Origin: Candidatus Caldarchaeales archaeon
Lineage (GTDB): Archaea > Thermoproteota > Nitrososphaeria_A > Caldarchaeales > Calditenuaceae
Assembly: GCA_039630085.1 (NCBI GenBank)
Contig: JBCNVM010000005.1
Span: forward strand, 1 to 64,000
DNA length: 64,000 nucleotides
Direction: 5' to 3'
Part shown: positions 1 to 64,000 of the stretch, in pieces
Layout of the letters: the number at the start of each line of letters is the position of its first letter
Position numbering within the stretch: the stretch's first letter is position 1
Notes under the pieces: model-generated
Told to the model about the DNA's origin: nothing
What the model saw: the letters and a program-made list of their open reading frames with translations, nothing else
Database searches by the model: none
Position numbers and translations under genes: made by a program

Positions 1-4
1 TCCA

Positions 5-1357
5 GAACCTCACGAAGACGATTGAAAGAAGTTAGAGAGTGGCTGCGTGATCTTAGCCCAGTCGATAGAACCTCACGAAGAGGATTGAAAGCCCCAATCT
101 TCGCACCGATGGTGCCTAATATCTCCCCGAACCTCACGAAGAGGATTGAAAGCATAGAGGTGCTGTCCGAGATCGACATCGACATCAACATCTTGAACCT
201 CACGAAGAGGATTGAAAGTATCAAAGAAATTTCTAACTCCAAAGAGAGCTCTTTCCAAAGAACCTCACGAAGAGGATTGAAAGAAATCGATACCGCACCC
301 GCACCGTCCAGCCATGCAGTGAACCTCACGAAGAGGATTGAAAGTCACTATACGCTATCGACGAATCGCCATAGGCTATATAGTCGAACCTCACGAAGAG
401 GATTGAAAGCGCGTGAGCCGGAATGGCTATCTCTACCTTCCTGCCGAGGAACCTCACGAAGAGGATTGAAAGCGGTGACCCTCAAGCCCGCGAACAGGCA
501 TAGCCCGAGAAGAAGAACCTCACGAAGAGGATTGAAAGTTAAAGCAAACCCACAACCATGCGGCGACGTGATCAGAACCTCACGAAGAGGATTGAAAGTT
601 CGGCAATCATTTTCCGCATCCTTCACGTCATGGGCCCGAACCTCACGAAGAGGATTGAAAGACAATAGCCTCGACAGTTGTCACGGCCTGCGATGCCTCG
701 GCGAACCTCACGAAGAGGATTGAAAGCGAGCGAGCCGAAGAAGCTTGGGGGTGATCAGATCGAGGAACCTCACGAAGAGGATTGAAAGCGACCTTTCCCT
801 GTATCTGAGAGGGGAAACTGGTAGAGAACCTCACGAAGAGGATTGAAAGCGGGAGTAATAATCCCTCGCGACAGTCTAATCTCTAAAACTAGAACCTCAC
901 GAAGAGGATTGAAAGGCTGGCATGGATAGATCGTTCCCTACCCGACGACCTAAGAACCTCACGAAGAGGATTGAAAGATGGCTGAGGTCATGGGTTCCGA
1001 GCCCCAAACCGAGGTGAACCTCACGAAGAGGATTGAAAGTTGAACTCCCAACGAAGTGGAAAACCCTCAAGCTCTGTGTAGGAACCTCACGAAGAGGATT
1101 GAAAGGTAAGGGAAGAAAGCACGAAAGCGCGCATCTATGATATCGGAACCTCACGAAGAGGATTGAAAGAATTCCCTAGTTCTTTTTATTATTTCTTTTT
1201 TCAAAAGAACCTCACGAAGAGGATTGAAAGCAATCTTTTCGTCCTTCTTTCGCCGCGAGCGCTCGGCACCGAACCTCACGAAGAGGATTGAAAGCGAACG
1301 TACACGGCAGGTGTTGCGCTGGCTCGAAACGATGAACCTCACGAAGAGGATTGAGAG
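5..1357 (+). CRISPR. CRISPR array, 22 repeats of 24 bp (GAACCTCACGAAGAGGATTGAAAG), 21 spacers of 36-42 bp; probably truncated by the left window edge
   Basis: Repeats start at 5, 68, 129, 195, 260 ... 1271, 1334. The ATTGAAAG 3' end gives the canonical 8-nt handle on +. The last repeat is degenerate (ATTGAGAG), which marks the trailer end, so the leader lies left of the window. Confidence 0.99.
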
Positions 1358-1460
1358 TTGAATTTCGCAAATAAGATCGTGAGGTGAGATCTGAAGGGAG
1401 GGAACTACATCATAAGCACGCAGTTAGCCCTCGTCGGTACCGCAGAAATTCACGTCTCCC

Positions 1461-2861
1461 TCATCGAAGGGTCAGCCAATCTCTTATGTTGAAGCCTTTC
1501 CGCGATGCACAGGGACTGTATCTGACTAGGACCTCGCCCCCCTCGTCCTTTCTGACCTCGGTCACGTCGGCGAGGAAGCCGCTGTGGCTGAAGAAGTTCC
1601 GCCTCCGGCCTTGAGATCCGCGGATCCCGAGCAGCTCCATCAGGGGCTTCGGCTCGCCAGATGAGCACGTCGCCGCGGCCTCCTCGATCCTCTCCAGCTC
1701 GTTCTCGAGGAGGTGCCGGTTGAGCCTGAACCACCCCCGGTAGCCTCCGTCGCGGTAGACGCTCTCGAGGAAGAACCGCCTTATCGAGCTCAGTGGCACC
1801 CATCCGTCCCTCATGGATTTCCTGAGCTCACCTATCATCCTCATCAGCGACCTAGTCGCCGCCAGCGCCCCTAGCACACGCGTCAGGGACCTGAACTCGA
1901 GCTTCGCCTCCCTTCTCACCACGAACCTCGACCCGGACCTCTCGACGACCTTCCTGCCTCTCGTCAACTCCCATACCGCCCCCAGTAGGTACCTCTCGAG
2001 CTTTGAGATCTCCCTGTCGTCGAGGAGGCAGATGATCTCGTCAGGCTCGGTGACGTAGAGCGGAAGGGGAGTGTTCAGAACTAGACAGTTGAAGGCCCTG
2101 AAGCCCTCCGAGATCACGTGCCTGACACCCCTCACGTTCTCGCGGTTCATCCCGCTGAACTCGCAGAGCACTCGCAGCTGGTTTATGGGTCCCTTGTTGG
2201 TGTCTTCCGGCGCGAGCGGGAAGTCCTTCATTATCTGCGGCTCGACCCTCTCCAGCTTGACCCGGACCTCCTCTCCGTCTGAGCTCACCTGGCCGTAGAA
2301 CGCGATCCATATGTTCGGCGCCGAATATTTCCCGATCAACAGTCCGTAGAGGTTCCCTAGCAGCAGGTGGGTGGCGGCGCTGTAGAGGGCCCTCACGCCC
2401 ATCGCGGGGTAGACGTTGAGCCCGCTCGAGACGTCGAAGAAGACCTCGTACCCCTCGTCCAGCAGCTCGACGAAGACGCTGAAGAGAGATATCTGGATCA
2501 GGTCGGGGTCGGTTTCGTAGCGGACCTCGAGTCCGTCCTTCCCGGAGAACGACCCGGAGCTGGGTATCGCCCTGACCTCGACCTCTTCGCGCCCCCCGAT
2601 CTCCTCCAAGAGCCTCTCTTCGAGCTTCCGCTCGTCCCGGATCATCTCCTCGAGGTCGTCGGCGTCCCTGGCCAGCCCCACCGCGAGGCTCTCGGGGACT
2701 AAGAGCACGGCCTTGCCGTCGGTAACCTCTGCTAGGGCGAGGCTGAAGTGCGTCGTCGGAGGTGTTCTCCTCTCCTCACCATCGAGCTCCATCACGAAGA
2801 TTGGCTTCCTGTACTGTCTGTGATACCCGGTGACTTGGACCGCGACGGACTTGCCCGCCAC
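1461..2861 (-). CDS. csx1: Csx1-family CARF-HEPN cOA-activated ribonuclease
   Basis: N-terminal 'LLVPESL', DxTHG-like 'FDVSSGLNVYP', C-terminal HEPN RxxxxH 'RNFFSHSG'; adjacent to a type III locus. Confidence 0.88.
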   Translation of the reverse strand: MAGKSVAVQVTGYHRQYRKPIFVMELDGEERRTPPTTHFSLALAEVTDGKAVLLVPESLAVGLARDADDLEEMIRDERKLEERLLEEIGGREEVEVRAIPSSGSFSGKDGLEVRYETDPDLIQISLFSVFVELLDEGYEVFFDVSSGLNVYPAMGVRALYSAATHLLLGNLYGLLIGKYSAPNIWIAFYGQVSSDGEEVRVKLERVEPQIMKDFPLAPEDTNKGPINQLRVLCEFSGMNRENVRGVRHVISEGFRAFNCLVLNTPLPLYVTEPDEIICLLDDREISKLERYLLGAVWELTRGRKVVERSGSRFVVRREAKLEFRSLTRVLGALAATRSLMRMIGELRKSMRDGWVPLSSIRRFFLESVYRDGGYRGWFRLNRHLLENELERIEEAAATCSSGEPKPLMELLGIRGSQGRRRNFFSHSGFLADVTEVRKDEGGEVLVRYSPCASRKGFNIRDWLTLR

Positions 2862-2909
2862 GTCACCGAGCTGATCCTAAACTGCTAAAAGCGTTGCCAC
2901 CCCCAGAAC

Positions 2910-3668
2910 TCATCCAAGGTGCCTGAGGACGGACTCGTAGAGCCTCCGGCCTTGGTCCGTGACGACCACCTTGGTCTTGGTGAGGCTGATGAAGCCTGCC
3001 TGCTCAAGCCTCCTGAGGTACTCCTCGCTCAGCCCCGCCTCCCTCCTCGCTACCCGCTGCCTCGAGAGGAGAGCCGCGAGCCTGCTCGTGACCTCCGGCG
3101 GGAAGGGCACGATCGGGACCGCGATGACCTCGTACGTCGACGGGTCCGGGTACATCACGGGCTCGAAGACCTCCCTGCGCTCCCTGTAGTAGTCGAGGGG
3201 CGACGGGCTGCCTCCGAGGTCCTCGATCTCCTTCCTGATCCTCTCCAGCGCGACGTTCAGAGCCTTCACGTCCGGCGCGACGACGTGGTAGGCAGCGTCC
3301 ACGTTCCCGAGCTGGGCTATCAGCATCATCGACGCGACTATCTCCTTCCTTCCTCCCGCGATGCAGAGGTAGAGTCTCTCGACCTCCCTCCTGAGCCCCG
3401 AGAGCGCCTTGGCAGCGGCCTCCATGAAGGCGTAGTTGTCCTCCTCGCTCGTTATGTCGGTCTGAGGCAGCTCGATCAGTTCGACCCTTATGTGCGGGTA
3501 CCTGTCCCTTATCGCCGCGTCCGCGAGCTTCGCGCTGTCGACGACCATCCTCTCCTTTGTCGCGAGGATGACGAGCCTGCTGACCCTCTCCGTCCGCTGG
3601 ACGTACTCGACGAACTCCGTGAGAACCGGAGGGCTTGTCCCCATGGGAGCTATCACGCCCACCCTCAT
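2910..3668 (-). CDS. CARF domain + C-terminal wHTH protein (Csx14/Crn1 ring-nuclease-like, or Csa3-like regulator)
   Basis: 'MGTSPPVLTE', 'DITSEED' and 'CIAGGRK' CARF motifs; C-terminal 'YLRRLEQAGFI...VVTDQGR' wHTH-like segment. Confidence 0.8.
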   Translation of the reverse strand: MRVGVIAPMGTSPPVLTEFVEYVQRTERVSRLVILATKERMVVDSAKLADAAIRDRYPHIRVELIELPQTDITSEEDNYAFMEAAAKALSGLRREVERLYLCIAGGRKEIVASMMLIAQLGNVDAAYHVVAPDVKALNVALERIRKEIEDLGGSPSPLDYYRERREVFEPVMYPDPSTYEVIAVPIVPFPPEVTSRLAALLSRQRVARREAGLSEEYLRRLEQAGFISLTKTKVVVTDQGRRLYESVLRHLG

Positions 3669-3818
3669 TCCGCCGGCGGACCTATCGGACGTGTATTAAA
3701 TTTGCAATCCGTTTCCAGGTCGGCGCCCCTCGCTTTATACCGCCGCCTACGGGACTCCTTATAAAGAATGCCGGTTATAATATTATATATTGGATAATGA
3801 CGGACTATTCCCGCGAGG
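3669..3818. promoter_or_regulatory. Divergent promoter region between the CARF/csx1 genes and the type III-D operon
   Basis: AT-rich island with TATA-like boxes, a perfect 12-bp palindrome TATAATATTATA (3776-3787) and an inverted pair CTTTATA (3733-3739) / TATAAAG (3760-3766). Confidence 0.6.
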
Positions 3819-4226
3819 GTGTTTGATGTGAGCGGGGGACAGGTCCCCTCTCCTCGGATTAGCGAGCAAGAGATCTTAGATTTCGCCGCGAGGATCGGCG
3901 TTCAGGCTAAGAGGGAGAGAGTGGCGAAGAGTCAGTTCGAACAGATTATAGCCTCCTTAGAGAGCTCCGAGGATGAAAAGGTCTGCTTACTCGTCACGAC
4001 CCTTTTCGTATTCAGACAGGCGAGTAGAATGAGGTTCGAAAATACGGCGAAAGAGATCGGTAGAGCCTTGTCATACCTTTACGACAGGAACGGGACAAAG
4101 CAGGACGCGAGGAAGCTCCTCGGGCTGGCGAAGTGGGCCTTTGAATGCGCTGACAAGTGGGGGTTGGACCGCGCGAAGGACTTTGGGGACTTCTTAAGAC
4201 AAATACTAGGCAGGGGACATGTCTGA
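3819..4226 (+). CDS. Type III small subunit (Csm2/Cas11-like)
   Basis: 135-aa, helical-looking protein heading the RAMP operon, overlapping the next gene; 'LLGLAKWAFE' C-terminus. Confidence 0.72.
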   Translation: MFDVSGGQVPSPRISEQEILDFAARIGVQAKRERVAKSQFEQIIASLESSEDEKVCLLVTTLFVFRQASRMRFENTAKEIGRALSYLYDRNGTKQDARKLLGLAKWAFECADKWGLDRAKDFGDFLRQILGRGHV

Positions 4227-4935
4227 GAGACACCCATACCTAGACTTCGACCTGCTGAAATCGATCACCCTGATCACGGGGAAGATGGTGAACGAGACGC
4301 CGCTGCGCGTCGGCGTCGGCAGGGACTCCGCCGTGAGCGCCGCCATGGACGCGGTGGTGATCCGAATGCGTAGGGGAGACGTTGAGGTGCCCTACATACC
4401 GGGCTCGAGCCTGAAGGGCGTCTTCAGGTCGTACGTCGAGTCGCTGGTCAGGGCTATGGGCAGAGAAGTGCTCTCGCCTTGGGAAATGCTCGGGGAAAGG
4501 TCCGACAAGAAAGCCCTTAAGCCGTGCGTAGTTTCCGGGATCTTCGGGAGCCCAGCGGTCGCCAGCCACGTAATCGTCTACGACGCCTTTCCGGTCGGGG
4601 AGCCGAAGATGCTCATCAAGACCGGCGTCGGGATAGACAGGGACTTCGGGGGCGTGAGGCCGGGGATACTCTTCACGGAGGAGTTCGTCTTGCCGGATAC
4701 CGTCTGGGACTTCAGGATGAAGATCCTGAACATAGACTTCCCGCCCGAGGGCACTACCGATGACGAGAGGGTCCACCTACTGGACTCGCTGTTCAAGACC
4801 TTCAAGTCGGTTGGGTTCCAGGTCGGCGCCCGAAAGAGCGTCGGGGCAGGGCTCGTGAGGCTTATGGAGGCCCACTGGGAGAGGTACGTCCCGAGGGACG
4901 GGACGCTCGTGAAGGTGACGGAGGGGCCCCTATGA
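4219..4935 (+). CDS. csm3: Cas7-group RAMP (Csm3-like)
   Basis: 'TPLRVG', 'PYIPGSSLKG', 'VGIDR' and G-loop 'VGARKSVGAG'. Confidence 0.88.
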   Translation: MSERHPYLDFDLLKSITLITGKMVNETPLRVGVGRDSAVSAAMDAVVIRMRRGDVEVPYIPGSSLKGVFRSYVESLVRAMGREVLSPWEMLGERSDKKALKPCVVSGIFGSPAVASHVIVYDAFPVGEPKMLIKTGVGIDRDFGGVRPGILFTEEFVLPDTVWDFRMKILNIDFPPEGTTDDERVHLLDSLFKTFKSVGFQVGARKSVGAGLVRLMEAHWERYVPRDGTLVKVTEGPL

Positions 4936-5879
4936 CCATGTACTGGACCTCCTCCCGCGTCCTGCTGAGGGAGACGGTGATAGAGGGGGAGCTCGTCAAC
5001 CTCTCGCCACTCAGGATCGGGGCCGGAGAGGACACCCCGCTGAGCGTCGGGGCCGGCGCCGCGGTCGTTAAGGTTAGGATCCGCGACTCGGTGGTCCCCT
5101 ATATTCCGGGCTCGAGCCTGAAGGGCGTCTTCAGGGCCACCTCAGAGGCCGTAGCGAGGCAGAAGGGCTTGGACGTCTGCAGCGGTCTCTCGAGGTCGAC
5201 GTGCATGCACACCAAAAGGTATACGTCCCCGCAGGGAGGGTTGGACCTCCTCGAGGGCATCGAGGAATATGGTGAGGAGGGGCGGGATCGCAACACGCTC
5301 ATGAACTTCGTCATGAATGAACTGAGGCAGGGCCGACCGGACGCCGCTATGGAGGCCTTCTTCAGGAACGCGTGCCTAATGTGTAAGATCTTCGGCGCGC
5401 CTCTCTATGCCTCGAAGGTCGTCTTCTCAGACGCCTACCCGATTGGCAAGGTCTCCTTGGGAGCGAGGACCGGGGTCGCGATAAGCAGGAAGACCGGGGC
5501 CGTCGCGGTCGGGCCCTACATCGTCGAGTACGTCGAGCCCGGAGCGCGGTTCGCCTTCTCCGTGACGCTCAGGAACCTCCCCAATTACGCGTTGGGGCTG
5601 ATCTCGTCTGTTGTCATGATGTTGAGGGACGGAGAGGTCAGAGTCGGCGGCTACAAGACAAGGGGCTTCGGGAGGGTAACTGTCGAGAACCTCACCTTCA
5701 GGAACCGAGAGTTCACCGATAAGCCGAGCATGATGAGGGGCCTCGAGGAGGGCCGCGACAGGGACCTCGACGTCTCCGACCTCGTCACCGTGAAGGACGG
5801 GTGGGCCGTCTGCGAGGGAGACCGGTGCCTCGAGCTCCTCAAGAGGTTGGTAGAGGTGTGGGAGGGTGCAAAGTTCTAG
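4932..5879 (+). CDS. csx7: Cas7-group RAMP (Csx7/SSO1426-like backbone subunit)
   Basis: 'SPLRIG', 'PYIPGSSLKG', 'CLMCKIFG' and 'VGGYKTRGFG'. Confidence 0.82.
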   Translation: MTMYWTSSRVLLRETVIEGELVNLSPLRIGAGEDTPLSVGAGAAVVKVRIRDSVVPYIPGSSLKGVFRATSEAVARQKGLDVCSGLSRSTCMHTKRYTSPQGGLDLLEGIEEYGEEGRDRNTLMNFVMNELRQGRPDAAMEAFFRNACLMCKIFGAPLYASKVVFSDAYPIGKVSLGARTGVAISRKTGAVAVGPYIVEYVEPGARFAFSVTLRNLPNYALGLISSVVMMLRDGEVRVGGYKTRGFGRVTVENLTFRNREFTDKPSMMRGLEEGRDRDLDVSDLVTVKDGWAVCEGDRCLELLKRLVEVWEGAKF

Positions 5880-6846
5880 CGTCAGGGTCGTCAGGAACGC
5901 GCCTCGGGACAGGGGGGCGTACAGAGACGTATCAGGTGTCATGAGGGTAGCGCTCAGGACGCTCTCGAGGAGGGACGGCGACGATCTCGACTCGTACCTC
6001 CACGTCGGCGCCGGCGTACCTAGGCTCGAGGTGACCACTGACCTGACCGCGTTCATGAAGGAGGTCGAAAGGAGGGGGCTCATTGAGGTGGCTAGAACTA
6101 GATGGCGCGAGATTATCGGAGCCGAGGAAAAAATTGCGATGCCGGAGGTAGGCGGTAGAATCGTGATTCCTGGATCGTCGGTCAAGGGGAACGTTAGGGC
6201 GAGGATGGAGCTCTCCTTCGTCCCGAAGAAGGATGGAACTGTGAGAAGCTGCTTCTCTGTCAGCCGCACCGGGCCCTTCAGTGATGCCCACGTGAGGATC
6301 TGGTCTAGGGCTCTCGCGGCTGAGAGGGGCCGCAACTGCGTCTACAGGGAGGGAGAGAGAGTGAACGTTTGTCTGCTCTGTGACCTCTTCGGCGCGCAGG
6401 GGCTCGCGAGCCTTGTCGAGTTCTCGGACCTAGTAGGAGAGGGAGTTAAGGCCGAACTTGTCAGCGAAGAGTTCGGGACGAAACTCGCGGTAGCTCCTCC
6501 CGGATCAACTTTCAGGGGCGAGATCGCGTTCAAGAACCTGAGAGAGAGCGAGCTCGGCCTCATCCTGCTCACCGGCCTCGCGGTCGGCAAGGACGGCGTG
6601 GGCAGGTCGGTCCTCTTCGGCAGGTTGAAGTACAGGGGGACGTTCGGGGGCAGGACCTTCGGCAGGGTTAGGTATCAGGTCGAGTCGCTGAGGCTCTCGA
6701 GGTTCTCTAGGCCACTTCAGGACCTCAGACCAGGGGAGGAGGCGAAGGGCGGTGAGCTCGGAGGCCTGATCGAACGCCTGCTGGAGTCCGCCGAGAGGGA
6801 GTTCGGGGATGAGATCCATCTGGTCGACGAGGTGCGGGGCTCGTGA
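5866..6846 (+). CDS. Cas7-group RAMP
   Basis: 'YLHVG', 'IPGSSVKG', 'CLLCDLFG' and a 'FGRLKY...FGRV' G-rich loop. Confidence 0.85.
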   Translation: MQSSSVRVVRNAPRDRGAYRDVSGVMRVALRTLSRRDGDDLDSYLHVGAGVPRLEVTTDLTAFMKEVERRGLIEVARTRWREIIGAEEKIAMPEVGGRIVIPGSSVKGNVRARMELSFVPKKDGTVRSCFSVSRTGPFSDAHVRIWSRALAAERGRNCVYREGERVNVCLLCDLFGAQGLASLVEFSDLVGEGVKAELVSEEFGTKLAVAPPGSTFRGEIAFKNLRESELGLILLTGLAVGKDGVGRSVLFGRLKYRGTFGGRTFGRVRYQVESLRLSRFSRPLQDLRPGEEAKGGELGGLIERLLESAEREFGDEIHLVDEVRGS

Positions 6847-9545
6847 GCTGGCCGGAGTTCGTCGAGCCTGGTTATCCAGTCTTCAGAGCCTACATTATCC
6901 CCCGGGCAATAGACGGGAGGATCGAGCCGGTCAGGAGGGTCACGGCTGAGGACGTGGAGAGATGGGGGAGGACCCTCGATGAACTAAAGCGCTTCCTAAG
7001 TATGGTCAACGGGTTCGCGTCGAGGTCCGCCAATGGGCTCTCCCTGCACGAGCGGCTCGAGCTCATCGCGGACTGTTTTACTGCTTTCTTCAGGACTCCC
7101 CTGATGAGAGAGGTCCTGCCCTCTGTAGCACCAAGCCCCCTCAAGTCTTACCTATTGGCTAGGCTCCTCTGGAAGCTCCTCGCTCCGGAGTGGTTCGAAG
7201 ACCCGCTTGAGTTCTGTAAGTATTGTTACGGCGAGCAACTCGGGGCGGTGAAGAGAAGTAAAGTCTTCTCAGTCCTAGAGAACCCTGAGGTTAACTCGTT
7301 GGTGGAGAGCGCTTGGTTCGACTTCCCCGCAGACACGAGGCCCGGCGCTAACACCTCCTCGCTCCTCTCGCACATGCTGCTGACGTCTTCGATGGTGTGG
7401 GCGCTCGCGGTGAAATCGGGCAGGAGCAGGGAGGAGGCCGCCCTGATCAGGCTCGCCGCCATGCTGCATGACATGGGCAAACCCTTCAACTACCGTGAGC
7501 ACTACAGGGTCTCCCCTACGGTCGCGGAGAGGCTACTCACGGGATTGCTGCCTGAAGACGAGCTGAGGCGGGTCGTGGACGCGGTGAAAAGGCATCACGC
7601 GGCGGACTCGGAGGTGAGGGAGGCCGACAGGCGCTCTTCTGGCATCGACAGGCTGAGGGGTTACGTCGAGGCGACGATAATGAACGAGATTAGGAGGCTC
7701 TCCTCGGAGCTCGGACTGGACCCGGGGATCGCGTACGGGTCCGGGGCTCCGGCGTGGGGGTTCTGGATCGAGCTTGAGCAAAAACGGCGCGGCGCGGTCG
7801 AGTCGCTCTCGAGGAGCTTCGTGGAGAACTTCACGAGGGGAGGCGTCAGGGTCGAGGTGGGACACGAGCTCTGGGACGACATGCTGCTCTGCATGATAGA
7901 CGTCGGAGGCATCCAAGACTTCATAACGAGGGGCAGCGAACTGAGGACGGTCTCGGCCTCGAGCGTCGTGATTGACGTCGCAGTCTCCGCGCACATCCCC
8001 CTCGCCATTCAGAGGTTATTGGAGTCGAAGTCGGGCGTCTGGGTCCCGCTGGAGTCCTTCCTCTACACTTCTGGCGGCGTCGTGACGCTCCTCCTGCCGC
8101 GCGGCCTGAAGTCGAACCTGATGGAGGCCGTCGAGGACCTGAAGAAGTGGTACAGGCGCGTGAGGCTGAAGCTTTACGCCGGTTGTGCTGAGCTCAGCTC
8201 CGACTACAGGGAGACGACCGCTAGGCTTCAGTCCGCGGTGGCGATGGCGAAGCTCGAAGAGGACTTCAGCTTCAGTCCCGTGGAGCTTAATGCAGTGTCG
8301 CTCTGTGAGGTCTGCAGGACCGAGAACTCAGTGACCACTCTCGAGACGGGGGAAATGGTCTGCCAGGTCTGCAAGGATCTCTACGAGATCGGGAACGACC
8401 TGCACTTCGGCACGAAGTGGGACTCCGAGGTCACTTTCAGGAGGGAGACGTTCAAGGTCTCGGAGGCGTTCGGAGGCCTCAGCTGGAAGGACGTCTCGCC
8501 GGGGATAATCGAGCTCATCGCCGGGCACAGCGTCGACGACCTTAAGGCTCTGGGCCTTCTTCGGTCCGCAGAAACGTCCGGTCAGGTCGCGCGTCGGCCT
8601 CCCCGGCTCAGGAACATAGGCCTGATCAAGGTCGACGGTAACCTGATGGGCGAGTTCTTCGCGGAGTCGGTCTCCATCTCGGACGCGCTTGAGAGGAGCG
8701 CGAGGGTCGACATGGCCCTGAAGAGGGCGCTTCAGGAGGCTATCGAGGCGGCCGCGGACGCGATTGACGATAGCACGGAGAGGCTGAGGTTCGTTGCCCT
8801 GATGCATTTGGGGTTGATGTACGTCGGTGGCGACGACGCCCTCCTCTTCTGCCCCAGCTGGGTCGCGCTCCCGCTGGCGAACAGTATGGGCCTCGCCTTC
8901 CACAGGGAGATGGGCGCGAAGGCGAGCCTCAGCGTAGGGGTGGTCGCCGCGCCGTCCAAACACGACGTCTGGGCGCTGATCGAGGCGGCCTCGAGGCTCC
9001 TCCAAGAGGCAAAGAGGAAGGGCAGGACGATCAAGGCGGGCGCGGTCTGCTTCGACGTAGTGGAGGCCGGGATCATCAGCGGTCCTTCGGCGAAGGAAAG
9101 GCAGGACTCGATGAGGGCGAGGAGGATCACGGCCCAGCCCCTCGCGCTTGACGAGCAGCAGGGGGAGATCAGCCTCGGTCAACTCTTCCAGCTCCTATCA
9201 AAGCACTCGGGCCTTCAGCTCGACGAGTTCAGGATGTCCTACATTGCCTCTAGGGACGAGCCGAACGGCGTCTCGAACGACTTCTCGAAGCAGCTTAAGG
9301 ACGCGCTGAAGGAAGTGAGGGCCGCGATCAGGAGGACGGTCCAAGTCGGTGAGGCCCTAGGCGCGGGGAGAGACTGGCAGCTGTACGGCACGCTCTTCGC
9401 GTTAAAGATGAGCGACCAGAGGGGCGGGTACGGGCTGGTTAGAGACCTGATCGACCTCTGGTCGAAGGCAGGGTCCGGAGACATCGGCATACCGGTCGCG
9501 GACGTGGACTTGATGATTAAGTTCATGGGAGGCGGGGAGCTATGA
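6843..9545 (+). CDS. cas10: Cas10 large subunit (HD nuclease + palm cyclase)
   Basis: 'PADTRP', 'LSH...AAMLHDMGK' HD domain, 'DVGGIQDFI', CxxC/CxxC Zn finger, 'KVDGNLMG', 'YVGGDD'. Confidence 0.96.
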   Translation: MSWPEFVEPGYPVFRAYIIPRAIDGRIEPVRRVTAEDVERWGRTLDELKRFLSMVNGFASRSANGLSLHERLELIADCFTAFFRTPLMREVLPSVAPSPLKSYLLARLLWKLLAPEWFEDPLEFCKYCYGEQLGAVKRSKVFSVLENPEVNSLVESAWFDFPADTRPGANTSSLLSHMLLTSSMVWALAVKSGRSREEAALIRLAAMLHDMGKPFNYREHYRVSPTVAERLLTGLLPEDELRRVVDAVKRHHAADSEVREADRRSSGIDRLRGYVEATIMNEIRRLSSELGLDPGIAYGSGAPAWGFWIELEQKRRGAVESLSRSFVENFTRGGVRVEVGHELWDDMLLCMIDVGGIQDFITRGSELRTVSASSVVIDVAVSAHIPLAIQRLLESKSGVWVPLESFLYTSGGVVTLLLPRGLKSNLMEAVEDLKKWYRRVRLKLYAGCAELSSDYRETTARLQSAVAMAKLEEDFSFSPVELNAVSLCEVCRTENSVTTLETGEMVCQVCKDLYEIGNDLHFGTKWDSEVTFRRETFKVSEAFGGLSWKDVSPGIIELIAGHSVDDLKALGLLRSAETSGQVARRPPRLRNIGLIKVDGNLMGEFFAESVSISDALERSARVDMALKRALQEAIEAAADAIDDSTERLRFVALMHLGLMYVGGDDALLFCPSWVALPLANSMGLAFHREMGAKASLSVGVVAAPSKHDVWALIEAASRLLQEAKRKGRTIKAGAVCFDVVEAGIISGPSAKERQDSMRARRITAQPLALDEQQGEISLGQLFQLLSKHSGLQLDEFRMSYIASRDEPNGVSNDFSKQLKDALKEVRAAIRRTVQVGEALGAGRDWQLYGTLFALKMSDQRGGYGLVRDLIDLWSKAGSGDIGIPVADVDLMIKFMGGGEL

Positions 9546-10168
9546 AGAAGATCGTCTTCTGCCTAAGGCCGATCGGCCTGCTCTCCCTCGGCCACGCCCA
9601 CCCGCGATCCCTAGGCCCTGACATCCCGTTCGCGACGAAACCCGTCGCCTCTTCGGGCGGCGTGGTTCGAGTTCCATATGTCCCCGGCCCGAGCGTGAAA
9701 GGGGCGCTCCGCTCCGCAGCCAGCAGGGTCGCGAGGGCGTTCGGCTTCACGTCCTGCGGCGAGGGGCTGAGCAAGTCGATGAGGAGCTGCGACGTCTGCG
9801 CCCTCTTCGGGGAGCCGGGCGTCGATCACCCGAAGCTCTTCTTCAGCGACTTCCTTCCGGACGGCGAGGTCAGGCTCCACACGCTCACAAGGGTCATGAT
9901 CGACGACGCGAGCTCGACGGTAAGCGAGCACGTCCTCTTCACCGTCGAGTGCGCCGTCAGGCCGACCGTCTTCAAAGGCGAAGTCTCCTTCAGGGAGCTC
10001 TCGGAGAGGGAGCTAAAGCTACTGCTGCTTTCGATGGCGGAGCTTCGGCTGGACAGGTTCGGGAGGTCCTCGTCTGTCGACCTGAAGATCGAGAAGGTTG
10101 AGGGCTTCGTAGTGCCTGTGCGCCTGAAGGGGATTTTCGGGGGGCTGAGTGAGTGGTTATGGGCCTGA
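9542..10168 (+). CDS. Cas7-group RAMP (short Csm3-like)
   Basis: 'PYVPGPSVKGALR', 'CDVCALFG', 'LFFSD'. Confidence 0.85.
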   Translation: MKKIVFCLRPIGLLSLGHAHPRSLGPDIPFATKPVASSGGVVRVPYVPGPSVKGALRSAASRVARAFGFTSCGEGLSKSMRSCDVCALFGEPGVDHPKLFFSDFLPDGEVRLHTLTRVMIDDASSTVSEHVLFTVECAVRPTVFKGEVSFRELSERELKLLLLSMAELRLDRFGRSSSVDLKIEKVEGFVVPVRLKGIFGGLSEWLWA

Positions 10169-11250
10169 AGGTCTACAGGGTAAGGCTCAGGTTCGAGTCG
10201 CCCGTCGCGCTACCGACGAGGAGGGCGAGGCTCGGTTACCTTGGTGTCCCCAGATACGTCCCGGCCTCTACGCTCCGGGGCGCGATCGTCTCATCTCTCT
10301 ACAGGGAGGGGCACATCGACGAAGACCGCCTCAAGAGGGAGGCCCTCTACCCGGAGATCGTCGCTTCGCCCGCGTATCCTGTCGTCGAGGGCCTTGAGTC
10401 CAAACCCGCTCATCCCTTCATGTTCGCCTGCAAGAGGTGCGAGGCCGAGGGCAAGAAGGAGACGCTGACGTTCGAGGCGGACGCGGTGAAGATCGTCAAG
10501 TCGGGTGACGTGAGAATCCCTGAGCCGAAGTGCGGTCATAGGGCGCTCAAGCAGCTCCACCCTTCACCAGTCGTATGGAAAAATGGGAGACCGGTCGAGG
10601 CAGGTCTCGCGGGGCTGAGATATGTCTCGCTGAACATGAGCAGGAGGAGGGCTTCGGGGATTAAAGGCGCTCTCTACTCCTACGAGGCGCTCGCGGACTC
10701 GCTGGAGTTCTGGGCCACGGTCTCCTCTAGGGACGAACTCCGGCTGAAGGGGATGCTACTCCTGATCGGGCGTGGTATCTCGAGGGGGTTCGGTAGGGTC
10801 AGGGTCACGGAGGCCACCGAGGTCAACATCGCGAAGGAGGCGGAAGAGCTCAAGGAGAGGTCGAAGGGCAGCGCCGTCTTCCTGTCGTTCTCGCCGCTCC
10901 TGGGCTTCGGGCAGGCCGGGTCGGAGTGGTCGACGTACCCCCGGGTGCTCGACCTGAGCGAGCTGGCGAGGGAGGCGGGATCTCAGGCTTCAGGGACGAT
11001 CACCGTTAAGAGGGCTTACGGGAGAACCTTCACTTTCGACTCGGGCTGGGACATGGCGAAGGGGAGGCTGAGGCCGAGGTTCGAGGCGAAGAACCCCGGC
11101 ACGGTCGTTTACGCCTCGATCGATAATGCCTCAGGCGACATCGGGAGCGCCCTCGTCTCCCTCCGCTACGTCGGGACCAAGGTCCTCTACGGCGAGTCGA
11201 CCTGGATCACGGGAGTGAACATGATGGAGCCGATGGAGGCGAGGGAGTGA
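10153..11250 (+). CDS. Cas5-group RAMP (Csx10/Csm4-like)
   Basis: 'FESPV', 'YVPASTLRGA', 'LYSYEAL', 'IGRGISRGFG'. Confidence 0.8.
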   Translation: MVMGLKVYRVRLRFESPVALPTRRARLGYLGVPRYVPASTLRGAIVSSLYREGHIDEDRLKREALYPEIVASPAYPVVEGLESKPAHPFMFACKRCEAEGKKETLTFEADAVKIVKSGDVRIPEPKCGHRALKQLHPSPVVWKNGRPVEAGLAGLRYVSLNMSRRRASGIKGALYSYEALADSLEFWATVSSRDELRLKGMLLLIGRGISRGFGRVRVTEATEVNIAKEAEELKERSKGSAVFLSFSPLLGFGQAGSEWSTYPRVLDLSELAREAGSQASGTITVKRAYGRTFTFDSGWDMAKGRLRPRFEAKNPGTVVYASIDNASGDIGSALVSLRYVGTKVLYGESTWITGVNMMEPMEARE

Positions 11251-12153
11251 ATGCACCTCTCGGAGCTGAAGTCGAAGGTCGTCGGGGACCTGGTCTTCGT
11301 CTCGGAGTCCCACGTTCACGTCGGCGACCACGAGCCGGGGTCTTCCCGTTTGGAGGTGATGAGGCTCCCCGACGGTTCCTTCCTGATCCCCGCATCCACG
11401 TGGAAGGGCTGCTTCAGGAGCATGGCGGAGAAGCTGGCGCGTTCGCTGAGGCTTGACCAGCTCGAGAGGCTCGCGCTGGAGGCATACGCCCAGAACACTT
11501 ACTCGCTGAGGCTAGATGATTCGCGATACGAGGACTACCTCAAGGACTTCAAAGAGGCTCTCAGAGGCGGAAGCCCGAGGATCGTGAGGCACGGGAGGGA
11601 GGAGCTGCGCCAGATCCTCAAGGACATCGGTTATGAAGAGGTCGAGATGAATGGCGAGGCCCTCGAGCGGAGAGTCAGGGAGATGGCCGCTGACTACCTC
11701 GCGCTCAACTGCCCCGTGGGGAGGCTCTTCGGAAGCCAGGTCGCCGCGTCGAAGCTGATCTTCCACCACACGCCGCTGGACCCGAGGTCGGTCGGGGTAG
11801 AGTTCAGGCCCGGCGTCGGGATCGACAGGGCCTCGGGCTCGGTGAGGGAGGACATCCTCTTCTTCGTCGAGGGGCTGAGGGCGGGCATTGAGGTCAGGTT
11901 GAGGTTCGTCGCGGACAATTTGGAGCCGGGCGCCTCTGACTCGAGGCTGTTCGCGGGCGTTCTGGACTGGATTAAGACCCTCGGGCTGCAGGTCGGCGGG
12001 AGGAAGAGCGTCGGGCTGGGGCTGCTGAGGCTCCGAGAGGGCACGTTCTACTTCGTGGGGCCCGGTGACGACATGGCGCTCGTGAACCCGTTCAGTCACG
12101 GCAGGAGGCTCGAACTGAACGAGTTCCTCAGCTACTTAAGGGGGAGCGAATGA
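11251..12153 (+). CDS. Cas7-group RAMP
   Basis: 'HVHVG', 'IPASTWKG', 'CPVGRLFG', 'GVGIDR', 'VGGRKSVGLG'. Confidence 0.88.
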   Translation: MHLSELKSKVVGDLVFVSESHVHVGDHEPGSSRLEVMRLPDGSFLIPASTWKGCFRSMAEKLARSLRLDQLERLALEAYAQNTYSLRLDDSRYEDYLKDFKEALRGGSPRIVRHGREELRQILKDIGYEEVEMNGEALERRVREMAADYLALNCPVGRLFGSQVAASKLIFHHTPLDPRSVGVEFRPGVGIDRASGSVREDILFFVEGLRAGIEVRLRFVADNLEPGASDSRLFAGVLDWIKTLGLQVGGRKSVGLGLLRLREGTFYFVGPGDDMALVNPFSHGRRLELNEFLSYLRGSE

Positions 12154-12367
12154 GCCAGACCGATCCGCAAAGAGAATTATAGTTAAATTGTAATTTTTCT
12201 TTGAATATTGTGCTAAATGAGGCGCACCGACGCGAAATCCCAAAAAAAGAAGGATCAACTCGTTGGGTCGCAAGCGGCGAAGGTCAGACGCAGGACATCA
12301 AAAAGGGACGGATTAAATCCAGTAATCGTAGCAATGTCAGCAATATCTCGAGAAGGTTCGATATACG

Positions 12368-12514
12368 GAACCTCACTGGGAGGATTGAGAGTTTTCTTCT
12401 ACGACGACCCATTCGGATTTTACCTCGAGTGAACCTCACTAAGAGGTTAGAAGGCCGTTTCATGTTGATAGTCAGCTTGATTTCTACTTCTAGCCTCACG
12501 AATAGACCTGAGTC
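12368..12514 (+). CRISPR. Degenerate CRISPR mini-array (2 clear repeats + 1 eroded repeat, 2 spacers)
   Basis: GAACCTCACTGGGAGGATTGAGAG (12368-12391), 39-nt spacer, GAACCTCACTAAGAGGTTAGAAGG (12431-12454), 36-nt spacer, TAGCCTCACGAATAGACCTGAGTC (12491-12514, 15/24 identity to consensus). Confidence 0.8.
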
Positions 12515-12737
12515 CTTGCTACTACGGCTCATTCCACCGTCACCTCTAGTGTGTCTTCCCTCAGACCATGCTTGTGGGTCCTAGATATAAGCGTTCGGTA
12601 TATGCTATGCCTCCTACATCTGAAACTTAAATGGTTTAAAAGGCGCCTCTTTCGCGATATCAAGGGAAAGGTCCCCGCGCCCTCAGGTCTGGATGGCGCA
12701 GGCATAGGATCGACTACGGAGACTCTTGAACGTTCGC

Positions 12738-12756
12738 AAAAGCCGGGAGATCCGGC
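12738..12756 (-). terminator. Hairpin + T-run just downstream of tRNA-Gly
   Basis: Minus strand reads GCCGG-ATCTC-CCGGC-TTTT. Confidence 0.4.
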
Positions 12757-12759
12757 CCC

Positions 12760-12833
<74 letters not shown>

Positions 12834-12941
12834 CACAAACTCACATTCCGGTTCAGCTCTTAACATTTTCGGGAGATCGGAACAGCCCCGCCGCCAAGTC
12901 GCGGTACGTATTTCTCTTAGGTCGACGCTCGGAAGAGGAGC

Positions 12942-13601
12942 ATGCTGGCGGCGCAGGAGATATCCGAGGGCCTCAGGAAAGCGATGGGCGGCGCGAAGAA
13001 GAGGAAGTTCGTCCAGTCGGTGGAGCTGCAGGTGAACTTCAGGGACATGGATCTGAAGAAGCCGGAGAACAGGTTCACCGAGACGGTCGAGCTGCCGAGG
13101 GGCCTCGGGTCCAGGCCGAGGAGGGTCGCGGTCATCGCGGGCGGTGCGTTGGCGGTCGAGGCCAGGAAGTCATCGAACGTCGACAGGGTCTTCGAGCGGG
13201 AGGAGATCGAGCTGCTGGTGGGCAACAAGAAGGCCGCGAAGAGGCTCGCGAGGGAGTACGACTACTTCTTGGTCGACACGGCCCTGATCTCCCTGACCGC
13301 GAGGGCCCTGGGGTCGGCGCTGGGCTTCGTGGGGAAGGCGCCGGTGCCGGTGCCCGCGGGGACAGACATCGACGCGATGGCGGCGAGGTACAGGCGGAGC
13401 GTGACGGTCAGGGTGAGGAAGAACCCGCAGGCGAACTGTGTGATCGGGTCGGAGGACATGCCAGTTGAGCACCTCCTCGAGAACGCGCAGGCGGTCCTGA
13501 ACAGGGTCGTCGAGAGGCTACCGAAGAGGTGGGCGAACGTCCAGTCGGTCCACCTGAAGCTCTCGATGGGCGAGCCCGTCAGGCTCCCGGTCAGGCAGTA
13601 G
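12942..13601 (+). CDS. rpl1: 50S ribosomal protein uL1
   Basis: 'KRKFVQSVELQVNF.D.DLKKPENR', 'GNKKAAKRLA', 'HLKLSMG'. Confidence 0.95.
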   Translation: MLAAQEISEGLRKAMGGAKKRKFVQSVELQVNFRDMDLKKPENRFTETVELPRGLGSRPRRVAVIAGGALAVEARKSSNVDRVFEREEIELLVGNKKAAKRLAREYDYFLVDTALISLTARALGSALGFVGKAPVPVPAGTDIDAMAARYRRSVTVRVRKNPQANCVIGSEDMPVEHLLENAQAVLNRVVERLPKRWANVQSVHLKLSMGEPVRLPVRQ

Positions 13602-14085
13602 CCGTCCGTTCGAGGAGGTCGGCGTAGGCTCCCTCCTCGACCTCCCTGAGGACCTCCTTCGGGCTCTTGCCCTCGACGTTCACGCCCATGCTCACGCAGA
13701 CGCCGAGCACGGTCTTGACCGCCGCCTTCAGCGAGTTGACCCTCATGTGGGGCGCCTTCATCCTCGCGATCCTGACCACTTGGTCCATCGTGAGGTTGGC
13801 CACCGCCTTCCTCCCCGGCTCGCCGGAGCCCTTCTCGACTTGGGCCTCCTTCGCTATGAGCGCGGTGACCGTCGGTATTCCGACCTCGACCTCGAACTCC
13901 TTCGTCTCGGTGTTGACCATCACCTTCACGGGGACCCTCATCCCCCTGAACTCCGCGGTCAGCTCGTTGATTTTCTCGACGACCGCGAGGACGTTCAGCC
14001 CGAGCGGGGTCAGCGAGGGGCCTATCGGAGGACCTGCAGTAGCCTTTCCTCCCTCCACGTCGAACCTGAGCGTCTTGACGGGCAT
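13591..14085 (-). CDS. rpl11: 50S ribosomal protein uL11
   Basis: 'VEGGKATAGPPIGP.L.PLG', 'GVCVSMGV.VEG'; start placed at MPVK. Confidence 0.95.
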   Translation of the reverse strand: MPVKTLRFDVEGGKATAGPPIGPSLTPLGLNVLAVVEKINELTAEFRGMRVPVKVMVNTETKEFEVEVGIPTVTALIAKEAQVEKGSGEPGRKAVANLTMDQVVRIARMKAPHMRVNSLKAAVKTVLGVCVSMGVNVEGKSPKEVLREVEEGAYADLLERTATA

Positions 14086-14170
14086 ACCGCGGAGCCGCAC
14101 CACTCCGATCTAATAAAATTCGTCGGAAGCGGTGCCCAGGCTTTTAACTCCCCGAGGACGGGGGAATGGT

Positions 14171-15481
14171 GTGAAGAGGACGCACGAGATCGCCGAGATC
14201 CCCGAGGAGCCCGGGAAAATCGTCAAGATCGCGGGGTTCGTCGAGAACGTGAAGGAGGTCGGGAGGCTGGTCTTCGTCTGGGTGAGGGATAGGAGCGGGA
14301 TCGCCCAGCTCACCCTGAGGAAAGCGGAGGCGCCCGAGGACCTCCTGAAGGTCGCGAGGTCCCTGAACACCCACGACGTGGTCTCGGTCGTCGGCGTCGT
14401 CCCGGAGCGGAGGGAGGCGAAGGTCGGGATGGAGCTGATCCCGAAGGAGATCGAGGTCCTCTCGAGGGCGGAGAGGCTTCCGATAGACGTGACGGGGGCC
14501 GTTGCGACCCAGCTCGACACGAGGCTCGACTGGAGGCCCGTCGACCTCAGGAACCCGAAAAGCCTCGCGGTCTTCAGGATCCAGCAGTCCTTGGTCAAGG
14601 GGATGACCGAGTGGCTCGAGTCCCACGGGTTCGTCCAGGTCTTCACACCCTGCATCATCGGCGCTCCCTCGGAGAGCGGTGCGGACATGTTCGAGATCGA
14701 CTACTTCGGGAGAAAGGCGTTCCTCAGGCAGGACCCGCAGCTCCACAGGCAGCTCCTGATGGTCGCGGGCTTCGAGAGGATCTACGAAGTCGGTCCCAGC
14801 TGGAGGGCCGAGCCCAGCCACACGCCCAGGCACCTCTGCGAGCACAGGGGCTGCGCCGTCGAGCTGTCCTACATCTCTGACGAGCTCGATGTCATGAGGG
14901 TCGAGGAGGAACTCTTCGTCGCGGGGCTGAAGAGGGTCCTCGAGGAGAGGACGAGGGAGCTCGAGGCGCTCGGCGTCGAGTTGGAGGTCCCGAGGACGCC
15001 GCTCCCGGAGCTCAGGTTCCCGGAGATCTACGAGATCCTCAGCTCGATGGGCAAGGAGGTCAGGTACGGCGAGGACCTCGACAGGGAGTCCGAGAGGCTC
15101 CTCAGCCAGTACGTCCTCGAGAAGCACAATTCGGAGGCCCTCTTCATCAACAGGTTCCCGTTCGCGGTGAAGCCCTTCTACGTCATGAGGGTCGACGAGG
15201 ACCCGACCTGGGCGAGGAGCATCGACCTGGTCTACAGGGGGCTCGAGATGAGCTCCGGCGGGCAGAGGGAGCACAGGTACGAGAAGATCACGGAGCAGGT
15301 GAGGCTCAAGGGGATGAACCCTGAGAGCGTAAAGTGGTTCACCGAGTTCTTCAGGTACGGCGCTCCTCCCCACGGAGGCTTCAACATCGGGATCGAGAGG
15401 CTGACGATGGCCGTCGTCGGGGCGTCCAACATCAGGGAGGTCACGCTCTTCCCGAGAACGCCTGAGAGGTTCCTGCCTTGA
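14171..15481 (+). CDS. aspS: Aspartyl-tRNA synthetase (archaeal type)
   Basis: OB-fold 'VRDRSG.AQ', 'QDPQL.RQ', 'WRAE.SHT.RH', 'SSGGQREH', 'GAPPHGG...GIER'; GTG start at 14171 inferred. Confidence 0.95.
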   Translation: MKRTHEIAEIPEEPGKIVKIAGFVENVKEVGRLVFVWVRDRSGIAQLTLRKAEAPEDLLKVARSLNTHDVVSVVGVVPERREAKVGMELIPKEIEVLSRAERLPIDVTGAVATQLDTRLDWRPVDLRNPKSLAVFRIQQSLVKGMTEWLESHGFVQVFTPCIIGAPSESGADMFEIDYFGRKAFLRQDPQLHRQLLMVAGFERIYEVGPSWRAEPSHTPRHLCEHRGCAVELSYISDELDVMRVEEELFVAGLKRVLEERTRELEALGVELEVPRTPLPELRFPEIYEILSSMGKEVRYGEDLDRESERLLSQYVLEKHNSEALFINRFPFAVKPFYVMRVDEDPTWARSIDLVYRGLEMSSGGQREHRYEKITEQVRLKGMNPESVKWFTEFFRYGAPPHGGFNIGIERLTMAVVGASNIREVTLFPRTPERFLP

Positions 15482-15699
15482 GCCGCGCCGAGAGGTTCGG
15501 GAGGCTGGCGAGGCGAGCCCTCGAGCCCGGCATCTCCGAGGAGGAGCTGTGGAGGGTCGCGGAGGAGATGGTCGAGCTGAAGCGCGAGCTGAGGTCCGAG
15601 CACGGCCTCAGTGAGGGGAGGGCCCCGTTCGCGGAGGAGGTCAGGCTCCAGTTCTCCAGGCTCAAGTCCCTTAGGGCGAACTTGGGCATCGACAGCTGA
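15478..15699 (+). CDS. Small hypothetical helical protein
   Basis: Overlaps the aspS stop by 4 bp; host-like codon usage. Confidence 0.6.
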   Translation: MSRAERFGRLARRALEPGISEEELWRVAEEMVELKRELRSEHGLSEGRAPFAEEVRLQFSRLKSLRANLGIDS

Positions 15700-15819
15700 A
15701 ACGTAGCTCAGTCCATCGGCCGTCTCAACCGGTCCATCCCGCCCGTTCGTCTAAATGGGGAATGGTGGATCCGCTGCCTCCTGAGATTCAGTTTTATCTC
15801 GGGGCCGACGGATCGAGCC

Positions 15820-16566
15820 GTGCGGAGCGTGAGGCTCCCGGAGCGGCCCGAGGACCTTCTGCCGTCGGTGAGGGCGGCCCTCTGCAAAGAGCTGCTCGAG
15901 AGGTACGGGCTCCGTAAAGTGCAGGTCGCCTCGGTCCTCGGAGTCAGGCCCGCGACGGTCACCCACTACCTCAGCGGGAAGAGGGGCGCCCTCTGGCTCG
16001 AGGTCATCGGGTCGGACGAGGAGGCCCGTAGGATGATATCGGAGGCGGCGGAGTCGATGGCGAGGAGGCACAGGTTAGGCGTGGCCGTCGACGCCTCGAG
16101 GGAGGTGTCCGAGCTCGCGAACAGGCTCTACTCGGTCATCGCTGGCGGACGCGCTGCCGGAGGCGCCGGAGGCCTGAGCGAGGAGGCGCTGAGCTCCATC
16201 GCGGAGAGGATCAGGTTCGAGGAGGCGGTCGCGAGGAGGGTGCTCGAGGTGATGAACAGGGTGAGGAACGTAGCAGTCCAGCAGGTCCTGAGGCAGATAG
16301 CCGTCGACAGCCTAAGGCACGCCGAGATCCTCACGCTCGTCTCTAGGGGCGTGGGGGCCGACGATGAGTCCCTGAAGTCGGACCTGGTTCTGCTGGAGGA
16401 GCTGATGAAGTACGAGTCGGAGGCCGAGGAGAAGGATCTCTCTGAGCTCGCCAGGACTGTGGGCAACCCGGCGCTCGCGGCCCTGCTCATCTCGATCGAC
16501 CACGACGAGCGGAAGCACGTCGCGATGCTCGAGGTCATCCTCGGATCGGGGCGCGACGAAGTTTGA
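15820..16566 (+). CDS. HTH transcription regulator (COG2522-like) fused to a ferritin/rubrerythrin-like domain
   Basis: N-terminal 'LLPSVRAAL...VASVLGV.PATVTHYLSGKRG'; C-terminal paired E...DxxxH motifs 'DSLRH' and 'DERKH'. Confidence 0.78.
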   Translation: MRSVRLPERPEDLLPSVRAALCKELLERYGLRKVQVASVLGVRPATVTHYLSGKRGALWLEVIGSDEEARRMISEAAESMARRHRLGVAVDASREVSELANRLYSVIAGGRAAGGAGGLSEEALSSIAERIRFEEAVARRVLEVMNRVRNVAVQQVLRQIAVDSLRHAEILTLVSRGVGADDESLKSDLVLLEELMKYESEAEEKDLSELARTVGNPALAALLISIDHDERKHVAMLEVILGSGRDEV

Positions 16567-16676
16567 GGGCGTTGATTTAACGTCGTGAATTCCAGCCTAA
16601 CGCGACGGAGTTTTGGGGATCTGCAGGAATTCCGGATCCCCTCCTCCAAACGATGAATTGTCTTCGTGAAAGGTTA

Positions 16677-16695
16677 ATTATAACGACGTTATAAT
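16677..16695. promoter_or_regulatory. Perfect palindrome ATTATAACG-A-CGTTATAAT overlapping the phnD-like promoter (candidate operator)
   Basis: 9-bp inverted repeat ending 9 bp before the GTG start; preceded by GAAAGG-TTAATTA BRE/TATA-like sequence. Confidence 0.72.
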
Positions 16696-16704
16696 CGAGC
16701 AGGC

Positions 16705-17634
16705 GTGAAACGCTGGCACCTCTTCGGGATCCTCGCGATAGGTGCGCTCGCGTTCGTCGCATTCTGGACTCTCTGGGACACGCAGACAAGAGAGGAGCCG
16801 ATCGTGATCGCGATCCAGCCGACCCAGAACCCTGCCGCAATTCTCGAGAGGGCGCAGCAGCTGAAGGAGTACCTGGCAGGAAAGCTCGGCAGACCGGTCG
16901 AGGTCTACGTCCCGACCAGCTACTCGGCGGTGATCGAGGGGCTGAGGTACGGCAACGTCCACGCGGCTATGATGGGTTCCTGGCCCTCTGCGATCGCGGT
17001 GAGGGTCGCGGACGCGGAGGTCTACCTCGCGGAGGTGAGGACGGTGGCGATCGACGGCAGGAGGGTCGAGGGCACGTTCTACTTCTCCTACTGGATCGTT
17101 AGGCAGGACTCGCCTTACGCCGGGCTCGGGGACCTCAGGGGGGAGAGGGTCTGCTTCCCTAGCCCCATCTCATCCTCGGGTTACCTAGCTCCGCTGGCGA
17201 GGATGGTCGAGCTCGGTCTCCTCACGCGGAGGGACGACAAGCCTGTTGACCCGAAGGAGTTCTTCTCCGAGGTCTACTTCGGCGGCGGTTACCAGCAGTG
17301 CTACGAGGCCCTTATGGCGGGGAACGTGGACGTCACCGTGACTGCGGGCGACGTCGCCTACGACCTCTACCAGAAGGTAATGGCGACGACCAAGGTGATC
17401 GAGCAGCAGGGACCGCTGCCGTCCCACACGCTTGTCGTCTCGAGGAGGCTGGACCCGCGGACTAGGGAGCTCTTAGTCTCGGCCTTCGAGGAGCTCGGTA
17501 GGGAGGAGCACAGGGACCTCATGAGGAGGCTGGTCTCCGGGCTCTTCGTCGGGTGGGAGAGGAAGGGCTCGGCGGATCACCTCGCATCCCTGCAAAGGTT
17601 TATCGAGCTGACGGGGCTCGGGTACGACGCCTGA
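16705..17634 (+). CDS. phnD: PhnD/PtxB-family ABC substrate-binding protein
   Basis: N-terminal TM anchor, 'TSYSAVIEGL', 'YFSYWIV...SPY', 'SSSGYLAP'. Confidence 0.85.
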   Translation: MKRWHLFGILAIGALAFVAFWTLWDTQTREEPIVIAIQPTQNPAAILERAQQLKEYLAGKLGRPVEVYVPTSYSAVIEGLRYGNVHAAMMGSWPSAIAVRVADAEVYLAEVRTVAIDGRRVEGTFYFSYWIVRQDSPYAGLGDLRGERVCFPSPISSSGYLAPLARMVELGLLTRRDDKPVDPKEFFSEVYFGGGYQQCYEALMAGNVDVTVTAGDVAYDLYQKVMATTKVIEQQGPLPSHTLVVSRRLDPRTRELLVSAFEELGREEHRDLMRRLVSGLFVGWERKGSADHLASLQRFIELTGLGYDA

Positions 17635-17644
17635 GGGACCCCCG

Positions 17645-18352
17645 TTGAGGATATCGCTGCGGGACGTGAGCTTCGCCTACAGGCGCGGGAGACCGGTCCT
17701 CAGCTCCGTGAGCCTCGACATCGAGTCGGGAGAGGTCCTGATGGTTCTGGGGAGGAGCGGCGTCGGGAAGACCACGCTCCTCAAGCTCGCGGCAGGGCTC
17801 CTGAGGCCCCAGTCCGGTTCGGTCGTGTACGAGGGCCTCCAGGCCGACGGGAAGGGGAGCCGGGCGGTGGCCTACGTCCCGCAGGCGATCGGGATCGTCG
17901 AGAACATCACGGTCCTCGAGAACGCGCTCCTCGGGGCCCTCGGCAGGCTCTCGTTCTTCTCGCAGGTCGTCGGGTCGTTCCCCGAGGAAACGGTCTCACG
18001 GGCGAGGGAGGTCTGCGAGCTGTTGGGCCTAGGGGATCACGTCCACGTCAAGGCGAAGGAGCTGAGCGGCGGGCAGAAGCAGAGGGTCGCGATCGCGAGG
18101 GCGCTGGTGCAGGGCGCGAGGATCGTCCTCGCCGACGAGTTCGTCTCCCAGCTCGACCCCCTGACGGCGCTGGAGGTGCTGGAGCTGACCAGGGACCTTA
18201 GGAAGGAAGGGATCGGGTTCGCGATCACCACGCACGACGTGCACCTCGTCCCGAAGTTCGGCGACAAGGTCGCGGTGATCAGGGACGGCCGGATCGTCCT
18301 TCATAGGGACGCCTCGAGCGCGTCCGTCGAGGAGGTCCTGAGCGTGTTTTGA
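17645..18352 (+). CDS. phnC: PhnC-like ABC ATPase
   Basis: Walker A GRSGVGKT, 'LSGGQKQRVAIARAL', 'LADE..SQLDP', 'ENALLG.LG'. Confidence 0.88.
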   Translation: MRISLRDVSFAYRRGRPVLSSVSLDIESGEVLMVLGRSGVGKTTLLKLAAGLLRPQSGSVVYEGLQADGKGSRAVAYVPQAIGIVENITVLENALLGALGRLSFFSQVVGSFPEETVSRAREVCELLGLGDHVHVKAKELSGGQKQRVAIARALVQGARIVLADEFVSQLDPLTALEVLELTRDLRKEGIGFAITTHDVHLVPKFGDKVAVIRDGRIVLHRDASSASVEEVLSVF

Positions 18353-19116
18353 GGACCGGTTGGCGGACGGGCCCCAACACGGACCTGCTGATCCTCTTGG
18401 GGGTCACGCTGGTCCTGCTCTGGCACTTCGGGGCCTTCAGCCCTAGGACGATCTCCAAGCTCCCGAACCTCGGCCTCTTCCTCGCGAACGCGTTCCCTCC
18501 CGACCCGGAGCCCCTCCCGGTCCTCTTGGTCAGCATGCTCGAGACCGTCCTGATTGCGCTCGCAGGGACGGCCCTCGCGGTCATGGTCTCTGTGCCGCTG
18601 GCGTCGCTGAGCAGCAGGTCCCTCTTCTCACCGCCGGTCACCGGCGTCTTCAGGTTCGTTCTCTCGGTGATCAGGACGATACCCGCGATCCTCTGGGCGC
18701 TCCTCTTCGTCATAACGGTCGGGTTCGGGCCGCTAGCGGGCGTCCTTGGAACCGCGATGTACTCCATCGGGTATCTGGGGAAGCTCCTCTACGAGGCCTT
18801 CGACGCCGTCGACAGGGACGTGCTGGACTCGGTCAGGATCTCGGGCGCGGGCAAGCTGGCGTTAATGAGGTACGTCGTGATCCCCGAGTCCGCGAACTAC
18901 ATCATCAGCCAAGCGATCTTCATGTTCGAGTACAACGTGAGGGCCTCGACGATCCTCGGCCTGGTCGGTGCCGGAGGCATCGGCTTCTACATCCTCTCGT
19001 ACGTCCAGGTCCTAGACTACAGGTCCCTCACGACGGCACTGATCGTGGTCCTGGCCTTCGTAGTGGCGATAGACGTCGCGAGCGGCAGACTGAGGTCGAG
19101 GTTCCTGCCCTCCTGA
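18349..19116 (+). CDS. phnE: PhnE-like ABC permease
   Basis: 'RTIPAILWALLF..VGFGP.AG', 'FEYNVRASTILGLVGAGGIG'. Confidence 0.9.
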   Translation: MRTGWRTGPNTDLLILLGVTLVLLWHFGAFSPRTISKLPNLGLFLANAFPPDPEPLPVLLVSMLETVLIALAGTALAVMVSVPLASLSSRSLFSPPVTGVFRFVLSVIRTIPAILWALLFVITVGFGPLAGVLGTAMYSIGYLGKLLYEAFDAVDRDVLDSVRISGAGKLALMRYVVIPESANYIISQAIFMFEYNVRASTILGLVGAGGIGFYILSYVQVLDYRSLTTALIVVLAFVVAIDVASGRLRSRFLPS

Positions 19117-19136
19117 AGGTGACTTGACCCCGGGTC

Positions 19137-19763
19137 TTAGAACCCCTTCGGCCTGATCGGCCTCCTCCTAGAGTGGAAGCCTCCCGCGTCCTTGAACCTC
19201 TCCTCGGCCCAGACGTTGCCCCGCTCGTGGTAGCCCCCGTTCTCCGGCCTCTCCCAGAACCCGTCCTCGTACTCCTCGATGAACTCGATCTCGTTCAGCC
19301 ACTTCGCGCTCTTCCAGAGGTAGAGGTGGGGGATGAAGGGCCTCGCGGGGAACCCGTTCTCGAGGGGGATGGGCCTCCCGTCGATCCTAAGGGCCACGAT
19401 CGCGTCCTCGTCGAGCGCGTCCTCTATCGGCACGGGCGCGGAGTAACCGTCGAGGCACCTGAACATCACCCACCTGGCATCGGGCTTGACGCCCGCGAGC
19501 TCCGCGAGGTGCCTGATCTGTATTCCCTCCCACTCGACGTCCTTCACCGACCACTTGGTTACGCAGTGGGCGTCCCTGACGTACCTCCTCATCGGCATCC
19601 TGAGCAGCTCTTCGTAGGTGAAGGAGAGCGGCCTCTCGACGAGCCCGGTCACAGAGAGCCTGTAGCTGTTCAGGTCTACCCTCGGTATGCCGAGCGCCGC
19701 ATAGACGATGAAGTCCCTGACGTACCTCTGGCCCGGGGGGAGCCTCCCTTGGACCTGCTCCAT
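19137..19763 (-). CDS. Sulfite-oxidase-family molybdopterin oxidoreductase (YuiH-like)
   Basis: 'RLPPGQ', 'HCVTKWS', '[16 protein letters not shown]', 'GFWE..GYH..G'; the true start is ATG 19763, the C-terminal part of the 734-aa ORF. Confidence 0.9.
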
Positions 19764-19865
19764 GCTCCCCTTCGCCGCGTGCCCCGAGAGATATCGGTTT
19801 GTCCTGGCCGCATATCCGATGCCATCGCCCCTCAAATAAATTAACACCGGCGACGCCCTATTGGC

Positions 19866-21650
19866 ATGGATGCGCAGTACATCAGGGGGCTGGTGGAGGC
19901 CGCGCAGGGCAAGCGGAGGCTCACGCTCCTCCTGAAGGGTGCACAGGTCCTCAACGTCTACTCGGGCGAGGTGGAGGAGGCCGACGTCGGGATTTACGGC
20001 GACAGGGTCGTCTACGTGGGGAGGGACGCGCCGAGCGCGGAGACCGTGCTGAACGTCGAGGGCGTGATCGTGCCGGGCTTCATCGACACCCACCTTCACA
20101 TCGAGAGCAGCATGGTCACCCCCGCCAGGTTCGCGGAGGCCGTCCTCCCGCACGGGACGACGACGGTCTGCGCGGATCCTCACGAGATCGCGAACGTCCT
20201 CGGGATCGAGGGCGTCAGGATGATGCTCGAGAACTCGAGGGGCCTGCCCATGAGGATCACGTACTTCGTGCCGACCTGCGTCCCCGAGTCCGACGCGGTC
20301 ACGGCCGGGGCCGAAATCACCCCGGAGGACGTCGAGAGGGCCCTCGACTGGGAGGGGATAGTCGGGCTGGGCGAGGTGATGGACTTCGAGTCGGTCCTCG
20401 CGGGCCGCGAGAAGTTCATGCGGATCCTCGAGATAGGCTGGAGGAGGAGGTGCGTGATAGACGGCCACTGCGTCCTCCTTTCGGGCGCGAGGCTGAACGC
20501 GTACGTCGCGACGGGCCCCGAGGCGGACCACGAGAACTTCACCGTCGAGTCCGCGGTCGAGAAGCTCAGGAGGGGGATGTACGTCAAGCTCAGGGGACCC
20601 TACATCCTTGACCCGTCGAGGTTCGTGAGGGCGATCGGTTCGCTTCCGAGCCCCTGGGACCGGGTGATCCTGGTGACGGACGACGTGATGCCTGACACGC
20701 TCGCGGAGAGGGGCCATCTGGACTTCGTTGTGAGGTCGATGATCGAAGCCGGCATGGACGAGGTCGAGGCGGTGCGGAGCGTCACGCTGAGGCCCGCGAC
20801 CCACATGAGGATGTTCGAGCTGGGAGCGGTCTCGCCGGGCAAGGTCGCCGACTTGGTCGTCCTCGGGAGCCTGAGGAGGGTCGACGCGAGGATGGTGCTC
20901 TTCGGGGGCAGGGTCGTCGCGAGGGACGGGAGGCTCGTCGTGGACCTCCCCGAGAGGAAGTTCGACAGGAGGGCCCTCGGGACCGTCAAGGTGGGGGAAC
21001 TGAGGCCCGAGGACTTCGAGTTCAGGCCGCCGGTGAGCGACGGCAGGCTGGTCCTGAACGTGATCGAGTTCAGGAGGCCCGACCCCTCGGTCGGGGACGT
21101 CTCGAGGGCGTTCCTCGAGATGATCGTGACGAAGAGGTCGACGGCGGAGGTCGAGGTGAGGGGAGGCAGGGCGATGCTCGGAGACGTGGCGCTGATGGTC
21201 GTCGTGGAAAGGCACAGGCGCACCGGGAAGAGGGGCTACGGGTTCGTGAAGGGCTTCATGGAGAGGGGCGCGATCGCGACGACCGTCGCCCACGACTCCC
21301 ACAACCTCGCGGTCATAGGGACCGACCCGAGGGACATGCACCTCGCGGCGACCGAGGTCGTCAAGTCCGAGGGGGGACTGGTCGCGGTCCTCAACGGCGA
21401 GGTCCTATCGAGGATAGAGCTCCCCATCGCGGGGCTGATGTCAGAGGAGCCGGTGCGGGTCATGGCTGAGAAGATGAAGGGGTTCAGGAAGGCGCTGGAG
21501 AGGCTCGGAGCCATCGACCACCCCTACATGCCGATCGTCTCGCTCCTCACGCTGTCCGTCATCCCCGAGGCCCGCGTCACCGACAAGGGGCTCTTCGACG
21601 TCAACGCGCAGAGGTTCGTGGACCCGGTAGCGGCCGTCGTCCCCGCGTGA
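19866..21650 (+). CDS. ade: Adenine deaminase
   Basis: '[13 protein letters not shown]', 'DPHEIANV.G', 'GLGEVM', 'DGH', 'DHE', 'VAHDSHN', 'LPIAGLMS', 'LSVIPE'. Confidence 0.92.
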
Positions 21651-21660
21651 ACCTGCGGCG

Positions 21661-23061
21661 GTGCGCAATTTGGAGCTGGACCTACTCCTGAGGGACTGCA
21701 GGGTAGCAGACCCGTTCGGGACCTTCGAGTGCGACGTCGGTGTGGAGGGCGGGAAAATCGCGGTCATCGCGAAGTCCGTCGAGGCCCGGGCCGAGAAAGT
21801 GATCGACGCTTCCGGGAAGTTAGTCGTCCCGGGTGCGATAGACGGGCACGTGCACTTTGAGATGCAGTACGGAGGAGGGATCGCGACGGCCGACGACTTC
21901 GACTCCGGGAGCGCGGCGGCCTCGTGCGGCGGTGTCACGACCTTCATCGACTTCGTGACGCCGGAGAGAGGAGGCTCGGTCGTCGGGGCCTTCGAGGAGA
22001 GGCTTGCGGCCGCATCCGCGAGGTCGAGGATCGACTTCGGGCTCCACGTCTGCGTCCTCGAGTGGGGTCCGCGGGTCGAGGCCGAGCTGAACGAGCTCGT
22101 GGGCAGGAGGGGCGTCTCCTCGGTCAAGGTCTTCACGGCCTACAGCAGGAGGGGCCTGATGATCGACGACGGGTCCCTCCTCCGGGCGCTCAGATGGGCC
22201 GCGGGAGCCGGAGTGCTGGTCCTCTGCCACTGCGAGAACGAGTGGATCGTGCTCAGGGAGACCGAGAGGCTCGCGGAGGAGGCGAACGCGGACGTCTCGA
22301 GGTACGAGGAGAGCAGGCCGGCGGTCTCGGAGGCAGAGGCGGTCCTCAGGCTGGGCTACCTCTCGTCCGTGACAGGAGCCGAGGTCCTGGTCGTCCACCT
22401 CACGTCGGGGGCGGGGCTCAAGGCCGCGGAGGCCGCGAGGAGGATTGGAGCGAGGATGCTGGTCGAGACCTGTCCCCACTACCTCGTATTGTCCAAGGAT
22501 GTCTACTCGAGGCCCGACGGCGGACTCTTCGTCATGGCGCCGCCCCTCAGGGCGAAGGAGGACGCTGAGGCCCTCTGGTCAGGGCTCGCCTCGGGCCAGA
22601 TAGACGTCGTGGGGAGCGACCACGCTCCCTACGCGTCGGCCATCAAGCTGAGGTCGAGGGACTTCCGGGAGATACCGGGAGGCGTACAGGGGACCGAGTC
22701 GATCGTCCCGATACTCTTCTCGGAGGGCGTGAGGAAGGGCAGGATAACTCTCGAGGAGTTCGTCCGCCTGACCTCCTATAACCCCGCGAGGGCCTACGGC
22801 CTCTATCCGAGGAAGGGGAGGATTGCGGTGGGCGCCGACGCGGACATCGTCCTGATCGATCCGGAGAGGAGGGTGAGGCTCGGGAGGGACGTCCTCCACA
22901 GCAGGCTCGACTTCTCGATCTACGAGGGGATGGAGGTGACCGGGTATCCGGTGATGACGGTCTCGAGGGGCGAGGTGGTCGCGGAGGACGGAGAGGTAAC
23001 CTCGAGGCCCGGGAGGGGAGTTTACGTCCACAGGGCGACCAAGGCTCAGGGGCCCAAGTAG
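21661..23061 (+). CDS. hydA: Dihydropyrimidinase / D-hydantoinase (HydA/HyuA-like)
   Basis: 'PGAIDGHVH', 'GGVTTFIDF', 'HCEN', 'ETCPHYL', 'PPLR', 'GSDHAP', 'YPRKG.IAVGADAD'. Confidence 0.88.
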   Translation: MRNLELDLLLRDCRVADPFGTFECDVGVEGGKIAVIAKSVEARAEKVIDASGKLVVPGAIDGHVHFEMQYGGGIATADDFDSGSAAASCGGVTTFIDFVTPERGGSVVGAFEERLAAASARSRIDFGLHVCVLEWGPRVEAELNELVGRRGVSSVKVFTAYSRRGLMIDDGSLLRALRWAAGAGVLVLCHCENEWIVLRETERLAEEANADVSRYEESRPAVSEAEAVLRLGYLSSVTGAEVLVVHLTSGAGLKAAEAARRIGARMLVETCPHYLVLSKDVYSRPDGGLFVMAPPLRAKEDAEALWSGLASGQIDVVGSDHAPYASAIKLRSRDFREIPGGVQGTESIVPILFSEGVRKGRITLEEFVRLTSYNPARAYGLYPRKGRIAVGADADIVLIDPERRVRLGRDVLHSRLDFSIYEGMEVTGYPVMTVSRGEVVAEDGEVTSRPGRGVYVHRATKAQGPK

Positions 23062-24311
23062 TGCCTCAGCTGCTTGACGTCCGGCGTTATCAGCGGTATC
23101 TCCCCGACCGTTGGGACGAGCTTCTCGACCTCCTTCAGGCCCGAGCCCGTGACCAGCACGACCGCTTCGTCGGACTCGTCGAGTTGGCCTTCGTCCCTCA
23201 ATCTTATCGCGGCCGCGACACCGACCGCGCCCGAGGGCTCCGCGAAGACGCCAGCCTTACTGGCGAGCAGCCTCACGGCCTCAAGGATCTCCTGGTCGCT
23301 TACCGCGACCGCTGTCCCTCCGGTCCTCCGGATTCCCTCCAACGCCGCGTCGCCGTCCCAAGGATACGGGTCCAGGAGCCCGGAGGCGATCGACTTGGGC
23401 GACCTCTCGGGTTCGACCTCGCTGAAGGAGAGCCCCCTCCTGACGGCCCTCACGAGGGGTTGGTTGCCCTCTGGCTGGACCGCGATCAGCCTCGGCATCT
23501 CGCCCTCCACGAGCCCGAGCTCGACGAGGTCCCTCACGCCCTTCCAGATCCCCGCGAGGAGGCAGCCCGAACCCGTCGGGACGATCACCGCGTCCGGGAA
23601 CCTCCAGCCCAGCTGCTCCGCGACCTCGTAGAGGATGGTCTTGGGGCCCTCGACCTGATAGGGGTTGAAGGGTCCGAAGCTCGGGCAGGGGTACCAGCCG
23701 AACTCGTCGACCGCCATAAGCATCGCCTGGACCGTCGGGTCCTTCCCCTCCTCGACCGCCCTGACCCTGAAAAGCCTCGCACCGTAGGAGAGCAGCTGCG
23801 CGGCCTTCCCCAGCGAGACGCTCTCGGGGACGAACGCGACGCACCTCAGCCCCAAGCTCGCGGCGTAGGCGGCGAGCGCGGATGCCGCGTTCCCGCTGGA
23901 CGCGGTCACGACCGTCTCCACCCCCCACTCGGCGGCCTTCGCGGCTCCCACGGCCATCGCCCTGTCCTTGAACGAGCCCGTCGGATTCCTGGTCTCGTCC
24001 TTCAGCCTCATCCTCCTCAGGCCGAGGTGGTCGTTGAGCCTCCTGGCGCAGAAGAGCGGTGTCAGGCCCTCGTCGAGGGGCGTGCCGAACTCCCTCGCGG
24101 CAGGGAGCAGCTCCCAGTACCTCCAGACCCCTCCGGTCCATGGCCTCTTTGAGACCGTCTCCCGTCTCAGGAACTCCTTCAGCTCCTCGTAGTCGTAGAC
24201 GACGTCGAGCCTCCCCAGGTCCCTCGAGCCGCAGAGGACCGGCCTCTCGGCCGGCAGGTAGCTCCTCCCGCACTTGGAGCAGACCAGCTCGCTGACGAAG
24301 GACAAGCTCAT
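23046..24311 (-). CDS. Threonine-synthase-like PLP enzyme (fold type II)
   Basis: 'NPTGSFKDR' PLP lysine, 'SSGNA', 'PTGSG', 'AEPSGA', 'TGSGLK'; co-transcribed with an amidohydrolase. Confidence 0.85.
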   Translation of the reverse strand: MSLSFVSELVCSKCGRSYLPAERPVLCGSRDLGRLDVVYDYEELKEFLRRETVSKRPWTGGVWRYWELLPAAREFGTPLDEGLTPLFCARRLNDHLGLRRMRLKDETRNPTGSFKDRAMAVGAAKAAEWGVETVVTASSGNAASALAAYAASLGLRCVAFVPESVSLGKAAQLLSYGARLFRVRAVEEGKDPTVQAMLMAVDEFGWYPCPSFGPFNPYQVEGPKTILYEVAEQLGWRFPDAVIVPTGSGCLLAGIWKGVRDLVELGLVEGEMPRLIAVQPEGNQPLVRAVRRGLSFSEVEPERSPKSIASGLLDPYPWDGDAALEGIRRTGGTAVAVSDQEILEAVRLLASKAGVFAEPSGAVGVAAAIRLRDEGQLDESDEAVVLVTGSGLKEVEKLVPTVGEIPLITPDVKQLRHYLGP

Positions 24312-25684
24312 GCACCTCCGCGCAGCGGCTCCACGGCCCTGTGCGGCCCCCCGCCGAGCCTCTCCCAGAGCCTCTCGACCGACCTGAGGACCTTCTCCTC
24401 CGCCTCCCTCTGGTCGACCCTCAGAAGCCTCCCGTCCCTTGCGACGACCTCGCCCCCGACCATCACGAGCCTTACGTCAGAGCCCCTCACGCCGTTGACG
24501 ACGTAGGAGTACGGGTCTCCGGTCAGCGGCGCGGCCATTACCGTCGGCCTCACGACGATGAGGTCCGCGAGCTTCCCGGGCTTCAGGGACCCGAGGTCCC
24601 TCAGTCCGTAAGCCATAGCGGCCCTGACGGTCACCATCTCTAAGACCTCCTTCGCGGAGAGCGCGGTCGGGTCCCTCCTGTGGACCCTGTGGACCAAGAA
24701 CGCGGCCCTGGCGTTCTCGAAGGCGTCGAAGACGTAGCCGTCGTTGCCGAGGCAGACGTTCACGCCCTCCCTGAGCATCTCGGGGACCGGTGAGACCCCG
24801 ACCGCGTTCAGCATGTTGCTCATCGGGTTGTGAGCCACGTTGGTTCCCGTCCTCGCGAGGACCGAGATCTCCTTAGGGGAGAGGTGAACGCAGTGGGCCA
24901 AGACGGCCTTCGGCGAGAGCAGCCCGAGCCCCTCGAGCCTCTCGACGGTCCTCACCCCGTACCTCTCGATGTTGTGGTAGACGTCGTTCGGCCCCTCGGA
25001 GACGTGGACCGTGATCGGGCAATCGAACCGCTCCGAGAGCTCGACGGCCCTCCTGATCAGGTCGTCGGTGACCGTGAAGGACGCGTGGACGCTAACCATC
25101 CCCTTCGCCCTCCTCGAAGCGGAGCTCGAGAGGAACCGCTCGTTCTCCCTGAGCCCCCTCAGGCCCTCCTCGCCGCTCCTCCTCTCTGTGGCCTCGAAGG
25201 AGACCAGGCCCCTGATCCCGACCTCGTCGACAGCCCTAGCTATCGCGTCGAGGGAGCCCTCTATCCCGTTGGGCGCCGAGTAAGTGTCGGCGAAGCAGGT
25301 GGTCCCGGTGAGGGCCATCTCCATGCACGCCGCGAGGGCCGTCGCGTAGGCCGCCTCGTTGTCGAGCCTCTCGTCCAGCGGCCACCAGACCCTCTGGAGG
25401 ATCTGGAGGAAGTCGGAGGGCGGTTCGACCTTGAGGTTCGAGCCCCGCAGCGCGATCCCGTAGAGGTGGGTGTGGCCGCAGATCAGCCCGGGAAGCACGA
25501 AGCAGCCCCTCGCGTCGATGACCTCGTCGGCCTTCGCCCCCCTCGTCACCTCCTCGACCTTTCCGACCGCGGCTATCCTCTCGTCCTCAACCAGTACGGC
25601 CCCTTCCCTGATCACCCCGAGACCCTCGTCCATCGTGACGACCACGCCGCCCCTCACCAGCTTCCTCTCGTGCCCCATCTTCAC
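24308..25684 (-). CDS. Amidohydrolase, SsnA/MtaD family
   Basis: 'PGLICGHTHLY', 'FLQILQRVWWPLD', 'HASFT', 'HVSEG', 'AHCVH', 'HNPMSNMLNAVG', 'LGNDG'. Confidence 0.88.
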   Translation of the reverse strand: MKMGHERKLVRGGVVVTMDEGLGVIREGAVLVEDERIAAVGKVEEVTRGAKADEVIDARGCFVLPGLICGHTHLYGIALRGSNLKVEPPSDFLQILQRVWWPLDERLDNEAAYATALAACMEMALTGTTCFADTYSAPNGIEGSLDAIARAVDEVGIRGLVSFEATERRSGEEGLRGLRENERFLSSSASRRAKGMVSVHASFTVTDDLIRRAVELSERFDCPITVHVSEGPNDVYHNIERYGVRTVERLEGLGLLSPKAVLAHCVHLSPKEISVLARTGTNVAHNPMSNMLNAVGVSPVPEMLREGVNVCLGNDGYVFDAFENARAAFLVHRVHRRDPTALSAKEVLEMVTVRAAMAYGLRDLGSLKPGKLADLIVVRPTVMAAPLTGDPYSYVVNGVRGSDVRLVMVGGEVVARDGRLLRVDQREAEEKVLRSVERLWERLGGGPHRAVEPLRGGA

Positions 25685-25687
25685 ACC

Positions 25688-26695
25688 TCAGAGCGCTGCG
25701 AGGGCCCTAACCGCGTACTCCACGTCCCCGCTCAGCGGCAGGATGAGGGGCGCGGTGCAGCCGTGGGCCATGTACTCCTCGATCTTCCTCTTAACCTCCG
25801 AAGGCGTCCCCGATGCGGTGATGAGCCTCACGACGTCGTCCGGCACGATCTCCATCGCCCTCTCGATCCCGCCCGGCTTCGCAGGCCAACCTCCCATCGC
25901 CCTCTGGACTTCCTCGATCAGGTCCTCGCTCACGCCGCTCGCCTTCATGATGTGGGGCTGCTGGCCGAGGGTCATCGTCACGTGCTTCTTCGCGAGCCTG
26001 ATCGCGTGGTCGCCGTCCTCGTGGATCGAGCAGGCTATCAGCTGGGGCCTGTCGATCTCCTCGAGCCTCCTCCCGGCCTTCGCGGCCCCGGCCTTGATGT
26101 GCTCGATGGCTCTGTCGTTGTAGAGGGGCGAGACTAGGTAGTTGAGGAGGACGCCGTCAGCGATCTCGCCGGAGAGCTCCATCATCTTGAACCCGGTCGC
26201 GCCGATGTAGATAGGGATGTTCCTCGGGACAGGGCCCTTGCCGTGCAGGACGTCGAGCCTGACGCCCCTGAGCTTCACGAACTCGCCCTCGTAGGTCACC
26301 TCCTCCATCCTGAAGAGCCTCCTGATCGCCTCGACGTACTCCCTCATACACGTGAGGGGCTCTTTCCTCTCGATCCCGACCTTCCACGCGAGCGGGTCCC
26401 ACCACGCCCCGAGCCCCAGCAGTATCCTGTCGTCGGCGAGCTCGTCCAGCGTCGCGAAGGTCTGCGCGATCAGGGCCGCGTTCCTGGTCCACGTGTTGAT
26501 GACGCCCGCTCCCACCTTGATCCTCCTAGTAACGGCGGCTATCGCGGTCATCGGGACGATCGCGTCCCTCGAGAGCCTGGACTCCGCGATCCAGACTGAC
26601 TCGAACCCGTGCTCCTCCGCGACCTGCGCGTACCTCATCATGTCCCTGACGTGCATGTCCTGGAGGTAAAGCCCGAGACGGGGTATCGAGCCCAC
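25688..26695 (-). CDS. LLM-class (Mer-like, F420/flavin-dependent) oxidoreductase
   Basis: '[13 protein letters not shown]', 'T.RIKVG.GV', 'ATLDELA..R..LGLG', '[18 protein letters not shown]'. Confidence 0.88.
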
Positions 26696-26781
26696 GCGTT
26701 AAGTCCCTCGCCGCGAGTAATAAGATGGATACCGGTAAGGGCGAGTTAAGCTTTTCACGGTCCGGGAGCAGTGGGGATTCG

Positions 26782-27276
26782 GTGTGGGTCATAGCGGTCT
26801 TCGGGTTCAAGATGGCCGGTAAGACGAGGCTCGCCTCGATGATCGTCTCGGCGCTCAGGTCCATGGGGTACAGGGTCGCGGCCGTGAAGCACGTCCACCA
26901 CGCCGACTTCACGATTGAAAGGGAGGGGTCCGACAGCTGGAGGCTCTACCAGTCCGGCGCCGACCCCGTCATCGTCTCCTCGCCGAGGGAGACAGCGGTG
27001 ATCCATAGGTCCCTGTCTATCAGGGGGATTGAGGACCTGAAGGGGCTCGCCGGCGACGTCGACTTCGTCGTCGTCGAGGGGTTCCAGTCGGTGATGCCCC
27101 AGGACTCCGAGGGCGTCGTCAGGATTAGGGTGCTCAGCAGGGAGGGCGAGGAGGCGGGGCCCAGCGACATCCCGGTCTCCTTCGCGTCCAACCCTGCGGC
27201 GAGGTACGTCCTGCCCGACGAGTTCGGGGAGCTCCTGTCGGAGGTCCTGAGGGCGGTCCGCGGGGGCAGCCGGTGA
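26782..27276 (+). CDS. mobB: Molybdopterin-guanine dinucleotide biosynthesis protein B
   Basis: 'GFKMAGKT', 'VAAVKH.HH', 'G.DSWR', 'VVEGF'; GTG start inferred. Confidence 0.88.
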   Translation: MWVIAVFGFKMAGKTRLASMIVSALRSMGYRVAAVKHVHHADFTIEREGSDSWRLYQSGADPVIVSSPRETAVIHRSLSIRGIEDLKGLAGDVDFVVVEGFQSVMPQDSEGVVRIRVLSREGEEAGPSDIPVSFASNPAARYVLPDEFGELLSEVLRAVRGGSR

Positions 27277-27283
27277 GGCCGCG

Positions 27284-28480
27284 TTGAAGTCACTGAGGCT
27301 CGTGACCCTCGAAGAGGCCAGAAGGGCCGCGGAGGCCGCGGGGTCCCGGAAGACCCTGGATCGGGTCGAGCTGCCGATAGAGGAGGCGGTGGGCCGTATA
27401 GTCGCGGAGCCGGTGTTCTCGAGCACAGACGTCCCGGGGGTCGACAGGGCGGCCCTTGACGGTTTCGCGACCAAGTTCGACTTCTTGGAGAGGAGGGAGG
27501 GTGACGGTGCCGTCAGGCTCAGGCTCTCGGAGGCTCCCGTTGACGGGCCTTGGGCGGTGAGCGTCTTCACCGGGCAGCCGACCCCTCCGGGCTCCGACGT
27601 CGTGATCAGGGCGGAACACGCGAGGCTCGAGGGCCAGACGCTGTACTTCAGGGGAACGGCCGAGAGGTGGGAGAACGTCGAGAGGAGGGGCTCGTTCTTC
27701 GGGGCCGGCGATCCGGTCGTCGAGCGCGGCGATGTCATCAGGCCTCCGCACGTCGCCGTCCTCTCGGAGCTCGGGGTGAGGAGGGTCTCGGTGTACAGGA
27801 GGCCGAGGTGCGCGGTGATCTCGATCGGCGGCGAGCTCCTCGGCGACTCGGGGAGGGCCATCCCGAACGACTACGCCCACGTCGTCGCTTCGTACCTCTC
27901 GCAGATGGGCTGCGGGATCACCTCGATCGAGGCGGTCGGGGACGGAGTCGAGGAGGTGGCGGGCGCGGTGGAGGAGGCTGCGGGCAGAAACGACCTAGTC
28001 GTCACCGTCGGAAGGGCCTCCAGCGGCAGCAACGACGTCGTCCAGAGGGCCTACTCGGGCATGGAGGGCGCGGAGGTCCTCTTCCACGGCGTGAGGCTCC
28101 ACCCCGGCAAGCCTACTGGTCTGGTGATGCTGGGGGAGAAGTGCTGGCTGATACTCCCCGCCTCTCTCACCGCCGCGATCGCCGGCCTCCACCTGATCGG
28201 GGTGCCATACCTGAGGTCCCTTATCGGCCTCAGGACGCCTCCGCCTGAGCTCACGGCCAGGCTGGACGGCGACGCGCCCGGAAGGCCGGGGGTCAGCAGC
28301 GTCTACTTCGTCTCCATCGGGCCCTCAGGAGACGGGGTCGGGGCGAAAGTTCTCCCGAAGGGCGTCAACAACCTCTACACCGCGTCCAAGGCGAACGGAT
28401 TCCTCGTCGTCCCGCCCGGCGCCCACATGGCTTCCGGCGAGGCCGCGAGGCTGACCCTCCTCGGGAGGCTGACTTACTGA
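27284..28480 (+). CDS. moeA: Molybdopterin molybdotransferase MoeA
   Basis: 'DVP..DRAALDGFA', 'TGQPTP', 'HGV.LHPGKP'. Confidence 0.88.
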   Translation: MKSLRLVTLEEARRAAEAAGSRKTLDRVELPIEEAVGRIVAEPVFSSTDVPGVDRAALDGFATKFDFLERREGDGAVRLRLSEAPVDGPWAVSVFTGQPTPPGSDVVIRAEHARLEGQTLYFRGTAERWENVERRGSFFGAGDPVVERGDVIRPPHVAVLSELGVRRVSVYRRPRCAVISIGGELLGDSGRAIPNDYAHVVASYLSQMGCGITSIEAVGDGVEEVAGAVEEAAGRNDLVVTVGRASSGSNDVVQRAYSGMEGAEVLFHGVRLHPGKPTGLVMLGEKCWLILPASLTAAIAGLHLIGVPYLRSLIGLRTPPPELTARLDGDAPGRPGVSSVYFVSIGPSGDGVGAKVLPKGVNNLYTASKANGFLVVPPGAHMASGEAARLTLLGRLTY

Positions 28481-28522
28481 CCGCGTAAGGCTTATCCAGA
28501 CCGAGGGGGTTGGTGCGGTGAG

Positions 28523-28753
28523 ATGCCCGTCCAAGCGTACGTCCTCATACGGACCAGGCCCGGTTACGCGAAGAGGGTCGCCCAGGAGCTCACGAAGGTC
28601 CAAGGATGCCGCGCGGTCTGCAGCGTCACGGGGAGGTACGACGTGATAGCCTTCGTCGAGGCGGCCGACCTGCAGGCGCTCGGGTCCCTGATCGTCGAGC
28701 GCGTCCACGCCGTCGAGGGGGTCGAGAGGACGGAGACCGCGGTCGTCGTTTGA
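28523..28753 (+). CDS. Stand-alone Lrp/AsnC ligand-binding (RAM) domain protein
   Basis: 'AYVLI', 'VTGRYDVIA', 'GVERTET'; no HTH. Confidence 0.88.
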   Translation: MPVQAYVLIRTRPGYAKRVAQELTKVQGCRAVCSVTGRYDVIAFVEAADLQALGSLIVERVHAVEGVERTETAVVV

Positions 28754-28824
28754 CGGCTGGGCGTCAAGACGGCAGGGCACCATACATCACTCTTTTATTG
28801 TTGATCGGCTCTCACTATAACGAG

Positions 28825-30366
28825 TTGACGGCCCCCCAGCAGGTCCCTCTGGTCGAGATGAGGGGGATAACGAAGAGGTTCCCGGGAGGGGTCGTAGCCA
28901 ACGACGGTGTCGACTTCACCCTTTACGCGGGGGAGGTCCACGCGCTGCTGGGCGAGAACGGCGCTGGCAAGACGACGCTGATGAACATACTCTACGGTCT
29001 CTACGGAAAGGACTCGGGCGAGATCCTGATCGAGGGCAAGAGGGTCAACGTGAGGTCGCCCAAGGACGCGATAAGGCACGGACTCGGGATGGTCCACCAG
29101 CAGTTCAAGCTGATCCCCAAGCACACGGTCCTCGAGAACGTCGTCCTGGGGCTGAAGGAGGCCGGGATCGTGCTGGACTACGGCAGGCTGAGGTCGATGC
29201 TATCGGAGCTGGTCGCGAGGTACGGTTGGAACGTCAGCCCCGACGACTACGTCTGGCAGCTCACGGCCTCCCAGAAGCAGCAGGTCGAGATCCTCAAGAT
29301 GCTCGTGAGGAGGGCGAAGGTCCTGATACTCGACGAGCCGACGTCGATCCTCACGCCGCAGGAGACAGCCCAGTTCTTCGAGAGCGTCAGGGCGATGGCG
29401 AACTCGGGGATGGGCGTCGTGCTAGTGACGCACAAGCTCGAGGAGGTGATGAGGGTGAGCGACAGGGTCACGGTGATGAGGAAGGGGAAGGTCGTCGCGG
29501 TCAGGAGGACCTGCGAGGTCTCCATGGGCGAGCTCGTCTCCCTGATGATAGGGAGGGAGGTGGGACTCTCCTACCCGCACGCGTCCCAGCCCTCGCAGGA
29601 GCAGGTCCTGGTGGTGGAGGACCTCCACGTGAGGGACGACAGGGGCCACCTAGCGGTGAAGGGGGTCTCGTTCAGCGTCAGGAGGGGCGAGATCTTCGGG
29701 ATCGCGGGAGTTGCGGGGAACGGCCAGGACGAGCTCCTCGAGGCGATCTACGGCCTCAGGAGGGTCTCGAAGGGGAGGGTGCTCCTCGCGGGGAAGGACG
29801 CGACGAACAGGCACACGTACGACCTGGTCCTCGAGGGCGTCTCGATGATCGTCCCGGAGCCCCAGAAGGGCGTCGGTCTGGGCCTGGAGGTCGCCGAGAA
29901 CCTCCTGCTGAAGTGCTACAGGAGGCCTCCCTACTCGAGGACCGGAGTGCTGAACAGGGACCTGATGAGGAGGAGGGCCGAGGAGCTGATAAGGAGCCTC
30001 TCGATCGTGACGAGGTCCCCGACCGCGAAGGCCCAGACGCTCTCCGGCGGCAACCTCCAGAGGTTGGTGATCGCGAGGGAGCTCTTCGCGTGTCCCGCCG
30101 GCGAGCTGCCGCAGCTCGTCCTCGCGGCTTATCCGACGAAGGGCCTCGACGTCGGTGCGACGGACTTCGTCAGGAGGCTCCTCCTCGACCTGAAGTCCAA
30201 GGGCGTCGCGATCGTCCTCCTCTCCGACGACCTCGAGGAGCTACTCGCGATGAGCGACAGGATAGGCGTGATGTACAAGGGCGAGATGGTCGGAATACTG
30301 GAGAGAGGTTCGGCGAGCCTGGAGCGGGTGGGCGTCATGATGCTGGGAGCCCGGGGCGCGGGTTAG
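28825..30366 (+). CDS. Tandem ABC ATPase of the nucleoside/purine (CUT2/NupA-like) type
   Basis: 'ITKRFPGGVVAND', 'LLGENGAGKTTLM', 'GMVHQ.F', 'LSGGNLQ', 'PTKGLDVGA'; TTG start at 28825 inferred. Confidence 0.9.
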   Translation: MTAPQQVPLVEMRGITKRFPGGVVANDGVDFTLYAGEVHALLGENGAGKTTLMNILYGLYGKDSGEILIEGKRVNVRSPKDAIRHGLGMVHQQFKLIPKHTVLENVVLGLKEAGIVLDYGRLRSMLSELVARYGWNVSPDDYVWQLTASQKQQVEILKMLVRRAKVLILDEPTSILTPQETAQFFESVRAMANSGMGVVLVTHKLEEVMRVSDRVTVMRKGKVVAVRRTCEVSMGELVSLMIGREVGLSYPHASQPSQEQVLVVEDLHVRDDRGHLAVKGVSFSVRRGEIFGIAGVAGNGQDELLEAIYGLRRVSKGRVLLAGKDATNRHTYDLVLEGVSMIVPEPQKGVGLGLEVAENLLLKCYRRPPYSRTGVLNRDLMRRRAEELIRSLSIVTRSPTAKAQTLSGGNLQRLVIARELFACPAGELPQLVLAAYPTKGLDVGATDFVRRLLLDLKSKGVAIVLLSDDLEELLAMSDRIGVMYKGEMVGILERGSASLERVGVMMLGARGAG

Positions 30367-31415
30367 CCCATCACCATGCACATCACCGCCTTCTGGACGT
30401 GCAGCCTGTTCTCGGCCTGCTCGAAGTAGAGCGAGTACTCCGGCTTGTCGATCACGTCGTCCGTGACCTCTTGGCCCCTGTCGGCGGGGCCGCAGTGCAT
30501 GTACCTCCCCCTCCTCGTCAGGTCCATCAGCTCCTGGGTGCAGATCCAGTCCTTGAACCTGTTCTGGTACTCCACCGCGCCCTCCTTGTCGACCCTGCCG
30601 TTGTAGGGCGGGAAGAAGCCCCTCGGCGACCAGGCCTTCGGGTAGACGAAGTCAGCGCCCTCGAAGGCCTCCTTCATGTCGTGGACGACCGTGAAGCTCC
30701 CGCCGTACCTGTCGGCGTTCTCCCTGCAGACCTTGATCACTCCATCCTCCAGCTCGAAGCCCTTCGGGTGGGCGAGGACCACGTCCATTCCGAACATCGT
30801 CCCTATCAGCACGCAGCTCTGTGGGACTGCGAGCGGCTTCAGTCCGCCCGAGTATGCGTAGGAGACGACGAACTTCTTCCCCCTCGGGTTCGGGGCGACG
30901 TCGGTGATGGCCATGATGTCCGCGAGGGCCTGGAACGGGTGATAGAGGTCGTCCTCCATGTTCAGCACCGGTATCGAGCTCCACCTCGCGAACTCCCTAA
31001 CGACCCTGTGGCCCCTCCCGATGTGCCACTTCGCGGCGTCGCCGTAGATCCTGATCGCGATCGCGTCGCCGTACCTGCTCAGCACCCTCGCGACATCGGC
31101 GATCGACTCGGTCTGATAGGGCACCATGTCCTCGGGGAGGGTCGGGGTGTAGACGTCCTGCGGGCTGAGGAAGTGCGCGTGGCCCCCGAGCTGAAATATG
31201 CCCGCCTCGAAGGAGTTCCTGGTCCTTAAGCTCCTGTTGTAGAAGAGCATGAATAGCGTCCTCCCAGGCAGGTAGGGCGTCGGAACCCGGGACCTGAACT
31301 TCTCCCTGAGGTCCCTCGCGGCCCTCAGTACCTCATCGATCTCCTCTTTCGTGAAGTCGTTCGTGTTCAGGAAGGACCTGCCCCTCATGGAGCCCACGTA
31401 GCCCGGAACGCCCAT
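30363..31415 (-). CDS. Knotted-type carbamoyltransferase (YgeW/AOTCase-like), not canonical ArgF
   Basis: 'SLRTRNSF', 'HPFQ', 'SYAYSGGLKPLAVPQS', 'VYPKAWSP', 'YMHCGPAD'; lacks the SMG loop present in the canonical ArgF at the window end. Confidence 0.85.
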   Translation of the reverse strand: MGVPGYVGSMRGRSFLNTNDFTKEEIDEVLRAARDLREKFRSRVPTPYLPGRTLFMLFYNRSLRTRNSFEAGIFQLGGHAHFLSPQDVYTPTLPEDMVPYQTESIADVARVLSRYGDAIAIRIYGDAAKWHIGRGHRVVREFARWSSIPVLNMEDDLYHPFQALADIMAITDVAPNPRGKKFVVSYAYSGGLKPLAVPQSCVLIGTMFGMDVVLAHPKGFELEDGVIKVCRENADRYGGSFTVVHDMKEAFEGADFVYPKAWSPRGFFPPYNGRVDKEGAVEYQNRFKDWICTQELMDLTRRGRYMHCGPADRGQEVTDDVIDKPEYSLYFEQAENRLHVQKAVMCMVMG

Positions 31416-31501
31416 AGCGGCCCGAGTGGTGACCGCCCTCTGATAGAGGTTACCGGGGGCGGCGCGCGTCTCCCGCCGGGGTGAAGGGTTATTAGCGCTC
31501 G

Positions 31502-32176
31502 ATGGGGGGTAATTGCGTGGCTTTCATAGGACGCCAGAAGCTCGAGGACGTCAGAAGGGTCGTCCTGATGGCCTCCAAGGACCACACCAGGAAGTCGATC
31601 CAGATCCTGAGGGCTTTGGGGGCGATGGTGGAGGGGCTCGTCGAGGGGAGCGCAGATAAGGCCTTCCTCCAGCAGAAGTTCAACGAGATCCTCAAGCTCG
31701 ACGAGGAGTGCAAGGCCCTGAGGACGGAGGCCGAGGAGAAGATCCTCGAGGCGGGGGCCCTGCTGGCCGAGAGGGGTGACTTCATCAGGCTGCTCGGCTG
31801 CCTGGACAAGGTCCCAGACAGGCTCGAGGGAGTCGCTTACAGGACCCTGAGCCTCGTGGAGCTCGGGAAGCCCGACGACGAGGCCCTCAGGATGGTCGTC
31901 GACCTCCTCGAGGAGGTTGGGGTCTGCCTCGAGTCGCTGAACAGGGCGATCACCGCCCTCGAGATGGACTCGACGCAGGGCTACCAGAGGCTCAAGGAGG
32001 TCATGGCGCACGAGAAGAGGATCGACGACCTCTACAGGAAGACGGGGATCGAGATCCTGAGGAGGGGCCAGCTGACCGCGCACACGCTGCTGCTGAGGGA
32101 GATCGTGGACCTCCTCGAGTCGGTCTCGGACATCTCGGAGGAGGCGGCGGAGGTCCTCAGCATCCTCTACAGGTAG
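31502..32176 (+). CDS. DUF47 / PhoU-like phosphate transport regulator
   Basis: Two helical repeats 'E.ECK.LR...DKVPD..E' and 'EKRIDDLYR...LESVSD.SE'. Confidence 0.78.
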   Translation: MGGNCVAFIGRQKLEDVRRVVLMASKDHTRKSIQILRALGAMVEGLVEGSADKAFLQQKFNEILKLDEECKALRTEAEEKILEAGALLAERGDFIRLLGCLDKVPDRLEGVAYRTLSLVELGKPDDEALRMVVDLLEEVGVCLESLNRAITALEMDSTQGYQRLKEVMAHEKRIDDLYRKTGIEILRRGQLTAHTLLLREIVDLLESVSDISEEAAEVLSILYR

Positions 32177-32181
32177 CGGGG

Positions 32182-32745
32182 ATGGCCGCGGAGGCGAGGC
32201 CTCCCTTCAGAGGCGACTACGTCGAGGGCAGCGTCGTGGTCTTCGACAGGGCTCAGGCGAGGGCCGTCTACTCTCTCGGGTACTTCGGCAAGCCGCTCGG
32301 TGTGCCCAAGCCCAAGGGCGCGGACTTCGACGAGCCCCTCGTGCTCGACCTGATAGAAGCCCGGTACCTGATCGAGGAGGGGTACCTGGAGGTCTACAGG
32401 GAGGGGAGGAGGATGACCGCCGAGGAGGTCGCGGAGGCCGGGAGGGCGAACTACTCAAAGTACGACGACCTCTACTCGGTCTACAGGGACCTGAGGAAAA
32501 GGGGATACTACGTCAGCACCGGCATCAAGTTCGGGAGCGACTTCGCGGTCTACGTTTACGGGCCGGGCATAGACCACGCGCCGTTCATCGTGCTGGTGAG
32601 GTCCGAGGACGAGCAGCTCTGGGCGACGGACATCGTCAGGGCCGGGAGGCTCTCGACGACGGTGAAGAAGAACTTCCTGATCGCGACCGTCGACCGGGAG
32701 CGGGGACACGTGAGGTACCTCTCGATATCATGGGCGAGGATGTGA
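32182..32745 (+). CDS. endA: tRNA-intron endonuclease (catalytic subunit)
   Basis: 'VYRDLR.RGY', 'GIKFGSDFAVY', 'DHAPF', 'GRLSTTVKK' (Tyr/His/Lys triad). Confidence 0.92.
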   Translation: MAAEARPPFRGDYVEGSVVVFDRAQARAVYSLGYFGKPLGVPKPKGADFDEPLVLDLIEARYLIEEGYLEVYREGRRMTAEEVAEAGRANYSKYDDLYSVYRDLRKRGYYVSTGIKFGSDFAVYVYGPGIDHAPFIVLVRSEDEQLWATDIVRAGRLSTTVKKNFLIATVDRERGHVRYLSISWARM

Positions 32746-32747
32746 GG

Positions 32748-33281
32748 TTAGCCGCCCGTTCTGCCGATCACCATCTCGAGCAGCGTGCCGAGGACGAGCC
32801 AGGCCGTGTTCTTGTCTATCGCGACGCACGGAAGCACGGGTATCGAGGGAGGCACTCCGAGCACGAACCTCACGTCCTCGGGCCTAAGGGCGTGAGGCAG
32901 GTCCTGTTTGTTCGCCGCGACGACTATCGGCAGCCTCGCGAACTGGGACCGGGCCCTCTTGAACTCCTCGACCGCTGAAGCGATCGACTCCGAGTCGCTC
33001 GAGTCAACCATGAAGATGACCCCGTTCGCCCCGACCGAGAGAACCCTCCACATGAAGGAGAACCTGGGCTGTCCGGGGCTCCCGAAGATCCTCACCACGT
33101 AGCCGTCCCCTATGTCGACCATCCCGAAGTCCATCCCCACGGTCGTCTTCTCCTTCTTCCTCCTCTCCTCTGGAGAGGTCACCTCGACGTCCGTCGTCAT
33201 GCTTATCCCAGCCAAAGTCTTGATGAAGGTGGTCTTCCCCGCGTTGAAAGGTCCCACGACGAGGACCTTGACGCTCCTCAT
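32748..33281 (-). CDS. Small MglA-like GTPase
   Basis: G1 'GPFNAGKTT', 'TTVGMDFG', 'GSPGQ.RF.FMW', G4 'NKQD'. Confidence 0.9.
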   Translation of the reverse strand: MRSVKVLVVGPFNAGKTTFIKTLAGISMTTDVEVTSPEERRKKEKTTVGMDFGMVDIGDGYVVRIFGSPGQPRFSFMWRVLSVGANGVIFMVDSSDSESIASAVEEFKRARSQFARLPIVVAANKQDLPHALRPEDVRFVLGVPPSIPVLPCVAIDKNTAWLVLGTLLEMVIGRTGG

Positions 33282-33285
33282 GACC

Positions 33286-33651
33286 TCATTCCTTGAAGTA
33301 CACCGAGAGCAGCATGTTGATGAAGCCGAGGTTCGGGTTCGACTTCGTTATCGCGACGACCACGTCCCCCCTGTAGGGCATCGCGAAGACGTACCTCCGG
33401 TCGGTCAGCTCGACGTAGATCCTCTTGTAGTCCCCGAGCTCGAGCATCTCCAGCACCGACCTGATCACCCCCGACACCGCTGATATCGCTGCGGCGAGGT
33501 AGTCGGGGCTGAGCGAGATCGAGTTGGCGTGCGCGACCGGCGTTCCGTCCGGCTTAGCGACCAGTAGTACCTCTATCGCGCCCCTGCTGACCCTCAGGAC
33601 CTCCTCCAGGTAAACCCTGAGGTAGTCCGGGTCGTAGCGGAACCCGCACAA
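33286..33651 (-). CDS. Roadblock/LC7 (MglB-like) protein
   Basis: 'LLVAKPDG.PVA', 'LAA.ISAV', 'NLGFI'; 121 aa, directly upstream of the GTPase. Confidence 0.85.
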   Translation of the reverse strand: MCGFRYDPDYLRVYLEEVLRVSRGAIEVLLVAKPDGTPVAHANSISLSPDYLAAAISAVSGVIRSVLEMLELGDYKRIYVELTDRRYVFAMPYRGDVVVAITKSNPNLGFINMLLSVYFKE

Positions 33652-33654
33652 CGC

Positions 33655-34293
33655 TCACCTGACCTCCAGCATCCGCGCCAGCACGACCCTGAGTCGCTCC
33701 GTGATCTTCCGCAGTTCCTCCGCGCCGACGGGTCGGCTCGTCCTGAAGTGGGCGTAGATCTCCCGCTCGTCGATGGTCGCGACCCTCACCACACTCTCGA
33801 CGCCCCCGTTGAAGACCGCGAAGGACCTGGCCCGGTCGTTGGCCATCATGACGACGGAGAAGGCCTCGGCCAGCAGCGCAGCCAGCTTCTCCGGGTCCTC
33901 CTCGCCCTCGTGGTCGATGACGTGCCCTGCCGAGTCGAAGAGCAGGACCGACCCGAGGTCGAAGGCCTTGAGGAGGTCCTTCAGGTCCGAAATCTCGCCG
34001 ACCTCGACCTCCTCCGGCTGCTCGGGGGGAGGCGGCGGGGGCGTGACCATGACGGCTTGGGCCGCCTGTTGCGGCGGCGCGGGCTCCGCGGGAACCTCGG
34101 GCTGGGGCCGTGCCGTTGACCTCTCCTCCTCGGGCTGAACGGGTTTGACGGTGATCTGGAGCGCCTCCCTCATGAGCTTCAACTCAGCGGTGATCCTCTT
34201 CAGGCCGGAGATCACGGTAAGCAGCACGACTATCACGGCGACCGCGATCACGACCGGCCAGACCAGTCCCAGCACCTCGGCGACCCCCTGCAA
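33655..34293 (-). CDS. Single-TM protein with Pro-rich linker and degenerate roadblock-like C-domain
   Basis: N-terminal hydrophobic helix, 'PEVPAEPAPPQQ...TPPPPPPE' linker, 'VLLFDSAGHVI...EKLAALLA'. Confidence 0.7.
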   Translation of the reverse strand: MQGVAEVLGLVWPVVIAVAVIVVLLTVISGLKRITAELKLMREALQITVKPVQPEEERSTARPQPEVPAEPAPPQQAAQAVMVTPPPPPPEQPEEVEVGEISDLKDLLKAFDLGSVLLFDSAGHVIDHEGEEDPEKLAALLAEAFSVVMMANDRARSFAVFNGGVESVVRVATIDEREIYAHFRTSRPVGAEELRKITERLRVVLARMLEVR

Positions 34294-34382
34294 CGCTCGC
34301 CCTCCACCGTGACTCCCCGCAACTCCCCCTCAAAAAACGTTCTTATACGCAGGGCGGGGGACGGCGCGACGCCCTCTGCGGG

Positions 34383-34640
34383 TCAGACTCCGGCCAGCCC
34401 ACGGCCCGGTGCGGGACCCTGTATCCCCGTGGCCACTAGGACGATCGCCCTCTCGGGGAGGACACGCCGCATGTAACAGACCTTGCAGACGGTCCTCGAG
34501 CCGGTGAAGACTGCGCACCTGCTGCAGACCATCCGGGAGCAGATGCCGCACCTCCTGACCGCGAAGTGATCCGGGTGGTAATAACACCTGTAAGCGATCG
34601 CAAGGGCCTCGGCGGCGCCGGTCCCTCTCGCCTCCGGCAC
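34383..34640 (-). CDS. B-box-type zinc finger protein
   Basis: 'CYYHP...CGIC...CSRC...CKVC'. Confidence 0.7.
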   Translation of the reverse strand: MPEARGTGAAEALAIAYRCYYHPDHFAVRRCGICSRMVCSRCAVFTGSRTVCKVCYMRRVLPERAIVLVATGIQGPAPGRGLAGV

Positions 34641-34727
34641 GGCTCGTCAACTCCTTCAGGGGATATTTCACGGTGCCCGCGGAACGGACGAAGGTAGTCT
34701 GGGTGTAATGCCCGTATGATCTCCCCG

Positions 34728-35876
34728 TCATCGCCTCTGGACTATCCTGACGATCCTGTCGTCGCCTGGCCTCGGCCTGCCGCGACCGTCCCTGTTGCTG
34801 GTCAGGAGGTAGACGGAGCCGTCGGGTCCTTGGGCCACGTCCCTGAGCCTGCCCAGAGCTCCCCGCAGAAGGACCTCGTGCGAGACGACCATCCGCTCTT
34901 CGACGTCCAGCGCGACGGCGTGCAGCGCCTCTCCCCTCAGGGCCGCGAAGAGCAGCCTGCCCTCCAAGGACTCGAGGTCCGACCCGGAGCAGAACGCGCA
35001 GCCGGAGGGCGCCCAGGTCGCGTCGCCGCTTTCGAGCACCGGGTCGAGGAACCTCGGGTCGCGTCCCACTCCGATCACGTGGGGCCACCCGTAGTTGCCT
35101 CCGGGGACGATGAGGTTGAGCTCGTCGTGCGCGAACCTCCCGAACTCGCCGGTCGGTCCGTGCTCGGTCGCGAAGAGCCTCCCGTGCCTCGGGCTCCAGG
35201 CGATCCCCTGAGGGTTCCTGTGGCCGTAGCTGTAGACGACCGACCCTCGGAACGGGTTGTCGGCGGGCGCCGAGCCGTCGGGCCTGAACCTCAGGACCTT
35301 CCCCGCCAGCGAGTCGAGCCTCTGGGAGAGCTCCGGCCTCGCTGCGTCCCCCGTCGTCGCGTAGACGTTCCCGTCCGGGCCGACCTTCACCCTGCCGCCG
35401 TTGTGGACCGATGCAGCCTCGATGCCCGTCACCAGCGTGACGCGGTCCCTGAGCGAGAGGTCGTCGAAGAGCAGGACCGAGTTCCCGAGCCTCTGGCCGG
35501 CGTATGAGGTCCTGTAGACCAGTAGCTTTGAGCCTCTTCCGATCAGGTCGCACCCTAGGAGCCCTCCCTCGCCGACGTGGGCCACCTCCACGGTCCCCAG
35601 GAGCTCCGCCTTGCCCGAGCTCAGGTCGACCAGCCTCACCCTCCCCGGCCTCTCGGTGACAACAGCCTCGTCCTCGCCCAAGAAGGCGATCGACCAGGGT
35701 ATCTCGAGGCCCTCGGCGACCGTCTCTACGGTTAAGTCCGCACGCCCTCGCCCCTCGGGGGCCGCGACGGGGGTCGTCAGGGCCCTGAACCCGAAGTAGG
35801 CGGCTCCGGCCAGAAGTGCGACGCCTGCGCCGACCAGAAGCCTCCTCCTGCTCAGATTAACTAACGCGCCGCTCAC
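34728..35876 (-). CDS. PQQ-dependent aldose sugar dehydrogenase with Tat signal
   Basis: 'SRRRLL' Tat motif, 'PWSIAF', 'GEGGLLG', 'HNGGR', 'YGHRNPQG', 'EHGP', 'GGNYGWP', 'GRLRDV'. Confidence 0.92.
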   Translation of the reverse strand: MSGALVNLSRRRLLVGAGVALLAGAAYFGFRALTTPVAAPEGRGRADLTVETVAEGLEIPWSIAFLGEDEAVVTERPGRVRLVDLSSGKAELLGTVEVAHVGEGGLLGCDLIGRGSKLLVYRTSYAGQRLGNSVLLFDDLSLRDRVTLVTGIEAASVHNGGRVKVGPDGNVYATTGDAARPELSQRLDSLAGKVLRFRPDGSAPADNPFRGSVVYSYGHRNPQGIAWSPRHGRLFATEHGPTGEFGRFAHDELNLIVPGGNYGWPHVIGVGRDPRFLDPVLESGDATWAPSGCAFCSGSDLESLEGRLLFAALRGEALHAVALDVEERMVVSHEVLLRGALGRLRDVAQGPDGSVYLLTSNRDGRGRPRPGDDRIVRIVQRR

Positions 35877-35937
35877 CTCCCTCCTCCCTCGGGTCCTCGG
35901 GGTCGAATATGGGCGATTCTTCAGGACGCGGAACCGG

Positions 35938-36501
35938 TCACTGGACGCCGAACATCGATTTCACGACCCGTTCGAGCTCCGCGGCCCGTTCCTCGTCCGA
36001 GGCGGCCACGGCGTACCGCCTCCTCTCACCTCCGCGCCTCAACGTGAACTCGAGATGCACGCCGCGCCTCCTCACCGTCTCGCACTCGACCGTCCCGAGC
36101 TCTGAGGTCCACGAGATCCTCGTCCACTTGACGCCAAACCGGGGCCCCAGGACCTCGTTCAAGAACCTGATCGCCCGGGAGAGGGTGATGCCTGCGATTG
36201 AGCCTAGCGTCGCCTCGGTCTCCGCCTGCTCGTCCCTCCTTCGGCTCTCGGAGAAGAGCCACCAGACGCCCGTCTGGAAGAGTTGATCGAGGAGGTGTTC
36301 AGCGACCGAGCCATTAAGACGGCTGACGGGCCTTGTGTCGGGCGGGACGTTAGCGACGTGCGAGGTCTCGACCTCGACGACCCTGCCCTCCGTGACGATC
36401 AGGAAGCACCTGACCACACCGCCTCCCAACGTCCTCCAGGAGAACGTCCTCCTCCAGCAGTCGATGACCGCGACCACCTTCTCGTCTCCGGCCTCGGCCA
36501 C
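35938..36501 (-). CDS. Hypothetical protein
   Basis: ORF downstream of tRNA-Glu; GTG start inferred; no recognised family. Confidence 0.5.
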   Translation of the reverse strand: MAEAGDEKVVAVIDCWRRTFSWRTLGGGVVRCFLIVTEGRVVEVETSHVANVPPDTRPVSRLNGSVAEHLLDQLFQTGVWWLFSESRRRDEQAETEATLGSIAGITLSRAIRFLNEVLGPRFGVKWTRISWTSELGTVECETVRRRGVHLEFTLRRGGERRRYAVAASDEERAAELERVVKSMFGVQ

Positions 36502-36549
36502 GCCGGTTCCTCGCCGACCTGGGATAAGAGTTGCGGGATGCAACCGGAG

Positions 36550-36624
36550 TGCCCCGGCCGGGATTTGAACCCGGGTCCCCGGCTCGAAAGGCCGGTATAC
36601 TTGACCTGGCTATACGACCGGGGC
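36550..36624 (-). tRNA. tRNA-Glu(TTC), intronless
   Basis: Reverse complement GCCCCGGTCGTATAGCCAGGTCAAGTATACCGGCCTTTCGAGCCGGGGACCCGGGTTCAAATCCCGGCCGGGGCA; anticodon loop CT-TTC-GA. Confidence 0.95.
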
Positions 36625-36687
36625 CTCGGCCGCAAATCCGTGCGCGTTCTAATAAAGGATTTTAACCGCGTCGACGAATTATGCTCG

Positions 36688-38265
36688 ATGTCCGGTCAGC
36701 AGAAGATCACGTACGTGACCCTGTTCGCGGATCCGACGATCCACCCGAACTTCGAGAGCGCGCTGAAGGAGGTCGAGAGGAAGTACCTAGGGAAGAGCTA
36801 CCCGCTGTACATCGGCGAGCAGGAGGTCTGGACCGGCGACGAGTTCGAGGACCGGAGCCCGATAGACACGAGCGTGCTGGTCGCGAGGTTCCAGAGGGCG
36901 AGGAGGGAGCACATCGCGAGGGCGATCGAGGTCGCGGACAGGGCCTTCGAGGGTTGGTCGGAGCTGGACTGGAGGGAGAGGGTCAAGGTGATGGAGAGGG
37001 CGGCGCAGCTGATCGACGAGAGGAAGTTCGAGATAGCCGCGGTGATCACCTACGAGGTCGGGAAGAACAGGCTCGAGGCGCTGGCGGAGTGCTGGGAGGC
37101 GATCGACGCGATCAGGTACTACTGCAGGGTGATGGAGGAGAACGACGGCTACCAGAGGGACCTAGGGCCCGGCGCTCCGGGTGAGATCTGCAAGATGGTC
37201 GCGAGGCCCTACGGAGCCTGGGTCGTGATATCGCCGTTCAACTTCCCGTTCATGCTCGCGAACGGGATGATCCTCGGTGCCCTCATCACGGGGAACACGG
37301 TCGTCTTCAAGCCGACCAGCGAGGCCCCGCTAGCAGGACTGCTGCTCTACAGGGTCTTCAGGGACGCGGGAGTTCCGCCCGGAGCGATCAACTTCCTGAC
37401 GGGGCCCGGCGACGTCTTCGAGGAGGAGGTGACGACGAACCCGAAGGTCGCGGGGATAGCCTTCACCGGGTCTAAGGACGTCGGCATGAGGCTCTACAGG
37501 AGGTTCCTAACCAGCCAGCCGTACCCGAAGCCGATCGTCCTCGAGATGGGGAGCAAGAACCCGACGATCGTGACCGACAAGGCCGACATCGGTAAGGCCG
37601 TGACCGGAGTGATAAGGGCCGCGTTCGGGTACGGGGGCCAGAAGTGCTCCGCGACCTCGAGGCTCTACGTCCACGAGCGGATCTACGACCGGTTCGTCGA
37701 GGAGCTGGTCAGGGAGACCTCGAGGCTGAGGGTAGGGGACCCGAGGGAAAGGGAGACCTTCATGGGTCCGGTGATCAACAGGAGGGCCGTCGAGAACTTC
37801 AGGGCATACGTCGACGAGGCGAGGAGGGCCGGAGGTCAGGTGCTCTACGGGGGCGAGGTGCTTGGCGGGGAGCCCTACGACCGGGGCTTCTACGTCCAGC
37901 CAACGATCATCGCAGACGTCCCGCACGGTCACAGGCTCTGGAAGGAGGAGCTCTTCCTCCCGATCCTGCTGGTTGCGAAGTTCAGGGCCCTCGACGAGGC
38001 GATAAGCGCCGCGAACGACACCGAGTACGGCCTCACCGCCGGCGTCTTCTCCGAGGACAAGGCCGAGGTCGAGAGGTTCTTCTCGAGGATCCAGTTCGGC
38101 GTCTGCTACGCGAACAGGAGGGGCGGGTCGACTACCGGCGCGTGGCCCGGAGCCCAGACGTTCGTCGGGTGGAAGGCGAGCGGCGCGACCGGGAAGGGCG
38201 TCGGAGGGCCCCACTACCTGCTGACCTTCCTGAGGGAGCAGTCCAGGACGGTCGTCGTCGAGTGA
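36688..38265 (+). CDS. Aldehyde dehydrogenase, 1-pyrroline-5-carboxylate dehydrogenase-like
   Basis: 'ISPFNFP', 'FTGS', 'EMGSKN', 'GQKCSA', 'EELF.P', 'YGLTAG'; ATG start at 36688. Confidence 0.9.
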   Translation: MSGQQKITYVTLFADPTIHPNFESALKEVERKYLGKSYPLYIGEQEVWTGDEFEDRSPIDTSVLVARFQRARREHIARAIEVADRAFEGWSELDWRERVKVMERAAQLIDERKFEIAAVITYEVGKNRLEALAECWEAIDAIRYYCRVMEENDGYQRDLGPGAPGEICKMVARPYGAWVVISPFNFPFMLANGMILGALITGNTVVFKPTSEAPLAGLLLYRVFRDAGVPPGAINFLTGPGDVFEEEVTTNPKVAGIAFTGSKDVGMRLYRRFLTSQPYPKPIVLEMGSKNPTIVTDKADIGKAVTGVIRAAFGYGGQKCSATSRLYVHERIYDRFVEELVRETSRLRVGDPRERETFMGPVINRRAVENFRAYVDEARRAGGQVLYGGEVLGGEPYDRGFYVQPTIIADVPHGHRLWKEELFLPILLVAKFRALDEAISAANDTEYGLTAGVFSEDKAEVERFFSRIQFGVCYANRRGGSTTGAWPGAQTFVGWKASGATGKGVGGPHYLLTFLREQSRTVVVE

Positions 38266-38326
38266 CCGGGGCAGACAGCAAACGTAGTCCTACCGACGCG
38301 GCGATCGGAGTCCCCCGCTCACGCTT

Positions 38327-38740
38327 ATGTGGTTTGATCCCTCTAGTTTTGCGGTGGCGGTCTGGGAGAGGTGGCTCGCAAAGGCGAGGCTCTTCGCTAG
38401 GTACGCTGAGGACAACTTCAGGGAGGCGAGGTACGACGCGGCGGCGTTCTACGCTCAGCAGGCCGCCGAGGTGCTTTTGATAGGGATACTCCTTAAGAGG
38501 ACGGGCGCGAGGCCCTACACCCATTCTCTGACCGAGATGTTGGGCGCGTTGGGCCGGATACACGGTAGAGAGGTCCCGAGAGGCGTGCTGATCTCGGCCG
38601 CGAAGCTCGAGAGGCACTATCTGGCTTCGAGGTATCCCGACGCGGGGGCCGTCGAGTACAGCGAGTGGGAGGCCGAGGAGGCCCTGAGGTGCATGAGGGA
38701 GGTGCTGGAGTTTGTCCGAAGCTTGGGTGAAGATTTCTAG
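38327..38740 (+). CDS. HEPN domain protein (toxin of a HEPN-MNT pair)
   Basis: 'A.FYAQQAAE', 'THSL', 'HY..SRYPD'. Confidence 0.88.
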   Translation: MWFDPSSFAVAVWERWLAKARLFARYAEDNFREARYDAAAFYAQQAAEVLLIGILLKRTGARPYTHSLTEMLGALGRIHGREVPRGVLISAAKLERHYLASRYPDAGAVEYSEWEAEEALRCMREVLEFVRSLGEDF

Positions 38741-39119
38741 GGAGCTCGCGCGGGAGAAGGAGGAGAGGTTTAGGAGGATACTCGAGGGCCTCTGTCGTGA
38801 CTCGCTGTTGGTCGTCCTCTTCGGGTCTAGGGCCCGTGGCGAGGAGACGCCCCTCAGCGACTACGACCTGCTGGTCGTCAAACGCGAACGCGAAGGGGAT
38901 CGGTTCTCGATCGAGTGGTCCGCGCAGCTCTTCGTCTTCGGCCTGTCAGAGATGCGGGAGGAGATCGCGAACCTGAACGCGGTCGTCCTCGACGCGTTGA
39001 CGGAGGGCAAGCTCCTGTGCGGCGACATCGAGGTCTTCGAGGCGCTCCGACGCGAGGCTCTCGAGACGATCGAACGGAGGAGGATCAGAAAGACGGCGTC
39101 CGGCTGGTTCCCTGTGTAA
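38712..39119 (+). CDS. Minimal nucleotidyltransferase (MNT antitoxin)
   Basis: 'LFGSRARG....SDYDLLVV'; overlaps the HEPN gene. Confidence 0.88.
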   Translation: MSEAWVKISRELAREKEERFRRILEGLCRDSLLVVLFGSRARGEETPLSDYDLLVVKREREGDRFSIEWSAQLFVFGLSEMREEIANLNAVVLDALTEGKLLCGDIEVFEALRREALETIERRRIRKTASGWFPV

Positions 39120-39251
39120 GTGGCCGCGTGGCGCGCCGCGGTCTCGCAAATCACTCGCGAATGAGCGCAGGTCGGAGCTGTAGCGTGATAAGTGCCTCCG
39201 ATCCGGTGCTCCGTCGAGTTTTTACACTCGCTGCCGCAGCGGATCGAGGAG

Positions 39252-39884
39252 TTGCCGGGGAAGCGCGAGCTCGAGAGGGCGGCCCTCAGGAGGGCCTCGG
39301 GGTGGCTCGTCGACGCGATGGTCAGGAGGAGGGTCTCGCCGTTCGCGCTGACCTACTCGGCGTTCGGGCTCGCGGCCATCGCTGCATCGATGTTCGCGCT
39401 CCACCGGACGTGGGCCTGGCTCGTCCCCCTTGGTGGGCTCGTGTACCTGGCATCGGGGCTATTGGACGCGCTGGACGGCGAGGTCGCGAGGAGAGTCGGG
39501 AGGGCCACCTCGAGGGGCGCCTTCGAGGACTCGGTGCTCGACAAGTTCGGGGAGGCCGCGGTCTCCGTCGGGCTGTTGCTGGGGCCTGCGGGAGGGCTGG
39601 AAGCACTGCTCTTCGCGACCGGGTCGCTGCTGGTGAGCTACGCGAGGGCTCGTGCGGAGTCCCTGGGGGTGGAGCTGGCGGGCGTCGGGGTCGCAGAGAG
39701 GGCGGAGCGGACGGTCGGCCTGTTCGTGGGGACGCTGATCTACCCCTTCTGGGACATCGGGTTGAGCCTCGCCCTCGCGTTCGTCGGCGTCGCGGCGTAC
39801 GCTACGGCAGCCCACAGGTTCGTCGTCGCGTCGAGGGCCCTCGCGGTGCGGGACGCTCAGTCACTCGGCGCCGGGCGTAGATAG
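39252..39884 (+). CDS. CDP-alcohol phosphatidyltransferase (archaetidylinositol-phosphate synthase-like)
   Basis: 'DALDGEVAR...SRGAF.DS.LD', 'SY.RARAESLG', 'ERAER'; TTG start inferred. Confidence 0.88.
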   Translation: MPGKRELERAALRRASGWLVDAMVRRRVSPFALTYSAFGLAAIAASMFALHRTWAWLVPLGGLVYLASGLLDALDGEVARRVGRATSRGAFEDSVLDKFGEAAVSVGLLLGPAGGLEALLFATGSLLVSYARARAESLGVELAGVGVAERAERTVGLFVGTLIYPFWDIGLSLALAFVGVAAYATAAHRFVVASRALAVRDAQSLGAGRR

Positions 39885-40961
39885 GGCCTCCCTGAACTCG
39901 CGGAGGAACCGGTCGTTATCGCGCCTCGAGCAGACCGTGACCCTGATGCAGCCCCTCAGGTAAGGGTTCCCCTCGAAGCTCCTCACGACGATGCCCCTCC
40001 GAAGGAGCGAGCGCTTCACCTCTGAGGCGTCGCGGTCGTGGAGCCTGACCAAAAGGAAGTTCGCGGAGGACGGATAGACGCGGACCCCTCCGAGCCCAGA
40101 GAGCTCCGACCTGAGCCTCTCCCTCTCCCCCACGATCCTCTCGACGTCCCTCCTCACGTAGCCGTGGTTCCTGAGCGCGATCGCCCCGCACCTCGCGTTG
40201 ACCGAGCCGATGCTGTTGGGAGGCCTGGCCTTGTTCAGCTCCCTCACGACCGACTCGTTCGCGACAAGGTAGCCTATCCTGATCCCCGCGAGCCCGAAGG
40301 CCTTCGAGAGGGTCCTTATCACGCAGAGGTTCTCGTACCTCGAGAGGAGCCTCACCGCTGTCCTCCCGGAGAACTCGTGGTAGGCCTCGTCGACGACGAC
40401 CAGCGCCTCCGTCTCGCCGCAGACCCTCTCTATCGTCCCCTCCTCGAGCCCGTTCCCGGTGGGGTTGTTGGGGTCGCAGAGCCAGACCACGGATGTGCTC
40501 CTGTCGCAGGCCCTCAGCAGGGAGTCGACGTCCTCCCGGAAGTCCTCGAGCCTCGGCACGCCCCTGAACTCGGCCCCCTGCAGCTCTGTCGCGACCCTGA
40601 AGTACGAGTAGGTCGGGACCGGAGAGGTCGCGCTCCTCCCCCTCGTGAGGAAGGCCCTCGAGACGATGTCGATCGCCTCGTCGGCGCCGTTGGTCGGCAC
40701 GATCTGCTCAGAATCCCAGTTCACGTACTCGGCCATCGCCTCCCTCAACTCCCTGTAGCTCGTGTCGGGGTACTGGTTGACTTCGATCCCGTCCAGCTCC
40801 GACCTCAGCCTCCTCATCACCGCCGACGGTCTGTACGGCGAGACGTTGGTGTCCATCCTCACGACGTCCTCGGGCCTCAGGCCGTAGGTCCTCGCGATCT
40901 CCTCGGTCGAGGGCTCCCACGCGTACGGCTCGAACTCCGCCAGGTCCTCCCGCGGCCTCAC
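39861..40961 (-). CDS. hisC: Histidinol-phosphate aminotransferase
   Basis: 'YPD', 'NGADE', 'PNNPTG', 'VDEAY.EF', 'RTLSKAFGLAG.RIGY', 'SSANF'. Confidence 0.88.
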   Translation of the reverse strand: MRPREDLAEFEPYAWEPSTEEIARTYGLRPEDVVRMDTNVSPYRPSAVMRRLRSELDGIEVNQYPDTSYRELREAMAEYVNWDSEQIVPTNGADEAIDIVSRAFLTRGRSATSPVPTYSYFRVATELQGAEFRGVPRLEDFREDVDSLLRACDRSTSVVWLCDPNNPTGNGLEEGTIERVCGETEALVVVDEAYHEFSGRTAVRLLSRYENLCVIRTLSKAFGLAGIRIGYLVANESVVRELNKARPPNSIGSVNARCGAIALRNHGYVRRDVERIVGERERLRSELSGLGGVRVYPSSANFLLVRLHDRDASEVKRSLLRRGIVVRSFEGNPYLRGCIRVTVCSRRDNDRFLREFREALSTPGAE

Positions 40962-41074
40962 GCGGCTCGAGGGGCACTGGGACGTGATAAGCCCAACCGC
41001 CGACGTCTGGCCGGCTCCCGTTTTTCAACACTTAAATACACTGAGGGGACGGGTTCTGGATCGGGTGGAAAGGT

Positions 41075-41368
41075 CTGGCGCGGCATCACGGTTACAGGTA
41101 CCGGACGAGGACGCTCCTCACGAGGCCCGTCGGGTCGAGGATGGGGCCTAGGCCCGAGGTCTACCTGTTCGACTACCCCGTGGGCAGCAAGGTCGTGATC
41201 GCCTCCGACCCCATGGTCCACAAGTCGCTCCCCCACAAGAGGTTCCACGGCAAGGTGGGGACCGTCGTGGGGCGGAGGGGCAGGGGCTACGAGGTCGAGG
41301 TCTACTTCGGTTCCAAGAGGAAGCTGCTCTACGTCCTGCCGGACCACCTTATGCCCCACGCGGGCTAG
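41075..41368 (+). CDS. rpl21e: 50S ribosomal protein eL21; appears to start at CTG 41075
   Basis: '(M)ARHHGYRYRTRTLL...PHKRFHGKVGTVVG.RG'; the conserved N-terminus lies upstream of the first ATG (41141). Confidence 0.92.
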   Translation: MARHHGYRYRTRTLLTRPVGSRMGPRPEVYLFDYPVGSKVVIASDPMVHKSLPHKRFHGKVGTVVGRRGRGYEVEVYFGSKRKLLYVLPDHLMPHAG

Positions 41369-41378
41369 GTGAACTCGC

Positions 41379-41744
41379 TTGCCGAGGCGCGTGCTATCGA
41401 TGAAGCCGCTCTCGATACCCGAGGTGAAGGAGCTGCTGGAGGGGAGCCCGAGGAGCAGGTCGCCGATGGTCCAGAGGGTCTACGGCTACGTCTCGAGCTA
41501 CTCGAAGCTCAGCCCAGGGGCCGCGAGGGCCCTGAAGGAGGAGCTGATGCGGGACCACGGCCTCGACGAGCTGGAGGCGACTCAGGTCGTGAACGTCTGC
41601 CCGACGACCGTCGAGGAGCTCAGGTCTGTCCTCTCCGGACACAAGAGGCTGCTACTGACGGTCCTCGCTGACGAGGAGAAGCTCAGGAGGATCGTCGAGG
41701 CGGTCAGGGGGCACGCGGGCTCCGACCGAAGGTCCGAGGACTGA
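41379..41744 (+). CDS. rpo4: RNA polymerase subunit Rpo4 (RpoF)
   Basis: 'LSIPEVKELL', 'VNVCP.T.EELRSVL'; conserved rpl21e-rpoF-DUF655 order. Confidence 0.9.
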   Translation: MPRRVLSMKPLSIPEVKELLEGSPRSRSPMVQRVYGYVSSYSKLSPGAARALKEELMRDHGLDELEATQVVNVCPTTVEELRSVLSGHKRLLLTVLADEEKLRRIVEAVRGHAGSDRRSED

Positions 41745-41745
41745 C

Positions 41746-42327
41746 ATGCGGGAGTTCGAGCGCTGGAGGCCGAAGGTCTACGAGGACGAGGCGATAGTCC
41801 TCGGGACCGAGCAGTCGAGGAGGGGCGGGAGGTACGGACACGCGAACGTCTTCTACCTCCTCGGGACCGAGCACTTCACGCTCCTCGAGGCGGCGGTCTC
41901 CCCCGAGCTGAGGCTCATCCCCGGAAACCTCCTCTACATCGGCAAGGACGCGCCCAGGGACATGGTCAGGATCATCAGGAGGGTCGGGTACCAGGACCTC
42001 CCCGAGATGGCGAGGCTCGAGCTCGAGAGGGCGGTCGAGAGGATAGTGGGCGAGAAGGAGGAGAAGTTCGTGAAGTTCTTCAACACCTGCGGCCCCCTCA
42101 CGCCGAGGCTCCACGCCCTCGAGGTGATCCCCGGGATCGGGAAGAAGACGATGCTTAAGGTCCTCGAGGAGAGGGAGAGGAAGCCCTTCGAGTCCTTCGA
42201 GGATATCGAGGCGAGGACGGGCCTGCAGGACGTCAAGGGGAGCGTCGTGAAGAGGATACTGCAGGAGCTCTCCGACCCAAACAACAGGTACTGGCTCTTC
42301 GCGAGGCCGCCGCACGTCGAGGCCTGA
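41746..42327 (+). CDS. DUF655 putative RNA-binding protein
   Basis: 'FTLLE', 'FFN...P.TPRLH.LE..PGIGKK', 'PFESFEDI'. Confidence 0.92.
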   Translation: MREFERWRPKVYEDEAIVLGTEQSRRGGRYGHANVFYLLGTEHFTLLEAAVSPELRLIPGNLLYIGKDAPRDMVRIIRRVGYQDLPEMARLELERAVERIVGEKEEKFVKFFNTCGPLTPRLHALEVIPGIGKKTMLKVLEERERKPFESFEDIEARTGLQDVKGSVVKRILQELSDPNNRYWLFARPPHVEA

Positions 42328-42395
42328 CCCCGAGGAGCTAGATGCCTGGGGTTCGGGTCTCACGTAAATATTGCCCGGATCGGGAGCGGTTCGGG

Positions 42396-43148
42396 ATGAA
42401 CGAGCTCGTGAGGATGGAGGACGTCTCCTTCGCCTACGCGAACTCCCGGAGCCCGGTCCTCCAGGGGATCAACGTCCACGTTAACTACGCCGAGTTCGTG
42501 GGCATAGTCGGGCCGAGCGGGTGCGGCAAGTCGACGCTCCTCAGGCTCATGTCGGGCCTCCTCAAGCCCACGAGGGGCAGGGTGCTCTTCAGGGGCGAGC
42601 CTCTAGACGGCCCCAATCCCAGGATCTCGATGATGTTCCAGTCCCCGACGCTCCTGCCTTGGCTCACGGTGATCGACAACGTCACGCTCCCCCTCAGGGC
42701 TAGGAAGGACCTGACCGAGGAGGAGAAGGAGGAGCTTGGGATGAGGTTCCTCGACCTCACGGGGCTCTCAGGTTACGAGAGGGCCTATCCCAGGGAGCTC
42801 AGCGGAGGGATGCAGCAGCGCGTGGCCCTCGCGAGGGCCCTCGTCAGCCTACCGGACCTCCTCCTCCTCGACGAGCCGTTCAGCAACCTGGACCCGCTCA
42901 CAGCGCTGGCCCTGATCAGGGAGATAGAGCACATGTGGTACGACTCCAGCCTGCCCCCGGCCTCGGTCGTGCTGGTCTCCCACAACGTCGACGAGATAGT
43001 CCAGCTCTCTGACAGGATCCTCGTCCTCAAGGGAAGACCCGCGACCGTCGTCGCAGAGGTCAAGGTCGAGCTCGAGAGGCCGAGAGTCAGGAGGAGCCCG
43101 GAGTTCCTCAACATCGTCGACGAGGTTATTGTGCTTCTGGGGAACTAG
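42396..43148 (+). CDS. Nitrate/sulfonate (TauB-like) ABC ATPase
   Basis: 'GPSGCGKSTLL', 'FQ...LLPWLTV', 'AYPRELSGGMQQR', 'LDEPFS.LD'. Confidence 0.9.
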   Translation: MNELVRMEDVSFAYANSRSPVLQGINVHVNYAEFVGIVGPSGCGKSTLLRLMSGLLKPTRGRVLFRGEPLDGPNPRISMMFQSPTLLPWLTVIDNVTLPLRARKDLTEEEKEELGMRFLDLTGLSGYERAYPRELSGGMQQRVALARALVSLPDLLLLDEPFSNLDPLTALALIREIEHMWYDSSLPPASVVLVSHNVDEIVQLSDRILVLKGRPATVVAEVKVELERPRVRRSPEFLNIVDEVIVLLGN

Positions 43149-43651
43149 GCCCTCGATCTTCTCGCCCTCCTGATCTTGAAGGAGGAGGACTCTCCGTCGT
43201 ACTCGAGTATGCCGGTAGCGACAAGCCAGTCGATGATGAAGGAGTTCAGCCTCCTCAGCTGCTCCTCCTCGACCGAGCAGAGCCCGAGCCTCTCGTTGAT
43301 CTCCTCGACCGAGAGCGGCGACTGGACCGAGGACAGAAGCGCGATGATCGACCTGAAGGGCTCGAGCCCCTGCACCAGCTCCCTCAGCATCCCCAGCTTC
43401 CCAGACATCCCCTTCCTGCTGAAGGCTTGGCCCTCCTTCGTGAGGATCAGGTCGCCGTTCGCGACCTCGACGAACCTCAGCGCCCTCGCGACGTCCGCGA
43501 CCCTCAGGAGGTGCCCGGTCTCCATCCCGGTCTCCCTCGCTAGCCGATGCAGGTCTATCCGGCCTCCCCAGAGCACCAGGACCTCGACCAGCCCCGCGAT
43601 CATCGAGGGCGTCACGTCTATGGGGCAGCTCGGTTGCTCCTCTTCCGACAA
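43145..43651 (-). CDS. Stand-alone AAA-associated C-terminal (wHTH-like) domain of nitrate/sulfonate ABC ATPases
   Basis: 'IAGLVEVL...GGRIDL..LA.E', 'L.FVEV..GDL.LT.EG..F', 'IDW....G..EYD'. Confidence 0.75.
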   Translation of the reverse strand: MSEEEQPSCPIDVTPSMIAGLVEVLVLWGGRIDLHRLARETGMETGHLLRVADVARALRFVEVANGDLILTKEGQAFSRKGMSGKLGMLRELVQGLEPFRSIIALLSSVQSPLSVEEINERLGLCSVEEEQLRRLNSFIIDWLVATGILEYDGESSSFKIRRARRSRA

Positions 43652-43734
43652 CCCCTCAGGAGCCTTCCCGGCGTCCGCATAAAAACCCTGACCCGGTTCT
43701 CATTTAAATACAGACCGAGCTCGGTGACCGGAGG

Positions 43735-44151
43735 ATGGCGCAGGCTGCGAGGGCGGAGGCGCTCAGGACGGTCTTCGTGGGCAAGAGAAAGGAGGCGGTG
43801 GCGAGGCTGAAGGTCGAGCGGGGCTCGGGGAAGGTGATGGTGAACGGCACGCCGATCGAGCTCTGGGGGAACTGGATCGCGAGGGAGAAGGCGATGGCGC
43901 CGGTCAGAATCGCCGGCGAGGCCGCGGGCTCCTACGACTTCCACCTGAACGTCCAGGGAGGCGGGATTCTGGGCCAGGCCGACGCGATCGCGATCGCGAT
44001 CTCGAGGGCTCTGGCGGCGCTGAACCCGGAGCTGAGGAAGTCGGTCGAGTCCTACGACTACCACATGATCTCGGGTGACCCGAGGAGGACCGAGCCCAAG
44101 AAGCCCAACAGGAGGTCCGCGAGGAGGTTCAAGCAGAAGTCCTACAGGTGA
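43735..44151 (+). CDS. rps9: 30S ribosomal protein uS9
   Basis: 'GKRK.AVAR', 'GGG..GQA.A', 'DPRR.EPKK', 'QKSYR'. Confidence 0.97.
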   Translation: MAQAARAEALRTVFVGKRKEAVARLKVERGSGKVMVNGTPIELWGNWIAREKAMAPVRIAGEAAGSYDFHLNVQGGGILGQADAIAIAISRALAALNPELRKSVESYDYHMISGDPRRTEPKKPNRRSARRFKQKSYR

Positions 44152-44193
44152 AGCCCCGAGGCCTGAAGCGACCGAGCCGGAGCGGGCCGGAGC

Positions 44194-44877
44194 TTGACGA
44201 GGGTCGATCTTGTGATAGCTGAGGCCGCGATCGAGCTTGTGCCGAGGGAGCTCTGGAGGGAGCCCGACGTCGTCTCCTACTGCAGGAGGAGGAAGAAGGA
44301 CGTCAGGTGGACGCTCCTCGACTCCTCCTACCACCACAGGGCGATGAGGGGGCTCAGCGACGGCCACAGGCGCGGTAGGCCTGACATCGTCCACTTCGCG
44401 CTCCTCGAGGCCCTCGGCTCGCCGCTCAACCTCTCGGGGATGCTGGGCGTACACGTTCACACCTGGGACAACAGGTGGATCAGGGTGAACCCGGCGACGA
44501 GGCTCCCGAGGGTCTACGACCGGTTCAAGGGCCTGATCGAGCAGCTCTACAAGGAGGGAAGGGTCGCCTCCGGTGACGGGGCCGTCCTCCTCGAGATGGA
44601 GGAGTCGGACCTGAGGGGCGTGCTCGAAAGGCTCGGTCCGGGCACGAGGGTCCTCCTCCACGAGTCCGGGGACGACATGGAGGCTGCGATCGGAGCTGGG
44701 TCGGTTGGGGTAGACGACATGAAGCTGATCGTCGGCGGCTTCCCGCACGGCGACTTCAGCCGGGAGGTCCTCGAAGCGGCCGACATTCGGCTAAGGGTCT
44801 CGAGCCACAGGCTCGACGCGTGGGTCGCAGTATCGAGGGCCCTCTGCCTCTTGGAGAGGCGCCTGCTGGGCCGCTGA
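44194..44877 (+). CDS. nep1: 16S rRNA pseudouridine N1-methyltransferase Nep1/EMG1
   Basis: 'LLDSSYH', 'RGRPDIVH', 'RLPR.YDRF.GL', 'GGFPHGDF'. Confidence 0.93.
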   Translation: MTRVDLVIAEAAIELVPRELWREPDVVSYCRRRKKDVRWTLLDSSYHHRAMRGLSDGHRRGRPDIVHFALLEALGSPLNLSGMLGVHVHTWDNRWIRVNPATRLPRVYDRFKGLIEQLYKEGRVASGDGAVLLEMEESDLRGVLERLGPGTRVLLHESGDDMEAAIGAGSVGVDDMKLIVGGFPHGDFSREVLEAADIRLRVSSHRLDAWVAVSRALCLLERRLLGR

Positions 44878-44889
44878 GGAGGAGAGGGT

Positions 44890-46590
44890 TCAGCCGTACC
44901 TGAAGGCGACCCCGTGCCCCCGCCTCTCGTGTCCGAAGTCCACGACGCCCTTCGGGCCTATCACGCCACAGGTCCCGCAGGCGACGCAGGCCACGTAGTC
45001 GAACCTCAGCCTCGCCCTCGCCACGTCCTCGAACGTCTCCCGTAGGGCCCTTGCCCTCGCGGCCTCCTCCGAGAGCCCCTCGGACCTGGCCCTGTTGAGG
45101 TTGAAGAGGTATAGGTCCCTGTAGGACGCGAAGACGCCCTTGTCGAGCAGGAGCGTGTAGCAGTTGACCGGGCAGGCCGGCACCCACTGCTTCAGGGAGA
45201 AGGAGGACGCGGCGTCGATGTCGACCTTGATGTGGCTGTAGTGGTGGTCCTCGTCGTACTGGAGCATGCCCGTGAGCTCCTGGACCCTCTTGATCGCGTC
45301 CCTCGACCCGACCTGCGGGGCGTTGCTCGAAGCAGAGCTTACCCATTCGCCTCCGGTCGCGAGGAGCAGCCTCGGGCCGAGACCGTACCCGATCCGGCCC
45401 TCGCTTATCGCGGAGTTCGTGGCGGACCTCCTGATGTCCCTCTGGATCGGCCTGAGGAGCTCCCGGTAGTGGGAGAGCGCCTCCTCGTCGAACCTGTTGG
45501 CCGAGAGGCACCTCAGCGCGACCTCGGCCGCCATTATCCCGGTCGCGATCGCCCTCCTCATGCCGTCGATGAGGCCCCCGATCTTGACGAAGGCTCCCAG
45601 CGCGTCGCCGGTCACGAGGAACCCTGCCCTGTAGGGCCTCTCGAGGAACGTCTTGTGGCCCTTCGGTATGTTGTGGGCCGAGTACTCGACGAGTTCCGCT
45701 CCCTCGAGGTACTTGGAGACCGCGGGGTGGGCCTCGAACTCCTCCAGCAGGTCCATCGGCTTCCCGACGTTGACGGGGTCCTCCGCCGCTCGCTTCAGGT
45801 ACGCTTCCAGCGAGACGACGATCCCGACGCTGAGGGTGTCCCTGTTGGTGTAGAGGAAGGCGCCCCCGCTGACGCCCCTCATGAAGGGCCCGATGAAGTA
45901 GATCGCCTTGCCCTCGCCCTGTCCGACCCCGAACCTCTCCTCGATCAGCTCGGGCTTGAGCTTGAAGACGTGCTTGACGCCGTGGTAGACCTGGTGCGGC
46001 TCGAGCTTCGGCCGGAGCCCCGCCTCGACCACGAGGTTCGAAGTGACGCCGGTCGCGTCGATCACCAGCTTCGACCTTAGTTCCTCGTCGCCGGTACTGA
46101 CCCCGACGACCCTTCCGTCCTCGAAGATGAGGTGCTCCACGGTGGTGCAGGTGTTCACGACTCCCCCCGCCTCCTGGACCTTCGTCGCCATCCACCGGTC
46201 AATCCTCGCCCTCAGGACCGAGTAGGCCCTCTCGCCGGTGTAGTTGAAGCCCGTGATCCCGAGCTTCGTCAAGAAGGAGCGCTCGTCGACCCTCCTCACC
46301 TTGTACGACGCGGCGCCGTCGGTGCGCGTGGGCTCCGTGACGAAGAGGACCTCGTGCGAGACGATCCGCCTCTCAACCGGCCCTTTCTCGACGAAGTCCG
46401 GGAAGACGTCGAGCACGGTGTAGCCCGGGATGTAGTCGAGGTAGAGGACCCCGCCCGAGACGTTCTTGCTCCCAGCGAGGGGGCCGCGCTCCAAGAGAGC
46501 GACGTCGACCCCGTTCTGGACCAGCTTCATCGCGGCTGCACATCCGGCGGGCCCTGCACCTACCACTATGACGTCGAAGTCGTAGCCCAC
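44890..46590 (-). CDS. fixC: FixC flavoprotein fused to FixX ferredoxin
   Basis: 'GAGPAG', 'GSKNVSGG', 'GGAFLYTN', 'EYSAH', 'GDA'; C-terminal 'CPVNCY...CVACGTC...GHGV.FRYG'. Confidence 0.9.
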   Translation of the reverse strand: MGYDFDVIVVGAGPAGCAAAMKLVQNGVDVALLERGPLAGSKNVSGGVLYLDYIPGYTVLDVFPDFVEKGPVERRIVSHEVLFVTEPTRTDGAASYKVRRVDERSFLTKLGITGFNYTGERAYSVLRARIDRWMATKVQEAGGVVNTCTTVEHLIFEDGRVVGVSTGDEELRSKLVIDATGVTSNLVVEAGLRPKLEPHQVYHGVKHVFKLKPELIEERFGVGQGEGKAIYFIGPFMRGVSGGAFLYTNRDTLSVGIVVSLEAYLKRAAEDPVNVGKPMDLLEEFEAHPAVSKYLEGAELVEYSAHNIPKGHKTFLERPYRAGFLVTGDALGAFVKIGGLIDGMRRAIATGIMAAEVALRCLSANRFDEEALSHYRELLRPIQRDIRRSATNSAISEGRIGYGLGPRLLLATGGEWVSSASSNAPQVGSRDAIKRVQELTGMLQYDEDHHYSHIKVDIDAASSFSLKQWVPACPVNCYTLLLDKGVFASYRDLYLFNLNRARSEGLSEEAARARALRETFEDVARARLRFDYVACVACGTCGVIGPKGVVDFGHERRGHGVAFRYG

Positions 46591-47709
46591 TTAGATCGAC
46601 CTCAGCCCCTCGATCAGCTTTGGGAGGAACTCGTAGAGGTCCCCGACGACGCAGTAGTGCGCGATCTGGAAAATGGGGGCGTTGGGGTCCGTGTTGACCG
46701 CTACGATCTTCTTCGCCCTCTGCATGCCGACCCTGTGCTGGAGAGCTCCGCTTATCCCCAGGGCGATGTAGACGTCCGGCGCGACGGTCTTCCCTGTCTG
46801 TCCGACCTGCCTCTCCTTAGTTATCAGACCCTCGAGCTCCTTCAGCTGGGCGTAGATCAGGGCCCTGCTCGAGCCGATCTCGGCCTTAAGGCCCAGCTTC
46901 TCCCGTATCAGCGCCTTCAGCTCCTCCGCCATCCTGTACGCCTCCCTCGGGTCCCTCGGGTTCCCTGCGGCGTCCCTCAGTATCCCGAGCCCCAGGCTGA
47001 TGACGACGTTCGCCTCCTCGAGCTTCACCTCGCTCTTGGGGAGGCGCTTTGTCTCGAGGACCTCGACCTGGAAGTCGTCCTCGTTGAACCGGGGCTCCCA
47101 CCTGATCACCTCGCCGTCCCTGCCCTCGTCCCTCGGGAGGGGCGTGAAGTTCCCGGGCCTCACGCTGCTGATCTGGGGCCTGTGCTTCGGCGTGAAGATC
47201 TTCGCGACCCTCGTGGCGAAGTCGGGCCTCACCTGCGCGATGCAGTCCTTGTAGATGTACCGGCCAGTGGGTAGGTTCATGACGAAGTCCTCGACTATGA
47301 GGTCGATCACGTCCGCGGCGAGGCCCGTCCTCGTCCTGTAAGCTACCCTAGGTCCGAGGTCCTTCCCGATCTCGCTGGTGACGAAGAGCAGCGCCCACGG
47401 CTTCAGCTTCAGGACCATGTCGGAGAGCACGGTCGTGTACGGCAGGACCTGGTAGTCCTTGAGGCGGGGGTCGTCGCAGTAGATCACCTTGTCTGCCCCG
47501 TAGTAAATCGGCTCCCTCACCAGGTCCCCGAGGTTGTAACCCATCAGGACGCAGACGACCTTCATCCCAACCTTCTCGGCGATCTTCCTCGCACCGGCTA
47601 TGACCTCGGTCGTCGCCCTGGTGAGCTGGCCGTCCTCGTGCTCGCAGTAGACCCAGACGTCGGTGTACCCCTCTATCCTGATCTCAAAGCTTGGCAGCTG
47701 CGAGGACAC
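46591..47709 (-). CDS. fixB: Electron transfer flavoprotein alpha subunit (FixB/EtfA)
   Basis: 'TGLAAD', 'RQVGQTGKTV.P..YIALGISGA.QH', 'AVNTD.NAPIF'. Confidence 0.93.
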   Translation of the reverse strand: MSSQLPSFEIRIEGYTDVWVYCEHEDGQLTRATTEVIAGARKIAEKVGMKVVCVLMGYNLGDLVREPIYYGADKVIYCDDPRLKDYQVLPYTTVLSDMVLKLKPWALLFVTSEIGKDLGPRVAYRTRTGLAADVIDLIVEDFVMNLPTGRYIYKDCIAQVRPDFATRVAKIFTPKHRPQISSVRPGNFTPLPRDEGRDGEVIRWEPRFNEDDFQVEVLETKRLPKSEVKLEEANVVISLGLGILRDAAGNPRDPREAYRMAEELKALIREKLGLKAEIGSSRALIYAQLKELEGLITKERQVGQTGKTVAPDVYIALGISGALQHRVGMQRAKKIVAVNTDPNAPIFQIAHYCVVGDLYEFLPKLIEGLRSI

Positions 47710-48886
47710 CGCCGAACACCTCCGCTATCAGGTCCTTCAGTTCGAACGTCTTCACTAGGCCCTTAGCCTCGAGCTCCCTCACCAGCTCCTCGGGCAACCC
47801 CTCGACCTTCTGGAACCTCTCGAAAGGCCCGTAGGCCTTGCCGTTGAACTCGAGCCTCTCGACCCTCGCGGAGAAGACCTTCGTCACGCCCAGGAACTTC
47901 TGCACGGGAATGCCGCCTATGTCGATCCCAGGACCGACGATGGTCGGGGACCCTGCCAGCCCTATCTGCGAGGGGTCGGCGCCGATCGCGTCGGCGTTCC
48001 AGACGACCACCTCCGGCGACTTTTCCCTGTAGGAGAAGGACCTCGCCCTCTTCCTCCTCGAGACCGGCGGGACGTCGGGCCTGTACTCGGGCGAGATCGT
48101 GATCACGCACGGCAGCGGCGACCTGACCCTCTGGACGTAGGAGCCGAGCTTCCGCTCAGCGATCAGCGTACCGCTCTCCGCGTCGACCTCGAACCAAGAG
48201 ACGTACGTGATGTCAGGTATCCTCTTGCCCAGCAGGTCCGAGAGCGCCTCTGCGGTCTGGGGTCCCGTGCTTCCAGTCTCGCCGTCGGAGGTCTTCAGAC
48301 CCGCGACGATCAGGAACCTCTCCAGCTCGACCTTTACCCTCTCGAGCGCCTCGAGCGCCTCCTCCCTCGTCGCCTGACCCCTGGCGTAGCGCTGGATGAC
48401 ACCGAGCGGGACGCCCGGCTTGTCGGTGTAGAGGAGGTTCGGGATTAGGTTCTTCTCGTAAAGCTCCTTGGCCCTCTCGAGGACCCTCTCCGGGCTCTCG
48501 CCGGACTCGACCATCGACCTGAGCTCGTCGACCGCGCCCCTGTTCAGGTCAAGCACCCTCTTGATCCCCAGGGCCAGCGTGTAGGCGGTCGCCCATGTGT
48601 CGGCACCGGCCATCCTCCTGTCGCTCAGGATGACGCCCTCGTCGACTCCCTCGATCGGCTGCGCGTAAAGCTCCGAGACCAGCGGCTTCACCTTGAAGTC
48701 GGGGCCCATGCTGACCGCGACGAGCTTTCCCCCGTTGTACCTCTTCGCGTAGTCGGCGGCTTGGAGCGCCTTGAAGTCGAGCGGGTTGATCACCAGGTCC
48801 ATCTCTTCCCTCCTCAGGACGCCGCCGACCGTGATGACTCTGGTCGTCCTGGCCGGCACCGCCTTGGTCATCAATATCACGATCAC
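47684..48886 (-). CDS. fixA: Electron transfer flavoprotein beta subunit (FixA/EtfB), enlarged
   Basis: 'NPLD..AL', 'SMGP', 'SDR.MAGADT.AT', 'DGETG..GP', 'GL.GSPT.V'. Confidence 0.88.
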   Translation of the reverse strand: MIVILMTKAVPARTTRVITVGGVLRREEMDLVINPLDFKALQAADYAKRYNGGKLVAVSMGPDFKVKPLVSELYAQPIEGVDEGVILSDRRMAGADTWATAYTLALGIKRVLDLNRGAVDELRSMVESGESPERVLERAKELYEKNLIPNLLYTDKPGVPLGVIQRYARGQATREEALEALERVKVELERFLIVAGLKTSDGETGSTGPQTAEALSDLLGKRIPDITYVSWFEVDAESGTLIAERKLGSYVQRVRSPLPCVITISPEYRPDVPPVSRRKRARSFSYREKSPEVVVWNADAIGADPSQIGLAGSPTIVGPGIDIGGIPVQKFLGVTKVFSARVERLEFNGKAYGPFERFQKVEGLPEELVRELEAKGLVKTFELKDLIAEVFGGVLAAAKL

Positions 48887-48982
48887 GATCTCTCCCGGGG
48901 AGTCTTCAACGACGCTCTTAATTTATACCCTCCGAGAATAAACGGAACTCGAAGACGGTCCGACGTCAAGAGGTCGCGTCCG

Positions 48983-50149
48983 TCACCCTACCAGCGACTG
49001 GAGCCTCCTAAGGGCCTCGAGCTTCTCCCGGTCTCCTAGCCTCGCGGACTGAACCGCCTCTCGGAGGACCTCCGCGTTCCTGAGCATCGCCCTCCTGTCG
49101 ACCCAGTAGGGCCTTCCGCTCTTCGTCCCGTGGGCGTACGCAAACTTGACCGGGTCACGCCACGAGAGCTTAGTGCCGTAGACGAGCGCCGAGACGTACG
49201 CGAGCCCCCTGACCGTCGCGGGCCCCACTCCCTTCACCGTGAGGAGCTCTTCGAAGCTCTCGACGCCCTTCGCCCTCCTGATCGCGTCTTCGTCGAGCGA
49301 CCTCGGCGGGAGGAGGTGCTTGGGGACCTCGGCTCCGGAGAAGGGTCCGGCCTCCCTGTCGAGGAGCCTCTGGCCCTTGAGGAGGGCCCTAGCCTGCGCG
49401 AGGTCCTCGTTGAGCCTCGTCACGGGGGTGTCCTTCAGCATCTCGACCACCGCGTCCCTCGTCTCCCTCGACTCGGGGCTGGTCATGTCGAGCACCGCGG
49501 CCTCGCACCTCTCGGCGACGATCGAGGTGTGCGGCCTCTCGGCTGAGGCTCCCCTCTCCGAGGACCAGTGGTACCGCCTCGCGAGCCCGGCCTCGACGTT
49601 CATCCCCTGGTTGATCGCCGCCCAGCTTCCCTCCTCAGAGACTACCATCGCGTGGAAGTAGACGGCGTAGGAGTCCTGGAGGGCGGAGTCGTCGACGCTG
49701 CACGTCAGCCTCGAGACGACGGCCAGCTCGTCCCTGTCCCTGAGGCCCATCTCGCGGCCCAGCCTCTCGAGCTCGTAAGGAACCCACCTCATCTCCTCGC
49801 CCTTCCCGCCGACCACCTTCACCGGCACGTCAGCGCCCCTGAGTCCCTCCTTGAGCGCCTTCAGCGTGACCGTCGTCTGGCCGCTGGTGTCCCACTCGAA
49901 ACCCAAAACGCACGCGAGGGCGGTCAGCCACGCGGGGTCCGAGAACCTCCTCACCGTCTCCTCGGGCCCGTGCACCTCGACGAGGGCCCTGACTATCCCC
50001 CTCCCCAGCTCGACCATCTCCCTGAAGTGAGGCACCGGCCCCGAGACCAGCCAGAGCCTCGCCTCCCCTACCCTCCTCACCGGCACTAATTCCGCCGCTC
50101 CGGATTTAGGATTTACCGGCCGGCTGAGCTGAAGGGCGTCCGTTCCCAT
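48983..50149 (-). CDS. DUF763 family protein
   Basis: 'RFSDP.W', 'W.TSG.TT', 'D.SALQD.Y', 'QGMN....ARRYHW', 'DPVKF.YAHG.K.G.P'. Confidence 0.85.
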   Translation of the reverse strand: MGTDALQLSRPVNPKSGAAELVPVRRVGEARLWLVSGPVPHFREMVELGRGIVRALVEVHGPEETVRRFSDPAWLTALACVLGFEWDTSGQTTVTLKALKEGLRGADVPVKVVGGKGEEMRWVPYELERLGREMGLRDRDELAVVSRLTCSVDDSALQDSYAVYFHAMVVSEEGSWAAINQGMNVEAGLARRYHWSSERGASAERPHTSIVAERCEAAVLDMTSPESRETRDAVVEMLKDTPVTRLNEDLAQARALLKGQRLLDREAGPFSGAEVPKHLLPPRSLDEDAIRRAKGVESFEELLTVKGVGPATVRGLAYVSALVYGTKLSWRDPVKFAYAHGTKSGRPYWVDRRAMLRNAEVLREAVQSARLGDREKLEALRRLQSLVG

Positions 50150-50189
50150 TGCGAAAAACGTTCAAATCCTCTGGCCGGTCTGTGGCAAC

Positions 50190-50516
50190 GTGGCCGAACC
50201 GAGGGGGCCCAGGCTCGTGGCCTTAGAGCTGCAGTCGCCCGAGGACCTCTTCAGGCTGGCCTCCCTCCTGCCGGCGCCGTTCGTCAACTACTCGGCCGAC
50301 GAGGGTGTCGTCTTCATACCCCTGGGCGGGCTGAGCAGGGCCGGGACCGTCTACTTCGCGAGGGTCGGCGGCGAGCTGAGGTCGAGGTTCGCGCACGTCA
50401 ACAGGCTCAGGGGAACGGTGAGCTTCGGGGACGAGGCCTCCCTCGAGCCGAACGTGGTCAACGTCGAGATAATCAGGGTCAAGTCCCACAACGTCCCCAT
50501 TCCGAGGTCAAAGTAG
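50190..50516 (+). CDS. Hypothetical protein (small crenarchaeal-type family)
   Basis: Host-like codon usage; 'SPEDL.RLA' motif. Confidence 0.6.
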   Translation: MAEPRGPRLVALELQSPEDLFRLASLLPAPFVNYSADEGVVFIPLGGLSRAGTVYFARVGGELRSRFAHVNRLRGTVSFGDEASLEPNVVNVEIIRVKSHNVPIPRSK

Positions 50517-51080
50517 GCCGCGCCTGCTGAACTTCCTCCTCTGGGCGTACTGGTCGAGGTACCTGTAGACCGCGCTGTGCGGAGACCCCTGGACCAGCAT
50601 CGTCACTGCCCTCACCGCGGCCTCGACGTCCTCCGGATGCCCCATTATCGCGACCCTGTCGCCCTGGATCGCGACGTCCACGTGCGCCGTCTCCTCGATG
50701 ATCCTCTTCGTCTTCCCCTGCGCGCCTATCACCCTGCCCATCACCCTCCTGACGTCCCCGGGGTCCTTCCCGACGAACTCGGAGACGTCCACCACCGCGA
50801 GGGCCACGTTGTCGCTGGCGAGCTTCATCGCGGCCTCGGGTTTGAAGCCGCTGGCTATCGCGGTCACCATGTCCCTCGCCTTGAACAGAGCCACCGGGTC
50901 TCCTCCCTCGGACGGAGGCCTCGCGAGCCTGATCTCGACCCTGCCGTTGGGGCTGTCGACGTTCAGCAGCACGCCCAGCAGCTCCTCGATCTCCCTCTTC
51001 GTGGATCCCCCGGGCCCCATCAGGACGGCGACCCTCTCCGGGGGCACCGTGACGTAGAAGACCTGCTCGTGCCCCGCCAT
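50508..51080 (-). CDS. KH-domain RNA-processing protein (Dim2/Pno1)
   Basis: 'G.GGSTK..IEE', 'GF.PE.A', 'GRVIG..GKTK.IIEE', 'GSPHS.VY'. Confidence 0.9.
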   Translation of the reverse strand: MAGHEQVFYVTVPPERVAVLMGPGGSTKREIEELLGVLLNVDSPNGRVEIRLARPPSEGGDPVALFKARDMVTAIASGFKPEAAMKLASDNVALAVVDVSEFVGKDPGDVRRVMGRVIGAQGKTKRIIEETAHVDVAIQGDRVAIMGHPEDVEAAVRAVTMLVQGSPHSAVYRYLDQYAQRRKFSRRGLL

Positions 51081-51174
51081 GGCTCCACCGAATCCCCGCC
51101 GCCTCGGTATTCAAGCATTAGATCCGTGATCGCTCAGGCTGGCTGGAAAGGGAAAATACGCCCCAGGCGGTCCA

Positions 51175-51993
51175 GTGGAGGGGTCGGGCTTGCTCCCGCC
51201 GCTCGAGGGGTTCATGCTGAGGGCCTACGTCGCGGGCCTCATAGTCGCGGTGATCCTCCCGACGGTCGGGAACTTCGTGGTCCCAAAGAGGCTCTCGATG
51301 ATCGGCGACACCGCGGCCCACGTGACGTTCGGAGCTCTGGCGGCCGCGGCCCTCCTCGAGGTCGCTTCCGTGGACGCCCTGCTCTACGGCGTCACCGCGC
51401 TCTCGGTGCTCGGAGTCCTCTGGATGGTAAGGTCCCTCGGCTACTCGGGCGACACGGCCGCGGCGATTTTCTTGGCCCTTGGGGCCGCGACCGCCTCGAT
51501 CGCCTACAGCCTCGGGTCGAGGCTCAGCGTTCAAGGCATCCTCTTTGGCTCGATCCTGCTGGTCGGGTGGGAGGAGATCGCGTCCGCGGCCGTCGTCCTC
51601 GGGGTGATCCTAGGAACCCTCGCGGTCCGTTACAGGGCTCTCCAACTCTACGTCCTCAGCGGCGAACTCGTCAGGCTGAGGGGGCACAGGCCGGAGTACG
51701 TCGAGGCGCTGCTCGCGGTGTTAACCTCCATGGCCGTGGTGAGCTCGATCAGGCTCCTGGGAGTCCTAATGGTCACCGCGCTCACGATCATCCCCGTCGC
51801 CGCTGCCTCGAGCGTCGCCACGTCGATGAAGAGGTGCATCGCGCTATCGGTCGCGATCGCCCAGGCGTCCGTCTTCTCCGGGGTCACGCTCTCCTACTAT
51901 GTCGGCTTCCCGCCGGGCGCGATGACTGTCCTCGCGGCGCTCGCGGCTCTGGTCGTGACCTCCTCCCTCTCGAGGGCCGGGGTGAGGGCCTGA
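51175..51993 (+). CDS. Metal (Zn/Mn) ABC transporter permease
   Basis: 'SMIGDT.AH', 'LFGSIL', 'G.LMV.AL.IIP'. Confidence 0.88.
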   Translation: MEGSGLLPPLEGFMLRAYVAGLIVAVILPTVGNFVVPKRLSMIGDTAAHVTFGALAAAALLEVASVDALLYGVTALSVLGVLWMVRSLGYSGDTAAAIFLALGAATASIAYSLGSRLSVQGILFGSILLVGWEEIASAAVVLGVILGTLAVRYRALQLYVLSGELVRLRGHRPEYVEALLAVLTSMAVVSSIRLLGVLMVTALTIIPVAAASSVATSMKRCIALSVAIAQASVFSGVTLSYYVGFPPGAMTVLAALAALVVTSSLSRAGVRA

Positions 51994-51994
51994 G

Positions 51995-53206
51995 TTGACC
52001 CGCTTCCCGATCGCCGCAGCCCTCGCGTTAGCGGCCGCCCTCCTCTCGCCGCACCTCCAGCCCGCCCTCTCGTCCCCGTCTCTGGTCGTCTTGGTCCTGA
52101 ACGCCGAGCACGTCGTTCACGAGCTCAGGGTAGTGATAGAGGGGCCGATGGGGACGCTCGCCTACGAGGGGAGGACATCGGTCACGCTCTCGGGGGTCAT
52201 CAGGGGCGTCTACAGGATCTCGGTGTACTGGAGGTCCCACCTGATCGCCTCGAGGGCGGTCGCGGTAAACGTCGAGAACGTCGTCGAGACGATCGAGCTG
52301 CCGTTCTTCGACTTCGCGCTGAGGGTCGTAGACCTGAACGGCGCGGAGCTGCCTGGCCCCTTTGCGGTCAAAGTCGAACCTCCGGACGCGCTCGGGGAGG
52401 TCAGGGTCGTCGGCGGCTCGATCCTCTTCAGGAACGCGCTGAGGACGCTCCACTACTCGGTGTCTGTCGAGTGGGAGAGCAGGGTCTACAACAGGAAGGC
52501 CCTCGGAGTAGGAGCGGGGTCGGGCGAGGACCTGAGCAGGAGGGGCGTCGTCGTTCTCCCCGTCGGCGACGTTAGGGTCACGGTGATAGACCGGGGAGGC
52601 AAAGGGATCGGCGGGGCTGTCGTCAGGGCGATGGGCGTAAGCTCCGCGACCGACGATGGCGGCGCGGTTGTCCTCAGGAGGGTGCCGCTTGAGGGGCCGG
52701 AGGGGCCGAACAGCCTCCCGGTGACCGTGACCTACGAGGGCTACGAGGTCGCCAGCGAGGTCCTCCTGCTCAGGAGGGAGGTCAGGTCGTTCACCGTGAC
52801 CGCGTCGGTCTACGAGTTGACCGTCTCCGTGCTCGGCGCGAACGGCCAACCGCTTCCGGGTGCTAAGGCATCGCTCGTCAGGGAAGGGTCCGAGGTCGGT
52901 ACGGCTTTCGCGGACCTTGGAGGCGTCGCGAGGCTCAGCAGGGTCATTCCGGTCAAGCACTTCCTAAGGGTCGATTACAAGGGCCTCTCCGCGGTCAAGG
53001 AGCTCTCGCCAGAGGCGGTGAGGCGCGGGTCGGCCGAGGTGAGGCTCCCGGTGTACGTCGAGATCGGTGGCGTCCCGTTCACGTTCGAGCAGCTCGTCGG
53101 CCTCATCGTCGGCACGGCGGGCGCCGTCGCCTCGATCGTTATCGGGATAACCCTCCTCGTCAAGTCCAAGACCAGGAAGCTGCGGGTCGCGGGGCCTATC
53201 TGCTGA
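51995..53206 (+). CDS. Secreted, C-terminally membrane-anchored beta-sandwich repeat protein
   Basis: Signal peptide; repeats 'V.V.D..G..(L/I).GA.V...TD..G'; C-terminal TM with basic tail. Confidence 0.75.
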   Translation: MTRFPIAAALALAAALLSPHLQPALSSPSLVVLVLNAEHVVHELRVVIEGPMGTLAYEGRTSVTLSGVIRGVYRISVYWRSHLIASRAVAVNVENVVETIELPFFDFALRVVDLNGAELPGPFAVKVEPPDALGEVRVVGGSILFRNALRTLHYSVSVEWESRVYNRKALGVGAGSGEDLSRRGVVVLPVGDVRVTVIDRGGKGIGGAVVRAMGVSSATDDGGAVVLRRVPLEGPEGPNSLPVTVTYEGYEVASEVLLLRREVRSFTVTASVYELTVSVLGANGQPLPGAKASLVREGSEVGTAFADLGGVARLSRVIPVKHFLRVDYKGLSAVKELSPEAVRRGSAEVRLPVYVEIGGVPFTFEQLVGLIVGTAGAVASIVIGITLLVKSKTRKLRVAGPIC

Positions 53207-54065
53207 CCGGGTGCCACTGCCTCGGGTAGCGCCAGTCGGAGCCGTGGGACCTGAACCCGACCCTGAAGACCTCGGGCATCATCCGCTTGTGCTGGCTCGA
53301 CCTGACCATCCTCTCGACCCTCTCCACCAGCGAAACGTCCACCCCCAGCTCCTCCGCCACCTTCTGTGATTCCTTCCACATGTCGAACCTGAGGTAGAGG
53401 ATGCTGTCGAGGAGCTCGTAGCTCATCCCGATCTCGTCGGCCGCGAGGTGGTCCTTCCAGAGCCTAGGAGAGGGCGGCTTCGTCAGGACCCTCTCCGGTA
53501 TTCCCATGTGCCTCCCGAGCTGCCTCACCTGCGTCTTGTAGAGGTCCGCGATGGGCATCACGTCGACCCCGGCGTCGCCGTACTTGGTGAAGTAACCGAT
53601 CGTCAGCTCGGACTTGTCGCTGGTCCCGATGACGAGGCTGTCCGTGCTCGCGGCGACCGCGTGGAGGAAGACCATCCTCACCCTCGCGGCGACGTTGCCC
53701 TTGATGACCTTGTCAGCAACTCCCGCCCTCGCGGATATCTCCTCCACGACCGAGTCCACGTCGATGACCCTGTAGTTGGACTCTGGGATCGAGAGCTCCC
53801 TCACGACCGTCAGGGCGTCCTCCAGGTCCTCCTCCGGTGTGACCGAGGTCGGCAGTATTAGGCACCTCACCCTCTCCGGACCGAGCGCCCTCACCGCGAG
53901 GTACGCGGTCACCGTCGAGTCCAGTCCCCCGCTCAGCCCGATCACACCCCCGGACTTCCCGGCGTGGTCGAGGACGTACTGCCTCAGCCGCCTCGTGAGG
54001 TAGTCAGCGACGAACTCCGCGTCGATCTCGAGCTCCCTTATCGGGATCTGCCGCAAATCCCGCAC
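53196..54065 (-). CDS. nadE: NH3-dependent NAD+ synthetase
   Basis: 'GLSGGLDS', 'GN..ARVRM', 'GYFTKYGD', 'DLYKTQV', 'KPPSP.L', 'QHKR'. Confidence 0.95.
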   Translation of the reverse strand: MRDLRQIPIRELEIDAEFVADYLTRRLRQYVLDHAGKSGGVIGLSGGLDSTVTAYLAVRALGPERVRCLILPTSVTPEEDLEDALTVVRELSIPESNYRVIDVDSVVEEISARAGVADKVIKGNVAARVRMVFLHAVAASTDSLVIGTSDKSELTIGYFTKYGDAGVDVMPIADLYKTQVRQLGRHMGIPERVLTKPPSPRLWKDHLAADEIGMSYELLDSILYLRFDMWKESQKVAEELGVDVSLVERVERMVRSSQHKRMMPEVFRVGFRSHGSDWRYPRQWHPVSR

Positions 54066-54116
54066 GCTAAGGCCGGGCCCATCCTAAAAATCTAACCCGA
54101 GAGGCACTAGGGCACG

Positions 54117-55685
54117 GTGACGCAGGAGGTCGGGAGGTCAATACCGAAGGCGATGGCCTCGCAGCACCCAGACCACGTCTCGGCGCCTCCTTGGTCCAAC
54201 GACCCGATGATCGCGGGGGAGGACGAGGTCGTCGAGGTCTACTGGGCGTACGCGGAGTACGGCGCGGACGAGGTGATGTGGGACGCGGAGGGGAAGGACA
54301 TAGACCCACACGTCCTGAGGAAGCTCATCGCCTCGTACCCGGACTACTTCAGGTCGAGGAGGCTCGGGAGGGATGTCTACCTCACCTTCAGGCTCCCGAA
54401 CCCATCGATCGAGGTCGTCGAGCGCAAGGTCTTCCTCGAGACGCTCCAGTCTATCCCGAGACACAACGATGTCGCCAGGGCCTTCTACGGCGACGACGGG
54501 CCTCCAGCGGTCTTCGAGGTGATCCTGCCCTTCACGACCAGCCACGTCGAGCTCCTCAGGGTCGGGGAGAGCTACAGGAAGGCCGTCGCCGTGCCCCTGA
54601 GGGAGCGGATCGACTTCCAGGGAACTAGGCTCGCGGACTGGGTCGGCGAGATCGAGCCGGAGTCGGTGGAGGTCATACCCCTGGTCGAGGACATAGGGAC
54701 GGTATCGATGCTCGAGCAGCTTCTGGTGAAGTACGCGGAGCTCGTGGGCCCGAGGTACCTCAGGGTGTTCCTGGCCAGGTCTGACCCCGCGATGAACTAC
54801 GGGTTCGTAACCGCAGTCCTCCTGGCGAAGTACGGCCTCTGGGCCTGCAGGAGGGCCTCCGAGCAGCTCGGGATACCGGTCTTCCCCATCATAGGCGCCG
54901 GCTCGCTCCCGTTCAGGGGCCACAACTCCCCGGAGAACGTCGAGGGCTTCGCGGAGGAGTACAGGGGCGTGCACACGGTAACGGTCCAGTCGGCGTTCAG
55001 GTACGACTACCCGATCGATCAGGCGAGGTCGGCGGTCTCGAGGCTGAAGTCTGCGCTCCCCGGCGGAGAGGCGAGAGAGGTCGATAGGGAGTTGATGATG
55101 AGGGTCGCCGCCAAGCTGGTCCCGGCGTTCCAGAGCAGCGTCGAGGCGGCCGCGAGGGCGATAAACCTCGTCGCTTCTTATGTCCCGCCGAGGAGGGCGA
55201 GGAGGCAGCACGTCGGGCTCTTCGGTTACAGCAGGAGGGTGGGATCGATCGCGCTGCCAAGGGCGATCCCGTTCACCGCGGCGCTCTACTCGATCGGGCT
55301 GCCGCCGGAGTTCATCGGCCTCAGAGCGCTGAGCTCTCTCAGCGAGGAGGAGTTCGACTTTCTCATGGAGACGCACGTCAACATCAGGGAGGACCTCGAG
55401 GCCGCCGCGAGGCGGGTCAGCTGGGAGAGCGTCTCCCTCTTCAGCGAGAACAGGGAGGAGGCGAGGAGCGCGTTCGGCCCCGAGTTCGTCGAGCGGTTCG
55501 TCCCGAGCTACGTCGAGGACCTCAGCACAGCCGAGGAGACGCTCGGCGTGAAGGCCGGCCCGCGATCCCTCTCCGACAGGGTCTACCTCAACGCCGTCGA
55601 GAGCGTCGCGGTCTCCCTCCTCACCGGGCTCGACCCGAGGCAGGAGCTCATCAGGGCCGCATCGCTGCGCCGCTCCCTCGGGTGA
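54117..55685 (+). CDS. ppcA: Archaeal phosphoenolpyruvate carboxylase
   Basis: 'SQHPD', 'MWD.EGK', 'RVFLARSDPAMNYG', 'GSLPFRG', 'QSAFRYD', 'LPRAI.FT', 'R.SLG'. Confidence 0.95.
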   Translation: MTQEVGRSIPKAMASQHPDHVSAPPWSNDPMIAGEDEVVEVYWAYAEYGADEVMWDAEGKDIDPHVLRKLIASYPDYFRSRRLGRDVYLTFRLPNPSIEVVERKVFLETLQSIPRHNDVARAFYGDDGPPAVFEVILPFTTSHVELLRVGESYRKAVAVPLRERIDFQGTRLADWVGEIEPESVEVIPLVEDIGTVSMLEQLLVKYAELVGPRYLRVFLARSDPAMNYGFVTAVLLAKYGLWACRRASEQLGIPVFPIIGAGSLPFRGHNSPENVEGFAEEYRGVHTVTVQSAFRYDYPIDQARSAVSRLKSALPGGEAREVDRELMMRVAAKLVPAFQSSVEAAARAINLVASYVPPRRARRQHVGLFGYSRRVGSIALPRAIPFTAALYSIGLPPEFIGLRALSSLSEEEFDFLMETHVNIREDLEAAARRVSWESVSLFSENREEARSAFGPEFVERFVPSYVEDLSTAEETLGVKAGPRSLSDRVYLNAVESVAVSLLTGLDPRQELIRAASLRRSLG

Positions 55686-55729
55686 GCTCCGGTCCCGTCG
55701 GGTCCTGACAACGCTAAAGCCTGCGACGC

Positions 55730-56035
55730 GTGCCGGGTGCCGTGGCCTCTCAGCAGGGTGCGAAGAGGTACGTCGCGAGGCTCGAGGTCGAGAGTGGGGT
55801 CGCGGCGGACGTCGTCTCCGAGGTCCTGAGGAGGTTCGGGCGCTCGGTGACCGGGGTCTTCGTCGGCGGGGAAGCGGGAGGCTCCAGGGAGGTCTACGTG
55901 GAGCTGGAGTGCGAAGAGGTTGTCCTCGCGGAGTTCGTCGAGATTCTGAGGAGGAGGGGCGGGGTGAGCGCCCTCACGGTGAGGGGCCTTGAGGGGCTGA
56001 TGGACTTCGCTTCGCCCTGGAGGAGGGCCCTCTGA
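55730..56035 (+). CDS. Small ACT-like domain protein
   Basis: 101 aa with an alternating beta/alpha pattern; host-like codons. Confidence 0.5.
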   Translation: MPGAVASQQGAKRYVARLEVESGVAADVVSEVLRRFGRSVTGVFVGGEAGGSREVYVELECEEVVLAEFVEILRRRGGVSALTVRGLEGLMDFASPWRRAL

Positions 56036-56039
56036 CGCC

Positions 56040-56948
56040 TCAGGGCAGCTTCCTCCTGAGCCAGCCCATTATCGCGTCGATCGGGTTTACCGAGGGCGGG
56101 TTCGTGGAGATCTTCGGACCCGCGAGGGCCAGCGGGTGGTAGACCAGTCCGGTCCTCGAGGTCGAAGAGAGCTCGAAGTCCGGGGTCATCTCGAGGGCGT
56201 AGAACGGGCACGCGTCGACGCAGAACCCGCAGAAGACGCACCTGCCGTAGTCGACTGAGGGGAAGTAGGACTTCTTGTTGACAGGTATGTTCATGTTCCT
56301 CTTCTCGACCCGCAGGGTCACGGTGGCACCGTCCTTCGAGAGCTCGTAGACGGACCTGTCCGGAGACTCGTCCTTCACCAGCCTCACCTCGTAGCCCTCC
56401 GAGATCAGCGCCCTGAAGGGGTCCTCGAGGTAGTTCGTGACCAGCTGGTCGAGGCCGTGCGCCCAGACCGCGTCGGCGTTGAGCCTCATCGAGTACCCTG
56501 ACTGGCCCTTCGTCACGGCCTTGAGGTCCGTCAGGACCGGCGCGATCGGGTGCGAGAACCCTCCCCTGTATTCGTCCGAGATGTACCTGGTGAACCCCTC
56601 CGCGATCAGGTCGACGGCCCTAGTCACCGGAGAGCCCCTCTTCCCCAGCTCCGCGTAGGCCGGCTCGGCCATCTCGAGGTAGACGTCGTAGGCGTAGACC
56701 ATCGTTATCGCCTCGGCGATGTTCTGGCAAGCGATGTCGCAGAGGCTGCACCCAGTGCACTTGTCGATCCTCAGCAGGTGCCTGCCCTTCGACCCCGGAT
56801 AAGCGACCCCGGCCTTCGGGTCGTACCTGTAGTTCTCCTGGAGCGCGCTCGGAATCCGCTCGTAAGGGTACTTGAACGTGTAGGGCTTCGCGAAGACGTG
56901 CTTGGCCGCGGTCCAGAGGGGCCCCAGCACCTCCTTCAGCGTGACCAT
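56040..56948 (-). CDS. nuoI: NuoI-like 2x[4Fe-4S] subunit with a large internal insertion
   Basis: 'T..YP', 'GRH....KCTGCSLC..AC', 'DYGRCVFCGFCVDACP..AL.MT..FELS'; start at ATG 56948. Confidence 0.82.
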   Translation of the reverse strand: MVTLKEVLGPLWTAAKHVFAKPYTFKYPYERIPSALQENYRYDPKAGVAYPGSKGRHLLRIDKCTGCSLCDIACQNIAEAITMVYAYDVYLEMAEPAYAELGKRGSPVTRAVDLIAEGFTRYISDEYRGGFSHPIAPVLTDLKAVTKGQSGYSMRLNADAVWAHGLDQLVTNYLEDPFRALISEGYEVRLVKDESPDRSVYELSKDGATVTLRVEKRNMNIPVNKKSYFPSVDYGRCVFCGFCVDACPFYALEMTPDFELSSTSRTGLVYHPLALAGPKISTNPPSVNPIDAIMGWLRRKLP

Positions 56949-57051
56949 TCGGGACTCGCTCACACTCGCCGATAATAAATTGAACTGATGCACGTGCGTC
57001 CGGTCTGAGGCCGACGTTCAGGTTTTTATCAAGCGCGAGCGGGACGGCGAC

Positions 57052-57492
57052 GTGAAGTTCGAGGGCTCCTTCGAGCTCGACGCTCCACCCGAGAAGTTCT
57101 TCAGGGTCGCGAGCGACCCGAAGCAGTTCAGCAAGGCGATCCCCGACGTCAGGAGGGTCACGGTGATCGACGAGAGGCAGTTTGCCGTCGAGTTCGTGGT
57201 CTCCCTGGGTCCGATTAGGGGGAACATGAAGGTCGACTTCAGGTACGAGGACCTCACGCCCTACAGCAGGGTCGCGGTCGTGGGGAAGGGCGGCGGGCTC
57301 CAGTCGACGGTCAACGTGAGGATCGACGCACAGGTGGAGCCGACTGAGAGGGGTTCGAGGGTCAGGTGGGCCGCGGACCTTACGGTCGGCGGGCTGGTGG
57401 CCAGTGTGGGCGGGAGGTTGATCGAGAGCGTGACGAAGGAGAAGGTGACCGAGATCATAGAGAACCTGAGGAAGATGGTCGAGAAGGGTTGA
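57052..57492 (+). CDS. coxG: CoxG/SRPBCC family protein
   Basis: 'FEGSF...APPE', 'DP......IP', 'GG..ASVG.RLI'. Confidence 0.85.
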   Translation: MKFEGSFELDAPPEKFFRVASDPKQFSKAIPDVRRVTVIDERQFAVEFVVSLGPIRGNMKVDFRYEDLTPYSRVAVVGKGGGLQSTVNVRIDAQVEPTERGSRVRWAADLTVGGLVASVGGRLIESVTKEKVTEIIENLRKMVEKG

Positions 57493-57506
57493 TGCCCTGA
57501 CCCGCG

Positions 57507-58661
57507 TCAGCCCGTGATGCTGTGGTACCACCTCAGTATGTACTCCGGCAGCTTGAGTCCCCTCTCCTGCAGCCTCTCGACCAGCAGGATCGGCACGGGG
57601 CTGGTCGCGAACGCGGCCTTGATGTAGAAGTCGTTCGGCGCACCGGGCTCGGCGTCCGTCTCGATCCTGAAGGTGTGATCTGAGAGCGACTCGAGCGTCG
57701 TGTTGCTCTTCCCGACTATCGAGAGGACCGTTCCCCCGAGCTTCCTGAAGTTCCTGCACCACGAGACAACGACCTCGGTCTCACCGCTGTAGGATATCAC
57801 GAGGAGGACGTCCCCGGCCCGAGGAGGCGGCGTGCTCGACTCCCCCGCGACGTAGACCTGGTCGCCGATCGCCCTCTTCACGTGCCCGAGCCTCACGGCT
57901 ATCATCCTGCCCACCTCCCTCCCGCTCCCGAGACCCGCGAAGAAGGCGAGGTTCCTCCTCTCCAGGAGCTCGACGAGCGTCTTGGTGAAGTCGCTGCCGA
58001 CGAAGGACTCCGCGATGCCGTTGGTCTCGTTCATCAGCCTCTGTACCCTCTCCCTGATCTCGTAGGGCCTGCCGGTGTAGAGGGACTCCGCTATTGCCTG
58101 GAGGACGAGGCTAGCGCCGAGGATGAAGACGTCCTCGAGGATCCCGACGGACTTGAAGGCCGAAGTGTCGACCGCGTCCTCGTCGATCTCGCGGCCCCTC
58201 ACGGTCAGGCAGGTCCCGAAGTCCCTCCCCAGCCTGCCGAGCGGCGAGTTCGGGTCGCTCGTGACGACGTCCACGCTGAACTCCCTCCTCCTTCCGGTCT
58301 TGGTGATGTATAGCGCGAGCTTCTGGGCGTCCACCAGCGGCACCAGAGACCTCCCGCTCCCCGAGAGGACAAGCAGCGAGAGCTTGCCGTAGCGCTCCCA
58401 GAGGATGGGCGCAGCGCCGTCCATGTCCCGGTCGGGGAAGCCGACGTCGGCCCTGTCCATCACGACCTTCCCTCCCCTCATCTTCGCGATCTCGGAGCAG
58501 ACGATGCTCAGGGCGCCCTTGCTCCTCCCCTCGCCGTTGAGCACCACCACGCCGGCTCCCTTCAGCGACGCGTAGAGCGCTGCGGCCTCGTCCCAGTCGA
58601 CCTGCGAGACGTTCTCGAATACCTGGTTCATGTAACCGATGGAGCTCTTCGGGATCAGCAT
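57507..58661 (-). CDS. Tandem SIS-domain protein (Phi/HxlB-like sugar-phosphate isomerase)
   Basis: 'GEGRS...LSGSG.S' and 'AG.GSG...ISYSGET' in two halves. Confidence 0.75.
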   Translation of the reverse strand: MLIPKSSIGYMNQVFENVSQVDWDEAAALYASLKGAGVVVLNGEGRSKGALSIVCSEIAKMRGGKVVMDRADVGFPDRDMDGAAPILWERYGKLSLLVLSGSGRSLVPLVDAQKLALYITKTGRRREFSVDVVTSDPNSPLGRLGRDFGTCLTVRGREIDEDAVDTSAFKSVGILEDVFILGASLVLQAIAESLYTGRPYEIRERVQRLMNETNGIAESFVGSDFTKTLVELLERRNLAFFAGLGSGREVGRMIAVRLGHVKRAIGDQVYVAGESSTPPPRAGDVLLVISYSGETEVVVSWCRNFRKLGGTVLSIVGKSNTTLESLSDHTFRIETDAEPGAPNDFYIKAAFATSPVPILLVERLQERGLKLPEYILRWYHSITG

Positions 58662-58788
58662 CCCTCGGCCCTACCGGATCTCGCCGTGATTTAAGCATGG
58701 GAGCTCCGCAAGTGGATCGAGCGCGGCCTCGGGCTTCCGTATGGGTAACGTACCTTAATATAACGAGCGGAGCTGTAGTGCCCGGGAC

Positions 58789-59397
58789 ATGGCGTTTCAG
58801 TACCCGTTCCCCGGAGCGACGACGCTCGGCATCAGGGGCAGGGACGCGGTGGTGCTGGCCTCGGAGAAGCGGCTGACCTACGGCTACTTCGTCGTCTCTA
58901 AGAACGTCCGGAAGGTCTTCCAGGTAACCCCGAAGGTCGGAGCGGCCTGCGCGGGCCTAGTCTCGGACATGCAGAACCTCGTCAGGGACGTGAGGTTCCT
59001 CGTGAACCTGTACGTCATCGAGGAGAAGAGGCAGCCCTCGGTCAACTCGATCGCGAAGGTGATGTCGAACCTCCTCTTCGGGAGCAGGTACTTCCCGTAC
59101 CTGACCGAGGCAATCGTGGGCGGCTTCGACGACAAGGGGCCGCACGTGATAGTGCTCGACGCGATGGGCTCGATGATCGAGGACGACTACGCGGTCGTCG
59201 GATCGGGCGCGGAGATCGCGGTCGGCGTGCTCGAGGGCGAGTACAGGCCCGAGATGGGCTCCCAGGAGATCTACTCGCTCGCGATCAAGGCCCTCAGGGC
59301 GTCCATGGCCAGGGACAGCGGCAGCGGGAACGGCATAGACATCCTCCTCATCGGAAGCGGCGGTATCCTCAAGGACGAGACCGTCCCCGTGAGCTGA
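58789..59397 (+). CDS. psmB: Proteasome beta subunit (Ala at the catalytic Thr1 position)
   Basis: 'GATTLG....DAVVLASEKR', 'AGLVSD.Q', 'GSG...A.G.LE', 'RD.GSG.GID'. Confidence 0.92.
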   Translation: MAFQYPFPGATTLGIRGRDAVVLASEKRLTYGYFVVSKNVRKVFQVTPKVGAACAGLVSDMQNLVRDVRFLVNLYVIEEKRQPSVNSIAKVMSNLLFGSRYFPYLTEAIVGGFDDKGPHVIVLDAMGSMIEDDYAVVGSGAEIAVGVLEGEYRPEMGSQEIYSLAIKALRASMARDSGSGNGIDILLIGSGGILKDETVPVS

Positions 59398-59439
59398 GCC
59401 CCCCTGGTCTGGGCTGCACAGACTTTACGCGGTTTAAAC

Positions 59440-59465
59440 TATATCAGATGGTATAACGCCGTTAT
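59440..59465. promoter_or_regulatory. Overlapping palindromes (TATATCAGATGGTATA; TATAACGCCGTTAT) between the TATA box and start of rbkR (candidate operator)
   Basis: TTTAAA at 59433-59438 followed by inverted repeats ending 6 bp before the ATG. Confidence 0.62.
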
Positions 59466-59471
59466 GGATGC

Positions 59472-60200
59472 ATGGCCCTGAACCTAGTGGCCATCAAGGC
59501 CCTCCTGAACCTCTACGCCCAGAACGGGTTCTCCAGCAGCGTCAAGGTCTCAACTCCCGCGCTCGCGAAGGCGCTCGGGACCTCGCAGCAGTCGGCCTCA
59601 AGGATCCTAATCAGGCTCGAGAAGGAGGGGCTGATCGAGAGGCGGTCCGTGGGCAGGATGACGTACGTGAGGGTGACGGAGCTCGGCCTCAACAGGCTGC
59701 TGGACCTATATACTGACCTGAGGGTCGTGATCGAAAGGCCGATGGACTTCGTGCTCGAGGGCAGGGTCTTCACGGGCTTCGGCGAGGGCGGTTATTACGT
59801 CTCGCTGCCGCAATACAGGCAGCAGTTCAGGGAGAAGCTGGGGTTCGACCCCTACCCGGGGACGCTGAACGTCAGGCTCCTCTCGGTCGACTCGATACAC
59901 AACAGGAGGCTCCTCAGTAGGATCGCCGACGTCAGGATCGAGGGCTTCAGGAACGGCAACAGGACCTACGGCGGCCTCAAGGCGATCAGCGGGACCTTCA
60001 ACGACTCCGAGCTATGCGCGGTGCTGTTCATCGAGCGGACTCACTACGGCGACGACGTCGTGGAGATCATCTCGCCGGTCTACCTCAGGGGGAGGTTCGG
60101 CCTGAAGGACGGCGACAAGGTCAGGGTCCGGGTCACGATACCCAAGGAGAAGGTCGAGCGCGAGCAGGTCGGCGGCGAGCTCGTGAGCGTCGGTCCCTGA
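59472..60200 (+). CDS. ribK: CTP-dependent riboflavin kinase with N-terminal wHTH (RbkR)
   Basis: 'LAKALGTSQQSASR.L..LE..G' HTH; 'G.V.TG.GEG.YY', 'PYPGTLNV', 'RTHY...VEII'. Confidence 0.93.
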   Translation: MALNLVAIKALLNLYAQNGFSSSVKVSTPALAKALGTSQQSASRILIRLEKEGLIERRSVGRMTYVRVTELGLNRLLDLYTDLRVVIERPMDFVLEGRVFTGFGEGGYYVSLPQYRQQFREKLGFDPYPGTLNVRLLSVDSIHNRRLLSRIADVRIEGFRNGNRTYGGLKAISGTFNDSELCAVLFIERTHYGDDVVEIISPVYLRGRFGLKDGDKVRVRVTIPKEKVEREQVGGELVSVGP

Positions 60201-60262
60201 GCGGCCCGAGAGGAGCGGCTTAAATCGAGGGCTTTGAGCTCAACGGCGGAGGTGCGTCGGAT

Positions 60263-61009
60263 TTGGATCTGGTCGAGGACCACGCGGAGTTCGTGAGGGG
60301 CAAGAAGGTCCTGCTGGACCTCTCTCCCGGCCCCGGAGCGGTCGGCATGATCTTCGCGAACGTCCTCCTGGAGCAGAAAGGATTCAGGAGGGTGAAGTCC
60401 CTCTTCTCGCCGCACTTCCCACAGGTCTGCCTGATCGACAGCGAGGGGGTCTCCAGCCTCCCCAAGGTCGAGGTCTATCAGTACGCGGACTCGGTCAACG
60501 CGGTAGTCCTCGTGAGGAACTTCGTCGTCGATTCAACGGAGGCCGGCGAGTCGGTCTCGGAGAAGCTCGTGAGGGAATTGGACGTCTCTCAGGACGACCT
60601 ACTCATCGTGGTCTCGAGCAGCAGATTGACGGGTACCGGTGACCTTTACGTCGCCTCCACCGACCAGGAGCTCCTCAGGAGGGCCGTGGCCCTAGGCGCC
60701 AAGATGGCGCCCTTCATGGACGCGCTGCCGATGGACAGGCTCTCGTCGGCGTTGCTGAGGAGGTGCGTGATCTCAGGCGCGAAGACGATGTTCATCGTGG
60801 CCGACACTGAGGCCTTCATGCCCGACTTCAGGGCCTCGAAGAGGCTCGCGCAGCTGATCTCGTCCCTTTTCGGGATCCAGATCGACACCGCGAGGTTTGA
60901 CGAAGAGATCGCGAAGCAGCAGAAGTTCATCCAGCAGATGGAGAGGGCCGTTAGGGGAATGCTAGAGCACGGGGAGGAAGAGGAGAGGAGGCCTTCCTAC
61001 ATCGGGTGA
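60263..61009 (+). CDS. PAC2-family proteasome assembly chaperone-like protein
   Basis: 'PG.G.VG', 'SPHFP', 'PD.RAS', C-terminal 'PSYIG'. Confidence 0.8.
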   Translation: MDLVEDHAEFVRGKKVLLDLSPGPGAVGMIFANVLLEQKGFRRVKSLFSPHFPQVCLIDSEGVSSLPKVEVYQYADSVNAVVLVRNFVVDSTEAGESVSEKLVRELDVSQDDLLIVVSSSRLTGTGDLYVASTDQELLRRAVALGAKMAPFMDALPMDRLSSALLRRCVISGAKTMFIVADTEAFMPDFRASKRLAQLISSLFGIQIDTARFDEEIAKQQKFIQQMERAVRGMLEHGEEEERRPSYIG

Positions 61010-61010
61010 C

Positions 61011-63143
61011 TCAGTCCACGATCTCGTAGATGTAGACGTACGCGTAGGTGTTCGGGCTGTAGGGCGGACTGGAGGAGTAGACCAGCCTGAAGCCCTCGAT
61101 CTGGGGCGGGGCATACGTGTAGTAGGTCTGTGCTCCGAGCCTGACGGGCTTGTAAGGTATCATCAGCCCGAGCGTCGTCTCACTCCAGAACTTCTCGGTC
61201 GCGGTGGTCGGAGATCCCTCTGGGCCGAGAAGGCTCGCCTCGTCGATCTTCGGATAGCCTATGTTTTCCGCTTCTTGATTCGCTATCTTCAACATCCAAT
61301 ACCATTTGCTCTCGTCTCCGTAAAACAAGAGCTGGCCTCCCTGCTGGCCTCCGACGAAGGGCGCGAAGGTCACGAAGATCAGGACGTGCGTCGCACCGAG
61401 CTCCTTGAAGATCCTCTTGCTCGCGTTGGGGGGCGAGAGGAACGCGTAAGCGATCTTCGCGATTCTGATGCTGTCGATGGTCGTGTTGTCGATGATGCTG
61501 GTCCTGTTGCCGAGCCTCGAGATCCAGTTGCCGTAGTCCCACCAGGATGCCACGACCGCGCCCTGTGGCAGGTTGTTCCTCATCCACTCGAGGGCCCTCG
61601 GCCAGTCGTGGAGGGGTTGCTTGACGGGCAGGCTGCTGGCCAGCACGGTCGGCGGGACGTCGGCGTAGTCGATGCTGGAGTACTGGGAGAGCCCTCCGGC
61701 CCTAGCGGGGACGTAGTAAAGCGTGAGCGCGAGCAGGACCGCCAGAGGGACCGCGATCGCGACCCTGCTCTCAAACGGAGTCCTCCTCTTCGCCCTCGGG
61801 GCTGGAGCGGCTAGGGCCCTGAAGGTCGACTCGAGGACGTGGGAGACCGTCGTCCCTGCGAGCACGGCCACGACCGGAGAGGTCGGGAGTGCCAGCCTCA
61901 CCATCGAGGAGGCGAAGTAGAACGCTAGGACCGCGTATACCGTGAGGAAGACCGCCTCGTTGGTTCCCCTCTTAACCAGCAGGAAGAGCGCGAAGGGCGC
62001 GAGGAGGAGCGTCGGGCCGAAGTCGAGGAAGAGCGATCCCCAGGTCGCCAGCTGGTTCTCGGCCACCGATTGGACGATAGGGAGGGTTCCCCTCAGCTGC
62101 GGCAGGAGCACAGAGAAGAACTTCAGGCCGGGAATGTCTAGGGCGCCGAGCGCGAGGGAGGCCAGCCCTAGGACCCCGATGGCGAGCACGATGCCCCTCG
62201 TCACGAGGAGGGACCTGACCTCGTCGAGGCGCTCCTTCGCCAACCACGCGGCCACCAGATAAGGGATGACGAGCCAGCCCGCCGCCATGCTGACCTCGGT
62301 TAGGTAGCCGACGCCGAGCTTGGGGACGTTGACCGCGATCGATGCGTAGGTCGCAAAGGCCGCGAGGTAAGCCACCAGGACTCTCCTGTCCATCCTGCCT
62401 AGAAACGCCAGCACCGCCGTGTAGAGAGGTATCAGCGCGATCACGAGCCTGTGCGCTCCCCAAGTGGCCGTGACGTATCCGACCAACAGCCCCGCCAAGA
62501 GCCCGAAGAGCAGTGAACCTCTCAGGGTCCTCTTCTCGTTGATGGCGATCAGGTAGAAGAGAAAGGCCGCGTGCATCAGAGGTATCGAGAGGGCCTCGTC
62601 GTCGAACCAGCCGTAGTGGGTCCTCGAGATGTGAGCCGCGCTGACCGCGAGGAGGAGCGCCGAGGCGAGGGCCGCGCCCCTACCGACGACGTACCTCGCG
62701 AAGAAGTAAACGACCACAACGGTTACCATCCCGTAGAAGACGGGAAGCGCCGAGGCTAGCGCGACGGGGTCAACCGTTGCGCCCATCGAGGAGAGGGTCA
62801 GGTAGAGGAAGGCCATCGTGAAGGCCACGCCGGGGTAGAAGGTCGTCCCCACGTTCAGGCCCGTTGGGTGCCACGAGAGCGTGTCGACCATCCCCCTGAA
62901 CTCCCAGAACCCCGCCCAGCCCCTCTCGATGATCATCCTCGCGACCGTGTAGTGCCACCAGGGGTCGAACTCGCTCAGGACTGGGCCCCACTTGGCGGGG
63001 AGGGACCTCACCATGAATGCCGCCGAGATTGCCAGCAGCAATACCGCGGCCTCGAGGGGCGTCAGCCTCCCGCCGAGCCTCCTGTCGAGCCACCGCAGGA
63101 CACCGGAGAGCCTTCCCAGCAGCCTGCGCGCTCCGCGCCGCAT
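61011..63143 (-). CDS. aglB: Oligosaccharyltransferase AglB (STT3)
   Basis: 'EFDPW', 'G.FDDE', 'SVAEN', 'WWDYG', 'DNTT'; multiple TM helices. Confidence 0.95.
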   Translation of the reverse strand: MRRGARRLLGRLSGVLRWLDRRLGGRLTPLEAAVLLLAISAAFMVRSLPAKWGPVLSEFDPWWHYTVARMIIERGWAGFWEFRGMVDTLSWHPTGLNVGTTFYPGVAFTMAFLYLTLSSMGATVDPVALASALPVFYGMVTVVVVYFFARYVVGRGAALASALLLAVSAAHISRTHYGWFDDEALSIPLMHAAFLFYLIAINEKRTLRGSLLFGLLAGLLVGYVTATWGAHRLVIALIPLYTAVLAFLGRMDRRVLVAYLAAFATYASIAVNVPKLGVGYLTEVSMAAGWLVIPYLVAAWLAKERLDEVRSLLVTRGIVLAIGVLGLASLALGALDIPGLKFFSVLLPQLRGTLPIVQSVAENQLATWGSLFLDFGPTLLLAPFALFLLVKRGTNEAVFLTVYAVLAFYFASSMVRLALPTSPVVAVLAGTTVSHVLESTFRALAAPAPRAKRRTPFESRVAIAVPLAVLLALTLYYVPARAGGLSQYSSIDYADVPPTVLASSLPVKQPLHDWPRALEWMRNNLPQGAVVASWWDYGNWISRLGNRTSIIDNTTIDSIRIAKIAYAFLSPPNASKRIFKELGATHVLIFVTFAPFVGGQQGGQLLFYGDESKWYWMLKIANQEAENIGYPKIDEASLLGPEGSPTTATEKFWSETTLGLMIPYKPVRLGAQTYYTYAPPQIEGFRLVYSSSPPYSPNTYAYVYIYEIVD

Positions 63144-63192
63144 CGCCGGTTACCGCGTGGCCTCACCTAATAACGTAACCCCACGGATTTGC

Positions 63193-63486
63193 TCACTTGG
63201 CGAGCCCGAAGGCCAGTCCGACTAGGAACCCGACGAAGAACAGCGGATAGCTCAGAAGCGGTCCGAGCGCGCTCCTCGCCGAATCCACTACCGGTCTCAG
63301 GGCCACGAGGATGGTCCGAATTGGTGGCGCGTCGGCGAGGGCGAGGCCGAGGAGATGCGCGACGATGATGACCGTCAGCACCAACGCGAGTCCCCTGAGA
63401 GCCCGCGCCGTCCCGTATCCAATCAGCATTCCAGCCATTAGGGTGAGTCCGTGGACCACGTACTGCTGGGTCAGGGCGTCCAGCAA
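63193..63486 (-). CDS. Small membrane protein (FUN14-like)
   Basis: 'G.LIGY', C-terminal 'GF.VG...G'; hydrophobic. Confidence 0.55.
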   Translation of the reverse strand: MLDALTQQYVVHGLTLMAGMLIGYGTARALRGLALVLTVIIVAHLLGLALADAPPIRTILVALRPVVDSARSALGPLLSYPLFFVGFLVGLAFGLAK

Positions 63487-63541
63487 CGCAGCCCTCTAGT
63501 GTCAGTTTGAGCAGACGCCTATAATTTTTTCCGTCACACCG

Positions 63542-64000
63542 TCAGACCCATTTCCACCTGCCGTATACGAGGTAGAGTAGCGCGGCCCCGGTGTGCATCC
63601 TGTTCTCGGCCTGGTCGATCATCACGGAGCTGGGGCCGTCGGCGACCTCGGCCTCGACCTCCTCGCCCCTCTTCACCGGCATGCAGTGCATGAACCTCGC
63701 TCCGGGCTTGGCACCAGCCATGAGCTCCCTCGTGACCCTGTAGCGTGGTATGAAGGCCTTCAGCCTCCGCTCCCTCTCGGCCTCGAAGCCCATCGAGATG
63801 AAGACGTCGGTGTAGACGAAGTCCGCGCCCTTCACGGCCTCGGCTGGGTCGTCGGTGAACGTGAGCTCCGAGCCGGAAGCCCTGGCAGCCTCGAGGGCCC
63901 TTCTCCTCTCCTCCTCCGGCACCCAGTAACCCTCAGGGGAGGCGATCGCGAAGTCGACGCCAGTCAGGGCGCAGGCCTGCATCAGGGAGGTGGCTACGTT
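63542..64000 (-). CDS. argF: Ornithine carbamoyltransferase, 3' part (runs off the window)
   Basis: 'NVATSL', 'YTDVF.SMG', 'FMHC.P..RG.EV', 'DQAENR.H'. Confidence 0.9.
   Translation of the reverse strand, partial: NVATSLMQACALTGVDFAIASPEGYWVPEEERRRALEAARASGSELTFTDDPAEAVKGADFVYTDVFISMGFEAERERRLKAFIPRYRVTRELMAGAKPGARFMHCMPVKRGEEVEAEVADGPSSVMIDQAENRMHTGAALLYLVYGRWKWV

Follow-up and report, generated by a model that had tools for sequence, protein, structure and literature searches.

The palindrome TATAAC-N3-GTTATA, which precedes both a 'phosphonate' ABC transporter and the riboflavin-kinase regulator gene rbkR in a 64,000-nt stretch of a Candidatus Caldarchaeales genome (the window), is probably the operator of an Fe-S-cluster homeostasis regulon of the Caldarchaeales ('Aigarchaeota') and not an operator of RbkR, and the transporter seems to be an importer linked to metals that carries the wrong name. 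The site itself and its conservation are observed directly; from the company it keeps we infer a regulator and a class of substrate.

The main site, ATTATAACGACGTTATAAT, is a perfect 19-bp palindrome overlapping a TATA-like stretch; 9 nt separate its end from the GTG start codon (16705) of the binding-protein gene (Table 1). The sequence TATAACGACGTTAT (16679-16692) within it differs solely at the central base from TATAACGCCGTTAT (59452-59465), which is followed by 6 nt and then the ATG of rbkR at 59472; the full rbkR copy, TATAACGCCGTTATG, is flanked by that ATG and by a TATA-like stretch, tttaaactatat (59433-59444). A weaker copy, TTTAACGTCGTGAA, lies about 100 nt 5′ of the main site, directly past the stop codon of an HTH/rubrerythrin-like gene, and its pattern, TTAAC-N3-GTGAA, has just three matches genome-wide. 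All three copies, the central mismatch and the 19-bp symmetry agree with a preliminary description of the window, as does the operator-like placing of both strong sites between, or over, a TATA-like stretch and a start codon. A protein bound at such a place should prevent transcription from initiating and so repress it.

Table 1. Genes and operator-like sites discussed in the text; positions are those of the window, except for P0002.
Feature	Position	Strand	Remarks
P0001, HTH_3 plus C-terminal rubrerythrin/ferritin-like domain, P0002 paralogue	15820..16566	+	
Weaker upstream copy TTTAACGTCGTGAA	16576..16589	.	
Main operator ATTATAACGACGTTATAAT, perfect 19-bp palindrome	16677..16695	.	core TATAAC-N3-GTTATA
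Substrate-binding protein, 309 aa, N-terminal membrane anchor	16705..17634	+	PF12974, E = 5e-47
ABC ATPase, PhnC-like	17645..18352	+	scores below equivalog cut-off
ABC permease, PhnE type	18349..19116	+	PF00528; TIGR01097 228.9 against cut-off 216.7 bits
Operator copy TATAACGCCGTTATG before rbkR	59452..59466	.	
rbkR, winged HTH plus CTP-dependent riboflavin kinase domain	59472..60200	+	domain search
P0002, Xre-type HTH protein, candidate regulator	G000:C12:56207-56587		

The shared palindrome is a genuine conserved operator-like site, far above chance expectation. The window holds four strand-matches to the pattern against 0.07 expected from 100 shuffles. With up to two mismatches to TATAACGNCGTTATA allowed, there are seven sites in the whole 1.41-Mb genome (64% G+C); 100 control palindromes made by permuting the half-sites averaged 0.54 such sites, and the highest count among them was 6. 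TAAC-N3-GTTA is likewise found seven times genome-wide, against 0-4 times for each of the alternative spacings from 0 to 15.

Conservation was followed through the 19 genomes of the organism's own family (f1), in the sister family (f2) and in outgroup genomes. An alignment (A1) of the transporter promoter with three relatives shows that the main site and the weaker copy have both been retained while the remaining spacer has diverged, the weaker copy reading TTTAACGCCGTGAA, TTTAACGTCGTGAA and TTTAACACGGTTAA in the three closest relatives. The palindrome core precedes the transporter in 14/14 family genomes having the binding-protein gene, and a wider scan of archaeal transporter loci recovered it in 14/21. 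It stands before rbkR in 19/19 genomes of the family, so the conservation in relatives that the preliminary description had proposed to look for by footprinting is found at both promoters, and shared regulation of the transporter and rbkR from a conserved palindrome in a repressor position is very probable. The sufB promoter bears it in 19/19 family genomes and in 10/10 genomes of the sister family examined. Outside the family the rbkR promoter carries the palindrome in five genomes belonging to two genera of another family (two copies being degenerate) and lacks it in 15 further outgroup genomes examined; for genera g14 and g15 these checks covered rbkR promoters and genome-wide counts, which in g14 were 2 against 4 in the control and 0 against 2, without enrichment. 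The sister family has the palindrome at sufB and at the transporter, yet at 0/5 of its rbkR promoters. The second half of the earlier proposal, that the shared operator belongs to RbkR, is not supported.

The genome-wide scan had been expected to find rib genes if RbkR were the regulator; scans of this genome and its relatives found suf, cysteine/sulfur and FTR1 genes in their place. Besides those named above, the palindrome in this genome precedes a cysteine synthase gene with a divergent SagB-like gene, a gene for a TtrB-like 4Fe-4S protein, a Liv-type binding-protein gene and the P0002 gene. Elsewhere it precedes SufC-like ATPase genes (G029, G030, G034 and G044), the FTR1 iron permease gene (G003 and G034; the FTR1 genes of G001 and G002 have no clear palindrome upstream) and genes for a rhodanese (G034), a DsrE-like protein (G044) and a class-V aminotransferase (G062); G062 has a palindrome-bearing cysteine desulfurase gene. 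It was not found upstream of the RibU-like genes. A 132-aa ORF divergent from sufB was set aside, since it reads as a wrong-frame artefact. In the regulon we propose, sufB (with the SufC-like ATPase) and the PhnD-fold ABC importer would form a core common to two families, and rbkR, cysteine synthase, cysteine desulfurase, rhodanese, the DsrE-like protein, FTR1 and the regulator gene would be lineage-specific members.

RbkR, found in 73/76 genomes of the order, was the obvious candidate to bind the palindrome, and the preliminary description had it autoregulate and control a PhnDCE-like importer of FMN or a phosphorylated flavin in a riboflavin auxotroph. The palindrome does precede rbkR throughout the family, autoregulation is common for RbkR, and the half-site includes 'AC', the dinucleotide recognised by Gln39 and Gln40 in the solved complex (PMC5397151). 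Riboflavin synthesis genes are also missing from the order (RibB in 1/76 genomes; RibH in 0/19 genomes of the family), so flavin import must be obligatory. The targets are nevertheless suf, iron and sulfur genes, and the sister family bears the palindrome at sufB and not at rbkR. Furthermore, this RbkR and the T. acidophilum one (3cta/5trd, E = 1e-38) have exactly the same recognition helix, SQQSASRI, and the half-sites of the latter stand 7 bp further apart (TTACT-N8-AGTAA), in line with the consensus TTAC-N10-GTAA given for Thermoplasmata and Thaumarchaeota (PMC5397151), the motif expected for SQQS-type proteins. Throughout the order the helix motif SQQS(A/T) does not vary, in genomes with the palindrome and in those lacking it alike. 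A canonical RbkR-type site occurs instead about 72 nt 5′ of a RibU-like gene (C23:25644-26150), as the palindrome TTACTCAATATTGAGTAG, unique in the genome and of the type TTACT-N8-AGTA; its counterpart TTACTCAGATCTGAGTAG is present in 2/2 other Calditenuis genomes, where the flanks have diverged. Exact TTAC-N10-GTAA is not enriched genome-wide, with two matches, each in a G+C-rich, ORF-covered context. RbkR's own target is thus most likely this separate site before the putative riboflavin transporter gene. We conclude that rbkR is probably a target of the palindrome and that RbkR is probably not the protein bound there; RbkR acting from it on a flavin importer strikes us as highly improbable.

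The binding protein passes TIGR01098 (146 against a cut-off of 112) and falls far short of the PhnD equivalog TIGR03431 (129 against 261 bits). Its closest solved relative is PtxB (E = 2e-12), and it matches characterised members of the fold family at E = 1e-12 to 1e-7. The SSSG and GGGY motifs pointed out earlier are both present, and alignment places the Tyr of GGGY (Tyr196) at the position of the His in the STS-H ligand motif of PtxB-type proteins, as described in PMC5700983. The key motifs are SSS (158-160), Tyr196 and PSH (239-241), and Tyr196 and PSH are invariant in the subfamily (alignment A3). Judged by these residues, the protein is one of a distinct PhnD/PtxB-fold subfamily in which SSS-Tyr replaces STS-His. 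This subfamily occurs in Caldarchaeales, Chloroflexota, Acidobacteriota, Binatia and Deltaproteobacteria, and is everywhere annotated as a phosphonate transporter.

The annotation may of course be correct in substance, with the transporter importing a phosphorus oxyanion or ester (phosphite, phosphonate or organophosphate) and its place in the regulon being incidental. PF12974 and TIGR01098 are matched above their cut-offs, the permease passes the PhnE equivalog, and the pocket retains the oxyanion-binding Ser triad and two Tyr of the PhnD/PtxB anion site, so a phosphorus or sulfur oxyanion is still a possible ligand. Set against this are the exchange of the STS-H His for Tyr, the low PhnD score, the Fe-S operator of the archaeal loci, the DtxR neighbours of the bacterial ones (below) and a pho-type context that was not seen. 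As the preliminary description had it, no C-P lyase lies nearby (none within about 3 kb), and a search of this genome (89.9% complete) found no PhnJ (PF06007). We regard import of a phosphorus compound as rather unlikely, and phosphonate is not a likely substrate. A sulfur oxyanion (thiosulfate or sulfite) feeding Fe-S assembly would suit the cysteine synthase, rhodanese, DsrE-like protein and cysteine desulfurase of the regulon and a protein family that binds oxyanions; the bacterial DtxR neighbours and the alternation with FTR1, however, favour a metal, and sulfur import is in our view decidedly unlikely.

Genomic context suggests a link to metals. Of the 59 bacterial loci of the subfamily, 33 have a DtxR-family repressor gene divergently upstream of the transporter, at a distance of no more than 250 bp in 28 cases (Pfam domains were checked for two representatives), and the other 26 lack such a neighbour, and TTAGG-N4-CCTAA palindromes stand 5′ of the transporter gene in eight bacterial loci. 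Among archaeal loci 1/21 has an adjoining DtxR-family gene. Within the organism's own family, FTR1 is restricted to genus g2 (3/3), the sole genus without the transporter (0/3), an alternation that counts as one single evolutionary event. Neither NRAMP nor FTR1 was found in this genome; nor was full-length FeoB, the weak GTPase-type FeoB_N matches being of a kind also seen in 14/14 control genomes. A tie to metal homeostasis, to iron most likely and possibly with the metal bound together with an anion, seems to us about evenly poised between right and wrong. Tyr196 and His241 were also considered as transferrin-type ligands, and this candidate was rejected: mapping by sequence failed, with the C-terminal fragment alone giving noise. 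The whole binding protein has weak matches to transferrin (E = 3e-4), in which no stretch is significant alone.

The same context bears on the flavin import first suggested for the transporter. Members of the PhnD family that bind phosphate esters exist, such as GpxB (PMC12718374), so an FMN-like ester is not chemically absurd. Nevertheless, the genome has two RibU-like genes, and Table 1 of PMC4681859 already names a putative riboflavin transporter for Calditenuis. The archaeal operator is that of an Fe-S regulon, the bacterial homologues pair with DtxR repressors, and neither an FMN riboswitch nor any other Rfam family was found before two Chloroflexota homologues. Flavin import by this transporter can hardly be credited.

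Our candidate for the regulator is P0002, an Xre-type HTH protein of 123-131 aa. It has weak matches to Pfam HTH_3 and ParB-HTH and none in NCBIfam. Its C-x2-H-x10-C-x2-C tail, which all 19 orthologues of the family retain, might accommodate an Fe-S cluster or a metal. Full-length orthologues occur in 19/19 genomes of f1, 17/18 of f2, 2/3 of genus g12 (family f4) and 8/8 of g13. These are the lineages where the palindrome is seen, with weak or partial relatives elsewhere, a match that involves few independent lineages, the related genomes not being independent. Short relatives of P0002 in G037 and G062 have palindrome-bearing promoters, and the one in G062 adjoins the palindrome-bearing cysteine desulfurase gene. 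The promoter of P0002 itself bears the palindrome in genus g1 (7/7) and lacks it in genera g2-g4 (0/12); across the wider Nitrososphaeria it is absent from 77/80 P0002 loci and present in three Calditenuis loci only, so autoregulation is not general. The genome also encodes an HTH-ThiN protein, and P0002 is homologous to its N-terminal HTH region (E = 3e-9, 35% identity, residues 3-123). This ThiR-like protein and P0001 are paralogues of P0002 in the family. P0002 has perhaps an even chance of being the protein that binds the palindrome, and it is possible that an unrelated protein does so instead.

Two other proteins deserve consideration. P0001, the neighbouring HTH-ferritin protein, had been named as an alternative regulator, a suggestion that comes close in so far as its paralogue is now the best candidate. 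It adjoins the transporter operon in four genomes of the genus, its orthologue in G034 (with a Pfam Rubrerythrin match) is divergent to the palindrome-bearing FTR1 gene, and a ferritin-like domain could sense iron. However, the P0001 type was found in g1 and g3 and not in g2 and g4, where sufB and rbkR retain the palindrome. Since only part of the family has it, it is not the general regulator; its recognition helix is, moreover, unlike that of P0002. P0001 as the protein bound at the palindrome is thus a doubtful prospect indeed, though its target may instead be the weaker variant, TTTAAC-N3-GTGAA, which is found where P0001 is. The bacterial loci suggest, by analogy, that an archaeal DtxR-family iron repressor might also bind the palindrome. 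The genome has two DtxR-family genes, the content of the regulon is compatible with iron control, and the 9-1-9 architecture of the palindrome is one that we take to resemble DtxR/IdeR boxes. But one of the two genes (C9) has at its own start the genome's sole TTAGG-N5-CCTAA box, suggesting a different specificity, and the g14 genomes have DtxR-family genes with no palindrome enrichment. We consider a DtxR-type regulator improbable here.

If P0002 is the regulator, the cofactor-loaded protein would be the repressor, and once the cofactor is lost, suf, riboflavin kinase and the genes supplying iron and sulfur would be derepressed. Taken together, the observations allow a broader proposal, which we advance tentatively and think somewhat more apt to fail than to hold in full: the SSS-Tyr plus PSH subfamily would be an unrecognised uptake system for ferric iron or another metal, controlled by DtxR in bacteria and, in Caldarchaeales, by a new Fe-S-sensing Xre-HTH repressor that also governs suf and couples riboflavin kinase to Fe-S status. 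Literature searches found neither an archaeal suf regulator nor an iron link for PhnD-type transporters. With a site, a list of targets and a candidate protein, an archaeal Fe-S homeostasis regulon becomes directly testable. Among environmental bacteria and archaea, many genes annotated as 'phosphonate ABC transporter' may carry the wrong name, which would touch metagenomic inference on phosphonate and phosphite cycling and on iron acquisition. The flavin genes of this riboflavin auxotroph would be under two layers of control, RbkR at ribU and the Fe-S operator at rbkR, the latter suggesting that FMN/FAD is supplied in step with Fe-S demand.

Compared with the known RbkR regulon of Archaea, the bifunctional regulator/kinase is the same here, riboflavin auxotrophy is as in Thermoplasma, and the TTACT-N8-AGTA site before the RibU-like gene fits the published TTAC-N10-GTAA, whereas the palindrome at suf, iron and sulfur genes is TAAC-N3-GTTA. 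The transporters known from published RbkR regulons are RibU and the MFS protein RibT only, with no ABC transporter (PMC5397151). The PhnD, PtxB, HtxB and AioX systems share with ours the fold family (PF12974), the PhnE-type permease, the Ser triad and the hinge Tyr (PMC5700983). Our transporter departs from PhnD/PtxB in the Tyr that takes the place of the STS-H His, in the invariant PSH and in a genome where PhnJ was not found, and its regulatory context is that of metals and Fe-S rather than phosphorus.

Bacterial suf genes are regulated by the Fe-S/iron regulators IscR, SufR and RirA. The proposed system resembles them in that the operator is found at suf promoters, the regulon joins Fe-S assembly to the supply of iron and sulfur, and the candidate regulator has a set of Cys/His ligands. 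Unlike them, P0002 is an archaeal protein with an Xre-type HTH and a site between TATA box and start codon; it has no Rrf2 or ArsR-family match and so belongs to neither family. ThiR, the archaeal thiamine regulator, combines an HTH with ThiN; P0002 has no ThiN domain, ends past its Cys/His tail and has different putative targets. Finally, DtxR, IdeR and TroR control metal ABC importers such as Mnt, Sit and Tro, whose binding protein is usually of the TroA/ZnuA type. The layout of divergent repressor and ABC importer is the same in the 33 DtxR-paired bacterial loci of our subfamily, whereas the binding protein here has the PhnD fold.

A sequence check placed both 14-mers and the weaker copy (16576–16589) exactly where the preliminary description had them, and its gene calls for the transporter, RbkR and the HTH-ferritin neighbour were confirmed by domain searches. 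The two 14-mers lie in copies of a TATAAC-N3-GTTATA palindrome, at 16677–16695 before the transporter operon and 59452–59466 before rbkR, which is found above chance in the window (four strand-matches against 0.07 expected). The genome to which the window belongs, as contig C45, has 1.41 Mb (64% G+C, 89.9% complete), and its nearest named relatives are Calditenuaceae, Nitrososphaerota (formerly 'Aigarchaeota'). Genome-wide there are seven sites with at most two mismatches to TATAACGNCGTTATA, compared with a mean of 0.54 and a maximum of 6 for 100 palindromes with permuted half-sites. TAAC-N3-GTTA occurs seven times in the genome, and every other spacing from 0 to 15 only zero to four times. 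Three relatives with a binding protein 75–89% identical to that of the window keep the main palindrome, the block immediately upstream and the weaker copy in an otherwise diverged spacer before the transporter.

Five further loci of the window genome, all outside the window, carry the site, and there are no flavin genes among them (see table). Within the window's family (19 genomes, four genera) the site lies upstream of sufB in 19/19 genomes and of the transporter in all 14 that possess one. In the sister family all ten genomes examined have it before sufB, and both of those checked have it before the transporter; genes for a rhodanese, for FTR1 and for a SufC-like ATPase are also preceded by it. 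In family f4 (genome G044) it heads a sufC-sufB-like pair and is also found upstream of a DsrE-like gene, and a class-V aminotransferase gene of the cysteine desulfurase type follows it in G062. Judged by its gene content, this target set is that of a putative Fe-S-cluster biogenesis regulon. Several of the sufB genes are interrupted by inteins (L065 in G003, L139/L140 in G010, and also G009, G016, G024, G025, G028 and G033), giving open frames of 810–1168 aa; LAGLIDADG and intein-splicing domains were detected in sufB of G003.

Positions of the palindrome outside the window (first five rows, listed by the gene that follows it) and of other features in the window genome
Feature	Position	Strand	Remarks
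sufB	C65:58967		site 4 nt before gene
Cysteine-synthase-like gene	C4:12200		site 12–13 nt before; divergent to SagB/nitroreductase-family gene
P0002, 127-aa HTH protein gene	C12:56600		site 12 nt before
TtrB-like 4Fe-4S subunit gene	C1:25825		site before gene
Liv-type binding protein gene	C1:57132		site before gene
PF12974 binding protein, ABC ATPase, PhnE-type permease	window 16705–19116		transporter
RbkR	window 59472–60200		wHTH and CTP-dependent riboflavin kinase
P0001	window 15820–16566		HTH_3 protein with ferritin-like tail
Canonical-type RbkR site TTACTCAATATTGAGTAG (gene's orientation)	C23:26205–26222		outside window; upstream of RibU-like ECF S-component gene
HTH + ThiN protein (ThiR-like thiamine regulator)	C7:19.0–19.9 kb (L095:901–1866)	minus	N-terminal domain, including Cys motif, homologous to P0002
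TTAGG-N5-CCTAA palindrome	C9:13869–13883		genome's only copy; directly before ATG of 145-aa DtxR/MntR-like gene

The preliminary description had tentatively assigned the palindrome to RbkR, in keeping with which the site lies upstream of rbkR in 19/19 genomes of the family. This was not borne out: none of five rbkR promoters of the sister family has the site, RbkR proteins across the order share the recognition helix SQQS(A/T) irrespective of the site's presence, and a canonical-type RbkR site lies elsewhere. The window protein and T. acidophilum RbkR have the same helix, SQQSASRI, which in the solved complex reads the 'AC' of TTACT-N8-AGTAA (PMC5397151). The other site, TTACTCAATATTGAGTAG, agrees with the published RbkR consensus TTAC-N10-GTAA (PMC5397151), and its 16-bp palindromic core occurs once in the window genome. 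In the only two other Calditenuis genomes recovered (L379 and L380) its counterpart is TTACTCAGATCTGAGTAG, found at the same position amid diverged flanks. TTACTCAATATTGAGTAG is probably the true RbkR operator, and an orthodox RbkR-to-ribU circuit seems to exist alongside the palindrome. With a separate RbkR-type site at ribU, the palindrome would therefore need another protein, and we consider RbkR its least probable owner among the named candidates, at a very low likelihood.

RbkR is present in 73 of the 76 genomes of the order, RibB in one of them, and RibH in none of the 19 family genomes, a distribution which points to order-wide riboflavin auxotrophy. For Calditenuis this auxotrophy, with a putative transporter, is already published (Table 1 of PMC4681859). 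The proposed search for palindrome hits at rib genes was therefore unable to succeed. The window genome encodes two RibU-like ECF S-components, whose best solved relatives are RibU (E 2e-7 and 7e-4), and the palindrome is absent before both genes. On C23 (25644–27281), a small ArsR-like HTH gene is flanked by two divergent RibU-like genes, the second with an inverted repeat, GAAAATGATC...GATCATTTTC, upstream.

A better candidate is P0002, a 127-aa Xre-type HTH protein with a C-x2-H-x10-C-x2-C tail that is kept in 19 family orthologues; its public names are merely 'predicted transcriptional regulator' or 'hypothetical'. Full-length orthologues are found in 19/19 genomes of the window's family, 17/18 of the sister family, and 2/3 and 8/8 of genera g12 and g13 of the further family f4. 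These are the lineages in which the site was seen; elsewhere there are weak or partial relatives only. Ammonia-oxidising Nitrososphaeria also retain orthologues of P0002. The P0002 promoter itself carries the site in 7/7 genomes of the window's genus and in 0/12 of the other three family genera. Short relatives in G037 and G062 have the site in their own promoters, and in G062 the P0002-like gene is directly followed by the cysteine desulfurase gene that carries the site. We regard the chances that a P0002-type protein binds the palindrome as about even. DtxR-family genes are also present in the window genome, and one of them, on C9, is probably autoregulated through the TTAGG-N5-CCTAA palindrome before it. 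In genus g14 the DtxR family is present, yet the palindrome is not enriched, and we consider a DtxR-type owner improbable. Two paralogues of P0002 were found, namely an HTH-ThiN protein of the ThiR type and P0001, which couples the HTH to a rubrerythrin-like domain. P0001-type genes adjoin the transporter in the window and FTR1 in G034 and are missing from two family genera; P0001 as owner of the palindrome is marginally less probable than a DtxR-type protein. A TTTAACGGTGTGAA-type variant may be P0001's own site, because it co-occurs with P0001-type genes in G034 and in the window (16576–16589). Between the FTR1 and P0001-like genes of G034 (L190), the main palindrome and the TTTAACGGTGTGAA variant are accompanied by a perfect palindrome of 26 bp, CTTTGTGAAATAATTATTTCACAAAG. 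The remaining probability falls to some other protein.

The transporter had been tentatively proposed to import FMN or another phosphorylated flavin; FMN is an unlikely substrate. Its binding protein is only distantly related to the characterised PtxB, HtxB, AioX, ArrX and PhnD (E 2e-12 to 1e-6). The Ser triad and hinge Tyr are retained, so that a sulfur or phosphorus oxyanion could still be the substrate, and Tyr occupies the His position of the family's STS-H motif. Subfamily-invariant residues are Y126, Y129, W130, Y196, D216 and the His of a PSH motif. The subfamily is widespread (80 loci returned by the scan, 59 of them bacterial, at 45–54% identity), and, transporter genes aside, the gene most often found beside its members encodes a repressor of the DtxR family that has Fe_dep_repress, Fe_dep_repr_C and FeoA domains. 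This repressor gene is divergent and upstream in 33 of the 59 bacterial loci, at a distance of no more than 250 bp in 28 of these. Upstream palindromes take the form TTAGG-N4-CCTAA in eight loci, presumably akin to DtxR/IdeR boxes, and AACTTT-N-AAGTT in seven. In the window's family FTR1 is confined to genus g2 (3/3), which alone lacks the transporter (0/3). The FTR1 genes of G003 and G034 are preceded by the site, and those of G001 and G002 have no clear one. NRAMP, FTR1 and full-length FeoB were not found in the window genome, which is 89.9% complete. Together, the DtxR neighbours, the upstream boxes, the FTR1 distribution and these absences suggest that the transporter is tied to metal homeostasis, most likely of iron. 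Convergent with its operon, on the minus strand (19137–21341), is a gene for a protein of 734 aa that carries a molybdopterin oxidoreductase domain of the sulfite-oxidase type at its C-terminus. In L111 (G018, genus g4), an electron-transfer-flavoprotein alpha gene is followed on the same strand by the transporter gene, with the palindrome in between.

In the rbkR and sufB promoters a TATA-like box comes first, then the site, and 4–6 nt after its end the ATG; in that of the transporter the site overlaps a TATA-like stretch, and 9 nt separate its end from the GTG. Leaders would be short or absent, and a bound dimer could block either assembly of the pre-initiation complex or recruitment of the polymerase. 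A cofactor-loaded repressor, released when Fe-S clusters or iron are scarce, would explain the regulon content.

A search of a limited literature collection found neither a comparable suf operator in archaea nor any link of PhnD-type transporters to DtxR or iron. By analogy, the system would resemble the IscR/SufR-type control of suf in bacteria, but the candidate regulator P0002 belongs to neither family, its HTH being related to the DNA-binding domain of a ThiR-type protein. The binding protein has the PhnD fold yet fails the family's ligand motif and the PhnD equivalog test. As an operator with its regulon the finding is ordinary in kind; its content is new, in the regulon itself, in the regulator candidate and in a phosphonate-type transporter that has apparently been re-used.

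Follow-up and report, generated by a model that had tools for sequence, protein, structure and literature searches.

In the Candidatus Caldarchaeales (Aigarchaeota) genome GCA_039630085.1, which is 89.9% complete, the feature at 19137..31415 of contig JBCNVM010000005.1 is, with a probability of roughly three in five, the central part of a system for purine-ring catabolism. It would be an archaeal variant of the reductive uric-acid/2,8-dioxopurine ('yanthine') pathway, with the replacements set out below. All positions are those of the window, i.e. the whole stretch of 64,000 nucleotides that was analysed (contig positions 1-64,000), unless another contig is named. The oxygen-independent bacterial pathway was solved in gut bacteria in 2025 and is described for E. 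coli and Clostridium (Li et al. 2025, PMC12507026; Liu et al. 2025, bioRxiv 10.1101/2025.04.24.650524). Its enzyme set consists of XdhD-YgfM or XdhAC, YgfK or UacX, SsnA, HyuA, YgeW or UacY, YqeA, YgeY and YgeX. If the reading is true, oxygen-independent purine and uric-acid breakdown has been re-tooled in a hot-spring archaeon, with several enzymes swapped for unrelated or re-purposed ones. It is based on observed gene identities, family placements, operon geometry, conservation, co-distribution and loss of ThrC residues.

Gene content and arrangement

Every gene that a sequence-only reading of this DNA had listed is present where it was placed, and a homologue search of the window found none of YgfK, DpaL and YgeY, in agreement with that reading. 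The genes are as follows.

19137..19799, minus strand: small sulfite-oxidase/MsrP-type molybdopterin-binding oxidoreductase domain protein (PF00174, E 8.5e-42)
19866..21650, plus strand: adenine-deaminase-family amidohydrolase (Adenine_deam_C, E 6e-53; TIGR01178 437.9, below the cut-off of 472.5)
21661..23061, plus strand: cyclic amidohydrolase, HyuA counterpart (D-hydantoinase/dihydropyrimidinase; TIGR02033 445.2, above the cut-off of 393.25)
23046..24311, minus strand: ThrC-like PLP fold-II enzyme (ThrCl; PALP, E 4e-76)
24308..25684, minus strand: SsnA-type amidohydrolase (top NCBIfam match SsnA, 350.7, below the cut-off of 444)
25688..26695, minus strand: luciferase-like (LLM) oxidoreductase (PF00296, E 5e-70)
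26725..27276, plus strand: MobB (TIGR00176 93.2, above the cut-off of 76.2)
27284..28480, plus strand: MoeA-type molybdopterin molybdotransferase (MoeA_N and MoCF_biosynth domains)
28606..30366, plus strand: tandem ABC ATPase of a BMP/PnrA-type (nucleoside/purine-type) importer (two ABC_tran domains)
30363..31415, minus strand: carbamoyltransferase CT1 (NF003384 274.7, below the cut-off of 288)

Translational coupling links the LLM, SsnA-like and ThrC-like genes. A gap of 3 nt separates the LLM stop from the start of SsnA, whose own stop shares an ATGA overlap with the start of the ThrC-like gene, and this spacing fits a single transcript. The deaminase gene ends 10 nt upstream of the hydantoinase gene. 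The first 660 bases (19137-19799) were rejected as a part of the deaminase, as they form a separate minus-strand molybdopterin-domain gene. Its protein matches all NCBIfam models far under their cut-offs, and it is kept next to the deaminase in two loci only, L001 (59%) and L017 (79%); the gene is peripheral and its membership of the pathway is uncertain. MobB and MoeA occur at the locus in the window and in its nearest relative (L017) and are absent from the other related loci. They are lineage-specific insertions outside the conserved cluster, and the MoeA-type protein may serve the Mo-hydroxylases. The curated NCBIfam cut-offs are not reached by the SsnA-like protein (350.7 against 444), the LLM (201.8 against 348.7), the deaminase or CT1.

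The arrangement is repeated in 20 related archaeal loci and goes far beyond chance. LLM lies immediately upstream of SsnA in 16 of the 17 such loci that have upstream DNA, and a deaminase of the adenine-deaminase family adjoins the LLM-SsnA pair in 16 of the 20. One cluster in Caldarchaeum holds the genes for a BMP importer, adenine deaminase, LLM, SsnA, XdhFAD/FeS/Mo, a second carbamoyltransferase (CT2), carbamate kinase (TIGR00746 431.8, above the cut-off of 358), the ThrC-like enzyme, a CysK-like enzyme and CT1. In the source genome the system appears to be split over at least four loci. Xdh and carbamate kinase, which had been expected elsewhere in the genome, are both found in an operon on contig C2 (C2:10209-14833; XdhFAD-FeS-Mo, then the kinase, 413.6 against 358), and CT2 lies at C2:41431-42438. 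The ATPase of the window belongs to a BMP/PnrA-type importer from whose permeases and binding protein it has here been parted. Its orthologs in two related loci (L009 and L005) are found in one operon together with two permease genes and the gene for a Bmp binding protein, and the corresponding three genes of the source genome stand without an ATPase at C64:61290-64512. The hydantoinase, the proposed opener of the hydantoin ring, is the genome's top match to E. coli HyuA (36% identity, E 8e-72). Neither uricase nor OHCU decarboxylase was found in the source genome, nor was a YgfK-like or UacX-like gene; among 61 Caldarchaeales genomes DpaL was found in none, and neither YgeY nor YgfK reached its cut-off in any. 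The comparative evidence backs the proposal that this cluster corresponds, in archaea, to the ssnA/hyuA/ygeW purine-ring pathway. The accompanying label 'anaerobic' is not borne out; genes for cytochrome b and a Rieske protein are present in the genome.

CT1 had been described as YgeW-like. Its best NCBIfam match is N-acetylornithine carbamoyltransferase (NF003384), it falls far under the YgeW models (149.5 against 500 and 155.4 against 453), and its best solved relative is the AOTCase 3M5C, at 209.8 bits against 139.9 bits for YgeW 3Q98. The term 'YgeW-like' is thus apt in a loose sense only, and the genome has its true OTC in another gene (contig positions 63543-64472). CT1 is proposed to be a catabolic carbamoyltransferase that would release a ureido group as carbamoyl phosphate by phosphorolysis.

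The reductase position and the PLP enzyme

The SsnA-like protein and E. coli SsnA are reciprocal best hits, the former being the genome's top match to the latter. Both fall in one clade (SH-aLRT 99), apart from GuaD and from the genome's other amidohydrolase paralog. The LLM is proposed as the putative purine-ring (2,8-dioxopurine) reductase, standing in for YgfK/UacX. Close orthologs (56-82% identity) occur in at least 583 species genomes; the best 80 loci contain an SsnA-like gene in 45 cases, an Xdh large subunit in 35 and YgfK in none, and of the 42 that have 8 kb or more on each side, 29 carry an SsnA-like gene. In 14 Desulfurococcales loci the order is CT2-CT1-CK-SsnA-[PydA/UacX-type reductase]-ThrC-like, this reductase taking the place of the LLM in an otherwise identical operon. 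Among 80 archaeal loci centred on the ThrC-like gene, 14 carry LLM, 19 a UacX-like gene and none both. The sole Caldarchaeales genome with SsnA but without LLM (G014) has a UacX-like gene, and one Conexivisphaerales locus (L018) has an SsnA ortholog with neither reductase type within 10 kb. Both the linkage to SsnA and the mutual exclusion with UacX-type reductases argue for the LLM in the ring-reductase slot, as had been suggested. The clade is strongly enriched beside purine/ureide genes, whereas a lack of such enrichment had been named as refuting the idea.

The LLM is probably F420H2-dependent. In its nearest relatives F420H2 supplies the hydride that goes to a C=N-type centre. Among PDB entries its eight best matches comprise six of Mer and two of Fgd, all of them F420 enzymes, with Mer 8QQ8 as the nearest (170.5 bits) and FMN enzymes at 52 bits or less. 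All F420-LLM subfamily models score the protein below cut-off, the Mer models giving 201.8 against 348.7, the best of all, and 200.4 against 276. Genes for F420 biosynthesis or Fno directly adjoin LLM in 4 of 11 annotated bacterial loci. The search for cof genes in the source genome was successful in part: CofD and CofE exceed their cut-offs, and FO synthase (CofG, CofH) was not found in this 89.9% complete genome. CofH is present in 1 of the 61 Caldarchaeales genomes and CofE in 52. This implies that F420 would need scavenged FO, or that the cofactor is another.

The ThrC-like protein passes two NCBIfam threonine-synthase cut-offs (NF006050, 322.7 against 303; TIGR00260, 193.0 against 167.1) and retains GSFKDR, the PLP lysine motif. 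With it the genome has three ThrC paralogs, so that the idea that it is not the housekeeping enzyme holds and that of an only ThrC fails. Of the two others one is fully canonical (C64:69241-70488), with all motifs and a TIGR00260 score of 296.6. Compared with T. thermophilus ThrC, against which the numbering of T88, N154, S155 and R160 was checked, the window protein has T88 replaced by A, N154/S155 by F/G, R160 by Q and N188 by S. T88, N154/S155 and R160 are replaced in 14/14 cluster-linked sequences and kept in 5/5 canonical paralogs; we take T88, N154, S155 and R160 to be the substrate-phosphate ligands of ThrC. Omi et al. reportedly described these roles in 2003 with the T. thermophilus structure (PDB 1V7C). 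In the tree the protein lies in its own clade. In the best tree the cluster-linked groups of archaea and bacteria do not come out as sisters; a single clade is thus not recovered, nor is it rejected (AU p 0.141).

Orthologs of the ThrC-like gene are present in 27-28 of the 61 Caldarchaeales genomes, with CT1 in the same 27, including all 24 that have LLM and SsnA. They are missing from 33 genomes, and all 61 keep other ThrC paralogs. The clade is strongly enriched beside purine/ureide genes: its 80 loci hold a carbamoyltransferase in 56 cases, two in 34, a carbamate kinase in 36 and YgeX in none. ThrC-like and CysK-like PLP enzymes travel together in many lineages and the division of roles between them is ambiguous. 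In the source genome the CysK-like gene stands apart (C12:20746-21759) and might be no more than the housekeeping CysK.

Proposed route and its alternatives

For the route as a whole, all substrates, the cofactor and the sequence of steps are inferred from the genes. Purines or nucleosides would enter via the BMP-type ABC importer (ATPase in the window, permeases and binding protein on C64). The adenine-deaminase-family enzyme, as the entry point of aminopurines, and the Mo-hydroxylases (Xdh operon, C2) would yield an oxopurine, onto whose ring the LLM would transfer a hydride, probably from F420H2. The translationally coupled SsnA would then open the reduced pyrimidine ring and the hydantoinase the imidazolone ring, giving 2,3-diureidopropionate. 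CT1 (window) and CT2 (C2) could remove both ureido groups by phosphorolysis, with carbamate kinase (C2, Xdh operon) converting carbamoyl phosphate into ATP. Finally, in place of YgeX, the ThrC-like PLP enzyme, which may have a CysK-like partner, would convert 2,3-diaminopropionate into pyruvate and ammonia.

Within the same pathway the ThrC-like enzyme might act one step earlier and beta-eliminate urea or carbamate from albizziin (3-ureido-alanine), in which case a carbamoyltransferase would remove one ureido group only and a YgeY-type step would be unneeded. This had been suggested from the sequence as a way of sparing YgeY. It agrees with the lack of YgeY over cut-off in all 61 genomes. As a beta-substituted alanine, albizziin is a natural substrate type for fold-II PLP enzymes, and the loss of the ThrC residues taken to be phosphate ligands leads one to expect a non-phosphate leaving group. 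We nevertheless consider it unlikely. Of the 28 genomes holding the ThrC-like gene, 27 also have CT2, the one miss being a genome only 66% complete, and CT2 probably does the YgeY step; two carbamoyltransferases lie beside the ThrC-like gene in 34/80 loci. Moreover, of four LLM loci with a YgeY-like gene, three also have the ThrC-like gene, so that YgeY is not made dispensable there. Since the ThrC-like gene never lies at one locus with YgeX and does so with YgeY-like genes, it more likely encodes a putative terminal beta-eliminating lyase in place of YgeX/DpaL, with CT2 replacing YgeY. That the enzyme is an ordinary threonine synthase merely adjoining ssnA, as the two cut-offs passed would allow, is hardly credible in view of the canonical paralog on C64, the four replaced residues, the orthologs missing from 33 genomes that all keep other paralogs and the conserved linkage to carbamoyltransferases.

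The purine substrate and the role of the LLM have to be weighed as well. The module could degrade another ureide or N-heterocycle (an imported 5-substituted hydantoin, a pyrimidine or a pterin-like ring), with LLM-SsnA acting on that ring. One genus (g4), which is without LLM and SsnA, keeps carbamate kinase, CT1, CT2, CysK-like, ThrC-like, hydantoin racemase and cyclic amidohydrolase genes with an ECF-type importer. Caldarchaeum has a second pair, LLM2-SsnA2, and in three Anaerolineae loci LLM is directly next to a PydA-like gene and no SsnA-like gene was found, from which it follows that the LLM clade may lack one single role. This explanation is quite unlikely, given that the recurrent neighbours are adenine deaminase, Xdh-type Mo-hydroxylases and BMP (nucleoside-type) importers, that a purine-nucleoside-phosphorylase-family gene adjoins the g4 module, which would equally fit uptake of a downstream purine intermediate, and that the SsnA clade has as a member E. 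coli SsnA, for which there are assays with reduced 2,8-dioxopurine (PMC12507026). Alternatively, the LLM could have an FMN- or F420-dependent accessory role (another redox step or cofactor recycling) while another enzyme reduces the ring. The pairs with PydA-like genes, the FO synthase missing in the order, the sub-threshold F420-LLM models and the 12 of 42 full-flank loci that have none of seven counted gene types (SsnA, Xdh large subunit, carbamoyltransferase, carbamate kinase, deaminase, ThrC-like, hydantoinase) would all fit such a role. It is improbable, however, because of the tight and conserved position of LLM upstream of SsnA, its mutual exclusion with UacX-type reductases in the same slot and the failure to find a YgfK- or UacX-like gene in the source genome. 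In addition, reductase and SsnA must act jointly according to the bacterial work (PMC12507026).

Comparison with known systems

The yanthine pathway and the archaeal cluster have in common an SsnA-clade amidohydrolase, a HyuA-type hydantoinase, an Xdh-type Mo-hydroxylase, a carbamoyltransferase with an ATP-yielding carbamate kinase, a reductase gene joined to ssnA and a PLP fold-II enzyme as the last component. The archaeal cluster differs in having an LLM (probably F420) instead of YgfK/UacX, and in CT1 and CT2, which are not YgeW members. It is without YgeY, whose step is probably done by the second carbamoyltransferase, and without YgeX/DpaL, in whose place it has a ThrC-derived enzyme, frequently accompanied by a CysK-like one. 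Its host, a thermophilic archaeon, has respiratory genes, and its genes are dispersed among several loci. The ureidoglycine carbamoyltransferase of Rubrobacter xylanophilus, which phosphorolyses a purine-derived ureide (Barba et al. 2013, PMC4016543), provides a precedent for a carbamoyltransferase with a catabolic function beside carbamate kinase. That enzyme acts on allantoate in an oxidative route, whereas the archaeal genome yielded no uricase or OHCU decarboxylase.

Threonine synthase (T. thermophilus 1UIM/1V7C, A. aeolicus 2ZSJ) and the ThrC-like protein share the fold-II PLP family, GSFKDR and overall length; the latter differs in its replaced residues, its separate clade and its linkage to carbamoyltransferases rather than thr genes. 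Similarly, Mer (5,10-methylenetetrahydromethanopterin reductase) and the window LLM share the TIM-barrel LLM fold, whereas the LLM is below the Mer model cut-offs and related loci have purine/ureide gene contexts. The LLM as reductase is not a new idea, since one inferential sentence in Li et al. 2025 (PMC12507026) puts it forward for Chloroflexota. The parts of that paper considered here deal with bacteria only, count every PF00291 neighbour as 'YgeX' and mention neither archaea nor threonine synthase (0 occurrences each). The Chloroflexota variant has the same LLM clade: the Anaerolineae orthologs, 57-63% identical to the window LLM, have SsnA, Xdh, ThrC-like and CysK-like genes as neighbours.

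Gene content and genomic setting

The genes of the region were defined from an ORF listing and from Pfam and NCBIfam scans, which bore out the gene content first described from the sequence, with corrections.

Genes at 19137-31415, by position
19137-19799, minus: small gene with a sulfite-oxidase-type molybdopterin domain
19866-21650, plus: adenine-deaminase-family gene
21661-23061, plus: D-hydantoinase/dihydropyrimidinase (TIGR02033, 445.2, above the cut-off of 393.25), 10 nt after the deaminase
24311-23046, minus: threonine-synthase-like PLP fold-II enzyme (ThrC-like), last gene of the LLM/SsnA-like/ThrC-like unit
25684-24308, minus: SsnA-like gene, middle gene of that unit
26695-25688, minus: luciferase-like oxidoreductase (LLM), first gene of the three-gene unit, which converges on the hydantoinase
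26725-28480, plus: MobB and MoeA
28606-30366, plus: tandem ABC ATPase
31415-30363, minus: first carbamoyltransferase (CT1)

Within the three-gene unit 3 nt separate the LLM stop from the SsnA start, and an ATGA overlap joins the SsnA stop to the ThrC-like start. The hydantoinase is the top match of E. coli HyuA in the genome. Neither the Pfam/NCBIfam scans nor queries with the E. coli proteins detected homologues of YgfK, DpaL or YgeY within the window. The PhnD-type ABC genes at 16705-19116 were set aside as members of the cluster, since they are conserved in the nearest relatives alone.

The window has a G+C content of 65% and carries archaeal markers (tRNA-intron endonuclease, proteasome, STT3 and an archaeal PEP carboxylase). 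The closest public relatives of the SsnA-like protein come from Caldarchaeales (Aigarchaeota) MAGs of Calditenuis, Pelearchaeum and Caldarchaeum. An initial assignment to the haloarchaea, suggested by the G+C content, was given up in view of these relatives. Genes for reverse gyrase, cytochrome b and a Rieske protein in the genome itself (1.41 Mb in 66 contigs, 89.9% complete, 0.05% contaminated) mark the organism as a thermophile with respiratory genes. In view of the last two genes the label 'anaerobic', given in the sequence-only reading, is not established.

Three other loci of the window were recorded. A type III CRISPR-Cas effector locus at 1461-12153 comprises Csx1 (HEPN), a Cas_NE0113 protein, several RAMP genes and Cas10. 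Neighbouring HEPN-domain and nucleotidyltransferase genes at 38327-39119 resemble a typical HEPN/MNT toxin-antitoxin pair, and at 44890-48886 (minus) an ETF-ubiquinone oxidoreductase-like gene is followed by both electron-transfer-flavoprotein subunits.

In the known bacterial pathway, described by Li et al. (2025; PMC12507026) and Liu et al. (2025; bioRxiv), an Xdh homologue makes 2,8-dioxopurine from urate, and YgfK or the PydA-like UacX then reduces the ring. Ring opening by SsnA gives ureidomethyl-hydantoin, which HyuA turns into 2,3-diureidopropionate; the two ureido groups are taken off by YgeW (phosphorolysis, with the carbamate kinase YqeA) or UacY, and then by YgeY, and YgeX converts diaminopropionate to pyruvate. 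The two papers disagree on which ureido group YgeW takes. An oxidative urate route, leading from allantoin to the carbamoyltransferase, was rejected, as uricase and OHCU decarboxylase were not found in the genome.

Xdh and carbamate kinase had been predicted to lie elsewhere in the genome, and both are there: at C2:10209-14833 (C2, like C17, C34, C56 and C64 below, is another contig of this genome) an operon of XdhFAD, XdhFeS and XdhMo is followed by a carbamate kinase (TIGR00746, 413.6 against a cut-off of 358.25; 47% identity to E. coli YqeA). A second carbamoyltransferase (CT2) is encoded at C2:41422-42438 and is 77% identical to its Caldarchaeum counterpart. Two permeases and a Bmp protein are encoded at C64:61290-64512 without an ATPase, and the ATPase of the window is therefore taken as their detached partner. 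A hydantoinase paralog on C34 was rejected as dihydroorotase/allantoinase-like. The genome holds five Xdh-type large-subunit genes; at C56:37738-42697 another three-subunit Xdh-type Mo-hydroxylase adjoins a guanine/8-oxoguanine-deaminase-like amidohydrolase.

A search with the SsnA-like protein gave 21 loci, 20 of them archaeal. The LLM gene lies directly upstream of SsnA in 16 of the 17 loci that include DNA upstream of SsnA, the sole exception being a Conexivisphaerales MAG (L018). ThrC-like is the next gene after SsnA in five loci; in eight Caldarchaeum loci the distance downstream is about 5.7 kb. Among the fetched loci MobB/MoeA occupies this place only in the window and in L017, which implies a lineage-specific insertion. 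In one Caldarchaeum locus (L009) the genes form one contiguous cluster.

Gene order in the Caldarchaeum cluster, from the BMP importer genes through CT1
Two permeases, tandem ATPase, Bmp binding protein
Adenine deaminase (TIGR01178, 573.8, over the cut-off), then LLM and SsnA
Xdh FAD, FeS and Mo subunits, then CT2
Carbamate kinase (TIGR00746, 431.8, cut-off 358)
ThrC-like, small V4R ORF, CysK-like (TIGR01139, 359.8, cut-off 351), CT1

V4R is a small-molecule-binding domain. In this cluster the CysK-like and ThrC-like genes flank one or two small V4R ORFs (18277-18760, minus), which may represent a regulator or a frameshifted gene.

The threonine-synthase-like enzyme and the two carbamoyltransferases

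The ThrC-like protein passes the threonine-synthase cut-offs (NF006050, 322.7 against 303; TIGR00260, 193.0 against 167.1) and is one of three ThrC-family proteins of the genome. The C64 copy keeps every canonical motif (TIGR00260, 296.6). The C17 paralog (TIGR00260, 286.0; locus L107, 4575-7133) has the motif set ASTGNL, NLRPYY and lies directly after a LysX/RimK-like ATP-grasp gene. The suggestion that the 'threonine synthase' of the window is not the housekeeping copy was upheld by the canonical paralog on C64 and by the absence of orthologs of the window gene from 33 of 61 Caldarchaeales genomes.

Omi and co-workers are said to have described, in 2003, the ThrC residues that bind the substrate phosphate. 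Alignment to solved ThrCs fixed the T. thermophilus numbering (K61, T88, N154, S155, R160 and N188). T88, N154, S155 and R160, which we take to be the ligands of the substrate phosphate, are kept in all five canonical paralogs and in four PDB ThrCs. The window clade has A, F, G, Q and S at T88, N154, S155, R160 and N188, and T88 and R160 are also missing from the bacterial cluster-linked ThrC-like proteins. A 25-row tree resolved four fully supported splits, one each for the archaeal cluster-linked, bacterial cluster-linked, canonical and C17-type sequences; the two cluster-linked groups were not sisters, and joining them was not rejected (AU p 0.141). Against the YgeX/DpaL model NF006058 the protein scored 52.5 bits (cut-off 276). 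The claim is that ThrC-like would replace YgeX/DpaL in function, not in family membership.

The archaeal ThrC-like clade was traced by its specific motifs to at least 244 species genomes, and 80 loci were counted. A carbamoyltransferase was present in 56 of these (two of them in 34), carbamate kinase in 36, SsnA-like and CysK-like genes in 35 each, and YgeX in none. Where both flanks were complete, at least one pathway gene was found in 37 of 40 loci. The distribution over the 61 Caldarchaeales genomes was as follows.

Orthologs in 61 Caldarchaeales genomes
LLM: identity at least 79%, 24 genomes; no weaker matches
SsnA: at least 62%, the same 24 genomes as LLM; weaker match in G014 (53%)
ThrC-like: at least 60%, 27 genomes; weaker match in G014 (50%)
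CT1: at least 80%, the same 27 genomes as ThrC-like; weaker matches in G014 (61%) and G060 (56%)
CT2: at least 76%, 24 genomes; three more at 53-55%

The full gene set occurs in five genera and is absent from seven. The only module genome without CT2 is 66% complete. In 33 of the 61 genomes, G060 with its CT1-like match among them, ThrC-like orthologs are absent, as are LLM, SsnA and CT2 at ortholog level. No test statistic is given, because the genomes are kin and not independent. Thus ThrC-like is tied more tightly to the carbamoyltransferases than to LLM and SsnA.

Neither CT1 nor CT2 reaches any curated cut-off. Both come closest to N-acetylornithine carbamoyltransferase (NF003384, 274.7 for CT1 and 219.4 for CT2, against 288). 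CT1 had been called YgeW-like; the name fits only loosely, as CT1 scores far below both YgeW cut-offs (TIGR03316, 149.5 against 500; NF005538, 155.4 against 453). Among solved structures AOTCase 3M5C leads with 209.8 bits, with YgeW 3Q98 at 139.9. CT1 aligns without gaps over the loop region of the knotted AOTCase, which is only suggestive of a trefoil knot. The context of the gene is ureide catabolism, not arginine synthesis, and the real OTC is a separate gene at the end of the window (TIGR00658, 362.0 against 280.85).

DpaL was found in none of the 61 Caldarchaeales genomes, and YgeY and YgfK reached their cut-offs in none; weak M20 matches do not follow the module. Two genes of contig C1 were rejected as candidates, an M20 peptidase for YgeY (a LysK-type deacylase; NF001747, 294.2 against 288) and a PALP gene for DpaL (threonine-dehydratase-like). 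Among loci collected around the LLM, the four with a YgeY-like gene have one carbamoyltransferase each, with ThrC-like in three of the four; the three with two carbamoyltransferases (script count) have no YgeY-like gene, and the single locus holding YgeX is without ThrC-like. These small numbers point to CT2 as a candidate stand-in for YgeY, and to ThrC-like, perhaps with the CysK-like enzyme, as one for YgeX.

Two genomes of one genus (g4) are without LLM and SsnA and keep the lower module (L118, 4924-17226, the same as L157): carbamate kinase, CT1, CysK-like, ThrC-like, hydantoin racemase, a cyclic amidohydrolase, an ECF-type importer and CT2, with a nucleoside-phosphorylase-family gene adjoining. 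The lower module is thus able to exist by itself and may be supplied with an imported intermediate.

The SsnA-like hydrolase and the reductase slot

The SsnA-like protein scores below both SsnA cut-offs (NF005540, 350.7 against 444; TIGR03314, 323.8 against 455.5), and SsnA is nevertheless its top-scoring NCBIfam family. It is the top match of E. coli SsnA in the genome (28.7% identity, E 1e-44), and that of E. coli GuaD is the C56 paralog. In a tree of 36 rows a 22-row clade (SH-aLRT 99) united the archaeal and bacterial LLM-linked proteins with E. coli SsnA and left out E. coli GuaD and the C56 paralog. The gene is joined to the ring-reductase candidate and is associated with Xdh, HyuA, carbamoyltransferase and carbamate kinase. 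The protein belongs to the SsnA clade and is predicted to hydrolyse reduced 2,8-dioxopurine. Prediction of a complex of SsnA with LLM scored 0.00 against a mark of 0.32, which says nothing either way.

Caldarchaeum genomes carry a second LLM (about 50% identity) beside an SsnA-clade paralog (36%) at about 7530-13504 of locus L122 (G008:C1:354000-373999); a further amidohydrolase and an Xdh-like gene adjoin this pair. The arrangement suggests a duplicated reductase-hydrolase module for another ring.

The LLM has a clear PF00296 domain (E 4.6e-70, 236.9 bits). Its top F420-subfamily model, TIGR03555 (Mer), scored 201.8 against a cut-off of 348.7, and the others lower. The eight best PDB matches are all F420 enzymes, six Mer and two Fgd (61-170 bits; Mer best, 170.5), and FMN enzymes reached at most 52 bits. 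Over the best 120 rows of the protein search homologs were 60-87% identical, and a clade-specific pattern scan found close orthologs in at least 583 species genomes. The best 80 loci are spread over Nitrososphaerota, Bathyarchaeia, Halobacteriales, Chloroflexota, Acidobacteriota, Actinomycetota and further phyla. Among them SsnA-like was present in 45 (29 of the 42 with flanks of at least 8 kb on both sides), the Xdh large subunit in 35 and ThrC-like in 23, all 23 with SsnA; YgfK was found in none, YgeX in one and a YgeY-like gene in four. Twelve of the 42 full-flank loci had none of the seven gene types counted (SsnA, Xdh large subunit, carbamoyltransferase, carbamate kinase, deaminase, ThrC-like and hydantoinase).

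Eleven bacterial LLM loci were annotated, ten without such a pathway neighbour and L064. In four of the eleven the LLM has F420 biosynthesis genes or Fno as immediate neighbours (CofD/CofC in L064, CofD in L059, Fno and CofE in L103, CofC in L078), and an Amidohydro_3 protein adjoins it in three Acidobacteria loci. The archaeal genome under study encodes CofD (285.9 against 257.45) and CofE (297.6 against 180.65), at C4:4164-5063 and C2:25565-26302; CofG and CofH were not found in this 89.9% complete genome. Over the order, CofE is present in 52 of 61 genomes and the FO-synthase subunit CofH in one, and CofH occurs in none of the genomes at least 90% complete, including a 99%-complete one-contig genome. 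By gene content, Caldarchaeales thus seem to assemble the tail of F420 but not to synthesize its deazaflavin head. The LLM likely uses F420; since CofE is common and CofG and CofH were not found, this use would require external FO.

A different reductase appears in the same slot elsewhere. In 14 Desulfurococcales loci (L196 of Zestosphaera, 3983-11275, and 13 others) the operon comprises CT2, CT1, carbamate kinase, SsnA, a PydA/UacX-type protein (DHO_dh with two 4Fe-4S motifs) and ThrC-like; neither LLM nor Xdh occurs within 10 kb. Over the 80 ThrC-like-clade loci LLM was present in 14, UacX-like in 19 and both in none. The only Caldarchaeales genome with an SsnA ortholog and without LLM, G014, has a UacX-like gene adjoining CT2 and ThrC-like. 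This displacement in one slot is the strongest argument for the LLM as a putative ring reductase. That idea, put forward in the sequence-only reading, gains support from the displacement and is not new, as it is already in print for Chloroflexota in Li et al. (2025; PMC12507026). Against a single role of the LLM, and against a simple rule that LLM replaces UacX, speak three Anaerolineae loci (L103, 8366-12147; L082; L088), where the LLM is the immediate neighbour of a PydA-like DHO_dh/4Fe-4S gene whose product is 40% identical to the archaeal UacX-like protein. An SsnA-like gene was not found in these three loci, and in L103 Fno and CofE lie just upstream of the pair.

A proposed archaeal branch of purine breakdown

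A more far-reaching reading, at a probability of roughly 0.35, is that at least six archaeal lineages share an undescribed lower branch of purine/ureide breakdown: Nitrososphaerota (including Caldarchaeales), Bathyarchaeia, Desulfurococcales, Methanomethylicota, a Korarchaeia-type lineage and Halobacteriales. Two dedicated carbamoyltransferases would phosphorolyse both ureido groups of 2,3-diureidopropionate, so that carbamate kinase would yield two ATP per ring, not one, and the carbon skeleton would be finished by a ThrC-derived enzyme, usually together with a CysK-derived one, not by DpaL. The ring reductases would be exchangeable, the F420-type LLM serving aerobic or facultative lineages and the ferredoxin-type PydA/UacX strict anaerobes. 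The Caldarchaeales LLM would use F420 made from scavenged FO, because the order is without FO synthase.

No paper on the archaeal form, on the role of ThrC-like or on the twin carbamoyltransferases was found in the literature or in the text of both pathway papers, whose supplements may hold more. In the accessible text of PMC12507026 the words 'archaea' and 'threonine' are absent and any PF00291 neighbour was counted as YgeX. New here are the LLM/UacX displacement in one archaeal operon slot, the co-distribution of the genes over the whole order, the conserved residues lost from the ThrC-like enzyme and the lack of FO synthase in Caldarchaeales. If the proposal of a shared branch is true, it would extend a pathway so far reported only for bacteria of gut and soil to thermophilic and other archaea, would show non-orthologous displacement at the reductase, the ureido cleavage and the terminal lyase, three steps in all, and would suggest a higher ATP yield from purines. 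It would also give a first function to the widespread, highly conserved LLM clade, usually mislabelled 'methylene-H4MPT reductase', and to the ThrC paralog clade mislabelled 'threonine synthase', and would correct annotations that would distort metabolic models of Aigarchaeota.

For the LLM step we infer that a hydride from F420H2 would pass to the C6=N1 bond of 2,8-dioxopurine and would yield the CH2 later found in ureidomethyl-hydantoin. Such chemistry would resemble the reduction of an iminium centre by Mer.
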